Source: an uncultured virus (IMG/VR IMGVR_UViG_3300005253_000164) (Duplodnaviria > Heunggongvirae > Uroviricota > Caudoviricetes). From it: a stretch of DNA of 64,000 bases. Position 1 is the first letter of the stretch; every line of letters starts with the position of its first letter. The position numbers were made by a program, and so were the translations under genes. The notes beneath the pieces were generated by a model. It did no database searches, had not been told where the DNA came from, and saw only the letters and a list, made by a program, of their open reading frames with translations. Positions 1 to 64,000 of this stretch are shown here, piece after piece. Location: IMG/VR virus record IMGVR_UViG_3300005253_000164. One strand, 5' to 3'.

Positions 1-2
1 TT

Positions 3-755
3 GTGGAGCCAGAACTTCTCATTACGCATTTTTTCATTGGTTTTCTTGCTCTGGGTGTTGTCTTTCCTTATTTTTATAAGAAGAAACCTTCTGCCCCCAT
101 TTTCCCCATTATAATATTAAGCTTCATAATTTCATATTTGGTTTATCTCTGGGCATTAGCATGGGAAACAAACGCAATGGTTGAATTCAATCAGATAATG
201 GCACTAAAAGTTTCTGGGTTCGAAAAATATACTTGGTATTTTACATTGCTTGCTGCATCAATTGAAGAGCTAACAAAACTAGTAGGGCTTTTCATTCTGA
301 TGCATCTGACAGTAAAAAATTACATAATTAAAGATAAAAAATATCCTCTTCCAACATTTGGTAAACTAGGAATAATATCTGCAATTCTTATAGGTGGTCT
401 TTTCAGTTCTTATGAAAACCTGTTGTATGTAAAATATTCAACTTATCAAGAGAGTGTTGAAATTCTAATGGATCGAGTTATTGCTGGAGTTTTCTTTATC
501 CATGTAACTGCTGTGTATATTAATTACTATTTTATTACTCATCATAAAAAATTCATCCCAATAGGAATAATACTTTCTATCATATTCCATGCGACCTACA
601 ATTACCTTGTTTTTATGGCTATATTTGGTAGAACATCAGATTTCTACGCATGGTTATATGCATGGGGGACATTCTTCATAATTGTTTTCCTTCCGAATGG
701 GGGTATAAATTCTATGAACCAATTAATAAAAAAATTTAAACAAAAACAAACCTAG
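3..755 (+). CDS. prsW: PrsW-family (M82) intramembrane glutamic/metallo-protease
   Basis: Multi-TM protein with the three family motifs: IEELTK (EExxK), FSSYENLLY (FxxxEN), FHATYN (HxxxN). Confidence 0.85.
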   Translation: MEPELLITHFFIGFLALGVVFPYFYKKKPSAPIFPIIILSFIISYLVYLWALAWETNAMVEFNQIMALKVSGFEKYTWYFTLLAASIEELTKLVGLFILMHLTVKNYIIKDKKYPLPTFGKLGIISAILIGGLFSSYENLLYVKYSTYQESVEILMDRVIAGVFFIHVTAVYINYYFITHHKKFIPIGIILSIIFHATYNYLVFMAIFGRTSDFYAWLYAWGTFFIIVFLPNGGINSMNQLIKKFKQKQT

Positions 756-930
756 TGAACTACCATGACCTTTAGGACATGGCTTCTTGCTTCAGCAAAA
801 AATCTTACCACTCGCAATCTCATTGGATGAGAATGTGAATAGCAGAGGATTCTTCTCCACAAATAACGAAGAAAGTCCCTTTCTCCGATTCCCATTTAGG
901 GAATAAGCATCAAATAAGACATTTTGTGCA
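755..930 (-). ncRNA. Putative TnpB omega/reRNA overlapping the tnpB 3' end and right end
   Basis: Inferred from the known position of omegaRNA in IS200/605 elements; boundaries not determined. Confidence 0.45.
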
Positions 931-1979
931 GCGTTATAATCTCTGGGGACAAGATGTCCACAGTTACAATTATGTGTTCTGTCTGATAATTTCTTTGGAA
1001 CTATGGTCTTACACACACTGCATTTTGGGGTTGTATTCTTGGGATCCACTTTTACTACTTTACGTCCAGCACTTTCAGCCTTGATGTTAAGCATATTGAA
1101 AAATTCACCCCAAGAGGCATCCAAAATATGTCTGTTCAAAGTTTTAGACCTCTTGGATTGTAACATATTTGTGATGTTAAGATCTTCATGAGCAATGAGA
1201 TCATAATTTCGGATATAATATGTTGACATCTTGTGTAAGAAATCAATTCTCTGATTTTCTAAAGTTTCATAAATAATCCCAAGTTGTTGTTTAACTTTCT
1301 TGCGATTATTAGACCCCTTCTTTTTCCCAGATAATTCTCTTTGTTGTTTCTTTATTTTTGTAAGAGTCTTATCTATATTTCTTGGATATTCAAATTCATT
1401 TTTATCACTATCAGTAACAAATTTTGAAATCCCAACATCCAATCCAACATCTTTCCCAGTAACTGGTAAAGGAGCTACTTGTTTATCTATCTGGACATTG
1501 ACAAACCATTTTCCAGTATTAGTTTTCTTAATTATTATCCCTTTCACCGCTCCATCAATCTTACGATGAATAATGGTGCGAATATTACCAATTTTAGAGA
1601 ATTTAATTCTATTGTTTGATTCATCAATCTTGAAACCAGATTGATTGAAATTTAATGTCTTATACCAACCCTTCCCTTTGAATCGTAATCCACCGATTCG
1701 ATTACTTTTTTTCTTGCTCTCTGAAAGACCTCGAACATTACTCCAAAGAGTATAGTTGACCATCTGAAGAACTTTGGAATATACCTTTTTCAAATAAGGA
1801 TTGGTTTTCTTCCACTCTGGTATGAAATTCTGAGTATCCACCTTGGATAATTTGTTTCCTTTTGAAATTGAAGATAATATTTGATTGTATAAGCGTCTAC
1901 AAGTTTCTAAATTTCCCTCAAGCAATAATATTTGTTGAGGTGTGGGATAAAGTCTAAACTTATAGGTATACACCAACAC
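792..1979 (-). CDS. tnpB: RNA-guided endonuclease TnpB
   Basis: N-terminal YKFRLYPT HTH, RuvC-I GLDVG, RuvC-II HED, CSVC/CNCG Zn ribbon, RuvC-III RDYNAA; catalytic D-E-D intact. Confidence 0.95.
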   Translation of the reverse strand: MLVYTYKFRLYPTPQQILLLEGNLETCRRLYNQILSSISKGNKLSKVDTQNFIPEWKKTNPYLKKVYSKVLQMVNYTLWSNVRGLSESKKKSNRIGGLRFKGKGWYKTLNFNQSGFKIDESNNRIKFSKIGNIRTIIHRKIDGAVKGIIIKKTNTGKWFVNVQIDKQVAPLPVTGKDVGLDVGISKFVTDSDKNEFEYPRNIDKTLTKIKKQQRELSGKKKGSNNRKKVKQQLGIIYETLENQRIDFLHKMSTYYIRNYDLIAHEDLNITNMLQSKRSKTLNRHILDASWGEFFNMLNIKAESAGRKVVKVDPKNTTPKCSVCKTIVPKKLSDRTHNCNCGHLVPRDYNAAQNVLFDAYSLNGNRRKGLSSLFVEKNPLLFTFSSNEIASGKIFC

Positions 1980-2192
1980 GTATTAATTGAGGACCTCATC
2001 ATTATTAAATGCTGTCCAGACAGTGTATTATAAATGTAAATTATATCACCAAGCTATTCATCTCCCACCTAAAGGAAGGGGACTTCTTATTCATCAGATT
2101 AAAACAAGATGAACCAGATAAATAACGTCCAAATATTAAAATAAATGAATTATTCACTGAAATCAAATTAGAAAATTGAATGAAAATTATTA

Positions 2193-2228
2193 TTAGTAAA
2201 AATATAAACAAAACACAGACTATTAAAA
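2193..2228 (+). promoter_or_regulatory. 36-bp promoter repeat, identical copy at 56964-56999
   Basis: TTAGTAAAAATATAAACAAAACACAGACTATTAAAA ~30 nt upstream of the ATG at both 2262 and 57027. Confidence 0.8.
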
Positions 2229-2261
2229 AGAGTATTTAAATATTAATTCAAGGAACTAACT

Positions 2262-3098
2262 ATGTCTAAAAGAACAAGACCTCACTATCAGAAATCCCAG
2301 AAAGGAAATGTTAGTAAAAGAGGTTCACCCAAAGGTAAAGTTACTCATAACATTTCAATTAATCCTAGGAAATGGAGAAAGAAAAAAACAGCTCCAACAA
2401 GACATGGGACTGAACTAATAGTAACTAAAGAGTATGCTCAAGCTCTTGCAGATATAAATGGACAAATTCTAGATATTAATAAGGAAATTAATGATTATCA
2501 AAGAAGAGGTGAGGCAACTCCCCAAGGGCTACTTGATGATAAAGCAAAATTAAAACAAGAAATCTTGCAGATCAGAGAGGATGTTCAAGAAGAATTAGAT
2601 TCTCATCCTATTAATAATGTTGAAATGAGAGAAAATCTTTCCACTTCTGAAATTATCGATGCAGTTGAAGAAAAACAGAAACCTATTATTCTTGAAAAAT
2701 TAGAAGCTACTAAGGTTCGCAGAGAGCATGAAAAGACAGGCAAAAAAGCTAAAGAAGCAGAAGCTAAGAAAAAGAAGGAAGGTGTCTCTGTTAGTGTTAC
2801 AGCACTCAAAACCTCTACGAAATCGATGACACCAGATCAAATCCACAACATCAATAGTGTTGTTGTAGCAATTCGTGATGATGGTCACTTTGGTACTTTT
2901 GATAGAAGGAATTCAAAACAATTCACAGACATAAAAACTGCTCTCGAAAAAACGTCTTTGACACAACAAATGATTAAAGACTTGAAGGCAGATGAACATT
3001 TAGCAGTCTCATACAATGAGAAGTCTAAGAAGTTTGGTTATGCGATTGATAAAGATGTATCGAAAGCAAAAGACCAAGCCAAATCCAGAGCAAGGTAA
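2262..3098 (+). CDS. Hypothetical coiled-coil protein with RxHY basic N-tail
   Basis: 278 aa ORF, starts MSKRTRPHYQK. Confidence 0.8.
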   Translation: MSKRTRPHYQKSQKGNVSKRGSPKGKVTHNISINPRKWRKKKTAPTRHGTELIVTKEYAQALADINGQILDINKEINDYQRRGEATPQGLLDDKAKLKQEILQIREDVQEELDSHPINNVEMRENLSTSEIIDAVEEKQKPIILEKLEATKVRREHEKTGKKAKEAEAKKKKEGVSVSVTALKTSTKSMTPDQIHNINSVVVAIRDDGHFGTFDRRNSKQFTDIKTALEKTSLTQQMIKDLKADEHLAVSYNEKSKKFGYAIDKDVSKAKDQAKSRAR

Positions 3099-3106
3099 GG
3101 CTAAAA

Positions 3107-3892
3107 ATGAGTCGCAGATCCCATTATCACAAAAATAAAGATGTAGTTTCCAAAAGAGGTAATTCCAGATCTACTTCTCACGAAGCACCTTGGTCCCCTT
3201 TCAAAAAGAAGGAAAAGAAGGAAAAAATAACCATTCGCAAAAAGAATGAAATTAGAGATCTTCCTTCTATGAAACAAGATCAAGTCGCATCGATATTAAA
3301 TTCATTAAAACCTCATAAAGATCTCCCAGAACAATCGATAGTAATTTCAGAGAAAAAGGGTATTATACTTCAAAAAGAAGGAAGGAATAAGGTAGTAACA
3401 TACGAACCTAAAGCATCAGAAGAACATGTTTATGCAGATCAACCAAAAAATACATTGTATGACATTCATACACATGGAGAGTGGTCAGTTCATTCTGCTC
3501 CAGACGTATTAGTTTTACTAAAATATCCTTCAGTAAAAGAATCAATATTGATGACACCAAAGGAGCATCCAAATGCAAGTAATTTGATTTATGTTCTAAG
3601 CAGAACAAATCTACCTGCAAGGAATAAAATAATCCCTGTTAATGATATAGATTTCGATAAGAAATTTCTGAAGGAATACAATGATGCAATGAAGGCAGGA
3701 AAGAAACACATTCGTTCCAAAAAGAATGCTGTTGATTGGTTTGATGATCCAACTCTTCGAGAAGGCTCTCTTGAAGATAAGGAAATGGCTGCCGAACTAA
3801 AAGGATTGGAACTATTGGGTAAACAATATGGTTTCAAAATTAGTGCCGCAGTTAGGGATACAACCCTAATAGATGAAGAGCTAATAATGTAA
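3107..3892 (+). CDS. JAB/MPN+-like metalloenzyme with RxHY N-tail
   Basis: Upstream Glu plus DIHTHGEWSVHSAPD resembles JAMM H-x-H-x(6-7)-S-x2-D. Confidence 0.55.
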   Translation: MSRRSHYHKNKDVVSKRGNSRSTSHEAPWSPFKKKEKKEKITIRKKNEIRDLPSMKQDQVASILNSLKPHKDLPEQSIVISEKKGIILQKEGRNKVVTYEPKASEEHVYADQPKNTLYDIHTHGEWSVHSAPDVLVLLKYPSVKESILMTPKEHPNASNLIYVLSRTNLPARNKIIPVNDIDFDKKFLKEYNDAMKAGKKHIRSKKNAVDWFDDPTLREGSLEDKEMAAELKGLELLGKQYGFKISAAVRDTTLIDEELIM

Positions 3893-3904
3893 CGGTGAAT
3901 TAAC

Positions 3905-4612
3905 ATGGCAAAAAAGAAAAGAAAACACAGTGCAGTTCGAGGACAAGTAACTCATAGCAAAGGACAGAAGAAATTAGAACTGAAAAAATATGATGCCGCA
4001 GTAGGGGTTGAAGCCAGAGGTTTTGCTTTAGGTATTCAGACGAGAGATGAACGTAAAATGCGGATGCATAAAGACAATATTGATGGTCTTAAAGCACAAG
4101 GATTCAAAGAGATTGAACGAATGGACCGACAAATTGATGTAGATCCAAGAACTTCCTCAACAGAAAGTTATACTGAAGATGAAGTCAAAGGAGCTATGAG
4201 GGCAGGTATTGAAGAATATCGTTTGAGATATAGGGATTTAAGTGATCCTTATCTTGAACAAGCATCAAGTGGAACACATGCACCAGAAAGAGTTCAAAGG
4301 GATGCAACCGAAATGCTCAAGAAAGTTCAAAAATCTATGAAGTTGAATAAATTGACTGCTGACCAATTATCAGAAAAAGAAGGTCTTGATCAGATTATTC
4401 CTCTTTCCGATGAGCCCATTTTATTAGCAGAAATCAATAAATTTACTCCAGAAGATTCTGGTCGATCAAGAGCTTTATCAGAAGATGTAAGGGCATACTA
4501 TGATTTCATGATTATAAAGCTGGATCAGACAAAAGAAACCAGACCAATTAATGCCTGGTCACTTGCAAGTTCATACCTAATCTATCGTGCTTCACTCTAC
4601 GGAAGAAAATAA
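3905..4612 (+). CDS. Hypothetical protein with basic N-tail (RKHS variant)
   Basis: 235 aa ORF preceded by GGTGA SD. Confidence 0.8.
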   Translation: MAKKKRKHSAVRGQVTHSKGQKKLELKKYDAAVGVEARGFALGIQTRDERKMRMHKDNIDGLKAQGFKEIERMDRQIDVDPRTSSTESYTEDEVKGAMRAGIEEYRLRYRDLSDPYLEQASSGTHAPERVQRDATEMLKKVQKSMKLNKLTADQLSEKEGLDQIIPLSDEPILLAEINKFTPEDSGRSRALSEDVRAYYDFMIIKLDQTKETRPINAWSLASSYLIYRASLYGRK

Positions 4613-4680
4613 ATGCTAAACTAACCGTTATATATAAATAAAGTGCCATGATTTAAAAACAAACAAGAGAAGTATTTGAT

Positions 4681-5121
4681 ATGTTCATACATAATTTGCT
4701 CTGTATGCTTTGTGACTCAATCACCACAAAGAAGAGAGTGCATTGGTGTGAACTGAAATTTCATTATATTCTGTATTATCATTCTCTATTTGTAGGAAAT
4801 CCAGTAAACTCTAAATTATTAGTTAAAATTATTACAGATCTGGATAATCCATATCGAGTTCAGAGGAATAGATATTTTAAATTAAAACCAATACTGGAAG
4901 ATAATGGATACATAGAATGTGAACAAAAGAATTTGAGGGATGGAAGAACAGTTAATTTTACTTTTACAGAAAATGGACTAGAAGAATTACAGGAAATTAT
5001 ACAAAAATATCAAGCTTTTATTAATAAAAATGGACTAGAAAATTTCTTAATGAGTTATAAAGCAGAGATTTATCAATTTGTAAAAAATAAAGTCACCATT
5101 TTTACTAGTGAAAACTCGTAG
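4681..5121 (+). CDS. Winged-helix (MarR/PadR-like) DNA-binding protein
   Basis: LEDNGYIE...DGRTVNFTFTENG wing motif. Confidence 0.6.
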   Translation: MFIHNLLCMLCDSITTKKRVHWCELKFHYILYYHSLFVGNPVNSKLLVKIITDLDNPYRVQRNRYFKLKPILEDNGYIECEQKNLRDGRTVNFTFTENGLEELQEIIQKYQAFINKNGLENFLMSYKAEIYQFVKNKVTIFTSENS

Positions 5122-5487
5122 AATCGCTCTAAAACCCACAAAATCGATACTTTTAATAAGGATGGTGAGTATATATAATATAGGGGGAAGTGGTATGAGT
5201 ATCGCACTCAAGCCACATACCCGCAAATTCGACTGTTTTCTTAGATAAAAAGATGGGAAAACTGTCAAATTGGTTGATTTTATAGTCCAAAACAACCAAA
5301 AAACCGAAACCTTATTAAGTAATAAAACGAATATATAGTATAGGAGAAGCATAACCAATGGCTTCTCTATGATCAGCAAAAACTCATCCATTATAAAAAG
5401 ATCATTTATAATGATACAAAAACACATTTTATAGATTAAACAAAAAACAGTTAATATAAATGTGATAACTTGTCGATGAAATACAAG

Positions 5488-5795
5488 TCTCTCTCACATT
5501 AGGATTGCAAACCACTATCCTATAAAATTCTAAATAGGTTCACCTAACTTTAACTTTTCATGGCCTATTTAGTCTCTCCAATTTAAGAAGCAAAAGACGA
5601 GATAAACAGCTAAGGAGAATGTTCTGAGGTAACATTTGATGATAGAGATTTCCAGACTCGTAAGCTACTGGAAGCAAGTCTACAATCCCTCATCTATCAC
5701 ACGACAGGTTTGAAACACCTGTTATAACCACTCAATCAACTTTGATTGTGTTAGAATGGTAAGGTTCCTATTTTTTTCATTACCTTACCATTTCT
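5488..5795 (+). ncRNA. Hairpin-rich non-coding leader/ncRNA at the head of the CTCTC array
   Basis: No ORF; stems CTAAATAGG/CCTATTTAG, GATAGA/TCTATC, TTCCAG/CTGGAA, ACAGGT/ACCTGT, CAATCAA/TTGATTG, AATGGTAAGGT/ACCTTACCATT; TATA-like TTAATATAAA at 5451-5460. Confidence 0.55.
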
Positions 5796-5865
5796 CTGAA
5801 ATGTCTTAATAAGACAGGAAAACGCTTATTCCCCCAAATGGGATAACAAGCAGGTGACAAAAAAG
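5793..5865 (+). repeat. ~70-bp structured 5' leader, copy 1 (other copies ~6358-6428 and ~8301-8374)
   Basis: CTCT-AAATG-NNN-TAA...ACAGGAAAACGCTTATTCCCCC...TGGGATAACAAGCAGGTGA-(A-rich)-ATG present three times. Confidence 0.9.
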
Positions 5866-6327
5866 ATGTTTGCAAAACGAAAAACAATCCTATTAGAAGT
5901 ATATGACCACAAAATAGCAACGGACTCAACCAACCTTGAAACCGACAAATGGACACACTATTGGAATTTTAAAGTAACAGTTGTTACATTATTCAACAAA
6001 GTGAGAGAAGTTAAAGTCGATTTAACTGAAATAGTAAAAATTCTATTAAAGAAGGAGAATGCAGAAGAGTTTTCAGAATTCTTTGATAATATGTCTCTGG
6101 TAAATCTGGCAATCAAGGAGATGCTTTTGAACAAGAAGCTACCAACTAAAGTTGAGCCAGTTGAAACATACTTCGAACATCCAATTGGAACCCACTGGCA
6201 TAGAATTACAGGAAACCTAAAATTCTTTATTAAGGATTTAGATTTCAAAGAAGAAGAACTTATAGCAATGCCTTCTATAGCATCTATAGCTTCTATAACT
6301 GATTCAGTAGCTCCAGTTGTAGTATAA
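5866..6327 (+). CDS. Hypothetical protein
   Basis: Start moved to ATG 5866; the track's GTG at 5854 is part of the GGTGA SD. Confidence 0.75.
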   Translation: MFAKRKTILLEVYDHKIATDSTNLETDKWTHYWNFKVTVVTLFNKVREVKVDLTEIVKILLKKENAEEFSEFFDNMSLVNLAIKEMLLNKKLPTKVEPVETYFEHPIGTHWHRITGNLKFFIKDLDFKEEELIAMPSIASIASITDSVAPVVV

Positions 6328-6428
6328 TTCACAACAAATGATGCCCGAATGCGAGGCACTCTAAAATGTCCTAAAAAGACAGGAAAACGCTTATTCCCCC
6401 ATGATGGGATAACAAGCAGGTGACAAAA

Positions 6429-6896
6429 ATGAACATCACAGTAACAAAAGACACTATGATTGACGCTTTATATAGCGAAACCGATATGCTTGGTCTAATC
6501 AAGCACAATACTAATAAGAACCCTAAAAATAGCAGGGCAATGAACCATTGTAAATCACATGGATACAGAACTTGTGTCCCAGAATCAAGGGTTTATGCAT
6601 CGTTATTAGTAGTAGTAATCAAAGCAGAAGTTGCATTGAAGAAAGGACTTAGAGAAGTGATTATGCCCCCAATCCACAAGGCTAAAACTCACATCAATCT
6701 AAGGAATTTCAATTTTCCAATGAAGGATAATCACTACAAAAATAGACCAAAACAATTGGGTAAACACTATCAAAGGTATGTAGCAATGCCAAACAAAGAT
6801 AGGGTGAAAAGATTCAATCAAGAACTACGATTCCTTGCTTCTCTTACAAATGAGAACATTGATGAATTTGTAGACGACATTTATATTCTTTACTAG
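6429..6896 (+). CDS. Hypothetical basic protein
   Basis: ATG after GGTGA of leader copy 2. Confidence 0.75.
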   Translation: MNITVTKDTMIDALYSETDMLGLIKHNTNKNPKNSRAMNHCKSHGYRTCVPESRVYASLLVVVIKAEVALKKGLREVIMPPIHKAKTHINLRNFNFPMKDNHYKNRPKQLGKHYQRYVAMPNKDRVKRFNQELRFLASLTNENIDEFVDDIYILY

Positions 6897-6984
6897 AATA
6901 TATTCACCAATTATTGATGCCCGAATGCGAGGCTCTCTATGGTATGAATGAATAACAAATATTCATACTGAGTTGAACAATCAC

Positions 6985-7212
6985 ATGAGTACAATCATTG
7001 ATCAAAAATTCGAAACTATTACCGTCAAATCAGACGCAGATGAAATCCAATCACTACTTGAAGAAGCAGATCTACTTATAGGTTTAAACACCTATGTTAC
7101 AGAGATCAATACTTCAACTATTGAAGAACTTGAGGCAGAAATAGCTTACTTAAGAGATACTCCCAAAAATGTATCTGAGTATGAGCCTTGGGATATGGGT
7201 GAATTAAGATAA
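6985..7212 (+). CDS. Small acidic hypothetical protein
   Basis: ORF track; first ATG at 6985. Confidence 0.6.
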   Translation: MSTIIDQKFETITVKSDADEIQSLLEEADLLIGLNTYVTEINTSTIEELEAEIAYLRDTPKNVSEYEPWDMGELR

Positions 7213-7329
7213 TTGGTAATAGTTTAAGTTCTCTCCTCATGTTGACATTAATCGATCAATTATATTATACGAAATTCCAAAAAAGAATGCAATCTGAAAT
7301 AATTGCAGTTTTAAACGGAACTGATTCAA

Positions 7330-7503
7330 ATGGAAACTACACAAATATATGATCCTATTTATATTACAAATTCTAAGTTTTGGAATTATGTAAAATGTAG
7401 GATATGTCATGCTATCCTTACAAAAGATGGAGACACAATAATCTGTTTAGATTGTGGGTTTAAACACCCCGCAATCAAACTAATTGAATTATGTAGTATC
7501 TAA
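7330..7503 (+). CDS. 57-aa Zn-ribbon microprotein (not in ORF track)
   Basis: METTQIYDP...CRIC...CLDCG...; stop immediately precedes the 15-bp repeat. Confidence 0.6.
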   Translation: METTQIYDPIYITNSKFWNYVKCRICHAILTKDGDTIICLDCGFKHPAIKLIELCSI

Positions 7504-7534
7504 AACACAATGCCCGAATGCGAGGCTCTCCCCT

Positions 7535-7927
7535 ATGGATGAAAATAAAAAATCTCCAAAACCAAAATGTGAAGCGACCATTGTTATAGACAATCATACT
7601 ATAAAATGCAGAGAAGATACTCATACAGATGACACATGGCACAAAGGTCTTTTCTACGCAAGACAACCTATAAATGATAAAATTAATATTTTTATCACTC
7701 AACAATATCATTGGAGAAAAGAAAAATCCACAAGTGATGAATATATACAAAAATCAAATGATAGGTTTAATAAACCAATGACTAAGGAATTATCGAGCAC
7801 AATATGCAATTGTGGTGATATTCTTAACACTTGCTTATTTAAAGATCCATGTTGCCACTGTGCTGATAGAGAACTTTGTCATGGATGCTTAGTACTAATG
7901 AAACAAAGGAATCGTAATAAAACTTAA
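7535..7927 (+). CDS. Cys-rich hypothetical protein
   Basis: ATG directly after CTCTCCCCT; N-terminus MDENKKSPKPK shared with 8801. Confidence 0.7.
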   Translation: MDENKKSPKPKCEATIVIDNHTIKCREDTHTDDTWHKGLFYARQPINDKINIFITQQYHWRKEKSTSDEYIQKSNDRFNKPMTKELSSTICNCGDILNTCLFKDPCCHCADRELCHGCLVLMKQRNRNKT

Positions 7928-8018
7928 ACAATTCGCACACACATAACATGCCCGAATGCGAGGCTCTCTCCTATCTATAAGGCGATTATTCGAAAAAATT
8001 ATAGAAAAGGTGAAATAA

Positions 8019-8261
8019 ATGACCAAAGAAAAAATTAGTGAAAGAGAAACAATTGCAGTTCTTCTGTATTTGATTGATGATTTGAAAAGAAAAATAATAG
8101 AAAAGGAAAAATTCCATCCTTATCAATTACCAACACTCAATTCCATTATTAAATGCACAGAAGAGAGTTATGTATTACCTTTGAAAGAAGAAGAATTTCA
8201 AAAAATTATTATTGATACAAAAAGGCATATATTATATACTCAAAAACAATTGCAGTTATAA
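8019..8261 (+). CDS. Hypothetical protein
   Basis: GGTGA SD upstream. Confidence 0.7.
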   Translation: MTKEKISERETIAVLLYLIDDLKRKIIEKEKFHPYQLPTLNSIIKCTEESYVLPLKEEEFQKIIIDTKRHILYTQKQLQL

Positions 8262-8374
8262 TTTTCATTTAATATCACACAATCAAGCCCGAATGCGAGG
8301 CTCTCTCAAATGTTTTAACAGAAACAGGAAAACGCTTATTCCCCCAAATGGGATAACAAGCAGGTGAAAAAAAA

Positions 8375-8779
8375 ATGATAAACCCAACATTAGCAATACT
8401 CATCCTACTTTGGAACACCTTACCAATGATGGTAAACATAATTTTAGTCTTAAATGGCTATGAAATTAAAAAATGGATTTTTTATTTGGCTCCAATCACT
8501 GCATTATTGTGGTGGTGGGCAATTAAAACAGGTTTAACCGAAGTAGAGTGGAATGAGATGCAAATGATCCGAAAAGCACTTAATGAATTTGATTATGTTT
8601 CTTTAGGATGTCCTTCTAACAACAAAATTTGTGATCCTCAAAAAATTTATAAAACTTATAAAAAAACAGGACAAAAGAAATTTGTTGCTTGGAAAAATAA
8701 TGCGACACTATATTTTTATATTGAAGATAATCGTGTCTGGTCAAGGATAGCAAATGCTCCTCGACTACCAGTTTACTAG
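8375..8779 (+). CDS. Membrane protein (2 N-terminal TM helices)
   Basis: Hydrophobic N-terminus; follows leader copy 3. Confidence 0.7.
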   Translation: MINPTLAILILLWNTLPMMVNIILVLNGYEIKKWIFYLAPITALLWWWAIKTGLTEVEWNEMQMIRKALNEFDYVSLGCPSNNKICDPQKIYKTYKKTGQKKFVAWKNNATLYFYIEDNRVWSRIANAPRLPVY

Positions 8780-8800
8780 TAGTTTCTAGTAATCTCTCCT

Positions 8801-9004
8801 ATGGATGAAAATAAAAATCCTCCAGAACCAAAATGGTTGAAATTCAAACTTCACCCAAAATGGCATATTAGAGAAGCAGGCTATCGTTGTTCACAATGCA
8901 ATGCATATAATGGACCCGATCACGAAGCATTTTCAGTTGATAAACATGATACTGATAGATTAGGCTATATTTGTAGAAAATGCTATGACCTCCTCTCTAA
9001 ATAA
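8801..9004 (+). CDS. Zn-finger microprotein
   Basis: CSQC...CRKC; CTCTCCT-ATG start. Confidence 0.7.
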   Translation: MDENKNPPEPKWLKFKLHPKWHIREAGYRCSQCNAYNGPDHEAFSVDKHDTDRLGYICRKCYDLLSK

Positions 9005-9009
9005 ACTCC

Positions 9010-9535
9010 TCTCTTGTATACACAGCTCAAAATCTACACATGCAGATCTTACATGATCTTGTAGAAAGTAGAGTTGATGTACTGTATACAACTAACGATT
9101 TGGCTTGGGATACTGCCATATAAATATCTTAGGAGGTTAATCCAAAGATAAATATCCCACATTCTACCTTCATATGAATAGAATAAACGAGCAGTTTCAG
9201 CAGTACAAACTGAAATTGCAAGTGATATAATGTAGTATGAAGTGCAAAATATGAACACAACAAAAATTGAGAAAAATTATGGATTATATAATTTCATATA
9301 ATTAACATATGTAATACTAATATATTTGAAATGTTTTTTCTTACGAATAAGGATCAATAGATCCTCTCTCCGCCCCAAACGCATACATTGGCATAAAACA
9401 CTCGCAATGACGTGCCGAACTATTGGAATGGCAGCATAGGGGCTGCGGAACTGTGTAATGACAGTGCTATAATTGTAGATGTCATTACATCAATATTATG
9501 TGGGATACGAGTTTATGAGTCATATCCCACATAAA
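9010..9535 (+). ncRNA. Two CTCTC-initiated, hairpin-rich non-coding units (~9010-9360 and ~9365-9535)
   Basis: Nested stems TTGTATACA/TGTATACAA, CAGCTC/GAGTTG, TCTACA/TGTAGA, AGATC/GATCT; GCAGTTTCAG/CTGAAATTGC; TGTAATGACA/TGTCATTACA; TTATGTGGGATA/TATCCCACATAA; no + strand ORF >=60 aa. Confidence 0.6.
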
Positions 9536-9731
9536 TAAATCTTATGAAGCTCTTAGAAAGACTTCGAGAAATGCGAATTAGTATGCCAGAGACAATTCCA
9601 GTAAAAGTGAGATCACTCCCATTGGATAAGATTTCTGTGGATATTAAAATGATTGGTGAAAAATCTATTCCCCAATCGGATCGCAAAAAAGAGCTTATTC
9701 GGTAATCACACTTATGCCGAAATTCTCTCCT

Positions 9732-10217
9732 GTGTTTGATGATGAAATACAAAAAATAAATGTGGGTTTGTATGATAAACACACCCATTTTGGTATGGAT
9801 GAAATATTTGAGTTTAGAGAACATCTCATATCCCTTCATCCTTATCATCAATCATTTGTTCGAACAATATTCGAAATATATCGATACGAACCATTTACAT
9901 TCATTTCAGCAAATGAATTTGGATTAACCATTGTTTATCCGAAAACAAGGTTTCGTGGTCCACTAAAAAGGATCAATGACAGATTTATTAAAATGGATAT
10001 AGCTCGAACAGATGGCATAGAATTAACTACACAGACTAAGACAGCATCACTTTATGATGTGGTTGAAGCAACAATTGCAACAATTGCATTGTCTTTTAGC
10101 TCCGCAATCCACATCAATATATCTTATGAACAAGATGTAAACGCGATGGTGAATGATGCTATGAAAATAATGGGTTACCCCCAGGATGAGTATTTTAGCA
10201 TTTTTTTCCTCTTATAG
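9732..10217 (+). CDS. Hypothetical protein
   Basis: In-frame GTG follows CTCTCCT (track start 9714). Confidence 0.65.
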   Translation: MFDDEIQKINVGLYDKHTHFGMDEIFEFREHLISLHPYHQSFVRTIFEIYRYEPFTFISANEFGLTIVYPKTRFRGPLKRINDRFIKMDIARTDGIELTTQTKTASLYDVVEATIATIALSFSSAIHINISYEQDVNAMVNDAMKIMGYPQDEYFSIFFLL

Positions 10218-10226
10218 TCTCTCCCC

Positions 10227-12362
10227 ATGTCACAATATGACAATAAGACCTTGACTGATATTAAAGAAGCAATTCTAGCATCACCAAGGTCACCACTACT
10301 TGCATTTATTGGAGTAGACGCAAAAGCGTATTTCCGATCAGTGCAATCTGTTTTTGGGCAAGTTATGCAAGAAGGTGATCTAGATCACATTGCAATGATT
10401 AGCATATCAGCTACCGAAGGCATTGAAACTAATTTCGATGCTGGAGTAGATTACTTGTCTCCAAGAGTACCAGAAGAAACCTATGCAGGAGAATTCAAAG
10501 ATCGCCTCATAGTTTTCTACTCCTACGCATCAGCGAAAGCATACGATGAGTTAAATTCAATCAATCACCTTTACGAAGGGGATATGAGTGAAGATGGATT
10601 AATTACAATAGCAAAAAGACTGAATTTGGGAAACCTTACAGGTCTTGATGCATTGAAACAGATGGCAACCAAACAGAAGAATAATATTGACATAATTCCT
10701 TTCATTAGGTTTTTTGGTTCAAGACTTCCATTTTTCTTCTTTGTCAATGTAAATTCATCACCTAGTATCTTTCCACGAAATGTTACTAATCCTCAAAGCA
10801 ACGATGCACTCATTCGTGCTTATGATTTGTTGGATGATAGTATCAATGCGTTAACGAGTGGGAAATCTTTTGGCGATGTTAAATTCAAAGAGAAATCTTC
10901 AGATGAAGAACTGATTTATGGATACTCAAACCTAGTAGTTTTTGCCCTCGATGATGAGGATATTAACGAAAGGATACTAAGGAAAGAATATGCTTATACA
11001 CATAAGTGTTTTTTCCCAGAACCAGAACAAAGAGAATGGATTATAGCAGGATTGCTGGAAGAGAAACAAGATGAATATCTTGATTCTGAACCAATGATCC
11101 AGTTTAAAATCAAACCAATCCCTAGAGAAGAGTGGAACGGTGGTGAGCAGGAATACCGACAGTTGATAACCTCAATTGGTGGGAATACTGCTGGACTAGA
11201 CTCAATTCAATTAGAACAAGCTGTTCTTAAAGGAATTGAATATCAAGTTCGAGAACAACATCTTTTGGAATTAGAAGAAGATCCTAGCGTGAAAGAGTTT
11301 GAAGTCGAAATCGACATTGAACCATTTAATAAATTTCGCGAAGAGATCCTTAATCAATATGATTTCCTTCAAATCCCAGACACGTCTCATACACTTGATG
11401 ATGTTGCAGGGCATACCCTAAACAAAGAAATAATCAGAACTTACATAATCGAAATGGTTAAACGACCAGATAGAAGAAAGTTCATGAAAAACTTCCTTGC
11501 TTTAGTAGGTGTGCCAGGCACAGGTAAAACATGGCTCGTTGGAGCAGTCGCAAATGAACTGAAAAAATATGGTTATATTTTCTTGGTGTTCTTGCTAAAT
11601 TCCTTGAAAGAAGGAATAGTTGGAGCATCAAACAAAAAAGCCAAATTAGCATTTCAAATTGCAGACTCTTGTGGCTATGCAGTCCTATTCTTTGACGAAG
11701 TTGATATGATTACTTCTGGTCGTGAATCACAAGGCGATTCAGGAGTAAGCAGCGGAATTCAACAACAGTTAATGAAATGGTCTGAAAACAAAGACAAATT
11801 CACAGGAAAACAAATAGTTGCCTCAGCAACAAATCGACCAGATTTAGTTGAGGGGGCTTTTTGGGATCGAATATCTAGAGACGGAGTACTAAACTTCGAA
11901 CCTTTGGATAAATTTGGTATCGGTGAACTTGTTGCCTTAAAACTGAATAAGTTTGAAAAGGATAGTCCAGAATTTACCTACAACAAAATCAATACTTATG
12001 AGGAACTCGGTCAGAAGATCTATGATATAAGACCAGAGTTAATGGGTAGACCATTAGTATCTATGATTGAATGGATTCGAGATACAGCCATTGTTAGAGC
12101 AGATGAAGCCAATACAACAGAACTTACTTTCTCAATAGAGTTAGTAGGAGAAGTTATGGGTGAAACTACTAGCAGAGGAATGTCCGAAGAAGTCGAGAAA
12201 ATGCGAGAAGTATGTGAATCATACGCATTTTTCAAAACAGATGCATCTTTAGAAGCATTACTTGGAACGAAATCAAGAAAAGTAAAGTCTACGAAGAAGA
12301 AATCTACCACCAAGAAGAAGAAATCTCCTACTAAGAAGATTGATTTGAAGAAGATTAAATAA
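10227..12362 (+). CDS. AAA+ ATPase, Ycf46/SpoVK-like architecture
   Basis: Walker A GVPGTGKT, Walker B FFDEVD, sensor ATNRPD; degenerate N-terminal domain; Lys-rich tail. Confidence 0.8.
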   Translation: MSQYDNKTLTDIKEAILASPRSPLLAFIGVDAKAYFRSVQSVFGQVMQEGDLDHIAMISISATEGIETNFDAGVDYLSPRVPEETYAGEFKDRLIVFYSYASAKAYDELNSINHLYEGDMSEDGLITIAKRLNLGNLTGLDALKQMATKQKNNIDIIPFIRFFGSRLPFFFFVNVNSSPSIFPRNVTNPQSNDALIRAYDLLDDSINALTSGKSFGDVKFKEKSSDEELIYGYSNLVVFALDDEDINERILRKEYAYTHKCFFPEPEQREWIIAGLLEEKQDEYLDSEPMIQFKIKPIPREEWNGGEQEYRQLITSIGGNTAGLDSIQLEQAVLKGIEYQVREQHLLELEEDPSVKEFEVEIDIEPFNKFREEILNQYDFLQIPDTSHTLDDVAGHTLNKEIIRTYIIEMVKRPDRRKFMKNFLALVGVPGTGKTWLVGAVANELKKYGYIFLVFLLNSLKEGIVGASNKKAKLAFQIADSCGYAVLFFDEVDMITSGRESQGDSGVSSGIQQQLMKWSENKDKFTGKQIVASATNRPDLVEGAFWDRISRDGVLNFEPLDKFGIGELVALKLNKFEKDSPEFTYNKINTYEELGQKIYDIRPELMGRPLVSMIEWIRDTAIVRADEANTTELTFSIELVGEVMGETTSRGMSEEVEKMREVCESYAFFKTDASLEALLGTKSRKVKSTKKKSTTKKKKSPTKKIDLKKIK

Positions 12363-12384
12363 TATAACCTTCAATTTCTCTCAT

Positions 12385-13404
12385 ATGGCTTTAGCAACAA
12401 TATTACTAACCTATAAAGAAATCTTACTATTAAGAGAAAAAATATGGGATATTTATCATAGTGATGAATACACGTCTGAATATGTCGGATTTGTAAACAA
12501 CGTAAAATACATCTTATATCTTGGAGAAGGTGGAACCACATATGGTCCACTAAATTTACTTTCAGTAAATAAATTACTCTCATTAGTAAGTCCGAGAATT
12601 AAAAGCCCAAATTGTACTTTGAAACATTCTCCCTATTACTCAACATGTATTGAGGAATATGGGCTACATTATGAACCAACTTGGGAAAATGTTTGTTCAA
12701 AATGTGAACAAGAAATCAAACGCTTCATTAACACAAACAACTAATCTCTCTTATTATGGATGAATACTACAATGAAGCCATATTAAAAATTAACACCATT
12801 CTCAACGGAGATAGTAACGATGAGAAAGGCGATTTACAAGACATATTATCATTAGTACAACAATATAAATTCAGTGTTGATACAGCTTTAAAAGAAATAT
12901 TAGAAGCTCTTAAAACAAGTGATACAGTTGTGCAAAAAATTTATAAAACCTTGTCATAATCTCTCCTATGACTATAACTACAATCATAATTTTATTTATA
13001 GTAATAATTGGTATTATTTGGGGGCTATTTGACATTATGTTGAAAAACCCTTCAAATAAATGTTGTTTAACTAACCCTTTTATGACATTACGAACAATAA
13101 AACCTTACAATCAAACAACTACAATTTATTGTAGACAATGTTATTCACAATTGGATTGTAATTTCGCATATTATTATGATTAATAATCTCTCCTATGACA
13201 ATTAACAATGTCAGAAAAGAAATAACATACTTCATATTATTAGTATTAATGTGGAGTGCTGGAACTGTTTTCGTAATTATTGGTATAGTTAATAATAATG
13301 ATACGTTGGCAGCTATAGCTTTTATTGGAACAGTTTTTGTTTTAGTAAAAGGTACGGATTTGTGGATAAGTAATTCTAAAGATCAATATTATTTTATCTA
13401 CTAA
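12385..13404 (+). CDS. Four small cassette genes (12385-12744, 12756-12959, 12968-13183, 13195-13404); two are membrane peptides
   Basis: Each preceded by CTCTC; grouped entry. Confidence 0.7.
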
Positions 13405-13412
13405 CCTCTCCT

Positions 13413-13817
13413 ATGAGTGAAAATGGAATAATCACAATTAGAACACTAGAATGCGATGTCTGTGACAGATATGATTCTATAATGCTTTCTGAAGAGGAAG
13501 TCATTACCAGATCAAAATCAACAGACATGGGCATAGGTGCATATTCAGTTGTGCATAAAGATCACACCAGAATCATCTACTTTGATAAAGATGGAACATA
13601 TCTTGGGGATACAATAGCAATGAATCCCGATGACGTGCCAGATACAATAAAAGATGGGCCTAATAAACCAACAGATGAATGGTTTGACACCCTCCCTGGT
13701 AAACAATTAGAAGACGACATCTATGGAGTAGATGAAGATTCTAAAGTGGTCGAGAAACCAAGAAAAAGAGGTAAAATAATTACTTTCTTTACTCAAAGGT
13801 TTTCAACAAAACGCTGA
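13413..13817 (+). CDS. Asgard-type Zn-binding domain protein
   Basis: ECDVC...GIGAYSVVHKDHTRIIYFDKDGTYLG resembles the CxxC...H..H..D..G domain I recognise from Loki/Heimdall proteins. Confidence 0.5.
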   Translation: MSENGIITIRTLECDVCDRYDSIMLSEEEVITRSKSTDMGIGAYSVVHKDHTRIIYFDKDGTYLGDTIAMNPDDVPDTIKDGPNKPTDEWFDTLPGKQLEDDIYGVDEDSKVVEKPRKRGKIITFFTQRFSTKR

Positions 13818-14119
13818 ATCTCTCACTATGAATGAAAATGAATTGAAAAAAACATACATAGAAAATAGGAAATTATTGCCAAAAATAAATGATGTCGATA
13901 ATAATCCTGAATACACACATTCAAGATGCTACATTTGATTCAGATCCATTAGCATTTTGCGGTGAACCTAGTTCACAAAATAAAATAATTCTTTCTGATA
14001 AATTGACTATTAGTGAATTACAGAAAAATTTTAGAAAGTATGATCCAGAATGTGTTAATAGATTAGTCCAATCATTCTTATTTAAAATGATTAATGAGAC
14101 TTAATCTCTCGGTGATATA

Positions 14120-14584
14120 ATGCCATGTTATTATAGCAGAATACCAAAAATTCCAATTAAGAATCAGTTTTTAATTGCTTTTTTTGATTATATAAACACC
14201 TATCCAGAAGAAGCAAAAGCCATAATGGAAGAACTACGAGAAAAAACATCATTATATACTCAAAAAAGAGTAAGTGTATATGGTGTAAGACAACGATCAA
14301 AACGTATTTCTATCTATATTGGCGGAGTTGCTACTCACATTGAACCTCATCAAATAGGTACTCTTGATACACAATTAGTTGAAAGATATACCCATATGAT
14401 TGCAGATATAATAACCACTCCTCTTCGACTTGGAAGATCCAAAGAAATTTTGGCAAACAAAATTGCTGAAAAATTAAATTTGGGTATCCAGGTGGAACGA
14501 GAAATAAGAGGAACAGAACCAACTCAATATGGACAATCATATGAAGTTGTAGCTGAAGAACAAAATATGGTGGTGCAAAGATAA
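14120..14584 (+). CDS. Possible DUF1257/Ycf35-like protein
   Basis: Size, C-terminal GIQVERE...MVVQR pattern and Ycf46-like ATPase context; weak. Confidence 0.35.
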   Translation: MPCYYSRIPKIPIKNQFLIAFFDYINTYPEEAKAIMEELREKTSLYTQKRVSVYGVRQRSKRISIYIGGVATHIEPHQIGTLDTQLVERYTHMIADIITTPLRLGRSKEILANKIAEKLNLGIQVEREIRGTEPTQYGQSYEVVAEEQNMVVQR

Positions 14585-14829
14585 TGTATTTGGAAATATT
14601 AGTCAATGATGATCTAGAAATTCAATTACGAATGTCACAAGATCTGGATAGTTTATCACTAGAAGAACTACAACAAACCCAAAAAATGTTAGAAGAATAC
14701 TACAAGAAATTGGACTTGGAATATGAATTAGAAGATGTTCCTTTAGAATTCGAACAACATGTAACTGAGGATCAATTAAGAACATCAATCACTAACCATA
14801 TTGATGAATTTAATACAGTTCGAAGGTGA
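14584..14829 (+). CDS. Possible DUF2997-like small protein
   Basis: MYLEILVNDDLEI N-terminus; TAATG-coupled to 14120; weak. Confidence 0.35.
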   Translation: MYLEILVNDDLEIQLRMSQDLDSLSLEELQQTQKMLEEYYKKLDLEYELEDVPLEFEQHVTEDQLRTSITNHIDEFNTVRR

Positions 14830-14836
14830 TCTCTCT

Positions 14837-15334
14837 ATGACTATACAACGCCACAAATGGTCAAACAATATAAAATTAGGCAAAAGAATAGCTCGCACCA
14901 TTTACTTACATGCAGACTACGCTAACTTGTTACCAGATAAAGTACAAGAAGTAATTGCATTAGGAAATGGATTTTATGTGAGACGTTGTAATGTATTGAA
15001 ATTAACTATGGGTAAAAATGAAGCTGTTAAATTTATTAGTTTCATTTATTGTCCAGATTTTATTATTTCTGATGAACCAGAGATAAAATATGCAGTTAAA
15101 TTCAATCCTAAAACAAACGAATATACAAAAAGAGAATACACCCAGAATCCCCCTGTTTATCATGGGAAATGGGCATTTGTTCCAGAACATAATACTATGT
15201 TTGATGTACAAGCATCTTATGATAGAACGATCTGGATTAATAAACAACTGCAGAAATTTGGCATTGCAAAAAGATCTATTGGATGGAAAATTCAATGGAA
15301 TGGAATTCTCACACACTTACATAATAATGTCTAA
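14837..15334 (+). CDS. Homologue of the non-catalytic domain of phosphorothioation-associated methyltransferases (TIGR04096-like)
   Basis: GKR...IYLH, SFIYCPDF..DEP and NPPVYHGKWAFV motifs; start after CTCTCT. Confidence 0.55.
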   Translation: MTIQRHKWSNNIKLGKRIARTIYLHADYANLLPDKVQEVIALGNGFYVRRCNVLKLTMGKNEAVKFISFIYCPDFIISDEPEIKYAVKFNPKTNEYTKREYTQNPPVYHGKWAFVPEHNTMFDVQASYDRTIWINKQLQKFGIAKRSIGWKIQWNGILTHLHNNV

Positions 15335-15342
15335 TCTCCCCA

Positions 15343-15770
15343 ATGGCTCATGTAATAAATGAACCACAAATCCCAACTGAGCATTACACGATAGGTAAAA
15401 TGCCCAAATACCCCAAAATGTTTATTAAATGTGAAAAACATAATAAATATGGGATTCAACTCAATCAAGACTTAGTTCAGTGTATTGACTGTAACTAATT
15501 CTCTCAATGTCAAATACATATTCAATATTTGATTCTAAAACACAACACTATTTATTTGATACAGCAAAACCAAATACTAGAAACAAGTGTTCGTGGTGTA
15601 ACTTACCCATTTGCTATAATTGTAAAAAATTATTGGAAATAACAGATGATGTTTATTGTTTCAAATGCAGAATGTCTAGGTAAACTCTCATGTCAATAAA
15701 TGATTATGTGGTGATAATTATTATTGGCTTTCTATTCACATTAGTGATCGGTGGTAATCTCCTACACTGA
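15343..15770 (+). CDS. Three consecutive microprotein cassettes below the track cut-off: 15343-15498 (51 aa), 15507-15683 (58 aa, 3 CxxC), 15690-15770 (26 aa TM)
   Basis: Each starts right after CTCTC/CTCCCC and stops shortly before the next mark. Confidence 0.7.
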
Positions 15771-15789
15771 ATAATGAATAGTCTCTCCT

Positions 15790-17191
15790 ATGATAATCTA
15801 CGGAATAGAACTTAAGGCAGATCAAGATGATGATATAATTATTTTTATCTCCTCTAAACCTTCTAAAGAAATTATAGAAGGTATAAAAGATGTTATTAAT
15901 GAAAATCACGAAGATGAAAATTGGACTTATGATGGTATAAGGCATTCCATAAGAGAATTCTTAAAAAATCATAATATAAAAATAATTGAAGATCCGTACA
16001 AGCCAATTTCCTTTGATATGGATTCCTTTAATTGATCATTTAATAACATTCTCTCTATGGTCAACGAAATATTTGTCCGAGTTGAAGTGAGTGGTGGAAT
16101 CCATAATGGAGTTTTCTACTCAAGCGACTTAAAAAAAGCAATCGAGATTGATCCACAATACAATCCCGAAAAAGAAGATCAGATAGCAGTTTATGCATTA
16201 GATGTATTTGCTACAGACTTAGCGAAATTTAGTGAAGCAAATAAGATCTGGTCACATCCCGAAGACATGAAAGTTTATAAATCAATCGATGAAGCAAAAT
16301 TTGATGGTTTCAAATGGTCTGATGTACTATATTATCAGAATAAAGCCAGAGAATTTTTATCGATAATTTAAATAATCATGCCGAGTATAATATATATAGG
16401 GAAACTTCTCTCCTATGACAACAAATGTCAAAGAACCAAAAAAATACATGGTATTTTTAATATTGATTTGGATTGCCTTAATCGCTGGAATTGTTCTAGT
16501 GATTTTCGGAATAATTCAAAACAATAGTTGGTGGACAGTCGGAATAATTCTAATTCTTTTATCTGTAAGAAGTCGAAGTCAATTAGAAATATACATGCCA
16601 GTCCATCAATAACACCTCTCCCCTATGCCCAAAGAAAGAAAAAATACGGACATAATAATTCCAGAGTACAAACAATGTACACTGTGCAAACAGGATGAAG
16701 CTCATAAGAATCATGATATTTGTACTAAATGCATAGACTCGGAATACGAAGCAACGATTGGTTTCATGCCATTAGCATGTGGTAGAAAAGGATGCAAAGT
16801 AATATTTGCACCACCAGACGGAGAAATCCCAGATGATGAATACTGGCCCGAATCTTATTGTTCAGCATTGTGTGAACTAAGAGACATTCAAGATGAATAC
16901 ATTATCTTAGATTTCAACCAGATGGCTTTTCTAGTTCTTTATCAATCGTTCATTCATGCAAGGCATCACTATCCATGTGAATTGGATAAATGTAAAATAC
17001 CACTAGAAGGTCTAAAACACTGTACTGTTGAATGCATAAACATTCTTAGAAACAGAAGTACAATGGAACTAAGACCTTTGATTGCAAAAGATCTGAAAAA
17101 AGAATGGAAAAAATGCAATACCAAACCCGCAAGAGATATGACAGGTACTTGGTCATGGTATGATTACATGGATCTGGATAAACTGCATTGA
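15790..17191 (+). CDS. Cassette genes 15790-16035, 16057-16371, 16415-16612 (TM), 16625-17191 (Cys-rich)
   Basis: ORF track plus CTCTC starts; grouped entry. Confidence 0.7.
16368..16412 (+). promoter_or_regulatory. Partial copy of the internal palindrome+TATA promoter cassette
   Basis: TTAAATAATCATGCCGAGTATAATATATATAGGGAAAC-TTCTCTC. Confidence 0.8.
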
Positions 17192-17498
17192 ATCTCTCAT
17201 ATGGTAATATTCAAATTAATAGACCATTTCACAAAAATTGATTATCTTAGACTGCAACTATTGTGGCACTCCGATTATCAATAAACTAAAAATATTAGAG
17301 GAACACCTTGCAAACTGTGATGATGTTCCTAGTTCAGTTCAAAAAGAATTGGATCTCTCGTTATGTTAACAGAAATAGCAATCATAACCTTCTTAGTAAA
17401 GAAGTTCAAGAACAGGCAGAAAAAGAAACGAATTGTTGCTTTTGAAATAAATTGTAACACAATGGAAAAATCATTTCTTTATGTCTAATTCTCTCCCG

Positions 17499-18149
17499 AT
17501 GATGAAGCTTACAACTAAAATCAACGATGAAACTATTTCGGAGTACTCATGGATAACTGCTATGAGTGCTAAATTACCAACTTCTCCATTCGTGAGGAAT
17601 TTTATGAAATCACAAATTTCTCGTTATGGACTATTTGATAATATACTATTCTATGGTGCAGGAAGGGGTAGAAATATCCCAATTGCCTTTGAAAATGAAA
17701 TAAGTAAGATCTATGCTTATGATCTTAATTTCCCAAAACTGGAATCAAAAATTCCACCACATTTGCGAGATTATTTTTATAATAATGCAGCTCTTCAAGA
17801 GATGAATGAATTAGACTTAGTAACTTGTTTATTTGTTTTCAACACAATCACTAAAACTCACCAAGAAAAATTAGTAAAAGATTTAGTTCAATTAAATGCC
17901 AACACTTACATTATAGCAGTAAGGAATGATGTAAAGGCATCAGCAATGACATATGGCGATGGTTATATTTCAAGATTGTACACCGATGGCTCACACACCT
18001 ACCAAGAGAACTTTACCCTTGAAAAGATAAATGCTCTTTTGAAGCCACATTTCCCAGAAGGATATGATTGGTATGGTGATGAGGTAAAAGGTGCATTAAC
18101 CCTTATCATTTCTCGAAGCCCTATTGTTGGTATGGAATTAATAGATTAA
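17499..18149 (+). CDS. Class I SAM-dependent methyltransferase (TIGR04096 MTase-domain-like)
   Basis: ILFYGAGRGRN motif I, DLVTCLFVFNTI, IIAVR, YGDGYIS...TYQ. Confidence 0.7.
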   Translation: MMKLTTKINDETISEYSWITAMSAKLPTSPFVRNFMKSQISRYGLFDNILFYGAGRGRNIPIAFENEISKIYAYDLNFPKLESKIPPHLRDYFYNNAALQEMNELDLVTCLFVFNTITKTHQEKLVKDLVQLNANTYIIAVRNDVKASAMTYGDGYISRLYTDGSHTYQENFTLEKINALLKPHFPEGYDWYGDEVKGALTLIISRSPIVGMELID

Positions 18150-18445
18150 TTCTCTCACCTATGGATATAATAAATCTAAAGGATAATAAAAGGAGTCATA
18201 TAATTCATGACAGTAGAATATGAAATAATTGACAACAGCGGAGTAATTGCTGATGCTGAATCAGAAGATGAAATTTCTAGCATCTGGAATGATTTAATTG
18301 CAAGAACAGGTGATTATCATGATTTTAAGCCTAATGGCGAAGTTAAGATGGTAAAAATCTTGGCAACAATAATCTAATTATAACATTAACATTAATTCTC
18401 TCAACTGATATATTAGTATTTATAATATATTTAGAAACCTCTACT

Positions 18446-18886
18446 ATGGTTGAAGACAAAGACAACCTCGAAAAAACTTATGTCGCTTCTGGAGTGGCAT
18501 GTGATCCCGAAAAAGTCACATTCAAATCAAAAGAAGGCATAAATATGGATGTAGATCACCAACTGATGAAAAGTACATCGATAATACAAGACACAGTTTT
18601 AGGATTGGCTCATTTTAATAAAGTAGACGATGAGGAAGATTTAGATAATCTCCTTGACAAAATTTTAGAAAAAGATGAAGATCCTCTGTGTATATCGTGT
18701 AAAAAACCATTAAGTGATCCAGAACGAAATGACGGTAAGATTGAATTTACATGTTGTGATATTTGTGGAGAAAAAGTTCATATGACTTGTAAACAAACAG
18801 TCACAACCCCAAGAGTAAACACACATACAAACGAAAATATTGACTATGATATGTGTATCAAATGCTTTGACCGACATACTGAATAA
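18446..18886 (+). CDS. Cys-rich Zn-binding protein
   Basis: CISC, CDIC, HMTC, CIKC. Confidence 0.7.
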   Translation: MVEDKDNLEKTYVASGVACDPEKVTFKSKEGINMDVDHQLMKSTSIIQDTVLGLAHFNKVDDEEDLDNLLDKILEKDEDPLCISCKKPLSDPERNDGKIEFTCCDICGEKVHMTCKQTVTTPRVNTHTNENIDYDMCIKCFDRHTE

Positions 18887-18951
18887 TATATTCAACCCAA
18901 CATTAATAATGTGGCAAAGTATTAATATTCGTTCCAACATAAATATTTCCT

Positions 18952-20433
18952 ATGGGCAAGAAAAAAGAAAAACCCAAAGAATTAACTGATGTAGAATCAG
19001 TTGATGAGAACTCTGATATTCCAGAGGTAGATGTCGTAGATGAGCTATTTGGCTCATTGAAGGATGCAAATGCAACCGTTGTGGCATCTTCAGTTACAGC
19101 ATTAACTACAAACGCAATTGTTGTTAGAGTTGGACAAAATTTACTAAAACCTAAATACAGAGGTGATTGGAAAAGTGGAATAATTGTTTTATCGCAAGAT
19201 ATTCAAGATAACACCTCTTACCCAGAAACAACTGTAAATGATGAAGGATTTAGAAAAATTAGAAATATCGTGAATAATATGCGATATGCTGCTAAAAGAC
19301 ATGCCTTGGCAATCTTCAATGAAGGTGGAAATAGCGTGAGAGATGAAACATCGGGTAGAATTGCCGATGCTTTTAACCTTCAAGGTTATCTCATGACTAA
19401 GGAAGCCTTCAAAATATTCTTACCAGAATGGGAAGCAATGTACAGGGATTTCGAAATAGCTGTCGATAAATATATCGAAGCTTATCCCGAAGAAAGAAAT
19501 AACTTAACTAGTTATTTTGGTAAGCAGTTCCTCTATAATAAACTCCAACAGGTAGCAAATGACGTTAAAGAGATAGAAATCGTTGGTAATTATTCTACCA
19601 AAGAAGATATGGATTTAGCAGTTAATGCAGTAAAAGAATCACTCGAAGAGATGGTTGATTTCTTCAAAATCAATCTGGGTGGTGGACTTGAAAAGCCTTG
19701 GGTGGCTTACGCAATAATCCTCAACCCATCGGGTATCACAGCTTGGAAATCAATTAGAGCAAACTATCAAAGTTTTATGGAAAATGTTAACTTATACAAA
19801 CATTTGCCAATGGAGCTTCAACAATCAGATTACGGTGTTAAAATGATCCCTCAAAGGATCCCACAGACTGATGAAATATTGACTGCACAAAGAAATCGCA
19901 TGGAAATGCAATTTGAAACAGGTGTGCGGAAAATGAATAAGGACATGAAAATAGAAGGAGAAACAGCCTATCAAGAAACGAAGGTAACTCTTGCTAATAT
20001 AGAGAAAGAATATCAAGATCTATTGAAACAATCCTTAACATCAGCTCTTAGAGAAACATTAGATAATGTGAAATCCCTCAAAGGAAATGTTGATCGCAGA
20101 ACTACAAGAGTACTCTTAGGTCAACCAGATGGTAAGAAAAAGAAAGTCGGATTACTAAAAGAAATCATGGCTCTTGCCAAAGAAGGATTTGAACTTAGAG
20201 ATTGTAATGATCTTGAGGTACTTATCTTGGATTTGAAAGGATCACTTGAATCTGGAGATGCAAAACAAGTTGCATTAGATCTGGAAACAACACTAAAATC
20301 ACTAACAAAGGAAATTATTGTGAATAAACCCGCAAAAGTTGGCCTTAATCTAGGATTGAATAAGATAAAGAAGCCCAGAGCAAAACCTACAAAGAAGAAA
20401 GTAGGCAAGCTAAACTTGAATGGCAAAAAGTAA
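18952..20433 (+). CDS. Helical protein, possibly DUF3150-like
   Basis: GYLMTKEAFKIFLPEWEAMYRDFEIAVDKYIEAYP resembles the DUF3150 core; Lys-rich tail like 10227. Confidence 0.4.
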   Translation: MGKKKEKPKELTDVESVDENSDIPEVDVVDELFGSLKDANATVVASSVTALTTNAIVVRVGQNLLKPKYRGDWKSGIIVLSQDIQDNTSYPETTVNDEGFRKIRNIVNNMRYAAKRHALAIFNEGGNSVRDETSGRIADAFNLQGYLMTKEAFKIFLPEWEAMYRDFEIAVDKYIEAYPEERNNLTSYFGKQFLYNKLQQVANDVKEIEIVGNYSTKEDMDLAVNAVKESLEEMVDFFKINLGGGLEKPWVAYAIILNPSGITAWKSIRANYQSFMENVNLYKHLPMELQQSDYGVKMIPQRIPQTDEILTAQRNRMEMQFETGVRKMNKDMKIEGETAYQETKVTLANIEKEYQDLLKQSLTSALRETLDNVKSLKGNVDRRTTRVLLGQPDGKKKKVGLLKEIMALAKEGFELRDCNDLEVLILDLKGSLESGDAKQVALDLETTLKSLTKEIIVNKPAKVGLNLGLNKIKKPRAKPTKKKVGKLNLNGKK

Positions 20434-20460
20434 TTAACTAATCAGAGCAACTCTCTCATA

Positions 20461-21549
20461 ATGACACTAGATGAATTCTTCGATGAAGAAACTGTTATAG
20501 ATTATGAAAACTCTACAACTTTTCTATCGAAATCTTGTGGTCAAGAAAGCAAAGCACTTTTGGTGAAGCTAAAACATGATGCAGAATTCAGAAAGCAACA
20601 TACTAAAGGAACAATAGTTCTGATAATGTCAAATACAGGCAATGAACACCCCACTACTTATGATGAGCTGTGGGGTGAAACACTTCAAATCGCTCAAAGC
20701 ATGGGAGTGGACCTGTATTTCGTTTCCTCTAAGAAAAAAGAGGATTTTAAGGCAGAAGAACGATTTATCAAGCCTGGCATATGGTTGAATGGAGAACATT
20801 TCAGTGATGAAACATTTCATACTGATTCTTGGACTTCATTAGATGCTAAATATAGACAGAATTCAACATGTGGAAGCCCACTATTCAAAAAGACGTGTAC
20901 TGATGGATTAAAAATCCAACCAATCTATAAATTTGTAGAATGGTATTTGATACTAACTTATCCCGATCTGGAATATAATAAAAGAAACAAAAACATTTTC
21001 TATGCTTATCGTAAAAAATATGGCATGATTAGAATGATGATTGGTTTCTCAGCGGGAGAGGAAGGAAGAAGAAGAAAACCCCAACTCCCATTCAAATGGA
21101 TTAAAGCAGGTAGAAAAGAAATTAAAGTTCCTAATAAATCATATATTAAATGGTTTGAAGAGAACATTAAGACTACTTATCCTTTAATTGATATTGGAAT
21201 GGATAGAAAAGGAACTCAAGACTACTTAGTAGAAATGGGTTATACTATTCCACTCCCCTCAAATTGTATGAAATGCCCTTTTACAACTCATCGTGAATTA
21301 CTCTGGCTTGATATGTTTGAGCGAGATGAATTCGATGAATGGGTTGTTATTGAAGCAAATAAGCTAATCAAGTACGCTGATAAAGGCAAGAAAAACAGGG
21401 GTGTTTTTGGAAAACTGAATAAAGATGGCACGCCCTACACATTGGTCGATGCACTTGCTTATGCAAAGAAAAGATATAAACATATGTCTCCGAAAGCAAT
21501 TCAAGACTGGAAAATGTCTCATGGGCATTGTGTGACATCACAATATTAG
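20461..21549 (+). CDS. PAPS-reductase/PP-loop family protein (phage type)
   Basis: SKSCGQES PP-loop variant, SNTGNEHP, CT..LKIQPI, IGFSAGE, YPLID, SNCMKCPF. Confidence 0.75.
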   Translation: MTLDEFFDEETVIDYENSTTFLSKSCGQESKALLVKLKHDAEFRKQHTKGTIVLIMSNTGNEHPTTYDELWGETLQIAQSMGVDLYFVSSKKKEDFKAEERFIKPGIWLNGEHFSDETFHTDSWTSLDAKYRQNSTCGSPLFKKTCTDGLKIQPIYKFVEWYLILTYPDLEYNKRNKNIFYAYRKKYGMIRMMIGFSAGEEGRRRKPQLPFKWIKAGRKEIKVPNKSYIKWFEENIKTTYPLIDIGMDRKGTQDYLVEMGYTIPLPSNCMKCPFTTHRELLWLDMFERDEFDEWVVIEANKLIKYADKGKKNRGVFGKLNKDGTPYTLVDALAYAKKRYKHMSPKAIQDWKMSHGHCVTSQY

Positions 21550-21610
21550 TTCTCTCAAAATCGGCAGGTTAAATAATCATGCCGAGTATAATATATATAG
21601 GGATACTCTC
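21547..21610 (+). promoter_or_regulatory. Internal promoter cassette (TCGGCA...TGCCGA palindrome + TATA) flanked by CTCTC on both sides
   Basis: 59 bp identical to 33826-33884; variants at 22690-22745 and 16368-16412. Confidence 0.85.
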
Positions 21611-21614
21611 TTTT

Positions 21615-22115
21615 ATGTCAACAAACACTAACAGACATACAAACAGACTAGAAAGACTATCAAAGATTGATCAGAGTGATTTATCCGAGGATGTATTAGA
21701 GGCTCTTGAATCACAAAGATATTGGGCTACAGTAAAATATATAGAAAATCATGGAAACAAAGGGAAGAAACATCCTTTTAGGACCAAGACAATAAATCAC
21801 TCTGAAGATGAAAGAAATAAGCTCTTAAAAGCTGCAAGACATGAAATAATCATGGGATGTTTTTCATCACAAATGATTAAAGATTTTTATAGAGAAACAA
21901 CTCCAATTGGATCTGACAAAGGAACAAAAAGAACTTTTGAGGAAGATTATGAAAATGGAGATGTTTATCTAATAGAACCAATGTTCTGTGCAATTTATAG
22001 GACTCTTCATCCAAATCTAAATACAAAAAACCAAAATAAGTTAGAAACTAATCCATTGGTAATAATACTACGATGGTGTTGGGAAGCTAAAAAAAAGGGT
22101 TTAGTGAAATATTAA
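21615..22115 (+). CDS. Hypothetical protein, close paralogue of 35363-35854
   Basis: Near-identical protein sequences; start corrected to the ATG after CTCTC. Confidence 0.85.
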   Translation: MSTNTNRHTNRLERLSKIDQSDLSEDVLEALESQRYWATVKYIENHGNKGKKHPFRTKTINHSEDERNKLLKAARHEIIMGCFSSQMIKDFYRETTPIGSDKGTKRTFEEDYENGDVYLIEPMFCAIYRTLHPNLNTKNQNKLETNPLVIILRWCWEAKKKGLVKY

Positions 22116-22155
22116 AGATAGTTTGCTATAATCTCTCTCATGTCATTTAAATTGG

Positions 22156-24020
22156 ATGATGAAAATGAAAAAGAAACAATATGAAATTAAATACGAAGAA
22201 ACGCAAGTGATCTATGTTGTGCACTCGTTAAAATTTGAGACTTACAAATATGATAAAATAATTATCACATATCTTGAAGATGAAGATCTACAAGTTACGT
22301 TTATACATATAGATGAAGATCATGGTGAGTATGTATATTATCTCGCCAATATAAAAAATCTTAATGAAACTGATTTAGAAAAAATAGGAGATAATGTTTT
22401 ACTTTACTATAAGTTAACTATAAATAGTCTAGTCTTGTCTAACGAGGAACCACAACCGATCAAAACGATCACGTATTTACAAATGTTTGATGAGGATCTT
22501 CAAAGAATAGAAAAAGAGATCTACATTGAAGACAGTCAATATGAAGACATGCTTGAACTTATCAATATGATGATGCAAGAAGTTGAAGTAATTGATCATC
22601 AAACAAAACAACTAAAATAAAATTTTTATTCTCAATATTTCTGAAAATAATAAGAATAAGTAATACTCTCAATGGTGAAAGAACTCATCAAAATCGGCAG
22701 ATTAAATAATCATGCCGAGTATAATATATATAGGGAAACCCTCTCAATGATAAGAGATGATTATATTTCAAATATTATTTTCAATCAACGAAATAATATT
22801 AAGAAAACACTTATCAAAATAGACGAAACTAAAGTTATCGAGATTAATTTTGTCCAATATTCCCCCCTAAAACATGGAACATGGGAATTTTGGACTTATG
22901 ATGGATATACATACTGTATAAGTAAGTATTATCTAAAACATCACAAATTACATACTAAATCTTCTCCTCTATATTACAGAGATGGAAAAATGCAACATAA
23001 TTGGTCTACTCTCGATGATGAAATATTCTTTTTTAGTGAGAAAAGAAGAAATGACTATATCTATTTAGCATTTAAAGTAGAATCTCCAATAAAAATAAAT
23101 ATAAAAGATCTTTAGTTCTCTCCTATGGTTAAAATATTTAGACTACTAACCATTATTATAAAAGCATTTTCAACAAAGTCTAATGAATATATTAGACCCA
23201 ATATAGATCACATAACGAAAACACCATGTTCTGATTGTAATAATAACAATCCGCGTGTAATGTATCGTATTTGTGATAGATTAACTCCAAAAGGATATAT
23301 TAATCGTGATGGCTCATCCCATGATGGGTGTGATGATTGCAACCCAGATGATTTCTTTACTAAAGAAGCAATCGAATGGAGCAAGAAAAACAAAGTTCCA
23401 TTTCATCTTATTGAATGGGATGTTAGATGCGGCCATTGTTGGAAATTAGGAGGATAACTTCTAATAGCTTTTACTCTCCAGATGTCAGAAGAAAACATCG
23501 ATAAACTAGCAGAAACCATCAAGGCATGTTTCATGGATGCAGAATTCATGGAAGACGTTTGGAAATATTTTTTAAACGAAATTGATGGTTGGGATAAAAC
23601 TGGTGATCACTCTGAAGAAGATCATGAATGCATGTTAAACATGTATGTGAGATTTGATAGAGAGACAGGCAATTACGAAAATACAGAATATCAAAATTCA
23701 GATCAGACCAATCAACCCTTTTCAACAGAAAGTACTGTTGTCGTGGCGATCATGGTATGCCCTGGATTTGATAATTCAAAAGATCAAATGCAAACCGATT
23801 TTATCCAAATGATAGATCAAGTCCTTTACGACTAGTTCTCTCTATGGCAGATGTTGAATATGCCTATATTTGTAATAATAGTGGATGTCCTTCCAGTTTT
23901 ATCCGATTTAAAAACGATGATGGTGGCAAATGCCCCTTTTGTGGTTTTGATATGGTAAAAAACACCGAGGATGTAAAAATGGAAGAAAAAACTAAGATTA
24001 CAATACTGGATGATAAATAA
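22156..24020 (+). CDS. Cassette genes 22156-22620, 22747-23115, 23125-23457 (Cys-rich), 23482-23835, 23844-24020 (58-aa Zn ribbon, not in track)
   Basis: ORF track plus manual translation; grouped entry. Confidence 0.7.
22690..22745 (+). promoter_or_regulatory. Copy of the internal promoter cassette
   Basis: AAAATCGGCAGATTAAATAATCATGCCGAGTATAATATATATAGGGAAACCCTCTC. Confidence 0.85.
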
Positions 24021-24046
24021 TCATTCCGAATTAAATATTCTCTCAA

Positions 24047-24376
24047 ATGACTATATATGAACAATACAAAGTTGAAAACCCATCTAAATTAAGAATCATT
24101 CTCAATAATAATAAGAATGCAATTTACATTCATTGTGATGATATAACCGCATGGGAACACAAACAAAGGCATGATATACATTCTCAACAAGAACTATATG
24201 ATTATGCCAGAACCATGTCCCCTATATTGTATCATAAGGGTGGTTTTCATGATGGGAATCACAGAATTAACACACTTAAAATATTTAAAATATTAATTCC
24301 AGCGATTATGGATGAAGATGCCAAAAAATTAACATCTATAAGAATATATAATCGTCAATATGAACGAATCAATTAG
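24047..24376 (+). CDS. Minimal ParB/sulfiredoxin-like domain protein
   Basis: PIL...FHDGNHRI motif. Confidence 0.5.
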   Translation: MTIYEQYKVENPSKLRIILNNNKNAIYIHCDDITAWEHKQRHDIHSQQELYDYARTMSPILYHKGGFHDGNHRINTLKIFKILIPAIMDEDAKKLTSIRIYNRQYERIN

Positions 24377-24385
24377 GTGTCTCTC

Positions 24386-25343
24386 ATGACTGAAAAACAC
24401 ACATGTTATGTAATTTCAGAAAATAGATCTGATGAATTCCCAGAACTATGTGATGATAATCCATTTTATGAAGATACAGGTGAATCAACACTTGAACTCT
24501 GTGATAACTGCAAAAAACTTTGCTGTTTAGTTCATAAAATGGGTGCATATTGTCTGGAATGTATTGCAAACCCATTACTTCCAGACGAGAAGAAACCTTT
24601 CTGTTTCAAAAGAGAATCAGAAAGAGACAGAAATCTAGAAAAAGAATTCAAATAAATCTCTCCAGATGCCTTTTAACAAGGATGAAGAACTTGAATATAT
24701 TCAAAAAAAACTCAAAAAAGCAATTGAACTAACATTTGTTAAAGAAATTGCTAAATTAGAAAAAATAATTGAAGATCTAAAGAAACCTCAACTCTTGCAA
24801 ATAGTAAGAGATATGACACACAAAAATGAGCTAGAAGAAACAGAATTGAATGAGCGATACTATATCGCTATGTTAATGGGAATGAGTAAAAATTTAATAG
24901 ATTACTCTGATACATCTCTTAACAAACTCAAAAATATTTTTAGTTCATATTTGAAGCAATCTTCTCTTCACAAAATCACAATGAGTAGTTTTGTGCATGA
25001 AGATTTTCGCTATCTTCTTCAATTATAATTCTCTCCTATGGTAGAAGCTTATTACCGATGCGTTTCATGTGGTGAAGCACAAGAAACGAAATACATTAAG
25101 AAAGACAAATGTCCTTGGTGTCTTAAGAACAACAAACCTAGACTATATGAATATTACACCAAAGCTTATTTAGATCTTGAAGAAATCAAAAAAGAAATAT
25201 GGCCAGATTACATGGATCTGGATTATGATTTCCAATTGCATCTTTACAATCAATCTAAAGAAGTAGAAACAGCAGACCTACACGCATTCGTTAAAGGTTA
25301 TATGCTTTGTTACAAAAAGCTGAAAGAACTACGTCTTTCTTAA
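24386..25343 (+). CDS. Cassette genes 24386-24655 (Cys-rich), 24666-25028, 25038-25343 (Zn ribbon)
   Basis: CTCTC starts; grouped entry. Confidence 0.7.
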
Positions 25344-25350
25344 TTCTCTC

Positions 25351-25980
25351 ATGGTAGGACTATTATCTAGTCACATATCTAAACTTGGAGGTTATCGAAT
25401 CCCCTCGTTTAATTTACCATCAAAAAGAACATGCCCTGGCAGGACTGAACAATGTGTAAAATATTGTTATGCCACAAAAGGGCATTTTCTCTACGAGGGA
25501 ACTATGAATAAGTATGAACGGAATTTAATTGCTTCAAAGCAAGACGATTTTGTTGAAAAATTCACAAATGAATTATATTTGACAAATATATTTATTCGAA
25601 TTCATTCTTCTGGAGATTTCTACAACCAAGAATACTTTGACAAGATCTGTCAAGTAGCTAGAAAAAGACCAGATACAAAATTCTTAGCATACACTCGTAA
25701 TTATAGAATAAATATAAAGAATGCTCCACGCAATCTAATCCTATTCTATACGGTAGACAATTCGACAAAAACAATAAATCCAGATGCAAAACATTACGCA
25801 TTTGTGGAACATTTTGATGTAATTCCAGAACATGGAAGCAACTACAAAAATGGAATAATTTGTACAAGTAAAGACTGCTCTTCTTGTTTGAAGTGCTGGA
25901 ACAAACCTACAAATGTGTATTTCCCACAAAAGTACAAAAAATACAGTGAACGCTTGCTGGATTTATATGTCAACAGTTGA
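25351..25980 (+). CDS. Gp88-like (radical-SAM-like Fe-S) phage protein
   Basis: FNLPS..TCPG...C..YCYA, IRIHSSGDF, YTR and C-terminal CxxCxxC. Confidence 0.7.
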   Translation: MVGLLSSHISKLGGYRIPSFNLPSKRTCPGRTEQCVKYCYATKGHFLYEGTMNKYERNLIASKQDDFVEKFTNELYLTNIFIRIHSSGDFYNQEYFDKICQVARKRPDTKFLAYTRNYRINIKNAPRNLILFYTVDNSTKTINPDAKHYAFVEHFDVIPEHGSNYKNGIICTSKDCSSCLKCWNKPTNVYFPQKYKKYSERLLDLYVNS

Positions 25981-25997
25981 AACTCTCTAGTGATATT

Positions 25998-28217
25998 ATG
26001 CAATTAGTAATTACACTATCAACCGAAGCATTCACACAAGACGTGAATCATAATATAACAGCAAGTCATACTTTTAGATCTTGGGAAAAACCATTTTTTA
26101 CTAAAACATTGAAAGATCAATTTTTTAGTATTGAGGAAGAAATAATAGAATTCCTTAAAACAAGGGATAAGATCTACAAGATTTCAGCAATTCAAAATGT
26201 AAGTGTTTACAGTACAGTAGTATTGAAAACATATGAGGAACTAGATGATCCCGCAACCAATGGGTTATGTGATTATGTGGCAACTTATGTATTTTTTGCA
26301 TTTGATAGATCTGAAAAAATAACTCCAGAACTTTTAGAAACAATTCAGCAAAGCTCACATTATCATGAGCGTAAAGTAAAATTGATAATAAAGAACATGG
26401 AGCAGTTCAAAGAAAGATTATTGGCTGAATTTCCCAACAAAACGAAATTAACCAATAAGATATATTAATGCAAGGCTGTTACTCTCTCCTATGGAATTAC
26501 TCAAAACACTGAAATTTTCATATGAAGAAGGCAAGAGAACGGATTATTTAGTGAAAGCACTACTTAACCCAGAAGAGTTCTTTGAAAAAGAAAAATCCCG
26601 ACAAAATTGGGATGATGGAGATTACCCAGACGTGATCAACGAATTATTCAAAGCACTACCAGATGCAGACCAAGGTACGATCTGGGACATTGCCCAATGC
26701 GATAATGATGCATTAGACTTTATATGGTCAGCAGCCATAATGAGACTACATTCCCCATTGAAATTACTATTTTTGAAGGTCAGACTTCAAGGAATAACAA
26801 TCTTCGATGTGGATGCAGTAGACATAGTAAAAGAACGATATATGCAAATATTTGATGAACATAACTTAAGTCATCAAAATATTTACAGATAAATTCTCTC
26901 TTATGAATAATCAAGGACACTGCCTTTGGTGCAGCATAACATTCATAAAAAAACACACAAATCAACAAATTTGTGGATCTGAAGAATGCAATAAGAAAGA
27001 AAAAGCATATCAGAAAAAACGATCAAAGATCACGTACTGATCTTTCTTTATGTTAAGACATAATCTCTCATGTTCCGTAAAAAAGAACTAAAATTCCACT
27101 ACAAAGGATATTTTTTTCTTGCCAAGGGAATGCATCGCAAACCCAGAGATTCACTCACTCCAAAAGACATTGAGTGGAAAAAATCAAGAAAAAGAGCCAG
27201 AGAGGAATATGACTTATTAAAAAAACATCAATCAGATTTATCTTTTTGATCTCTCTTATGTTTATTCAAATACATAATGGATTTTGTTTTAGATGTGGTC
27301 GTCAAGATCGCCTCTTCAAAATAAATGAAAACCAATATCGGTGTAAGGGCTGTCGTAAGACATCTAATAATTACTTGAAAATTGAAAGATGGTATACTGA
27401 AAAATTCAATGGAGAAATTCATGAATCAACAGCAGTACTAGATTTCCATGATATTTGCACTTTTTGCAAAGAAAAAGTAGAAGCAAGTGATGACAAACCA
27501 ACATATTATGAGGAAGAAACAACAGTTCCTCCTCTTATGGAATGTCTGGAATGCAATTTGTGGATAGTCACTGACAAACCTAGACGAATAGATATTAGTA
27601 AATATAAACACTAATTCTCTCATATGGCTGAACGTAGAACTATACTACTACACCTATATAATGAAAAAGAAGATGATTATACAATCATTAACACCTACAA
27701 GACAGATGATGAAATCATAGCAATAATTCAATCTTTGAGGGAAGAACACCTTAAAGATAACATTAGTGCAGAAGATTTTATTAATGTAGCAATTGAAGAA
27801 ATTGGAGATTTGGCAACATATGATACCCTAACCTTCAATATGGATAGTAGGTAAATTCTCTCCTTATGGACAAAGATATTGTTGTAATACTATGTCAATT
27901 TAGGTGATACTTATGATCTAACAATCGTCTATGATATATTCCAAGAAATAGATGGAACCTCGGTTCATATCAATTCTTGGGGCGAATGGTATGAAGAAAC
28001 AGAAAATTATGGAAATTAATTCTCTCCTATGAAGTACGACATACTTCTTAAAAACAGAAAAAATGGAGAAACAATAAAGGCAATAGCCCTTAGTGTCTCT
28101 ATAGAAACCATTCCAGATTATATAATTCGTCACAGTGCTGTGATGATTAATCTAGATTACTATATTGAAATTAGACCAGGTATACTACATAGAGTAATAC
28201 CTCCTTCAAAAACATAA
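25998..28217 (+). CDS. Cassette genes 25998-26468, 26491-26892, 26903-27040 (Zn), 27070-27249, 27258-27614 (Zn), 27624-27854, 28029-28217
   Basis: CTCTC starts; two were translated manually; grouped entry. Confidence 0.65.
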
Positions 28218-28283
28218 TTCAAAATAGATTTTGGAACGAGGTCTGGGTAATAATACATAAATATGATTTCAAATAACTCTCAT

Positions 28284-29348
28284 ATGACTATGAAACAAGA
28301 AGAGTTTATATCCCAACCTGTGGATGTTAGGCTCTCAAGTCATGACGAAATTCTAGAAGCAATTGATTATGACCAATTAATGTCATACGATCATTATCTT
28401 ATAGATATGAGTGGTGGAAAAGACAGTCAGAATCTTGTCTTTGCATTACTAGATTTAGATATTCAGCCAGAACAAATGGAGCTTCACCATCATCTCGTAG
28501 ATGGTTGGAAAGAGCATCCATTATTCGATTGGCCTGTTATCGAGGATTACAATAGAAAATTTGCAGAGCATTTTGGAATTCCTTTATACTTCTCATGGAG
28601 AGAAGGTGGGATTAAAAAAGAAATGTTCCGATTTAATTCTCCAACAGCTCCTATTCGGTGGCAAAACCCCGATGGATCTATTGGAAGTAATCGACCTCGA
28701 ACAACAGATAAATATCTAAGAACTAGAATGAAATATCCACAAGTAGTGGCAGATTTAAATCAGAGATGGTGTTCTGCCTATGCTAAGATAGATGTTGGAA
28801 CTACATTAATTGCTAATCAGCATAGATTTCGTGATAAAAAAACATTAGTTTTATCTGGAGAAAGAGCAGAGGAAAGTGCAGCTCGAAAGAACTACAAAAC
28901 CTTTGAACCAGATAGATCTGATTTAAGAAATGGAAAAAGATACCAACGACATGTTGATCGTGCCAGGATTGTGCATAAATTTACAGAACGTCAAATTTGG
29001 GATCAAGCCAAAAAATACAGGATAAGACCTGCCCCACCATATGAAATAGGATGGTCAAGGCTGTCTTGCAGATTTTGTATTTTTGGATCTGGTCAGCAAT
29101 GGAAAACATTAGAATTGATTTCCCCAGACGAGTTAACTATGCATATTGAAAACGAAAGAGAATTTGGTTTAACAATCAAACGCAAGAAAAATATCGAAGA
29201 GACAATTGCAAGTGCAAATCCTTTGGAATTAGAAGGTTTGGATGATATAATAAAACTCGCTCTTTCAGATAAATATGACACACCAATTTACGTTGAAGAT
29301 TGGGAACTGCCAAGAGGTGCATTTGCCAAGAACTTTGGTCCATCTTAA
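28284..29348 (+). CDS. Phosphoadenosine-phosphosulfate-reductase-family protein (MGE type)
   Basis: SGGKDS PP-loop, RWCSAYAKID, GERAEESAAR, RLSCRFCIF. Confidence 0.85.
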   Translation: MTMKQEEFISQPVDVRLSSHDEILEAIDYDQLMSYDHYLIDMSGGKDSQNLVFALLDLDIQPEQMELHHHLVDGWKEHPLFDWPVIEDYNRKFAEHFGIPLYFSWREGGIKKEMFRFNSPTAPIRWQNPDGSIGSNRPRTTDKYLRTRMKYPQVVADLNQRWCSAYAKIDVGTTLIANQHRFRDKKTLVLSGERAEESAARKNYKTFEPDRSDLRNGKRYQRHVDRARIVHKFTERQIWDQAKKYRIRPAPPYEIGWSRLSCRFCIFGSGQQWKTLELISPDELTMHIENEREFGLTIKRKKNIEETIASANPLELEGLDDIIKLALSDKYDTPIYVEDWELPRGAFAKNFGPS

Positions 29349-29357
29349 TACTCTCAT

Positions 29358-31778
29358 ATGATTTATTATGCTGTAATAGATAATAAACCAATATTTAGAA
29401 AAACAATTACAATATTTTCTGATAAACACACAATAAATACTTCAAAAGAAGTGAAAGAACTATCAAATTACTCAAGATTGATGACATATCTTTATTGTCA
29501 AATTGATAAAATAAAAGATAATAATCAATCCAAGTGGGTTATTATTGATAAAACAGGTGTTGTTAAAAAATATAATTCTTTAATCAGATTAGTCAATATT
29601 GAATAATATTTCTTTCTTAATACTCTCACATGCATCCAAATGAAAAAAATGGATTCAAAAAATGTATTTGTTGCCATTCATGGATCTACCCAGATAAAAT
29701 ACCAGAAATGAATGGACAACACTGTAAAGGCTGCAAAAATTGCAAATATTTAGGTATTTGTAGATTAGCAGGTTAATACTATTATTTAGAAGGAATAAAT
29801 AAAAGATTCCCAAAAGAACCTTAAATCCTCAAAATAAATCTCTCTATGGCAATGGCATTAACACCAATTGACCTAAAAATATTCGAACATATTACTATGG
29901 AACTGATGAAAGAATTGAAATTTAATTTCTACACAACATCTAAAAAAACCATTAGTGAATTTGTTCAAACCAATGTTGAGAAAATCGTTCTCTCTTATTT
30001 AGAGCGATCCAACAAAGTATTTGGAAGTATGGAGGAAAACCTTCAACCTTTCATAGATTTTATATTGAAGGACCTTCCCAACTAACTCTCCTATGACTGA
30101 TATAGAAGTAAAAGTCAATATAACAAAGAAAATCTCTTATCAAAGATTAAGTAGTATATTAGTAGGTTATTTTGAAGGAAACCCTTCTGCAAATAATACT
30201 ATCACAAAATATACTAAAGTCGAACCACTAAATTGGGAAGGGCTTAAAGAAACCTATGGATCCGATGGAAAAGTATGGTACTATTGTTACCCTTTCAATG
30301 AAGGTGGTGCAATCATTCTCCATGAACGTGAGAATTGGACTGAAAGTGGTAAGCCACCTAGAAAACTTAGATTAGACCTGACTACCATTGTAAGAGGTTT
30401 AAGAATACTAGAAGAAAAATACCCCCATCATTTAGAAGCAATTGTCGAAGGCAACGATGATTGCTGGACATCAAGTGCGTTAGTAGAATGTGCTTTGTAT
30501 GGGGACATAATCTTTGGTTAATTCTCTCCAAATATCAATGAATAACTTATTGAATACATTTGATGTAGGCTCTCTATGGCAACTTATAGCTGTCCAAAAT
30601 GCCTTTGCAACGTAGTTACTGCGAAGAAAGGCGACATTGAAACATGCAAAAAATGTTTTACAACATCATATCTGGATAAGAATAACAATTCAGTAAAAGT
30701 AGGTCACAATGATTACGCGGAAAAAATTTCCAAAAGCAATATTAGTGACAGATAACTTATTCAATATATATTATGATGTCTCTCTATGGTTGGTACTAAA
30801 ACACCCCCAAGATTTATTATTAGACTGGATCTGGAAGATACGGTCTACAAACAACTCGAATCACTTGGCTACAAGGTAAAAAAATCAAACGGAAAAGGAA
30901 AAAAAGTCTGGTTTGATAAAAAAGAATACAATCTTAAAAACATTAATACTCCAAAATTAGTTGGATTATTCGATGCTTTAACCAAGAAACACAATATAAA
31001 ATGGGATTATAATGAACATCATTACATGCCCAAATATATTGCTGAAAATCGAAGTTGACCTCTCATGCCATCTACAACTATAGATGAGTTAAAAACAGAA
31101 ATTTTCACTCTAACCGAGAGAAGATTAATTGAACGCTACAATACTCTTCGAGCAGCATATATAATGGCTGCCGACAAAAAAAATGAATATTCATTCTGGA
31201 ATAAACATTTCAGTAAGAAAGCATCATGGAAACAATTAAAAATAAAATTGAAAGAATTGAGAATTTATATTGATATTATTCTAGAAGATATGATCAGACG
31301 AAAAATGGATATAAGCATTTATTTAATGCATCCACTGTAGCTTCTCTCTTATGGCAGAATCGTCAGATACTATAAGATTAAAAGATTTATTTAGAAAATT
31401 TATTACCTATGATTTCTATCTTAATCATATTGCTGAAAGACCTCCACCAAATTATAGTGGAACTATAATTAGGAAGGCTTTAAATTATCTTGATATTAAT
31501 AAATCCTTAATTCTTACTGAAATAAAAGTGATTTTAGAAGAATCATTCTAATCTCTCCAATGGCAATTAATAACATTAAACCATTAACAGCAATCGAAAG
31601 AATACCTTATCTTGATCACGATAAATTGGTCAAACAGATTAATCAACTCAATGAGTTAAAAGATCCTATCGAAACTATTCTGGTTGAAGAAGAAGATTTA
31701 ACTGAAGCCTCCATCGAAACACTAGGTTTAATTCATGACATCTATCATGAAGTGATGGGAACGATTGCTAACTCCTAA
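29358..31778 (+). CDS. Cassette genes 29358-29606, 29846-30085, 30093-30521 (widespread phage hypothetical, ...ALYGDIIFG end), 30786-31058, 31065-31340, 31351-31551, 31560-31778, plus Zn microproteins starting at 29630 and 30576
   Basis: CTCTC starts; grouped entry. Confidence 0.7.
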
Positions 31779-31799
31779 TGAAAAATTAAATTTCTCTCA

Positions 31800-31868
31800 T
31801 TTACACTTTACACTTTACATTACATTTATTAATGGTAAAGTAAAGGTAAAAGTAAAAGTAAAGGTAAA
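31800..31868. repeat. Inverted arrays of TTTAC (x3-4) and GTAAA (x6) pentamers
   Basis: Read directly, upstream of HTH gene 31875. Confidence 0.85.
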
Positions 31869-31874
31869 GAAAAA

Positions 31875-32297
31875 ATGACATTACCAAATACTAAAGAAGA
31901 ATATGAAATACTATTCGATGAACACAAACAGAAGAAATTAGTGGCAGAAGCATTGAACATATCACGACCAACTCTTGATTCAGAAATCAAAAAAGTGGGA
32001 TTTGATTATGAAACATGGAAACAAAAACACATGAAAAATAATCAAACCACACCAGGTCAAACAAGAACTCGTTCTAGAAAAATAAAAAAATCTCTTCCAA
32101 CTATGGAAATTGCAATGGCAATGGTGAAAAAACGTCTAGAGCGAGAAATGGCTTTTCAAATCAAAGAATTTGGTTACGAGAACGTCAATCATAGAAGAAT
32201 ATATAATCGCCTCTATGGTGAGATTAAACGTGACAGACAAACAGTTGAATTTGCATTCCGTCATTTACTAGACGAATTAAAGCTAGAGGGCTACTAA
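31875..32297 (+). CDS. Fis-type HTH DNA-binding protein
   Basis: KKLVAEALNISRPTLDSEIKK. Confidence 0.7.
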   Translation: MTLPNTKEEYEILFDEHKQKKLVAEALNISRPTLDSEIKKVGFDYETWKQKHMKNNQTTPGQTRTRSRKIKKSLPTMEIAMAMVKKRLEREMAFQIKEFGYENVNHRRIYNRLYGEIKRDRQTVEFAFRHLLDELKLEGY

Positions 32298-32307
32298 TAT
32301 CTCTCCT

Positions 32308-33828
32308 ATGGGAAAAATAAACCCCAAACCTATGAAACTCGTAAGAGAATTCAAAGGGATAACAATAACTATCGAATCAGAAAATTCAGATAGTATAGAT
32401 CTGGTTAATGATATGGCCGATGACATTGGTAGTATAAGCAGACACGACCTAACAATATATTTGGGTAAATTCACTCTAAAAGGTACTGCAAGAGTTCTAT
32501 CAAACAAAGAAGCATATCCATTAATCATGGAGCAAATTCAGAAAGATAAAGATTCGCAAAGATTTAAATCCTCTGAATAGTTCTCTCATTTACTCTCAAA
32601 GGTTAGAAAAATGTTAACCAAAAAAGAAAAAGAAATAATAGACAAAGATTTTAGTTATTGCTATCATTCAGTTGATTTCGAGATCCCCAATAAAAAATTG
32701 GAAGTGGTTTCTGAAAGTAAATATATTACTGAAAAAACAGACGAACTGAATTATACATTTAGAGATCGTTTAACTTTATCTGAAAATGATCTTGGCAGTT
32801 TCAAAAACAAATTCAATGACATATTGGCTCAAATTAAGGAGTTAGTGGATCAGAGAAAAACAAATGAGACTGAAAAGGTAAAAAAACGAGATGATATTCT
32901 ATCTGTAGAATATTCTCCTTTACAAACAGAGAAAATACAAATAGAGGAAGAATATTATGAAGTTAAAAGAATATTTGATAAAGTTAGTAATGCTAAAAAT
33001 GCATTGCAAAAACGATTAAATGATATAAATGATGCAATAAAAATCTTGACAAAAAGTGAAAAAATGATAAAGGTTGAAATAGACCTGTTTGAAAATTATG
33101 GTGCTAAAGATGCAGCTATTGTTGAAAAGATAGATCATATTATTGATGATCTTGAATCAAGAGTTGATACCATTAGAGAAACTGCCATAAACGAAAAACA
33201 GAAAAAGGAAACCAAATTGGACCTGGTAATTAATACCTATGCTAAAACAATATTAGAACACAAATTCCCTAAAAGGAAAGATGGGACTTGGTGGACTAAT
33301 AGTATAAAGTATCTAGAACGCAGAGAAAATATATTTAATCATTACAAACTGGAACGATCTATTCCCAATAGATTTACTAATACTATTGGAGAAAATCGTA
33401 AATTAAAGAAAATACTCTTTGATTTCGAATATTATCGTATGGTTGGAAAATCAATGAAAATTAATAATATTCCCATTTATGTAAGTGAAGGGTCGTATAT
33501 TGGTGTAACACCAATATTAAAGCCCGATATTAAAAACCAAATGATTAAAAATTCTGTAAAATTAGATGAGGATCAATTTAATATTCTTAAAAAGAATCTG
33601 GAATATTCTATGTCTGGAACATCTGCCGATTCATTTAAAATTGATGAATGCAGGTATCCTCTGGATGGATTGACCAGCTTTGAAGAATTTGATAATGAAT
33701 TATTAAATGCGTATTTTCTTACATCAGAGAAAAAACCAAAATATTTTAAAGAAGGCACATCATTTTTACTACTTTTAGAGACTCCTTACTCATTATGGGT
33801 ACTCACACCTATATTAGTAAAGGAATAG
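32308..33828 (+). CDS. Hypothetical 32308-32580 and coiled-coil protein 32611-33828
   Basis: ORF track; heptad-rich N-terminal half in the latter. Confidence 0.75.
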
Positions 33829-33890
33829 TTCTCTCAAAATCGGCAGGTTAAATAATCATGCCGAGTATAATATATATAGGGATAACTCTC
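33826..33890 (+). promoter_or_regulatory. Copy of the internal promoter cassette
   Basis: 33826-33884 identical to 21547-21605. Confidence 0.85.
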
Positions 33891-35378
33891 ATGATAACAT
33901 TATTAGAAATTGGAATCATCATAGGGGTGGTTCTACTTTCTTATTTAATAATCAGAAAATTAACTCCTCCAATAAACTGGTATCTCGAAATGTATAAACA
34001 TCAGACATACATTGTACACACAACTGATGAAAAACTAATTGGTAAAAAAACCAAAGAAAAAATCGGTGGTAGAAATGGATTGCATATAACAACCTATTAT
34101 AAGCGAAAACCAGAATTAGTTCAACGCATGGATACATACTTTAAGAAAAATCCCGATGTAGTGCCAGTTACAGCAGAACAGCATGTAAAAACGATGAATA
34201 AAATTATGGCTGAACTTAATAAGGAGTAAATCTCTCTATGTCAAACACTGACAACGAAAAACTAAATAAATTATTTAATTTATTTATAGAAAATAAAAAA
34301 TTAATAATTTCGAATCTAAAATATGCATTAGATAGAACTGAAACAATAATGAATATACACAAGGATAATCCAGCTTCAGATCGTGATAATCCAGCTTGGG
34401 CATATCATTATGAAGAAACTATAGGATGGGATATTAATAAGGAGATGGTCCCCAAATTAGAAGATGAGATCAAACAATTAAAAGAAATTATTCCAAAAAT
34501 AGAAGAAATTAATTAATTACTCTCAATGACACTATTAACAATAATATATAGTTTCAAAATAATGGAGTGGGGCGGTATACTCTGCTACTTATTAAAAAAT
34601 CAAAACAATGAACATTTTGCTATCAAAGCAGATTTTTTGGGTAAAATACGAGTAAGAGAACCAAGAGCACCAAGGGGGCATCCATCTACAAATCTAATAG
34701 ATCTAAAAACTCTTAAAGCAGGGAACACAGTAAAAGTTTCTCTTACTTTCACTCAAATGATAGAATCCACAGTTGAATTTCTTAAAAATATAAAGTGGAT
34801 CACACCTATTATATTGTTTTAATTCTCTCATGCCTCTTACCGAAGAACAAAAGAAGTTATTTGCAAGAAAAGACTATGAAGTTTGGAAACGAGCTTCAGA
34901 TCATTCAGAAGATATTGAAATGGTCTTTGAGACAGATGATGAATTAGAAGCATACAAACAAGCAACTGTAAAGAATTACACAATGGATATAAAAGATAGG
35001 ACATCATTTTTTTACAATGTAAAAATTGTAAAAGTAGATAAACTACACCATGCGTATAAAGCCCAAGACAAATTATACCAACTCTGGGCAGAAGACGCAA
35101 AAAAGAATTCTGAATAGTTCTCTCCAATGAAAGTACCAACACTTTTACAACAACTTGCTATGGAATCTTTTAAAAATGACATACAAGAGAAATATTGGGA
35201 ATCAACAAATTACCCAGACAGCAAAAGAATAATAATTGTTGTCAAAAACACATTTTCTCTTTGTGATGATATTTTATACAGGGAACCTAGCATAGAAGTT
35301 ATTGCAATCGACACAGATGGATCAAAAGAAGGAATTGATGCATATTGTGAAGAAGCTCTCCTATGTCAAACGATATAA
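33891..35378 (+). CDS. Cassette genes 33891-34229 (N-terminal TM), 34238-34516, 34526-34822, 34830-35117, 35127-35378
   Basis: CTCTC starts; grouped entry. Confidence 0.7.
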
Positions 35379-35854
35379 CAAGTAGACTAGAAAAACTATC
35401 GAAGATTGATCAGAGTGGTTTATCCGAAGATGTGTTAGATGCTCTTGAATCCCAGAAATATTGGGCTACAGTAAAACATATCGAAAACCATGGGAATAAA
35501 GGGAAAAAACATCCTTTTAGGACCAAGACAATAAAACACTCTGAAGAAGAAAGAAATAATCTCTTAAAAGCTGCAAGACATGAAATAATCATGGGATGTT
35601 TCACATCACAAATGATTAAAGATTTTTATAGAGAGACAACTCCAAATGGATCTGACAAGGGAACAAAAAGAACCTTTGAGGAAGATTACGAGAATGGAGA
35701 TGTTTTTCTATTAGATCCAATGTTCTGTGCAATTTATAGAGTCCTTCATCCGAATCTAAATACAAAAAACCAAAATAAGTTAGAAAACAATCCATTGTTA
35801 ATAATACTACGATGGTGTTGGAAATCTAAAAAAAAGGGTTTAGTGAAATATTAA
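35363..35854 (+). CDS. Hypothetical protein, close paralogue of 21615-22115
   Basis: Direct sequence comparison. Confidence 0.85.
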   Translation: MSNDITSRLEKLSKIDQSGLSEDVLDALESQKYWATVKHIENHGNKGKKHPFRTKTIKHSEEERNNLLKAARHEIIMGCFTSQMIKDFYRETTPNGSDKGTKRTFEEDYENGDVFLLDPMFCAIYRVLHPNLNTKNQNKLENNPLLIILRWCWKSKKKGLVKY

Positions 35855-35878
35855 AGATAGTTTATTATAATCTCTCCA

Positions 35879-38800
35879 ATGTCAAACGAAGACATAAAAT
35901 TACTCTGTGAAGGATGTGGCACACATGATTATGTGCGACTCGTAAACACATTGAAAGGAAAAGAGGATAGGTGTCTGGAATGCGTATCACTCTTAGTATC
36001 CCCAATCAAATGCCAGTTATGTAATAAACTAATTACACGACTGGAAGATCTATGTTGGAATAAAGATGAAACCAAACCACAACATGTGAAATGTCCAACA
36101 TAATATCTCTCCTATGTCAATGAAATTAATAATGACAGACGACACACTAGAAACAACTGAAGAAACACCAGTTGCAGATAAAGACGATTTAATCAATACT
36201 TTACTGATTATCCTAAACGATCAAACTGGTGTTACCTACCAAATTACTGCTGATAACAAAGATGATTTAGAAGGCATTGCTTCTGAATTTCACTTGGTAT
36301 CAACATAACTTCTCTCCCATGTCACAAAAAGACATATTATCAAAAATTGATAACAAATTACAAGAATGTACATCTAAAAGCGAATTTTATTCGCTTTATG
36401 AACAGGTGAAGACATTACTCACCACTCATGAAATAAAATACAATGAGTATGAGTATGGTCGCAATGGAGAACTCATAGTAGATAATAATATTTTCTATAA
36501 ATGGATCTTAGATCAAGAGGAAATTCCCTTTCCTGATGTATATGATGATATTATGGTTGAACAAATCAATTCATTACGTTCTATTAGTTAATTTCAATAC
36601 ACATGTTGTCTTAAATCAAGACACTCCAAAATTATTTTGGAATAATGTGAAACAATCTCTCCGATGTCACAAACGACATTACACCCCAAACATCCGATAT
36701 GTTACAAACCCAATTGTGATGGAATCAAACCTCACATTCATTACGGTGAATATTCAGATCTATACCAAAAGACAAAAGATTTTGATAATAATTATCAAAA
36801 AGATAGAAAATTAGGAATCGAAATCAGAAAGAAAGCTAATGATCTGGGAATAGAAGGCGACACAATTGATGAAATTAGAATGAATGTGGAACGGAAAATT
36901 AATAATTGGGGTAACTAATCTCTCCTATGGAATGTAAACACGTTCTAAAACTAGAACTAGGTATTATAGAGCAGAATATTCTAAGAGCTATTCTTGGAAA
37001 TATTTCAGCAAAAAAAATAGAAGAAATGATAAATGATGCAAATAAAAAAAATCCTCGTTTAAATTTACCTCTTGATGAAACACATGAACTTATTGAAAGT
37101 CTTTTTGCTGTATTTACACCTGCATATAATATGTTAGATGAACAAAAAGATTAATAATCTCTCCTATGGCAACAGAGCCAGAATTAGAAAATGAACCTAT
37201 ATCTATTGGAAATAAGAGAATAGAGGCAAAATTTAAATTTGAAAAAGGTGTAGAGATTACTCCCCACAACTTGAAAAAATATAATTCGCCCAAAAGAGTT
37301 CTCGCCAGATATGATAGATGGATGGGTGAAAACTCATACATCTGTTTTATCCATGCTACCGAAGAAGAATTAGATAAACTATTTGCAGAACTTGATCCCA
37401 TAAACGGTCAAAGAATGAAGAAAGAGAAAATAAAATTATCTAATTGCAAAGCAGGGATTACAGAAGAAGGCTTCATGCTCTATAATATACACAATACATT
37501 TTATCCAAAAAGTGTTGATAAATACATAAAAAGATGGGAAGTTTTAATCTACTATATGCCAGAGATAAAAAACTATCCGATCTGGATAAAATTCAAGAAA
37601 AATTGGTTTTTCGGCATGACACCCATCATAATGAAAGAAGACATTGAAAATCTCAGTTTCCCCTAATTTCTCTCCTATGAGTACAGAAGTATTACAAACT
37701 GACGACTTAACAAATTTAGAATTTGAATCATATATTGAAGAAAAAGACTATGGAATATTTTTTTCAAAAGATCAATATCGTTTAGAAGGAAATGTAGATC
37801 CGATTGAAAAAGGAAATTTTTACATTAGCTTTAGTGAGAATTGTGATGAAACTCACTGGATGGTTACTGCAAGATACATTATTGATAAATCTCATTGGTC
37901 AAAAGATGAAATTGATTCTGTAATGGAGTTAGGAGGAATCGAATATAATCAGATAAATCCTGAAGATTTATGTGTAGAATACGATTCTAAATGTATAATA
38001 AATCTATATGAAATGTGGTTAAGTAGCTACACACCAGATAGATTTGAAAGAAGTAAATCATTTGAAGAAATGGTTCAAATTATTACTGAAGCAATAAAAA
38101 CATATTGTCAGTAATCTCTCCTATGGTTTTCACAGGAATATCCAAAGAAGCAGAAGACATTCTGGCTGACAATCCAGGGTCTAGAAATTCAAATGCAAAA
38201 TTAATATTAGCGTTTTTAAATTCTAGAGGCTTAGAAGTTGTTCAATCTGAAGGCACAACAGGTGTTAGTATATTAAAGACACTTCGATCAGTTGTATCGA
38301 TTGTCAGATCTGCACGTAAGATCCAGAATGATTTCGGTTTATACCCCTCTACTGATAAAATCAAAAAACTTCGAGAAGAGAAAGCAGAAGAGGTTTCCGA
38401 TTGGGCAGTAGAAGATAAAAAAGATGATGAAGGAGTGTATCCTTAATCTCTCTCATGAACACAAAAATTCATATTAACCGAGAAACAGGTTTAACCTCGA
38501 TGACTGCAATTCGATACTTCTTTTCAATTCAGTCTGCTTATGCAGATTTTTATAGAGAAAGAAAGGAAATAAGTATGCAGAATTCAGCAGAGGCATTTTT
38601 AGAACAAGCACATAAAAGTTATGCTGATCTAAAAGAGAAACTTAAATTAAAACAAGAACCACCTATATTAGATGTAAAGCTTTACAATTCAATGACTAAA
38701 ATTCTAAACTTATAGGTAATTCTCTCACATGGATATTGTTTACGAATATCTATATGAAGCGGATGATGATTATAACCATTATAACTACCAACAATACACT

Positions 38801-40083
38801 GCACCCACACTAAGACTTAGGACTATTGCAGCAATAGAGCTGACACAAATAGCTATTGAAATTCTCGATGAGCTAAAAATTAGTCAATTAGGTGATGAAG
38901 AACTAGAAGATGACCACAGAAAGCAACTTCTGGAGGAATATTCACAAGAAGAATTTGAAGAATGGGTTGAAGAACATATTTATTGGCAAGAACGTGAAGA
39001 ACAAAAGAGAAAATACCTTGAAGTATTACGATTAACCCCCTCAATTTTTCATGCCGCAGTTAAAGAAGAGATATTCACTTAACCTCTCTAATGACAGTAA
39101 AAGTTTACCTCATTACATACAGAAAAATATTCCCACCCATTACAGAAATATTTTCAGTAGATGACCAACTCTACGAAAATAAAGAATTAGCAAAGCTTGA
39201 AGCAGAAGCTAAAATGGGAAAGGATGTAAATCTAATTGAATATGCTATTGCGGAATTAAAACTCCCAGATACAGCAACATTCAAAGGAATAACTGAACAT
39301 TAATACACACAATTCAGTCTCTCGTTATGTCAACAAAGATGTACAAAGTAACAAGCTACTTAATCGAGGATGTTGAGGCCATTGAGTATTTCTTCAATTT
39401 TGAAGATGCTCATAATATAATCCTAAAACTTCTCGCTAAGGTAAAATCGAAATATGGCGGATATATTGAAATCAGATCAGAAACAGGTCCAAAAAATAAA
39501 ACTCAATATATATTTCATCCAAAAGAATCAATTTCTTGGTCTATACGACAATTGATCGGATTTGACATAGAAATAGAATTCATTGAACAAACCGCACCAT
39601 TCGATAAACTAGATGAAGAATTACGCAACAAATTCAAATTTAGGTAGTTCTCTCTTATGGCGATAAAACGCAAAAAATGCAAAAAATGCAAAAAATGCAA
39701 AAAGAAATTTATATTCTCAAAAACATTAAAATTTCATAAAAGCATGAATGATTGCAAAAAATCTCTCTATGGTAACTAAAATTTACCGAGTTAGTGTTCA
39801 ACACCAAAGTAGATTAAACATCGCTGACACCGATTTACATACTTTTGAAGAACATTTCACAAATTGGGAGAAGGCTTTTGCTGAAACAATGAGTCTTCTT
39901 GACAAATTCAGTACTGCATATCATGGACCTATTCAAATTCATGAGAACCGTTCTGAAGCTGAAACAGTATTCACATACACAGCAGAAGAAGAAATAGAAT
40001 ATTCTATTAAAAAACAAGTAGTTGTAACAATAAAACAACTGCTTTTAGATACTCCAGATTCATTTGATGGAATTAGAATATAA
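35879..40083 (+). CDS. Cassette genes starting at 35879, 36114, 36319, 36664, 36927, 37166, 37677, 38123, 38455, 38729, 39091, 39327, 39657, 39769
   Basis: Every start sits 0-4 nt after CTCTC; grouped entry. Confidence 0.75.
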
Positions 40084-40157
40084 TTTTCTAGTTGGAATGA
40101 ATATTTCTCTCATCAGATCTAAGATTTAATAAATGATTTTGTTTACAAATAATTTAG

Positions 40158-40523
40158 ATGTTCCGTAGGAAAAAAGAGAATGAGGCTAAAATAGCATCTG
40201 CAATACTTAATCCTAAAAATTATGTTAAATGCTTAGAAGAACGAGGCACCCTTCATGTTCCAGTAATAATACAGGATAATGAAGATGCAGAATCATTAGG
40301 CATTGAAATCCCAGAGGGAGTAATATTTGCACCTATCTTACGAAGAGGCCAATCAAGTCTCATTAAAAATAAAGAAGGTGAAATAATGGCTCCACCCAGA
40401 GAGAAAATGCAAATTGTTGCAGTATTACATTGCTTAGCTTGTAAAAACATATTAATCTGGGATACTGTGATGGTGGTTCCCAAAAGGTGGTTAAATTCTG
40501 ATGCAAAAACACAAGAAACCTAA
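40158..40523 (+). CDS. Hypothetical protein (first gene after the array)
   Basis: ORF track; upstream AT-rich TATA-like sequence, no CTCTC-ATG. Confidence 0.7.
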   Translation: MFRRKKENEAKIASAILNPKNYVKCLEERGTLHVPVIIQDNEDAESLGIEIPEGVIFAPILRRGQSSLIKNKEGEIMAPPREKMQIVAVLHCLACKNILIWDTVMVVPKRWLNSDAKTQET

Positions 40524-40797
40524 ACTGCCTCTCTCCAAAAAGGTTGCAATAATAATTGCAATCTTAGAGAAAGACACTAAAATCACATATAAAAGCCTTT
40601 TAGCAAAAGGATTAAGTATGAATCAGTGTCAACAAGTTCTTCGAAAATTAGAAAAGACAAATTTTCTTAATAAGAGAATACCTTGGACAGTCAATGAAAA
40701 AGAAACTGACAAAGCTGATAATCGAAGAATTTATTATTTATTAAATCCCAAAACAACAATTGAAAACCTACGCTCTACCTTCCTTCTGGGAGGATAG
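40501..40797 (+). CDS. Winged-helix (MarR-like) protein
   Basis: QQVLRKLEKTNFL...DNRRIYYLL. Confidence 0.55.
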   Translation: MQKHKKPKLPLSKKVAIIIAILEKDTKITYKSLLAKGLSMNQCQQVLRKLEKTNFLNKRIPWTVNEKETDKADNRRIYYLLNPKTTIENLRSTFLLGG

Positions 40798-40813
40798 AGC
40801 TTTTTTTATGCGC
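40772..40813 (+). terminator. Hairpin + T7 tract (terminator-like), ending TTTTTTTATGCGC
   Basis: GCTCTA-CCTTCC..GGGAGG-A-TAGAGC then T-run. Confidence 0.6.
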
Positions 40814-40864
40814 TAAACATAAACAAACCTCTCTCTTTATAATCACCAGATTTATTCTTTGTTT

Positions 40865-41188
40865 GTGAATAACACAGGCTATAAATTACTATTCTACACT
40901 CTTATTATTTCCATGCTTTCTATTGCATATTATCATTTCTTTTTTGGACATCTTGATTTTCTATAATCTTTTGCAAATCTTATTGGAGATCTTACTCATA
41001 GTGGCGGTGGCATAAATGTATTTTCAGCAAGTCTGATCATTGTTGCTTTTATTGCTCTTGTTACAATTCACTCCGACTCAGATAATAAAGGAAAGCGAAG
41101 TGCAATAGAATTCGTTTTATTAAGTGCTTTAATATTTGGGTTGTATTTCGCTTTAGGATTTGAATTCAATCCATTTTACTCTAGATAA
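40865..41188 (+). pseudogene. Frameshifted small membrane-protein gene related to 47722/48675
   Basis: Hydrophobic segments spread over three frames with breaks at T-runs; same AAACATAAAC promoter motif; C-terminus FEFNPF resembles VEFDLFNF/VDFDVFNL. Confidence 0.5.
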
Positions 41189-41190
41189 TA

Positions 41191-41234
41191 ATCTCCCCCC
41201 CTCCTAGAAGGGGAGTGGAGATTTTTTTATGCGC
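41191..41234 (+). terminator. GC-rich hairpin + T7 tract, ending TTTTTTTATGCGC
   Basis: ATCTCC-CCCCCT...AGGGGAG-T-GGAGAT then T-run. Confidence 0.65.
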
Positions 41235-41289
41235 AACAGAAAAGTAATAATGTACGAGATTTTATATGCTGGATCCAGAATATTAACTC

Positions 41290-41689
41290 ATGATAAACTA
41301 TTCAACTGCTATTAAGAAGGTAAAAGTTGAAGAATCATTTTCATCTATTACGTGTTATAATGATCCCTGTGATGGCAATGTATTCCTTAAGTTTCCAAGT
41401 GGCAAATATACAGCAAAAGAATTGAGAGAGAAGAAGGCAGAACATCTAAAAATGAAACATGATATTGTCGCCAGAGCATATGGGGAGAAGAAATCATAAT
41501 ATAGGTGTTTCGCATATATCCCTTAAGATGATTCATGAGCAAGTGGTTATATCCGATCTAATTCTCTTTGAAGATTTTCTTGCCAGACATAAATTTTCAA
41601 CTGTGGAGATAGCATACATTAAATCTCTTCGAGCTGATGGACTATCTTTACGCTCAATCATTGAAAAACTCGACATTCGAAACCTTTGA
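41290..41689 (+). CDS. Two small hypothetical genes (41290-41499; 41459-41689 with C-terminal HTH-like GLSLRSIIEKL)
   Basis: ORF track. Confidence 0.55.
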
Positions 41690-41760
41690 ATAATATTTGT
41701 TCACAAAATTAACATACATCGGAAACATATATATTACACAACATCTATGACAGTTATACA

Positions 41761-41955
41761 ATGGCAGAAATTGATAAGCATATTCGTATTACAGATGAGG
41801 CAGACACAATCTTAACAAAAATAAAGACTAAATTATTTGAAGAGGATAGAAAGCCTATCAGTAAGAAGATTATTGCATCATATGCAATCGAGAAGGCATT
41901 CGGTGAAGATATTACTCAGGATGATATAATTGCAATAAAAAAAATATCCAGTTAA
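41761..41955 (+). CDS. Ribbon-helix-helix/CopG-like small DNA-binding protein
   Basis: KHIRIT beta-strand followed by two helices; precedes the Rep-like gene. Confidence 0.55.
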   Translation: MAEIDKHIRITDEADTILTKIKTKLFEEDRKPISKKIIASYAIEKAFGEDITQDDIIAIKKISS

Positions 41956-41980
41956 TTTTTTTATTTTGTGAGGGTTTTAT

Positions 41981-44080
41981 TTGGTACAAAATAACAATGA
42001 AAATGTCGCATTTGCCAGTAGTGGCACAGGAATGTATCAGTTCCGAGTCATCAAAAAACAAATTTCAAAGACAGACGTAAAAATATGTAAAACAACAGTC
42101 CTATTCGGGAACAGAATAACAATTAAGGACTTTATGACTCATCAAGGGTTGGATTACAATGATGACCGATCAAAAAGAGCCATTCGTAAAGCATTTGAAA
42201 GACACAGAAGTTTTAAACGGATAAATCATAATTGTCTGAAACTAAAAAATAATATTTATTATCATACTCCCAAAAAGTGTCCACACTATGTTGGCGAAGG
42301 GGGTGTTGGTCAAAAAAATGTCGCATCCTTAACTAATCTGGATAATCTTTACCTCCCTGCTTTTGGGGTTGAAGATATACCGATGAAAGTACTTCTGGAT
42401 AATGATTTCATTTTGGATATAAACTATCCAATCGAAGCTCATGGAATGCAATGGCGAGGCAACTGGAAATATGTCGCATCAAGAAACGAAGCACCTTTTG
42501 TATTTATCCCAGAAATAAATAAATATTCCAAAGTAACAATTCAAGCCAACTTTAATGGTACTTACAGAATAACAGTGGGACCTAACCTGGATATGGGTAG
42601 AAAAACCAAATATGCATTCACAGGAGTAAAAGCAACAGCACTAAGAAACGAGATTCTGAATAAAGTGGCTACAATTTTCAGTGAATTAATCATACTGGAT
42701 AGAATATATCTGATAGATTTTTCAAATGATGATCACAGGACAGAGGTTCAAGTACTTGATGGAGTGCCAGTCCCAATCCAAGAGGGGGCCTACAATATTT
42801 TGTTGAATGAATATGGTATTGTCAGATATGATCACCCCATCCCAGAAGCCAACGGAGTTCCTCTTAGAAGAAGAGAAGTCAGATTACTCAATCAAGCTAC
42901 AGTTGGAATTGGAACATTGGTTAGAGATCTGGTTACTATTCGCAGGGAAGATATTAGAAATGCATTCAGCATAAAAGGAATTACTTCTACTATGCAGGAT
43001 GCAATCATTCAAAATCAGAGTGTGACCAGTTCTCTGAACCAGACAGCAAATCTGGCATATCGCAAACAAACCAATTTAATTGGTATTATGGCTGATGGAT
43101 TATCATCTGGTTTGGCAACTATTGGAAAAACAGTAGAAGAAGCCAAGGGACGGGGTGCAACTTGGCAGAAAAAAATGTCGTATGACCTATTAAACATGGA
43201 TTCCAAACTCTCACAATCGATAGAATTGCAAGATACTATGAACCAAAGATTGAATTTAATCAATACAATTCCGACTGCACTTGCGACAATTTCAGAACAA
43301 TACGCGGCAAATGTCTTACAGCAAAGAGAGCTAATTTCACTTACCAGACAAGCAAATAATGATAGAAGAATAGGTAATGAGGAAAGATTAGAGGTTTTAG
43401 GTCAAGTTTCAGTAAGACTTAAAGAATTACAAACGGATTTCACAAATTGGAAGAATATAGACACTCTGGAGAAGAAAGAGATAATCGGGAGCCTCCTGCA
43501 ACTTGGTAACAACCAAAGTGCAACTTCAAGGATGATAAACAAATACTTTAAAGTATCTCGTCAAGCCATCAGTGCCTTATCAAATATAACGGAGCTAGCT
43601 GATGCGACAAAAATTTCGGGGATGCGACATTTTGACAAACTCGGTGGTTCTGATGAGACTGGAGACGAGGGGCAGGGTGCAACTTGGGAATATCCAATCT
43701 CAAGGCTTGAACTAACCAATAATATACATGATGTTTTACAGGATATTGTTGACTTTGTAAAAGAAAATCCAGACTGTGTTGGAACTGACATCCGAGATGG
43801 TGTTAAAAGACGCAGAATAATCATTAGTAAATCTGTAACATATTTACTCAAGTTAGAAATCCTAATGCGATACAAGGGCAAAAGGACTTCATTCCATTAC
43901 AATTATAGAGACGATGCATTTTTGATAGACATATTCAACAAAATTCTCCCAGAACCAATCACATTAGCTGACTTATCCTCGCAATTACTCCTCGATGAAG
44001 AAGTAATAGTGTCAGCAATCAATCGCTTAAAACAAGTGTTTCTGATTATTTATGAGGATGACAAATACAAGGTGGAGTGA
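41981..44080 (+). CDS. Large protein with coiled coil and C-terminal winged helices; candidate replication initiator
   Basis: C-terminal wHTH-like repeats, RHH gene upstream, internal iteron-like DNA repeats; function inferred. Confidence 0.4.
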   Translation: MVQNNNENVAFASSGTGMYQFRVIKKQISKTDVKICKTTVLFGNRITIKDFMTHQGLDYNDDRSKRAIRKAFERHRSFKRINHNCLKLKNNIYYHTPKKCPHYVGEGGVGQKNVASLTNLDNLYLPAFGVEDIPMKVLLDNDFILDINYPIEAHGMQWRGNWKYVASRNEAPFVFIPEINKYSKVTIQANFNGTYRITVGPNLDMGRKTKYAFTGVKATALRNEILNKVATIFSELIILDRIYLIDFSNDDHRTEVQVLDGVPVPIQEGAYNILLNEYGIVRYDHPIPEANGVPLRRREVRLLNQATVGIGTLVRDLVTIRREDIRNAFSIKGITSTMQDAIIQNQSVTSSLNQTANLAYRKQTNLIGIMADGLSSGLATIGKTVEEAKGRGATWQKKMSYDLLNMDSKLSQSIELQDTMNQRLNLINTIPTALATISEQYAANVLQQRELISLTRQANNDRRIGNEERLEVLGQVSVRLKELQTDFTNWKNIDTLEKKEIIGSLLQLGNNQSATSRMINKYFKVSRQAISALSNITELADATKISGMRHFDKLGGSDETGDEGQGATWEYPISRLELTNNIHDVLQDIVDFVKENPDCVGTDIRDGVKRRRIIISKSVTYLLKLEILMRYKGKRTSFHYNYRDDAFLIDIFNKILPEPITLADLSSQLLLDEEVIVSAINRLKQVFLIIYEDDKYKVE

Positions 44081-44083
44081 AAA

Positions 44084-44701
44084 TTGAACAAGCGTAAAAA
44101 AAAGAAATTAAATAAAACAAATAAAATTCTATTAAAAAATATAATCGATGATATTATTGAGTTATACAATCTATTTACACTCTTAAATCAGATAACTGAT
44201 CACTTTATAGGTAACTGGAACTGGTCAGACATTAAAATTTCTTATGTTGATTTTCGACAGTTTTATGGATCGATACATCCAGATAATATTGGAACCTATA
44301 GTGGAATGTATGATTATGAAGATGATATAATCATGTTAAACACCTCCTCAAATTTTCTTGCCCTAATAAGAAAATACTATTTTGAAACACCAGAAATCGC
44401 AATTGCCGCAATTCTTGATTTAATATTGCATGAGTGGTGTCATAAAATTGAACATGTAATAGTTACAGAAAATGAAATTATAGATAAATTAGATTTAAAC
44501 AAATTATCAAACGAAGAAGATGAAACATATAAGGATCTTCACAATGAATTATTTAACCACATTTCCCTCGAAGCAGGTAAATTACTTGAGTTATATCTAA
44601 AAGAAAAAGGATTTGAATATTATCAAATTACTGCAATAAAAGAAACAGCTATTATTGAACGAAACTTTCCTGCATTAGTTTTGAATAGTAAGGTGGAATG
44701 A
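44084..44701 (+). CDS. Zincin-like metallopeptidase
   Basis: LILHEWCHKIEH (HExxH) with downstream HNELF. Confidence 0.6.
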   Translation: MNKRKKKKLNKTNKILLKNIIDDIIELYNLFTLLNQITDHFIGNWNWSDIKISYVDFRQFYGSIHPDNIGTYSGMYDYEDDIIMLNTSSNFLALIRKYYFETPEIAIAAILDLILHEWCHKIEHVIVTENEIIDKLDLNKLSNEEDETYKDLHNELFNHISLEAGKLLELYLKEKGFEYYQITAIKETAIIERNFPALVLNSKVE

Positions 44702-44704
44702 AAA

Positions 44705-45381
44705 TTGACCAAAACAATAAAGATGATACTATTCTTTCAAAAAAAGAACACTCCAGATTGGGATGAATTCGATGGACCTCCTACAGACTATAACAAAATT
44801 CATTGTACTCAAAAAGAAGTCAATGTTATAACTAGCTGTGAAAAATATTTTGAATCACTTCCAGCGGATCCAGATGATGGATATTATAAATGTGAATCAT
44901 GTGGCAATTATATTTGTTCTCGTTGTTTCCCAGAAGCGTGTGAAATATGCAAATATGGTGAAGTAGATCATTCACCTCTATTTTCACAAGAGCAGATACT
45001 TGATATATATCTTAATAAGGATCAACGTGAAATGATGGATAGAATGAAACGCAAAGACATATCTAAACAAGAACTGGATGAGTTAAAATGACAACATTAG
45101 AAAGAAATAAGATATTAGAACTTGAATTAAAATTACACAATTTTAAATTTCATACCTTAGCCCTTCACAAAGACTGTTTTTCTCAATATTCATATAGGTG
45201 GGTTAGAGCTTATGCTGTTATGCATAAAACTGATGCAGAAAGACACCTTATAGAAAGAATAGCAGAAAATAACGCATATGAAATAAATAATAAACCAGAA
45301 TTAAACATGTTTGAAAGTAGAGAAATACGCAATACGTTTGGGTATAGTGTTCTTCTATATGTAATAATACAGGAATGGTAA
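44705..45381 (+). CDS. Zn-binding protein 44705-45091 and hypothetical 45088-45381
   Basis: CESC/CSRC/CEIC; overlapping stop-start. Confidence 0.7.
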
Positions 45382-45518
45382 GAATAAAATATTCAACTCG
45401 GATTAAATATTCTTATTATTGGTACTTACTAATCTACAATCATATAAACAGAGAAATATACTGAATCTTATTAATATGATAAGAGTTATTTTATATATTA
45501 ATCCCCAATGAAAATATA

Positions 45519-46139
45519 ATGAAAATAAACTATTTTAGATTATCATCTTTTTTTCAATTAATTGCATCTGGTTTAATTCTTTATTATTATAGATTTATAT
45601 TGTCAGATGAACAACGACAAACAATATATGGCGATCCATTTTTGTTCATACTATTTTTTTCATTATTCGTAATTTTAATAATCATTAATGTTAAATTGTT
45701 ACTGGAATCTTACTGGAATCTTATTTCCTTGTTTAAAAAAGAAACTGGAAATGAGAAAAAAGACAACCAACCAACCAAACCAACCATTAAACGCAAAGTG
45801 ATGCATTACACACCTCGCATTGGTGTTTGGCTCAATAGATTTTATAGTTCATTTGAACACAGATTACATAAAGACTATTGTGAATGGACTTGCTTCTTTT
45901 GTTCAAAAAAATTATGGTCACTTGAACTAAAGACAGTGGCAAAGGCAGTGATAAGTATTAATCTTGGTTTGGTTATTGTATTTGTTCTCTCACTTGCAAT
46001 TGGAGAAAAAAATATGTTAGATACAATATTGCTATTATTAATAATATTCGCAACAATGCTACCAATGCCAATTCTGGCAGTTTTTATGAACAATAAGATT
46101 CGTAAACAAAAACCCAATGGAGTTGAGATTAATGATTAG
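45519..46139 (+). CDS. 4-TM membrane protein
   Basis: Four hydrophobic segments. Confidence 0.75.
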   Translation: MKINYFRLSSFFQLIASGLILYYYRFILSDEQRQTIYGDPFLFILFFSLFVILIIINVKLLLESYWNLISLFKKETGNEKKDNQPTKPTIKRKVMHYTPRIGVWLNRFYSSFEHRLHKDYCEWTCFFCSKKLWSLELKTVAKAVISINLGLVIVFVLSLAIGEKNMLDTILLLLIIFATMLPMPILAVFMNNKIRKQKPNGVEIND

Positions 46140-46476
46140 ACCATTCAAATCCAGAAAAAAATTGATCAGAGATAATAAGCTGTTGAATGATAAAATAACT
46201 ATTCAAATAGAAATAGATGCCTATAAAGATGATCTAATCACAACATTGAGGAACATATTGGTATACAAAGATGAGAGGCTCACCCTTCAATATCTCAAAG
46301 CAGATAAACTATTAAAAGACGCTAATGAATCATTAGTCGATAGAATTAATATTCAAACAGCAACAGATGGATACAAAGATGATATGAATAACACTTTAAA
46401 ATCTCTATTGGAATATAAAGAAGATATAATCGAGATGCAAGCCGATAAACTGAATAAACACAAACGAAACGAATAA
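46117..46476 (+). CDS. Coiled-coil protein with an internal duplication
   Basis: IQIEIDAYKDDLITTLRNILVYKDE vs IQTATDGYKDDMNNTLKSLLEYKED. Confidence 0.7.
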   Translation: MELRLMIRPFKSRKKLIRDNKLLNDKITIQIEIDAYKDDLITTLRNILVYKDERLTLQYLKADKLLKDANESLVDRINIQTATDGYKDDMNNTLKSLLEYKEDIIEMQADKLNKHKRNE

Positions 46477-46512
46477 ACTGAATAAACACAAACGAAACGA
46501 ATAAACTGAATA
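46445..46512 (+). repeat. 28-bp tandem repeat x2.4
   Basis: ATAAACTGAATAAACACAAACGAAACGA. Confidence 0.9.
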
Positions 46513-46656
46513 GATTCAAACCAATAAAATATTCATTTCTGATTAAATATAATATATAATTTTGTGAACAAATCTTTACCATAATTTATACAATCTAAAA
46601 AAAAATGAACAATAACCTTAATAATATTTATTCAAAGATATATTTAAGAGAATAAA

Positions 46657-47100
46657 ATGAAGTCGAAAAAAAGAAATCCTAGATTATTTATTAATGGTCT
46701 TCCAAGACCCACTCTTAAACAAACACAAATAACAGGTGAAAGACTGGCAAAAGATTTCCAGAACTACTATTCCATTCTTGCCAAGAAACATACTCTTCCT
46801 ATTCCAAAATTTAACGATGCATTTCTTATTGATACTGCCCAGGCAATTCTCAATAGTTACATAGTAGAACACCGTTGGTTAAAAATAGAAAATACAAATA
46901 TGAATCCATCTGGGGATTATATATACACTGGTGGGAAAGCCAGAATGCAGGAAGCAATGGAAAAAGAATTAGCCAATCCAACTAAGAAACCTTTATTTTT
47001 ATATTTTAGGAAAATGTGGTGGAAACATAAATTTAGAAAAGATGCAAGCCAACAAACTATTGGAATTGGAAATGAAGAAACAACCATAAACATAAACTAA
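46657..47100 (+). CDS. Hypothetical basic protein
   Basis: ORF track. Confidence 0.7.
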   Translation: MKSKKRNPRLFINGLPRPTLKQTQITGERLAKDFQNYYSILAKKHTLPIPKFNDAFLIDTAQAILNSYIVEHRWLKIENTNMNPSGDYIYTGGKARMQEAMEKELANPTKKPLFLYFRKMWWKHKFRKDASQQTIGIGNEETTININ

Positions 47101-49064
47101 ACTTTCAATTTATATATTCATCATCATTAATCAAATACTATGGATCATGGAAAATATTTTGGAAATGAAGAACTAAGTGATGGTGAAGTATGGTCACTAA
47201 TTGCATATTCTATTTTATTCATTATAGGCTTAATTATAATTTTTAGAAAATCACCTACAAAATACAAACTTGCAGACATATTAGTATTTCTTGGTTTGTT
47301 TTTAATTCTTGCCCAAAATACATATCATTTAGAACATGGTGAGCAATTGGAACAATATCAACTCATGGGTTACGCACTGATTTTCGGATTAATAAATTAC
47401 ATTGTTGGATGGGTTATGGCAAATAATGGATTTCCTGTGTCATTCATTGATCATAGTAAAGATGCATTCTATTGGTTTGGATTATTCTTGGTATTAGCAA
47501 CTATTATATTTGTCATGTTTGGCACATTTGATTCGGGATACCCAGGTAATCTTACTAATACTGAAAAATATATTGCTTATACTGGAATTGTAGGTGGTAT
47601 ATTATTACTGACATCCTATCTCGCTGTTAGAAGTAAAAAATAAATTTATATTGAATTTACAAATATTAGAAACATAAACTGAACTTTCAATTTATATATT
47701 CAACCCAGATATACAATTTATATGGCAAAGACAAAAAGCTCAGACATGTTTGGATTTATAGGAATCGCAATGGGATCAATGGCAATCGCTATGGCAGTAT
47801 TGAGGGCATTATTTGGTGAAAGTACCCTGTTTGATCTCTCAAAAGGAGCTTTCCTTGATGTTTCAGATGCAATCATAGTAGCAGTATTATTTTTTGGTGG
47901 AATTTTTATATTGGCTGTATCTGTTAAAAACAAAAAGAAAAATCAGATTGCAGTAGATACAATTGTTATAATTGTTATAATTGTGGTAATAAACCTACTC
48001 CTTGATGTTGAGTTTGATCTCTTCAATTTTTAAAACATAAACCGAACTTTCAATTTAAATAATCAGCAATGTTAACTAAATTGTGGATATTTTCATATCA
48101 GTCTATCTTATAATGGTTGCAGTCATACTTAAACCAAGACTTGAAAGAGTGATAAAGCGTATTCCAGAAAATTATTTGATTTGGTTAGCATTTTCTCCAA
48201 TTATTTTATACTTCCTAAGTTTCTACAATTGGTTATATGATAGTTACCTTTCAATTAGCTCAAGACAAATTGAATTTTCTGGTAGTGAAAGTCTGATTCA
48301 TCCAATAAATGCATTTATTTTTGTTACAATATCTTATTGGGTAGTAGGCTACGTGTTGTTGATATTCTATGAAAAGATAAAGGAGAGATCTACCAATGCC
48401 AAAAAAGAAACCTAAAACAATTAATGTTTCATACACATTATTATTCATATTATCTTGGTTTTTAATACCAAGTATTTACGCTTATACTGTAATTAACCAG
48501 ATATTTCTAGCAATAGGAATTACTGAAATTAATAAAAATATATACAGCTCGGTATTCATTGTTCTTGGAATAATAATAACAGCTTTCGTATTCTGGATAA
48601 GCAATTACAAAAGCAAGAAGTAAAACTTAAACAGAACTTTGAATTTTTAAATGAGATGAAATACTATTAATTATATGAAAAAAATGAGACTTTTGGGATT
48701 TTTTGTATCCATAGTTGGGATAATTTTCTATGCTATGGGTTTTCACGCTCTATTTTATGGAAGTAGTGGTCTATTTGAAAATATTGTGGATCAATTGGTT
48801 GATATTATTGCAATAGGTGGAACTCCATCTTCAGCGATAAATTATTCTATTGCAGTTGGATTGTTTTTAGTTGGAGCCTTCTTTATAATTGGTGGTGGAT
48901 CATTAATGCCAGATGTAAATAAGAACGTAACAAAGCTTTTCAAAACTTCGTTTATTGTGATAATTGTAATTCCTTTCGTAGTAATGATTTATAATTATGT
49001 AAACGATGTTGATTTTGATGTATTCAATTTATAAAAACATAAACAAAACTTTCAACTTTTAAAT
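47088..49064 (+). promoter_or_regulatory. Five copies of promoter motif AAAC(A/T)TAAACNRAACTTTSAAYTT(TATA-like) at ~47088, 47670, 48033, 48623, 49035
   Basis: Read directly; TATA-like part ~25 nt before each ATG; relatives at 2200, 40815, 56634, 56970, 63068. Confidence 0.85.
47140..49034 (+). CDS. Cluster of five small membrane proteins (47140-47643, 47722-48033, 48083-48415, 48396-48623, 48675-49034)
   Basis: 2-5 TM helices each; 47722 and 48675 share the C-terminal DVxFDxFN. Confidence 0.8.
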
Positions 49065-49088
49065 TCCAATAGTTTATTGGTATATGTA

Positions 49089-49808
49089 ATGCCTCGATCA
49101 AGTAAACGTATCTCCAATGAGAAGGCAATCGATGTGAAGGGAACGTCACTTAAAACAAAGACTTTACCCAGAAATATACTACCTGTTAAACATCATGCAG
49201 CAGCAGTTGCAACTGAACAGATAGTAATTTCCGATGAACACATTGCAGGGCTTCTTGAAGAGGGATGGACCAAGGAATCAACTTTTGAAACAGAGGTTTT
49301 AGAAGATATTTATCCTGGCTCTACTGATCATCATTTATTGAGTAAACATCTAAAAGCAAGAGGTTTTCGATTAATAAATGATCTACCAATGGAGTTAGAA
49401 GTTGCTATGCTGGATAAACAGAAATTAAAGGATGCAGATTATATATTCGAGTTATCCAGATCTGATGCAAAAGCCACTGTTCTGACGAGAACTGCTGAAA
49501 AATATACCAAAGCCCTACCCAGATACAATCCGAATGATCCCAACAATAATTTCTTTGGAAGAAGTTATGTGGTTGCTGTGATTGATGAATTTGGGAAAGT
49601 ATATGCTATATCTGTCTCACAAAATATACTAAGACAAATCCCAACTACAAAGAGAAAGGGGCGACCACAAACCAACCTTCACACATTCAATAATGCATAC
49701 AAAAAAGAAACTAAGAATGCAAGAAAGGCATATAGTCGCCAAGATACACAAGGCAGATATTCAAAGAATCGAAAAGATTATGTTGATGAGCTGCGAGGTA
49801 AAAAATAA
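49089..49808 (+). CDS. Hypothetical protein with basic N-tail
   Basis: MPRSSKR...RNILPVK; first gene of the coupled 49-54 kb operon. Confidence 0.75.
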   Translation: MPRSSKRISNEKAIDVKGTSLKTKTLPRNILPVKHHAAAVATEQIVISDEHIAGLLEEGWTKESTFETEVLEDIYPGSTDHHLLSKHLKARGFRLINDLPMELEVAMLDKQKLKDADYIFELSRSDAKATVLTRTAEKYTKALPRYNPNDPNNNFFGRSYVVAVIDEFGKVYAISVSQNILRQIPTTKRKGRPQTNLHTFNNAYKKETKNARKAYSRQDTQGRYSKNRKDYVDELRGKK

Positions 49809-50719
49809 TGAAAACTCGTAAACGCATTCTTACTAGTCCAAAAGGTAAGAAAAGAACCATTGATGTGAATTCTGGGACAAAGAAACCAATTAGGAAAAGC
49901 AATTTATTACCCCCACAATACACTATCAATATGACTCAACCAACAGGGAAGAACCGAATTCTTGTAAATCGAGGTGAAGTTCCTTATAGTGACATAATGT
50001 TCCATAAGGACCAAAAGAATTCTTCTTCATTAATAGTGAAAAGAAAATATCGTAAAAAATTCATCTCGGCAGGAATAATTGGAGAACCAGTTGGTCTTGG
50101 AGTTAGGAAAAAAGATAGGCAATTTGATAAGAATCCAACAAATTTTACAGTTAGTCCTTACGATATGATGTATGCCAATGAAATTGGTTTACTTGATCCA
50201 GAAACGATGTCAAGACGACAAGTAACCAGAGAATTAGAAAGATGGGGATTAAGACAGGATCCAGCTTTCTTTAACAAATATTCCTCTTATAAAAAGTTGA
50301 GAGATAATGGTTTCATAGTAATGAGTGGCCTTCAATATGGAGTTGACTTTGTTGCATATGATCTCACACCTACTGAATTTACTTCTAAAGAGATGAAGAA
50401 ACACAGTAAATATATGATTGATATTATGGATGAACCAACTCTTCACATGTCTAACATAATTAAAGGACTGGAAGAAGCTAAAGAAATCAATAAGGAATAT
50501 ATTCTCATGCAAGCAGGAGATACTAAACTATCCAAGAGGTACTTAGATCGCCCAACTGATAAAATTAGGTTCTACGCTATTGATGCAGAAGCACTTCTTG
50601 TGGATAATGAATATGATCTGGATGCTGTAATTATGAGGCGGATAAAGCAATCCAAAACATATCGGACTTTTCCAGTGGAAATTAGGGACACCTATGTGGA
50701 GTTAGATGACGATGAGTGA
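49808..50719 (+). CDS. endA: tRNA-splicing endonuclease-like protein, catalytic type
   Basis: KYSSYKKLRDNGFIVMSGLQYGVDFVAY...HSKYMI...EINKEYIL aligns to the EndA catalytic domain with the Tyr/His/Lys triad. Confidence 0.8.
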   Translation: MKTRKRILTSPKGKKRTIDVNSGTKKPIRKSNLLPPQYTINMTQPTGKNRILVNRGEVPYSDIMFHKDQKNSSSLIVKRKYRKKFISAGIIGEPVGLGVRKKDRQFDKNPTNFTVSPYDMMYANEIGLLDPETMSRRQVTRELERWGLRQDPAFFNKYSSYKKLRDNGFIVMSGLQYGVDFVAYDLTPTEFTSKEMKKHSKYMIDIMDEPTLHMSNIIKGLEEAKEINKEYILMQAGDTKLSKRYLDRPTDKIRFYAIDAEALLVDNEYDLDAVIMRRIKQSKTYRTFPVEIRDTYVELDDDE

Positions 50720-51656
50720 AAAACCAAAAAGAAAACATTATGCTAAAATTAAGAAGCGGATGTCTGCTAGAGGCACTACCGAGGCAATGAATAAACATTC
50801 TGGGAGATCATTTGAATCAAGTGCAATAAAACAAGCAAAGACCACTCAAAATACACGAATATGGAATTCAAGAAAACCAGAATTGATATATGGCCCATAT
50901 TTAGATAATAATTATATTCCACCTGTGATGAGGGAAGAATTAAAATTATTAGGTGTTCATTATCGTGTGGGAAGAGATACTCCCTATACTCCAGTAATTG
51001 CTATGGATCCATACAAAGTTTCAATACAAGAACTACATGACCATGGTATTGTTATTGAAATGAATAGACAAGATCGTCACAAATGGAGAATGTCTGGTTA
51101 TGATTTACTTCACATTCTAGAGAATAAACTAATCCAAGATAGTCCAATAAATGATCGCAGCTATGATGCATTCAGAAATTATATGGAAAGTCAAGATCCA
51201 GATTTCACAGAAAAATATTTTGTCTATAAAGAATTGAAGGAATCTGGTGCAATAGTTATGGATGCCACAATGCATGGTTATGACTTCATTGTGTATGAAG
51301 AACCAAGTGAGGACTTCATAAAAGAATTACAGAAAATTCCTATTGCAAGAATCGGAGCTAAGAAGAATCTTCCAGATAGACGTAAGAGTAGTTTTGCATC
51401 CATAAACGGTGTCGGATTGGTGACAGTAATGACTGCCGATAATGAATACACAGTGAAAGAAGTAATCAAAGCACAACACATTGCACAGAAGAATAAGATC
51501 AAATATCTTATGACTAATGCAGATGGGTATCATGATGAGGATGGGCATTTAGTTGTTCCAATAGAGAATTCGACCAAAGTATATGACACAAGACATATGA
51601 GGAAGAATTTAACTACTGCCAGAGGTAATGAAACAATTATTGGAACTGGTGAATAA
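50706..51656 (+). CDS. tRNA-splicing endonuclease-like protein, probably structural subunit; RxHY N-tail
   Basis: KYFVYKELKESGAIV...GYDFIVYE; catalytic His not evident. Confidence 0.7.
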   Translation: MTMSEKPKRKHYAKIKKRMSARGTTEAMNKHSGRSFESSAIKQAKTTQNTRIWNSRKPELIYGPYLDNNYIPPVMREELKLLGVHYRVGRDTPYTPVIAMDPYKVSIQELHDHGIVIEMNRQDRHKWRMSGYDLLHILENKLIQDSPINDRSYDAFRNYMESQDPDFTEKYFVYKELKESGAIVMDATMHGYDFIVYEEPSEDFIKELQKIPIARIGAKKNLPDRRKSSFASINGVGLVTVMTADNEYTVKEVIKAQHIAQKNKIKYLMTNADGYHDEDGHLVVPIENSTKVYDTRHMRKNLTTARGNETIIGTGE

Positions 51657-52846
51657 TGGGTAAAAATCGCAGATCTCACTATAAAAAGAAAGGAACAAAA
51701 GTGTCACACTATGCTCCACGATCATTAAAAGATGTGAAACCTATCAAGTGGGATCAGTTCGCAACTGATAAAGAGGGTAGAAAAGTAGCTCCAGAAACAA
51801 GGTTTGTTAGAGGGCAACATAACGATTACCATTCTTTATCATCCCCTAAAGGAAATAAAGGAATTGTTTACCCAAAACATTTTCCTAATCCAAATACAAT
51901 CATCATTGATGCAAACACAGATCACATAGACGTAAAAGTGATTATAGAGAATTTAGTTCAACATGGAATTGATCCAGATGAAATAAGACAAGATTATGAA
52001 GAAACATTTTATTTAACTTCTTTAATAAGGGGAGTTCTGGTTAATGGTGGTGTCAGAGAGATAAAAGTGTTTGGTGAAACAATCAAAACTGAAGAATCTG
52101 TAATTGAACGCTATGATCGCTTAGAGACACTTGGTTTGACTGATATGGTCATTGATGCACAATATAATACAATTATGGATCTGATAGAATTAGCAGATGG
52201 TAAATTGGCAACAGATGTTTCTCTCCAATATAAGACAATAGAGAAAACAAGAGGAATGGTCCCTGTCATTGATGCGTCTAATTATACCACAGATAATCTA
52301 GATGATCGACCACTGACACATATTTTCAAAAATTATTTTGGTCAACCTGGATATGATATAAACGAGAATCTATATTTAGTTGCAGCTAAAATAATAAATC
52401 TTGTTTATGGATTACAGTCTGCAATGGAACAAGCTGAACGTAAGGCACTTCCAGAACAAGCTGAAGAACAAGCAAAAGAATCTGCTGAAATAATAGAAAA
52501 AACTCAAGAAGATCTATCAAAGATAATCTTCGAGGCATATCAAAAAGAAACTACTATTAAGGAAAAAGGTAGAAAAACTTCTGTTAGAATTGAAGAGCCA
52601 TCAGAATTAACAAGTAAAGAGCAAAGGACTGCTCAAAGAATATTTGAGAAACCTCAAGGTGTAGATTTATTATCTGAACTAGACAAAGCTCTTGAGAAGT
52701 TGACTGTTTCAGAAGAAATAATCATCCCAGAAGAAATAATCAAGGAAAAGAGAATTGGTTCTAGTTTTGAGAATTTAGAATCAGTTGAAGAAATCCTTGA
52801 TAATTGGGAGCCTCCTGTAAGAAAAGAAAAGGAGGAATCTGAATGA
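51656..52846 (+). CDS. Hypothetical RxHY-tail protein with MIM-like C-terminal module
   Basis: C-terminal block shared with 52843. Confidence 0.8.
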   Translation: MGKNRRSHYKKKGTKVSHYAPRSLKDVKPIKWDQFATDKEGRKVAPETRFVRGQHNDYHSLSSPKGNKGIVYPKHFPNPNTIIIDANTDHIDVKVIIENLVQHGIDPDEIRQDYEETFYLTSLIRGVLVNGGVREIKVFGETIKTEESVIERYDRLETLGLTDMVIDAQYNTIMDLIELADGKLATDVSLQYKTIEKTRGMVPVIDASNYTTDNLDDRPLTHIFKNYFGQPGYDINENLYLVAAKIINLVYGLQSAMEQAERKALPEQAEEQAKESAEIIEKTQEDLSKIIFEAYQKETTIKEKGRKTSVRIEEPSELTSKEQRTAQRIFEKPQGVDLLSELDKALEKLTVSEEIIIPEEIIKEKRIGSSFENLESVEEILDNWEPPVRKEKEESE

Positions 52847-54441
52847 GACGACAACACTATAAGAAATCTGGTGATAAAGCCAGAAAGATGAAAGGCAATT
52901 CCAAAAAACCTGTTCATAGAAATAGAGTTATTCATCGTGTGGATCAAGGCCAATATATCTCCAACAATTTTTTAAATTCAAATGATATAGATGGAGATTT
53001 CTTCAGCTCTTCTGAAGAGGCAACCATTAAAAACAGACAAATGATCCGCCCAAAAATATTCGACATTTTAACTGGTGATGCTATAACTATTTTGAAAAAC
53101 TCCTATCCCACCAATAGAGATAGACACTTAACCCAGATTAATGAAGAATTAAATGAACAATTCAATCTGGCAACAAGTGAGCAGAAGGGTTGGGTTAAAC
53201 TGGAACTATTTATAACCCCCTCTGACCAATTACAATTCAATCTGACCTTATTTGGTGGAGATGAGGATGATACTTCAGAGGATAATTTACAAATAATTTT
53301 TGAAGAATTAGAAGATCCTCTGAACCTACATTATAAAGAGCAATTCTTCAAAAATTATGCCGAGCTACCATCTCTTGATATATTTAAAGATGAAATGGAT
53401 CAGAATATAGAAAAATCAGTTGCTTCAATTGTTAATGATCTAGATCCATCAATGTATGAACAAATGAAAACTGATGAAGGAGAGCCAATTCCCAACGCTT
53501 ATGGTCCAGCCCCAATGGTAATGCTTGCATATGAGACAGGACAAGCACCAACATATGCTGCTGAGTTAGAAAAATTAATAGATCCAGGTGCAAAGAAAGA
53601 GGGAATTAGTCCACCTAAAACAATGGCAATAACTACTTATCAAGCAATAGTAAGATATGTTGACATGCGAAATGAAGAATTAAGAGACTGGACTGATATG
53701 CATAATGAAGTGTATTTCAGGGGTTGGTATATGAATAATTTGGATTATACCCCTCTTGCAGAGGCATTTAATGCAGAATATAATAAACAAATAGATGGGT
53801 TATATGAACAACTAGTCGAGGATACTCCCAACGGAATAAATCTTCCCGAAGACGATCAAGTAACTGAAGATGGGATAATTGATAGTTTTATTGACATAAC
53901 AGGAGTCACACCTGTTTTCAAATATCATACAGATGAATATGGCAAAAATTTGGGATTATTTGATGAGGAAACAGGGAAACTTATCACATTGGGAACCATA
54001 GATGCCTTCATTAATGAAATTATAGCACATGGAGTTATGGGTGGATTACCTAAGATGGATATGGATGGGCAATACTTACGTAGACAAACTCCTTCCCCTG
54101 TTAGTAAAAAGACAGCAAGAAGAATATTTGATGAAAAATCTGAATTAACCAATAAAGAACGAAGGACTGCTCAAAGAATATTTGAGGAACCAACAGGTAT
54201 TGATTTATTGTCTGAATTAGATAAAGCACTAGAAAAGTTGAATGTTGTAGAAGCAAAACCAAAAATCAGAGAAAAGGCAAAGGAAAAACCTAGAAGGGAA
54301 AGATCTGCTTTTGAAAACATATCTACTGAAAAATCTGCATTTGAAGGATTAGAATCAATTGATGACATTCTTGACGATTGGGAAATTCCAGTAAGAGAAA
54401 AGAAATCAAGAGAGAGTGTAAAAGAAAGAGAAAAAATTTAA
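52843..54441 (+). CDS. Acidic hypothetical RxHY-tail protein with MIM-like C-terminal module
   Basis: C-terminal block shared with 51656. Confidence 0.8.
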   Translation: MRRQHYKKSGDKARKMKGNSKKPVHRNRVIHRVDQGQYISNNFLNSNDIDGDFFSSSEEATIKNRQMIRPKIFDILTGDAITILKNSYPTNRDRHLTQINEELNEQFNLATSEQKGWVKLELFITPSDQLQFNLTLFGGDEDDTSEDNLQIIFEELEDPLNLHYKEQFFKNYAELPSLDIFKDEMDQNIEKSVASIVNDLDPSMYEQMKTDEGEPIPNAYGPAPMVMLAYETGQAPTYAAELEKLIDPGAKKEGISPPKTMAITTYQAIVRYVDMRNEELRDWTDMHNEVYFRGWYMNNLDYTPLAEAFNAEYNKQIDGLYEQLVEDTPNGINLPEDDQVTEDGIIDSFIDITGVTPVFKYHTDEYGKNLGLFDEETGKLITLGTIDAFINEIIAHGVMGGLPKMDMDGQYLRRQTPSPVSKKTARRIFDEKSELTNKERRTAQRIFEEPTGIDLLSELDKALEKLNVVEAKPKIREKAKEKPRRERSAFENISTEKSAFEGLESIDDILDDWEIPVREKKSRESVKEREKI

Positions 54442-54484
54442 ACAATTCACATACTTATTAAAATAGTATTGTAAATCTAACTTA

Positions 54485-55948
54485 ATGTCAAAAAGACCTC
54501 ACTTCTCAGTCGATCAATCCAAGTCAAAGGCATCGAAGAAGAATCCAAAGAAAATTAAAAAACAAAGGTCTAATATACTCACTCCTAAGAAGATAAAATC
54601 AAACATAAAACAATCTGCATTGAGGGCAAGACAACAATATTCCAATAAAAATTATTACACTGCAATTGAGGGATTAGGTGATGCTCTTGGAATGTACGAT
54701 GATTTAATTGATCAACTATATTCAGACAAAATATTATCTGATGGTCAGAGAAAGGATTTTCTTTCTCAATTCCAAAGAGAAAAGGATAAACTTGATGATA
54801 GAATAGAAAAAATCCAAGATAAACTAGTTGAACAAGGCGATGAGATAGCAATAATTGATCCTCAAAATAAATTTGCTCCTTTAATTACTACAAGAGACAA
54901 AATTGAAGAATTTCCAGATGTTGAGGATGTAATAGGGAATGATCATATGAAGACTTCGCTGTTACAGAATATAAAATTAGCTCAAACTAATCCTTTGATT
55001 GCAAAACAATTAGGAATTGGTAAGAATTATCTAATGTTTGGTCCACCAGGGACAGGAAAGACATTACTTGCAAAAGCATTTGCAAAAGAAACAGGTATAA
55101 ATTTCATGAATATAGAATCTGCCAATGTTTTGTCAGAGAACTTTGGAGAATCAGAGAAGAATCTGAAAGGTATATTCGCATTCGCCAGAAAGAACAAACC
55201 TACATTCATGTTCTTTGATGAGATAGATCAACTAGCTGGAACCAGATCTGGGAAAGAAGCAGGAGCAGAAACCAGAGTAAAAACCGCATTTCTGGCAGAA
55301 GTATCAGGTTTCGCAAGTGAAAATGAGGATGTATATATATTGGGGTCAACAAATCGACCTTGGGCTTTAGATCCAGCATTCAGATCAAGATTTACTGTTC
55401 AGAAGTATGTGGGCTTACCAACTCCAGAAGAAATAGGTATAATGACAAAGAGAATGCTAGAAAATCCAGAATTCCAAGAAGATTTAGTAAAAACTAAGGA
55501 TCTGGATTATGATGAACTTGGTCAATTAATGAAGGGGTATGCTGGAAGAACTGTCACAGAGAGTATCGTACAAGAGATTAGACTGATACCAATTCATGAA
55601 CAGATTGCCAAGACAGGAATTTTGGATTTGACAAAAACAAGACCTATTACTATGGCTGACTTTAGGAAGAAAATAAAGGAAACACCTAAAGCAACATCTG
55701 CTGCTGAATTGAAGAAATATGCAGAATATCGGACAGAAATGGGTGAAACTCTGGATGAGGAAGAGCCAGTTGTCATTGATACGAGAAAAGTTGTAAGAGT
55801 CGGAACTAGTAGTCGAGGTACTGTCAAGGGTTTATACAAAACAATGGCAGGGGCAGAAGATGCTAAAGATAAGAGAGGCGGAAGAGATGAGATCTATCCA
55901 GTCAAGGGAGGATGGAAAATTAGACGACCAAAAAAAAAGGTGAATTGA
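54485..55948 (+). CDS. vps4: Vps4/CdvC-like meiotic-clade AAA ATPase with putative MIT domain
   Basis: GPPGTGKT, GESEK, FFDEID, RVKTAFL, GSTNRPWALD, Vps4_C-like PITMADF...LKKYAEYRTEMG; three-helix MIT-like N-region. Confidence 0.75.
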   Translation: MSKRPHFSVDQSKSKASKKNPKKIKKQRSNILTPKKIKSNIKQSALRARQQYSNKNYYTAIEGLGDALGMYDDLIDQLYSDKILSDGQRKDFLSQFQREKDKLDDRIEKIQDKLVEQGDEIAIIDPQNKFAPLITTRDKIEEFPDVEDVIGNDHMKTSLLQNIKLAQTNPLIAKQLGIGKNYLMFGPPGTGKTLLAKAFAKETGINFMNIESANVLSENFGESEKNLKGIFAFARKNKPTFMFFDEIDQLAGTRSGKEAGAETRVKTAFLAEVSGFASENEDVYILGSTNRPWALDPAFRSRFTVQKYVGLPTPEEIGIMTKRMLENPEFQEDLVKTKDLDYDELGQLMKGYAGRTVTESIVQEIRLIPIHEQIAKTGILDLTKTRPITMADFRKKIKETPKATSAAELKKYAEYRTEMGETLDEEEPVVIDTRKVVRVGTSSRGTVKGLYKTMAGAEDAKDKRGGRDEIYPVKGGWKIRRPKKKVN

Positions 55949-56328
55949 AAACACCATCACTAATAACTGAAAAATATTTACGTAATAATAAAAATAAAAT
56001 ATTTGTTTTCGGAGACAATTTAGATCGTAAAGGAAAAGGAGGAGCAGCTAAATTAAGAGATGAAAAGAATACTTATGGATTTATTACCAAGAAACATCCT
56101 AGATCCAACGATAGTGACTTCTATACTCCAGATGAATATAAGGAAGTCTATAATCTAGAAATCATAAAACTGAAAAAAGAAATTTCTGCCAATCCAGAAA
56201 AAACATATTTAATATCGAACATTGGTGGGGGCTTAGCAAACAGGTTTGATATTAAGAAAGAGGTTATTGATAAAAATCTAAAAAAAGATTTAAATAAATT
56301 CAATAACATAGAATTTTTAGAAGAGTAA
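55945..56328 (+). CDS. Phage A1-like/macro-like domain protein
   Basis: IFVFGDN...GKGGAA...YGFITK...IGGGLA. Confidence 0.55.
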   Translation: MKTPSLITEKYLRNNKNKIFVFGDNLDRKGKGGAAKLRDEKNTYGFITKKHPRSNDSDFYTPDEYKEVYNLEIIKLKKEISANPEKTYLISNIGGGLANRFDIKKEVIDKNLKKDLNKFNNIEFLEE

Positions 56329-56387
56329 AAAGAAATAAAATATCAATAAATTAAAAAGATTTAAAAACATTAACTATACTATTAATC

Positions 56388-56967
56388 ATGCAAGAAAAAC
56401 TAAAATTACATTTAATGCATTTGAAAGGCATTATTTGGGGCATACCAATATTATATATTTATTCATTATTTATAGAGGCTTTCATCATTAATCCATTACA
56501 ATTAGACAAAAGACTTTTCGGGTTCATATACTTTTTTGGATTTTTATTATTTATTTTTATATTTGTAAAGGTACTAATATTATTATTGAAAGATTTGAAA
56601 TATTGGGTTAATCAGTTTAGAGAATTTGAATGGAAAAACATAAACAAAACATAGACTATTAAAATCTCATTAAAATAGTATTACTTGATCTAAGATGATA
56701 TTAACAAAATTAATGAAATATAAAGAATACACCTGGTGGTCTAGCGAGAGAAAACTGGTAGATAGTTGGAAATCATTTGGTTATTTATTCCTAACATGGT
56801 TATTATTTAACTTAATAACATTCTGGATTGTATCTTTAACTATCAGTCCTAAACACTTAGCACTTAGTGGGATTATAGCCATCATCATATGGACATTATT
56901 CCCTCACTACAAAATCATCCACAGATATATTAGCAGTATAGAGAAATCGAATGAAAATAATCTTTAG
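56388..56967 (+). CDS. Two 2-TM membrane proteins (56388-56654, 56695-56967)
   Basis: Hydrophobic hairpins; second preceded by the AAACATAAAC motif. Confidence 0.75.
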
Positions 56968-56999
56968 TAAAAATATAAACAAAACACAGACTATTAAAA
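56964..56999 (+). promoter_or_regulatory. Copy of the 36-bp promoter repeat (2193-2228)
   Basis: Identical sequence. Confidence 0.8.
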
Positions 57000-57026
57000 C
57001 AAACCCCATCTATATTAAAATAAGGT

Positions 57027-57575
57027 ATGCCAGAGAAACGAGGTCACTACATTCGTAAGAAAGGTGGTAAAGTAAGGAAAAGTTCGGGAGATAAAAAATC
57101 TACCCAACATAATTATTTACCTCCTGTTAAGAATGTTCCAGATATAGTTATTCAAGAGGACACAATACTGTTTTCTGATGATGAACGTAAAACAATCTGG
57201 TCAGTGACTAAAACATCAATTGTGAAAGATGAGGATATACTTGCAGATAATGAGGAAATAATCCTTGATGCAGTAATTAAGATGCCATTGGATATTGATT
57301 CTCAAAGTGATATTGGAGAGAAATATGAACTATATTATCTTGAAATAGTAAAATTTCATGCTTATTCCGAACATATGGAATTAGGTGGAGATTCATCTAC
57401 TATCAAGAAACTATCTTCAATATCTAAAAGACAATCTGTACTGAATGCAGAGATAGAAGAGATAATTAATTCAGAACCAGATTTGTCGAATCGAAATGAA
57501 TCACTAAAAATCCATAACCAAACAAAATTATTGTTAAATAGCAATGTAAGAAATCTTTTTGAGATAGGTGATTAG
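57027..57575 (+). CDS. Hypothetical RxHY-tail protein
   Basis: MPEKRGHYIRKK. Confidence 0.8.
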   Translation: MPEKRGHYIRKKGGKVRKSSGDKKSTQHNYLPPVKNVPDIVIQEDTILFSDDERKTIWSVTKTSIVKDEDILADNEEIILDAVIKMPLDIDSQSDIGEKYELYYLEIVKFHAYSEHMELGGDSSTIKKLSSISKRQSVLNAEIEEIINSEPDLSNRNESLKIHNQTKLLLNSNVRNLFEIGD

Positions 57576-57576
57576 A

Positions 57577-60500
57577 ATGGAAAAACGAACACATTACAAG
57601 AAACTTGATACCAAGGTGACGAAAGCAGGGAAAAATAAAAAAGTAAAAAATATGTCTCCTGTCATTCATGAAGCATTTCTCTCAAGAGAGAACATTTCAG
57701 ATCATAATCCATTAAGGTCACATCCAGATACAGATTTACAAAAATTATTCTCGGAGAATGGTAAAGCATTTACAAATGTAATTTATCAGAAAGAAGGCGA
57801 TCCGCTTTATGAGAAGATCCTGGATAATGTAATACTTGGTCAATTAAAAACTACACTGAATATTGAAGCCAGTAGTAATACTTTCTCTGTTGGTGTAAAA
57901 CCTAATGATGATGATTTAATATTAACTGAAAGTCAGATGGAAAATCTGATTGGGGTTCTTTTGAGAAAGAATCCAGACGCAAAGAAACTAAACGCTTTGG
58001 ATAAATTAAATCGTATTAATAGGAAACAAAGAAAATTACAACAAGGTTTTTCCAATGCAGGTTTTGGTCATAAAGATTTAACTAAAATCGCAAAAGAACA
58101 AGAGGAAATTCTTACTCTCATAAAAGATTATCAGAAAAAGAATAATGATCGTGAAATTGGTGAACTTTCTTCTTTTGATAAGATAAAACTGAAACAGAAG
58201 AAGAAGCAAATTCTCAACAAATTAACAAGATTACCCGATAAGCTAAAGGAAGCAATGCTTAGTTATGATGATTATATTTCAACAGATGGTTCAATCCCTA
58301 AACATGAATTTAGTGGTGTCGATCTTTCAAAATTAGATTTCTGGTTAGGTTCAGAAAACATCGAAATGTTTGATAAAATTCTTTCAGATGTTGAAAAAGA
58401 ACAGGATAAGAAACTAAAAAATATTGAAAAAGGGGATGAAGATAAACTCATAACTCGTTTTGGTATCTTAACAGATGACGCTACACTTATTGCTCAATTA
58501 TCAACAATAGATGATAATTTATCTTTACTTATGGAAGAAGAAGCCAATCCCACTTATATTTTAGGCATTGGAAATCCGCAACCTGCATATGAATTAGTTG
58601 ATGGGACAGATAGGACTAGATATTTAAGTTCATTAACTGAGATTAAAGAAAAAATTGGGGATTTAACAGGAGTTGCATTACCTTCTGATGATGATAATAT
58701 TTCCCCAAATCCAAATTTAGGGGAGATAAAAATATCTGGTGAGACAGATCTAGCTAATGCAATCAATGAGCAGAGTTTAAGATTGTCCAAATATGGTCGA
58801 TCAATAACCGATTCAAGGAGAAGTCACAAGAGAGTGATAATTGATCCAACAACTGGAGAGTATATGGTTAAGGCCATAGATCAGAAATCTGGAGTAATTA
58901 TTTCTTATAATAGTGCAAATGATTTATTATTTGGTTCTGCTAAACCATTTGAAGAAAGAGCAGCAGTATCAGAGTCATTAGCCTCCCAGAATTCTCCACT
59001 AAAAGCTTTGAATAGCCTAGTTAACTCATTGATAAATGGATCTATTAAAGATTATGATTTTAGTGGTTTCCCCTCTGGAAGAATAATTACAGATGCAGAA
59101 GTTGCAGAGCTAAAAGCATTAATTGAACACTTAAGAGGGGCAGGATATTCTGATGATTTGATTTTTGACTTTATTTCTGGTGCAATTGAGATTGATTTAA
59201 TTCAAGATACTTATATTCATGGAATAAATCTTTTAGTAGAATTAAGAGATATTTATCGATTGATTAGTAGTGAAGCAATCTATATTGCAAAAGAGAAATC
59301 TAGAGAAGATATTTCTTCAAACGTATTTGATAGTGAAGAATGGGCAATGTATTTTGGTGGAGAAAATGCAATTGAGCAGATGAGAGAGCTTTATGATTTT
59401 AGAACCACTGTTAGCAATGAAACACCATATATGGATGTTATCGCATATGGTGAGGAATTAGGGTTATTCAGAGTATTAGACAGGGATGAAGACGGTTATC
59501 CAAGAAAAGTTTATTCCGAACTTGATAAGAGAACAATAGAAGCAAAAGATATGCCAGATTCAATTTTAAGAAAACAATTCTTTATTGATCGGATCTATGT
59601 TGCTCTTGATGTTTTATCTGATGATAAACTAAAATTGGATCCCCAAACAAAAGAAACTTATCAGAAAAGGGCGATTGATTATCAAGTTTCTAATTGGTCA
59701 AATGAGGATGTGATGCTACAATCAAGTTTCTTTGGTGTTCCAGTATTAAATACTAATGAGGCAGCAAAACAAAGAATGAATGCAATCTCAAAACTATCAG
59801 CTATAGAAATAAAGGAAATGGTTGATGAAAATCCCCTTCTTTACAATGGATTGAAACAATTAGGTATAGATCCAGATGGAGATATTACTGAACTCTATGA
59901 GGGGGTAAAGAAGTATTTTACACAAATAGTTCTATCTGAAAGTTCAGAACGTACTCTTACCAAATTCAATTCTGCTAGAAGTAAGGGAGATGCTAAACAG
60001 GCATTCATTGCAGCAGAAAAACTTCGAACAAGTGCAACAAGAATTGATGAAGTAACCCCAACATTGCAGAAATTGGGGGCATTACATGGTGTTAGAAGTT
60101 ATCTTAATCAGCTTCCTTCCCAAAAAATAGTGGGTAAAAGTGGGAGTTTCACCAGAAAGATAGATGTTAAAGACAAAGAGACTGGTAAAACTTATACATA
60201 TTATGTTAAATATCGACCAACTAGAGCAGGCGAAAAAATTGAAGAGATAAGAAAAATAGATAGTTATCTCAAAGATTACCTGCCTGCTGAATACGATGAA
60301 ATGTTAAATGATCCCAAATTCAAAGCTCTCACCAGAGATAGGGTTAATGAGACAAGAAAATCCCAAAATGACAGAATGCAAGCGTTGACTGAATACTATG
60401 GAGAAAAAGCTCACTATTTGCTATTGGATCTTGAAAAAGAAGATCTTAGAATTCAAAAAGATGCAAATTCTATAAAGATAATGCAATTAGAATTGTTAAA

Positions 60501-61404
60501 AGAGGTTTACAAATCAAAATTGAACAATGATGATAAGAGCACATTCGATCCTTATGATATATTTGGGGCAATTCAAAAAGAGAAAACATTCCAAATAAGC
60601 AAAGCAGAACTCCAAGGTAAATTCAAAGAGGACGTATTCAAAGCAAATGAATTGAAATATGGTTTTGACAGTGATCTTTTTGCAGATCTGACCTACGACA
60701 AATCTGGACAGCCTCTCGGAGATACCCCTAAATTAGTCAGTAAAGACTTGAAAGATTTGATTAAGGGATTTGATCAAAAGAGGAAATCCGAGATTTCTAG
60801 TGAAACCAAAGCAACAATCAAGATACCAACTGCAGAATCTCCTAAAAAGAGTCCTTTGATAGTAACACCTAAATCTGGAATTGGAAGTGCTAAGAGAAAC
60901 TTTGTTACTGTATCAAATAGGTTTTCTACTCATTTAACCCGAACAGAAAACAAATTGATGAAGAACAAGCCCAGAGTTAGAAAACCAACTCCTGCTGAAA
61001 AAGAATTGATTGGAGAAATAGATGAGACAATCAAGGTCCTCAAAACTTCAAAGATGAAAATCAAAAAGTTGGCAACATCAGAGTATTCAGAAGATGCAAA
61101 CATTAAATTGATCGGTGAATTAAATATAGCTGATCAAACCTTGAAAACACAACTGAATTCTCTAAGTGAAACTTTACCACAAAAGAATATTGGAGCAGAC
61201 GACTTCAATAAGTTAGATAGTAAGGATGCACAACTTTTTACTAGAGAAGAGATGAAGGTAAGAGGTGCAACTGATGAATCAATAAATAATTTTTATTCTA
61301 AGTTTACAAATATTAAACAAAGAGATTTATATCGCTTAATGCAAGATATTATTGAAGAAAGAAAGGATTTAGGAATTCTTTCTAATAGTGTGATTAAACA
61401 ATGA
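57577..61404 (+). CDS. 1275-aa helical hypothetical protein with RxHY tail
   Basis: ATG 57577 follows GGTGA SD; MEKRTHYKK. Confidence 0.85.
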   Translation: MEKRTHYKKLDTKVTKAGKNKKVKNMSPVIHEAFLSRENISDHNPLRSHPDTDLQKLFSENGKAFTNVIYQKEGDPLYEKILDNVILGQLKTTLNIEASSNTFSVGVKPNDDDLILTESQMENLIGVLLRKNPDAKKLNALDKLNRINRKQRKLQQGFSNAGFGHKDLTKIAKEQEEILTLIKDYQKKNNDREIGELSSFDKIKLKQKKKQILNKLTRLPDKLKEAMLSYDDYISTDGSIPKHEFSGVDLSKLDFWLGSENIEMFDKILSDVEKEQDKKLKNIEKGDEDKLITRFGILTDDATLIAQLSTIDDNLSLLMEEEANPTYILGIGNPQPAYELVDGTDRTRYLSSLTEIKEKIGDLTGVALPSDDDNISPNPNLGEIKISGETDLANAINEQSLRLSKYGRSITDSRRSHKRVIIDPTTGEYMVKAIDQKSGVIISYNSANDLLFGSAKPFEERAAVSESLASQNSPLKALNSLVNSLINGSIKDYDFSGFPSGRIITDAEVAELKALIEHLRGAGYSDDLIFDFISGAIEIDLIQDTYIHGINLLVELRDIYRLISSEAIYIAKEKSREDISSNVFDSEEWAMYFGGENAIEQMRELYDFRTTVSNETPYMDVIAYGEELGLFRVLDRDEDGYPRKVYSELDKRTIEAKDMPDSILRKQFFIDRIYVALDVLSDDKLKLDPQTKETYQKRAIDYQVSNWSNEDVMLQSSFFGVPVLNTNEAAKQRMNAISKLSAIEIKEMVDENPLLYNGLKQLGIDPDGDITELYEGVKKYFTQIVLSESSERTLTKFNSARSKGDAKQAFIAAEKLRTSATRIDEVTPTLQKLGALHGVRSYLNQLPSQKIVGKSGSFTRKIDVKDKETGKTYTYYVKYRPTRAGEKIEEIRKIDSYLKDYLPAEYDEMLNDPKFKALTRDRVNETRKSQNDRMQALTEYYGEKAHYLLLDLEKEDLRIQKDANSIKIMQLELLKEVYKSKLNNDDKSTFDPYDIFGAIQKEKTFQISKAELQGKFKEDVFKANELKYGFDSDLFADLTYDKSGQPLGDTPKLVSKDLKDLIKGFDQKRKSEISSETKATIKIPTAESPKKSPLIVTPKSGIGSAKRNFVTVSNRFSTHLTRTENKLMKNKPRVRKPTPAEKELIGEIDETIKVLKTSKMKIKKLATSEYSEDANIKLIGELNIADQTLKTQLNSLSETLPQKNIGADDFNKLDSKDAQLFTREEMKVRGATDESINNFYSKFTNIKQRDLYRLMQDIIEERKDLGILSNSVIKQ

Positions 61405-61853
61405 GATTTAATAGAACTTCAAGCTCACAAATCCAAACTATTGAAAAGGGGAAACATGGCAATACACAACATCATTTAATAAGATTCACAGATACCTATG
61501 AGGGAGATGCTGCTTTTGTTTTAGCCCCTTTCCTAAGACTTTATGGTGTTGAAGCTCCTATTTCAACTCACAAGACAAAAAGTCCATACATAACAGAATC
61601 TATAATCCACATTCATAGGAACTGTGGGATCTCACCAAAAGTGGAATGTACAATATATGCTCACTCTCAAGCCTACTATGCAGTTACAGAGGCACAATGG
61701 GATTTTGCTAAGAGAAAAGAGGCTCAAATACGCAGGAAAGTGGAAAGACTAGATGCGTCACGAATGAAGCGATTAAGGCGTGGGAGACAATTGGAAAATT
61801 ATACACTGGAAGAGGATGCCCCAGAACTATTTTTCGAACTTCCAAAGGCTTAA
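61401..61853 (+). CDS. Hypothetical protein
   Basis: ATGA overlap with upstream gene. Confidence 0.7.
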   Translation: MRFNRTSSSQIQTIEKGKHGNTQHHLIRFTDTYEGDAAFVLAPFLRLYGVEAPISTHKTKSPYITESIIHIHRNCGISPKVECTIYAHSQAYYAVTEAQWDFAKRKEAQIRRKVERLDASRMKRLRRGRQLENYTLEEDAPELFFELPKA

Positions 61854-62262
61854 GACGCTACAATTTTGGATTTCCTGTCTAAAGAAATAGTTGAATTTGA
61901 CCATATTTCAGATGCCATAATCTGTGCAAATCTACCGCCTAATCTGATCCTATGCGATTTGCCATGCTCCTTAACCGATGCTCTTGAGGGTGTTTTAGTT
62001 TGAACATACTTTTGAAAACCTTCACATATATATTTAGAACCTGCTAAATTGTTTTATTACTATATAAAATATGATACGTGACACCCGAAACATATTATGT
62101 TGTTATTTTCACATTGAACATTTAACTATTTCAGCCACTCCTTAAAGAAATCGATGGTGTTTTTCAGACCGATTCACTCCAAAAACATAATTAATATTCA
62201 ACTCGGCATGAAAATATTACCCGACTTCAAATAAGCTTATTAAGTCGTAATGCGATATTATA

Positions 62263-62529
62263 GTGATGTCGATGGTAACCCAAACGATTAATCAAGCAAA
62301 GATTGGAAAATTAGGGTTACGTGAAGCAATGATTATAACGCTCTCACAAGCAAATACCCCACTTTCCATAGAAGATACTTATGACCGTATGCAAGAATTT
62401 GATCTTGAATTCCATTTGCACTTTCAAACAGTAAGAGAAATGGCTCTAAAATTACACATGGGGAATTTCATTACATGGGAAAAAATTAAGGGTTTGAAAA
62501 GATACGGAATGGTCTTAAGGAAGTTCTGA
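62263..62529 (+). CDS. Small winged-helix protein
   Basis: PLSIEDTYDRM...QTVREMALKL...GNFI pattern. Confidence 0.55.
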   Translation: MMSMVTQTINQAKIGKLGLREAMIITLSQANTPLSIEDTYDRMQEFDLEFHLHFQTVREMALKLHMGNFITWEKIKGLKRYGMVLRKF

Positions 62530-62644
62530 TTATATTATACTTAGCAGTAATTTTATTTGTTCACAAAACAACATTGGCCATAGCAAAATAATAAATATAA
62601 TACTGCAAACTCCAAATATACCTAAGAATAGGAAGGGTAAAACA

Positions 62645-63076
62645 ATGCAATCTGTACTTGAATTTAGAACACAAGCCATTCATGAATATGAAATTTCAGA
62701 AGAAAAACCACATCACAAGTCTCACAGTGATATTGAGATAGTTAGAGTTGATTTATATGATGATGATAATAATCTAATTAAAAGAAAAGAACGTGTCGCA
62801 ATATGTTGGGACTGTGATTATAGCGAAGAATTGGAAAACTTCAGTGAGGCAAATAAAGCAGTTGATATTCATTCACCTCGCTGTCCATCTTTGAGAAGAT
62901 TGACTGCAATCGAGAAATGCGGAAACTGTGCTAAAGGCTGGAATTGTCGTTATCACGCTGATATAGGGGCTGGCATATTTGCTCGTCAACCAGACACTAA
63001 AGATAAATCAAGTCAACATGAATCACAAAGGACAAATATAGAAAAAATGAATAAAGAAATAGAAGGTAAAACATAA
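62645..63076 (+). CDS. Cys/His-rich hypothetical protein
   Basis: CWDC, HxxxC, CGNC...CRYH. Confidence 0.7.
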   Translation: MQSVLEFRTQAIHEYEISEEKPHHKSHSDIEIVRVDLYDDDNNLIKRKERVAICWDCDYSEELENFSEANKAVDIHSPRCPSLRRLTAIEKCGNCAKGWNCRYHADIGAGIFARQPDTKDKSSQHESQRTNIEKMNKEIEGKT

Positions 63077-63128
63077 ACATAAATAAAGTGAAAACATTTA
63101 AGATGTTATTCTCTATACTAATTATCAT

Positions 63129-64000
63129 ATGAGAAGATACGTTATTGCACTGTCATTCATAATTTTAATTGCGAGTACCATGACTTCAATTCAACCTGTG
63201 AAAGTAAAAGGAATAGAAGGATGTTATATTATTGGAGAACCGATAGTTATTCAAAATAATAATGATTTTAGTGATTTATGTTTTAATGGAGATGGAACTT
63301 TTAACAGTCCATACAGAATTGAGAATTATAATATAAATAAGGAAGGCGTATCGAGTATTTCAATTATGGGGACAACAGATTATTTTGTCATTAGAAATTC
63401 TACGTTCTCAAGCATAGTGATGTGGAATGTTCAAAATGGGTATATAGTTAATAATACCATTAAAGGAAATTATGATTATTATATAAGTCCGATTAATGGT
63501 AGGAGGCACTCTACTGGTGTGGATATTGGTTCCGATCTATATGGCAAAAGAGAAAGGACAGTAAATATTGTAATCTTGAATAATACTATTATAAATCATT
63601 TAAATGGAATTCGTGCTATAACAGAAACTCATGGTGAGATAATTGATTGCATTATATCATCAAATTCTATTAAAAATAATAAAAATTATGGATTGATAGG
63701 TATTAATGATGCACACATATTGGTTAGATATAATAATTTTATCAATAATACTAAGCAAGCAATTTATGATGGGGAAGATAACCCTGGTTTGTTTGAATAT
63801 AATTATTGGGATGATCATACACAACCCGATGAAAACAATAATGGGATTGTGGATACTCCTTATGAGATCAGCTATTCTTTAGAATATGGCACTAGAACTT
63901 ATGATTATCATCCTCTAACAGAACCTAATGGTGAGATTGAACGTGAAGTTCGAGAGCAACTACCACCTCTTGATACCACATTTACACCTGCCTCACCAGT
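63129..64000 (+). CDS. Secreted NosD/CASH beta-helix protein (runs off window end; absent from track)
   Basis: Signal peptide MRRYVIALSFIILIAS; GDGTFNSPYRIEN, I.NN.I repeats, NYWDDH..PDENNNGIVDTPY. Confidence 0.75.
   Translation, partial: MRRYVIALSFIILIASTMTSIQPVKVKGIEGCYIIGEPIVIQNNNDFSDLCFNGDGTFNSPYRIENYNINKEGVSSISIMGTTDYFVIRNSTFSSIVMWNVQNGYIVNNTIKGNYDYYISPINGRRHSTGVDIGSDLYGKRERTVNIVILNNTIINHLNGIRAITETHGEIIDCIISSNSIKNNKNYGLIGINDAHILVRYNNFINNTKQAIYDGEDNPGLFEYNYWDDHTQPDENNNGIVDTPYEISYSLEYGTRTYDYHPLTEPNGEIEREVREQLPPLDTTFTPASP

Follow-up and report, generated by a model that had tools for sequence, protein, structure and literature searches.

The window, i.e., the whole 64,000-nt stretch of DNA analysed here, originates from a marine-sediment archaeal metagenome and carries virus-like, mostly ORFan genes. 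It displays the features of a single-strand array low in G+C, with ~100 ORFans and several families of intergenic promoter-like repeats. A Pfam family could be assigned to 4 of 60 proteins, and the PHROG matches correspond to the PAPS-reductase-like, phrog_1392, and phrog_2072 families. Carried by this virus-like, ORFan-rich, one-strand array is a gene for a 487-aa divergent AAA+ ATPase of the Vps4/CdvC family (P0001; 54485..55948, + strand; Pfam AAA, E = 1.6e-35). It is preceded on the same strand by two genes, delimited by ORF calling, which encode ORFan proteins of 396 aa (P0241; 51656..52846) and 532 aa (P0242; 52843..54441). The ORF list places all three genes where the original prediction had put them.

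The region most likely belongs to a mobile gene array, virus-like or of another type, that itself encodes a single-domain AAA+ motor of the Vps4/CdvC/katanin group. It should be noted that searches against Pfam, PHROGs, and NCBIfam recognised no capsid, portal, terminase, integrase, or ESCRT genes in the window, and the labels "virus" and "egress" are therefore unproven; furthermore, no tRNA, att site, or integrase was found in the window, and the borders of the element were not located. This negative evidence would also fit a chromosomal island of lineage-specific genes, with the ATPase being a divergent cellular paralogue, as would the G+C content, which is even throughout the window and does not change at the left end, where PrsW and TnpB are encoded. 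Such an island is highly improbable, given the one-strand array of ~100 ORFans with families of promoter-like repeats, the presence of PHROG-type genes, the mosaic structure of a sister copy, which displays gene-sized replacements and a 697-nt deletion, and the location of all homologues found on only a few contigs.

The two ORFan genes belong to a chain of overlapping genes (49077-54441), in which the junctions from the gene at 49077 to that at 52843 overlap by 1, 14, 1, and 4 nt, the last overlap being that between the stop of the 396-aa protein gene and the start of the 532-aa protein gene. The same chain encodes two paralogous proteins (paralogy E = 5e-10) with tRNA-intron-endonuclease-like catalytic domains (49808..51656, + strand; PF01974, E = 3.7e-15 and 1e-06); the endA model TIGR00324 scores 47.5 bits, under its cut-off of 59.6. 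The ATPase gene, in contrast to the two ORFan genes, which overlap their neighbours, starts 43 nt past the end of the 532-aa protein gene. The chain is preceded by a promoter-like box (ACATAAACAAAAC; 49037..49049, + strand; repeat D5), for which we counted 11 occurrences versus 3.5 expected; the exact 27-mer occurs three times versus 0 expected. One copy (56973-56999) lies ahead of the next operon (57027..61404, + strand), which encodes proteins of 182 aa and ~1275 aa, whereas a distant copy (2202-2228) is followed by the genes at 2262 and 3107 (2202..3892, + strand). The proteins of both loci have an N-terminal basic R-x-H-Y box, and the promoter-like box is common to the operons of R-x-H-Y-box proteins. 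The R-x-H-Y box is found in 8 of the 111 ORFs (~1.7 expected), including the ATPase and both ORFan proteins, and the corresponding N-termini have net charges of +9 to +11 over the first 30 residues. The promoter-like box is also located ahead of small membrane proteins, five of which are encoded upstream (47140-49034) and one downstream (56695).

Two cassette proteins with common termini

The 396-aa and 532-aa proteins have a cassette layout, in which unrelated, fast-evolving middles are enclosed by a shared basic N-terminal box and a shared acidic, helical C-terminal module. In the 396-aa protein, an N-terminal RSHY box is followed by a variable middle and by the conserved module, which occupies residues 316-396 (52601..52843, + strand; net charge -10) and is defined by BLASTP, alignment A1, and dN/dS. 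The 532-aa protein has an RQHY box, an unrelated middle domain, and the same module starting at approximately residue 422 (54106..54438, + strand; alignment A1 and DNA repeat D6), with the TA(R/Q)RIF and SAFE(N/G) motifs duplicated internally (A1). The original prediction of a common C-terminal module is borne out by BLASTP (59 of 111 residues identical, 53%; E = 7e-24), and the sequence blocks that it quoted are visible in A1. The added statement that only C-terminal blocks are shared was not fully correct: the N-terminal basic R-x-H-Y box is also common to both proteins and is recovered as a second BLASTP HSP.

At the DNA level, the module is visible as a 129-nt repeat (D6; 52590-52718 and 54128-54256; 81% identity). 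In both block 1 (40 codons; dS 0.72, dN 0.13) and block 2 (21 codons; dS 0.75, dN 0.26), synonymous sites have diverged strongly and non-synonymous sites little, indicating that the module is held by purifying selection rather than being a fresh copy. The ortholog of the 396-aa protein in the sister element (P0244) is 61% identical over residues 1-30, 31% over residues 31-299, and 94% over residues 316-396, and a near-identical copy of the 532-aa protein (P0243) is present on another contig. For both proteins, no family reached the Pfam cut-off, none was found in PHROGs, and the ESM Atlas contained no usable match.

Surface or effector proteins that are anchored and evolve fast typically combine a conserved end with variable middles. 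The match of the two proteins to this layout would be explained if the module docked them on some third structure, for example, a host factor, a membrane protein, or a scaffold of virions or vesicles. The ATPase would then be unrelated to the module and only share the late gene block, with host ESCRT-III or different proteins as its substrates. We consider such docking rather unlikely. It is consistent with the presence of the promoter-like box ahead of the small membrane proteins and with the 43-nt spacer that sets the ATPase apart from the overlapping module genes, but no candidate third partner was identified, and the sister element keeps the module and the ATPase while neighbouring parts vary.

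Affinities and pore loops of the ATPase

The ATPase contains one classical AAA domain with intact Walker A and B, sensor, and arginine-finger positions; alignment A5 shows no variation at G186-T193, D245-E246, N290, and R302. Its closest single-domain relatives are Asgard proteins with the MIT+AAA+Vps4_C architecture, to which it shows 38-41% identity across 91-95% of the AAA module. Per-domain scores reach 144-174 bits for 16 full-length MIT-bearing Vps4 rows and 96 and 108 bits for two shorter, partial MIT-Vps4 matches, compared to 101-133 bits for Cdc48 D1/D2, 94-106 bits for PAN, and 120-125 bits for Sulfolobales CdvC. The best NCBIfam model is CdvC (NF041006; E = 1e-49), which aligns at positions 9-365 of 370 with query residues 39-416; the score of 169.4 bits is far under the curated equivalog cut-off of 650. 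The best fold matches are fidgetin-like 1, spastin, and Vps4.

The absence of a two-residue PG insert ahead of the second SRH arginine is a mark of the Vps4/CdvC type. The insert is missing from the ATPase, as it is from the MIT-Vps4 (13/13) and Sulfolobales (2/2) rows, whereas it is present in all rows of Cdc48 D1 (8/8), Cdc48 D2 (8/8), PAN (5/5), and TPR-AAA (4/4). Similarly, the K266-T267 pair of pore loop 2 is found in 13 of 13 MIT-Vps4 rows and in no Cdc48, PAN, or Sulfolobales row. Collectively, the per-domain scores, the top rank of CdvC in NCBIfam, the SRH indel, and the KT pair of pore loop 2 uphold the earlier classification of the ATPase as Vps4-like rather than Cdc48/PAN-like. Cdc48/p97 and PAN do resemble it in the classical AAA fold, with fold E-values nearly as good, and in whole-protein searches their summed two-domain scores are higher, but their per-domain scores are lower, and all 21 D1/D2 and PAN rows carry the PG insert and none the K-T pair. 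Cdc48 and PAN are characterised by an insert-bearing SRH together with either two AAA domains and CDC48_N or an OB/coiled-coil N-domain, whereas the query has a single AAA domain, no PG insert, and no CDC48_N or Prot_ATP_ID_OB match in Pfam. In the phylogeny, which was proposed originally as a check and consists of a quick ML tree of 63 AAA rows, the ATPase is placed on the Vps4/CdvC/katanin side (SH-aLRT 87; terminal branch 2.07), but the placement is weak, and the AU test does not reject the Cdc48/PAN side (p = 0.29).

Like Asgard and eukaryotic Vps4, the ATPase combines a single classical AAA domain lacking the PG insert with R-x-K-T in pore loop 2 and a modelled helix at the C-terminal end, and 6 of 13 Asgard rows have the same "FRS-RF" form of the SRH. 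It differs from Asgard Vps4 in having no detectable MIT, an E-N-F pore loop 1, Arg at two of the three collar positions, a ~50-residue polybasic N-tail, a ~66-residue C-extension, and an ORFan-array setting. Crenarchaeal CdvC shares the absence of the PG insert and provides the best NCBIfam model, but the two Sulfolobales rows of the 63-row alignment ("ATP-binding proteins" taken as CdvC) have L-Q at the K-T positions and do not group with the query in the tree. Proteins from giant viruses of eukaryotes in BFVD, annotated as Vps4, spastin, or "vacuolar sorting ATPase", are also virus-encoded classical AAA and are recovered as fold matches, but their identity to the query is 13-27% among the 50 matches listed. 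Among the 81 AAA ORFs of the 80 best IMG/VR loci, a sequence pattern read 56 as insert-bearing and 2 as insert-free, and 23 could not be read by it; no close relative of the ATPase was found among these ORFs.

At the C-terminal end, Vps4_C (PF09336) scores 18.7 bits (E = 0.0018), under the cut-off of 21.3; the C-terminal helix aligns column for column with that of the homologues and is modelled at residues 406-418 with pLDDT >85. The protein ends in a basic extension of ~66 aa (55745..55945, + strand; net charge +6), which is absent from 27 of 27 aligned homologues (A5) and is modelled with low confidence (pLDDT <50 over residues 423-476).

Pore loop 1, which grips the substrate, has the form Lys-aromatic-hydrophobic-Gly (K-W-L/M-G) in Vps4. 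In the ATPase, the loop (55133..55147, + strand) departs from this form, with S-E-N-F-G replacing S-K-W-(L/F)-G. Indeed, the alteration noticed earlier corresponds to E218-N219-F220, at positions where all 13 Asgard Vps4 rows have K-W-L/F. Of the 62 other AAA rows, 60 have an aromatic residue at the position of Asn219 (37 W, 16 Y, and 7 F), and none has an acidic residue at that of Glu218 (K 55, M 6, R 1). The loss of the pore-loop tryptophan could result in a weak or non-threading motor. In pore loop 2, R254 and R264 are present, and position 263 is occupied by Thr, where the Asgard Vps4 rows have Arg (11/13) or His (2/13); the arginine collar of this loop is described in PMC7240154.

The change in pore loop 1 would be compatible with a subunit that is re-targeted or dominant-negative, and the nearest relatives of the ATPase are cellular Asgard Vps4 proteins, for which PMC7240154 reports binding to ESCRT-III via MIT-MIM contacts. 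A hijacking or decoy Vps4 acting on host ESCRT-III/Vps4, for instance, through mixed hexamers or filament stripping, and thereby controlling division or budding is nevertheless very unlikely. With only 41% identity and a very long branch, the ATPase is not a recent capture; furthermore, MIT would be needed for binding to host MIM, and the N-domain lacks an MIT signal.

The N-terminal domain and the MIT/MIM question

Ahead of the AAA domain, the models place a helical N-domain (residues 34-116; 54584..54832, + strand) at the position of MIT in Vps4, preceded by a basic tail with a net charge of +16 over residues 1-50. The original description of an "MIT-like helical region" holds as far as helicity is concerned, both models being helical, but not with respect to MIT, for which there is no sequence signal. 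Pfam MIT (PF04212) gave no match to the ATPase even at E ≤ 10, hhalign of the N-domain against an Asgard MIT profile returned a probability of 0.8%, and the 1.4 bits obtained with the MIT HMM for the real N-domain were reached by 208 of 1000 shuffles. The alignment-guided model, built from an alignment that includes MIT proteins, has three helices (34-51, 57-80, and 86-116; pLDDT 48-75), whereas the single-sequence model is a hairpin of two long helices; the two folds conflict, and the confidence of both is modest. A Foldseek search with the N-domain model yielded 0 matches at E ≤ 0.001, with MITD1 appearing only at E ~3.

The consensus of MIM1 is (D/E)xxLxxRLxxL(K/R), and the core of MIM2 is hydrophobic-P-x-hydrophobic-P. 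The suggestion that the tails of the cassette proteins are MIM mimics was not sustained: neither tail contains a strict MIM1 or MIM2 core by this consensus, and across the 111 ORFs the former occurs 0 times and the latter once, in an unrelated ORF. The tails do show the loose L...L..L spacing, which, however, is found in 17 of the 111 ORFs, and the Leu helix is not terminal, being located ~45-65 residues before the C-terminus. An ESCRT-III identity of the two proteins was not supported, with no Snf7 family found in Pfam at E ≤ 0.01 and none in PHROGs. The tails resemble MIM1 and MIM2 of ESCRT-III/CdvB in combining a conserved amphipathic Leu helix with a Pro-containing stretch near the C-terminal end, but differ in the unmatched consensus, in their non-Snf7 carriers, and in the positions of the motifs.

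The original prediction as a whole, in which the N-domain would be an MIT and LDKALEKL and WE(P/I)PV would be MIM1- and MIM2-like, together forming a private Vps4-substrate pair, is unlikely. It accounts for a helical domain of ~80 residues at the MIT position, with three helices of MIT-like lengths in the alignment-guided model, for the NCBIfam CdvC alignment, which runs unbroken from residue 39 of the ATPase, matched to position 9 of the 370 in the profile, and for the conserved tail, whose amphipathic Leu helix has 4-3 spacing. These points are countered by the missing MIT sequence signal, by the MIT bias of the three-helix model, the unbiased single-sequence model being a hairpin with no significant fold match, and by tails that lack strict MIM patterns, have a non-terminal Leu helix, and belong to proteins unlike ESCRT-III. 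The tail as a docking signal of the motor is, in its MIT/MIM interpretation, not supported; a private pairing of ATPase and substrate is possible, judging from gene neighbourhood and conservation.

A candidate remodelling motor

Vps4 is the motor of ESCRT membrane remodelling, a system that eukaryotes inherited from Asgard-type archaea and that many viruses borrow from their hosts. Here, a virus-like element carries a Vps4-family motor whose substrate loop and N-domain have been rebuilt and whose gene lies next to those of proteins with conserved "handles". With slightly less than even confidence, we favour an element-private remodelling motor that acts on the co-encoded cassette proteins. The ATPase would form a hexamer and would remodel, unfold, or release element-encoded proteins of the co-regulated set during assembly or egress, with one shared terminus, either the C-terminal module or the N-terminal basic box, serving as the handle. 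We infer the link between the ATPase and the cassette from their neighbourhood, shared regulation signals, and conservation.

A more specific scheme, which we regard as decidedly unlikely, is a private, ESCRT-III-free Vps4 system. With Lys-Trp of the channel changed to Glu-Asn and the arginine collar weakened, the motor would grip the polybasic R-x-H-Y N-termini, which would tag the element proteins, and the acidic module would be an adaptor or a release signal. If true, a virus would have built a pathway for tagging and unfolding proteins on a Vps4 scaffold of the eukaryote type, in an archaeon related to the ancestor of eukaryotes. As an element-private remodelling motor, the ATPase would be a natural experiment in the re-targeting of Vps4-type motors and may give an initial insight into the assembly or cellular exit of the mobile elements of these archaea; at present, it is a well-defined biochemical target with a predicted function. 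In the literature searched, no comparable gene was described from viruses or elements of Asgard archaea, and passages of PMC8813620 and 10.1101/2021.07.29.454249 mention only RFC-like and ParA-like ATPases.

The sister element, which comes from a second study, keeps both the module and the ATPase; its neighbouring genes are 86-94% identical to those of the window, and the middle domain of the 396-aa protein remains unaligned at ≥80%. The ATPase region shows 16 differences in 1498 nt, and the ATPase itself is ~99% identical at the nucleotide level and 98% identical at the protein level, with several amino-acid changes. This near-identity may reflect recent recombination between the elements rather than constraint.

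Three adjacent genes and a shared C-terminal module

Three adjacent genes, located as in the original prediction, encode a 396-aa protein (51656-52846), a 532-aa protein (52843-54441), together referred to as the cassette proteins, and a 487-aa ATPase (54485-55948). The central observation, that the ATPase gene follows two genes whose products share a C-terminal module, holds with two corrections: the cassette proteins also have an N-terminal box in common, and the proposed MIT-like character of the ATPase N-terminal domain is unproven. The C-termini of the two cassette proteins align with 59 identities over 111 positions (BLASTP, E 7e-24), and the originally quoted blocks are present in this alignment; thus, the shared tail is real, but the cassette proteins do not share C-terminal blocks only, given that both open with a basic R-x-H-Y box. 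In the longer protein, the TA(R/Q)RIF and SAFE(N/G) motifs are duplicated internally. Both tails are acidic (net charge -10 over 81 residues in the 396-aa protein). At the DNA level, the core of the module is a 129-nt repeat with 81% identity, and a repeat scan found no tandem repeats within any of the three genes. Nei-Gojobori estimates for the conserved blocks of 40 codons (dS 0.72, dN 0.13) and 21 codons (dS 0.75, dN 0.26), small samples as they are, display a pattern indicative of purifying selection rather than of recent duplication.

A profile of the module matched only four proteins among 1.84 billion representatives. Two of these are clusters of the window's own proteins, and the third, P0244, is a 382-aa ortholog of the 396-aa protein from a related (sister) element sampled in a second study; the fourth, a beetle protein with 16 repeats, was discounted as a repeat-inflated chance match. 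A sequence search of the PDB with the module gave no match below E 0.03. Neither cassette protein contains Snf7 or any other family recognizable in Pfam, PHROGs, or the ESM Atlas; the Atlas, in which their models have pLDDT of 0.36-0.37, yielded no usable feature match for either.

Affinities and unusual features of the ATPase

Whole-protein searches with the ATPase retrieve two-domain Cdc48/p97 proteins at the top, but only because the scores of their two domains are summed: a Cdc48 domain individually reaches ~104-113 bits, and a single Vps4 chain 144 bits. When the AAA module was used as the query, the best full-length single-domain relatives were proteins of 384-408 aa with the MIT+AAA+Vps4_C architecture and 38-41% identity across 91-95% of the module, some of them carrying Lokiarchaeota, Sigynarchaeota, or "vacuolar protein-sorting-associated protein 4" in their source names. 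Per-domain scores were 144-174 bits for the 16 full-length MIT-bearing sequences (96 and 108 for two shorter matches), against 101-133 for Cdc48 D1/D2, 120-125 for Sulfolobales, and 94-106 for PAN. Consistently, CdvC ranks best among the NCBIfam models (169 bits, far under its cut-off of 650), ahead of CDC48 (132) and PAN (115). Signature positions point the same way. A two-residue insert in the second region of homology (SRH) is absent from the ATPase, from all 13 MIT-Vps4 sequences, and from both Sulfolobales sequences, but present in all 25 Cdc48 D1, D2, PAN, and TPR-AAA sequences, whereas K266-T267 of pore loop 2 is common to the ATPase and 13/13 MIT-Vps4 sequences and occurs in no Cdc48, PAN, or Sulfolobales sequence. 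The first fold matches of an alignment-guided model (mean pLDDT 67.7; AAA core mostly 70-94) were fidgetin-like 1, spastin, Vps4, and Metallosphaera Vps4, with p97 close behind. On the strength of the domain scores, signature positions, and fold matches, we assign the ATPase to the Vps4-type clade, with a caveat concerning the tree. The maximum likelihood phylogeny of 63 sequences places it with Vps4, CdvC, and katanin, apart from Cdc48 and PAN (SH-aLRT 87), on a terminal branch of 2.07, but the alternative position on the Cdc48/PAN side was not rejected by the AU test (delta lnL 4.65, p 0.29). With this reservation, the Vps4-like assignment of the original prediction stands, and the protein is a divergent, strongly modified new variant of the Vps4 kind carried by a virus-like element.

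The modifications include the altered pore loop 1, which was borne out by the 63-sequence alignment: the ATPase has S-E-N-F-G, where the Asn position is aromatic in 60 of the 62 other sequences and the Glu position is occupied by Lys (55), Met (6), or Arg (1). One of the three positions of the "arginine collar" described in PMC7240154 is Thr. Residues 1-50 carry a net charge of +16, and a basic extension of ~66 residues (55745-55945) continues past the C-terminal helix, the point at which the sequences of all 27 aligned homologs stop; the model predicts, at low confidence, two short strands in this extension (residues 469-480).

The proposed mechanism, in which an MIT domain of the ATPase binds MIM-like tails of the cassette proteins, found no support in any test run and retains a low probability. 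Over residues 1-135, the Pfam MIT model yielded no match with the threshold relaxed to E<=10. Comparison by hhalign to an 18-domain MIT profile returned a probability of 0.8%, and an HMM derived from the N-termini of 22 archaeal Vps4/CdvC proteins gave 1.4 bits, a score reached by 208 of 1000 shuffled sequences. No PDB entry matched the N-domain sequence below E 0.03. When residues 41-140 were modelled with AlphaFold from the single sequence, two long helices resulted (mean pLDDT 67); Foldseek returned no match to this model at E<=0.001, and MITD1 appeared only at E ~3. The full-length model built with MIT-bearing homologs in the alignment contains helices at 34-51, 57-80, and 86-116 (pLDDT 48-75), a predicted three-helix arrangement that is suggestive of MIT, yet not independent of the alignment. 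As for the tails, neither contains the strict MIM1 or MIM2 core pattern, and a loose L...L..L spacing is shared by 17 of 111 ORFs. Our preferred reading is that the ATPase is an element-private remodelling motor acting on the co-encoded cassette proteins, which it would engage via one of their shared ends; we put this forward tentatively, as a possibility that falls slightly short of an even chance.

Viral counterparts and the sister element

Searches of IMG/VR and of phage records detected no close relatives of either the cassette proteins or the ATPase. Locus searches of the viral contigs with the 532-aa protein and with the ATPase as queries came back empty; the best tblastn match among phage records is 31.5% identical across 58% of the query. 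With the alignment as the query, the best 80 viral loci, many from giant-virus bins, carry classical AAA genes: of 81 AAA ORFs in these loci, the SRH pattern identified 56 with the insert and 2 without it, and failed on 23. Fold matches in BFVD include proteins of giant viruses and hytrosaviruses whose annotations name Vps4, spastin, or "vacuolar sorting" ATPases; identity to the ATPase is 13-27% across the 50 listed matches. Classical AAA motors encoded by viruses are thus already known; in the literature searched, we found no Vps4-type motor in an archaeal ORFan element.

In the sister element, P0244 is encoded on a 97-kb contig that also bears an ATPase (P0240) 98% identical to that of the window; a search of genome contigs with P0244 found no locus. 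Identity between P0244 and the 396-aa protein is 61% over residues 1-30, 31% over 31-299, and 94% over 316-396. Contigs of X4, a sequencing run from the second study, compared with the window between 47 and 62 kb, reveal a mosaic. The stretch at 48993-51662 shows 151 differences in 2670 nt, and that at 52624-54182 is ~87% identical with 178 nt replaced. Between them, at 51.66-52.62 kb, which encodes the middle domain of the 396-aa protein, there is nothing at >=80% identity and no X4 contig cover; read together with the P0244 comparison, this region is too diverged to align at 80%. The ATPase region (54439-55936) has only 16 differences in 1498 nt, and 697 nt (55937-56633), containing a DUF7831/phrog_2072 gene and a gene for an 88-aa small membrane protein with two TM segments, are missing at a clean joint; the remainder to 62 kb is ~90% identical. 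Thus, the module and the ATPase are retained amid variation in the adjacent parts, but the near-identity of the ATPases, which includes several amino-acid changes, may equally reflect recent exchange.

N-terminal boxes, repeat families, and gene content of the element

The R-x-H-Y box of the cassette proteins has a variant, R-P-H-F, in the ATPase and recurs in five other proteins (genes starting at 2262, 3107, 50706, 57027, and 57577). Among 111 ATG-initiated ORFs of at least 60 aa, [KR]-x-H-[YF] is found within the first 20 residues of 8, against ~1.7 expected at even spread; in all eight, the box is polybasic and lies inside the first 12 residues. Net charge over the first 30 residues is at least +8 in seven of the eight, as well as in the products of 3905 and 49808. 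The box may mark a co-regulated protein set for targeting, packaging, or recognition. Among the sequencing runs listed as containing this DNA, none is an RNA run.

A promoter-like box precedes the operons to which the R-x-H-Y genes belong. A 27-mer at 2202-2228 recurs at 56973-56999 and, with two mismatches, at 56638-56664 (no matches in 100 shuffles), and the 13-nt core A(C/T)ATAAAC(A/T)(A/G)AAC occurs 11 times versus 3.5 expected, with further sites at 40817, 47090, 47672, 48035, 48625, and 49037. The box lies ~45-60 nt 5' of R-x-H-Y operons and of small membrane-protein genes, five at 47140-49034 and one at 56695. Other intergenic repeat families accompany other gene blocks (D2 at 5130, 16346, 21547, 22680, and 33826; D3/D4 at 5.8-8.4 kb), and this marking of separate blocks by different families suggests temporal promoter classes. 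Genes 49077, 49808, 50706, 51656, and 52843 overlap one another by 1-14 nt, and a 43-nt gap separates the last from the ATPase gene. Two members of this chain (49808-50719 and 50706-51656) are adjacent paralogs with basic N-termini and a catalytic domain resembling tRNA-intron (splicing) endonucleases (Pfam 3.7e-15 and 1e-06; the endA model scores under its cut-off). Such an element-encoded EndA-like pair is unusual, with host tRNAs or bulge-helix-bulge sites as possible targets of cleavage.

The window has a G+C content of ~32% throughout, no detected tRNAs, and nearly all ORFs on the + strand from ~2.2 kb onward. Of 60 proteins other than the cassette proteins and the ATPase, 4 were assigned to Pfam families (PrsW, GP88, a TnpB-type transposase, and a second AAA protein); PHROGs add two PAPS-reductase-like proteins, phrog_1392, and phrog_2072/DUF7831. 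The second AAA protein (711 aa, 10227-12362; AAA domain at residues 425-551), the PAPS-reductase-like pair (phrog_424; 20461-21549 and 28263-29348), and the GP88-family protein (25351-25980) are phage-type accessory genes that support the virus-like nature of the element. A PrsW-family protease fragment (177-755) and a TnpB/IS605 OrfB-type gene (792-1979, - strand) lie on the opposite strand, to the left of the one-strand ORFan array, and may represent the left border of the element. The genes at 21579-22115 and 35363-35854 are paralogs that contain a 300-nt direct repeat with 91% identity (21639-21938 and 35378-35677), and a shared 59-nt intergenic repeat lies ahead of both. The ORF at 63129-63998, open at its 3' end, is preceded by a promoter-like sequence similar to the box by eye, although not one of the 11 pattern matches; its product, which begins with a signal-peptide-like segment and weakly matches a NosD-type beta-helix model (NCBIfam 5e-08, under cut-off), may be an element protein that is secreted or located at the surface.
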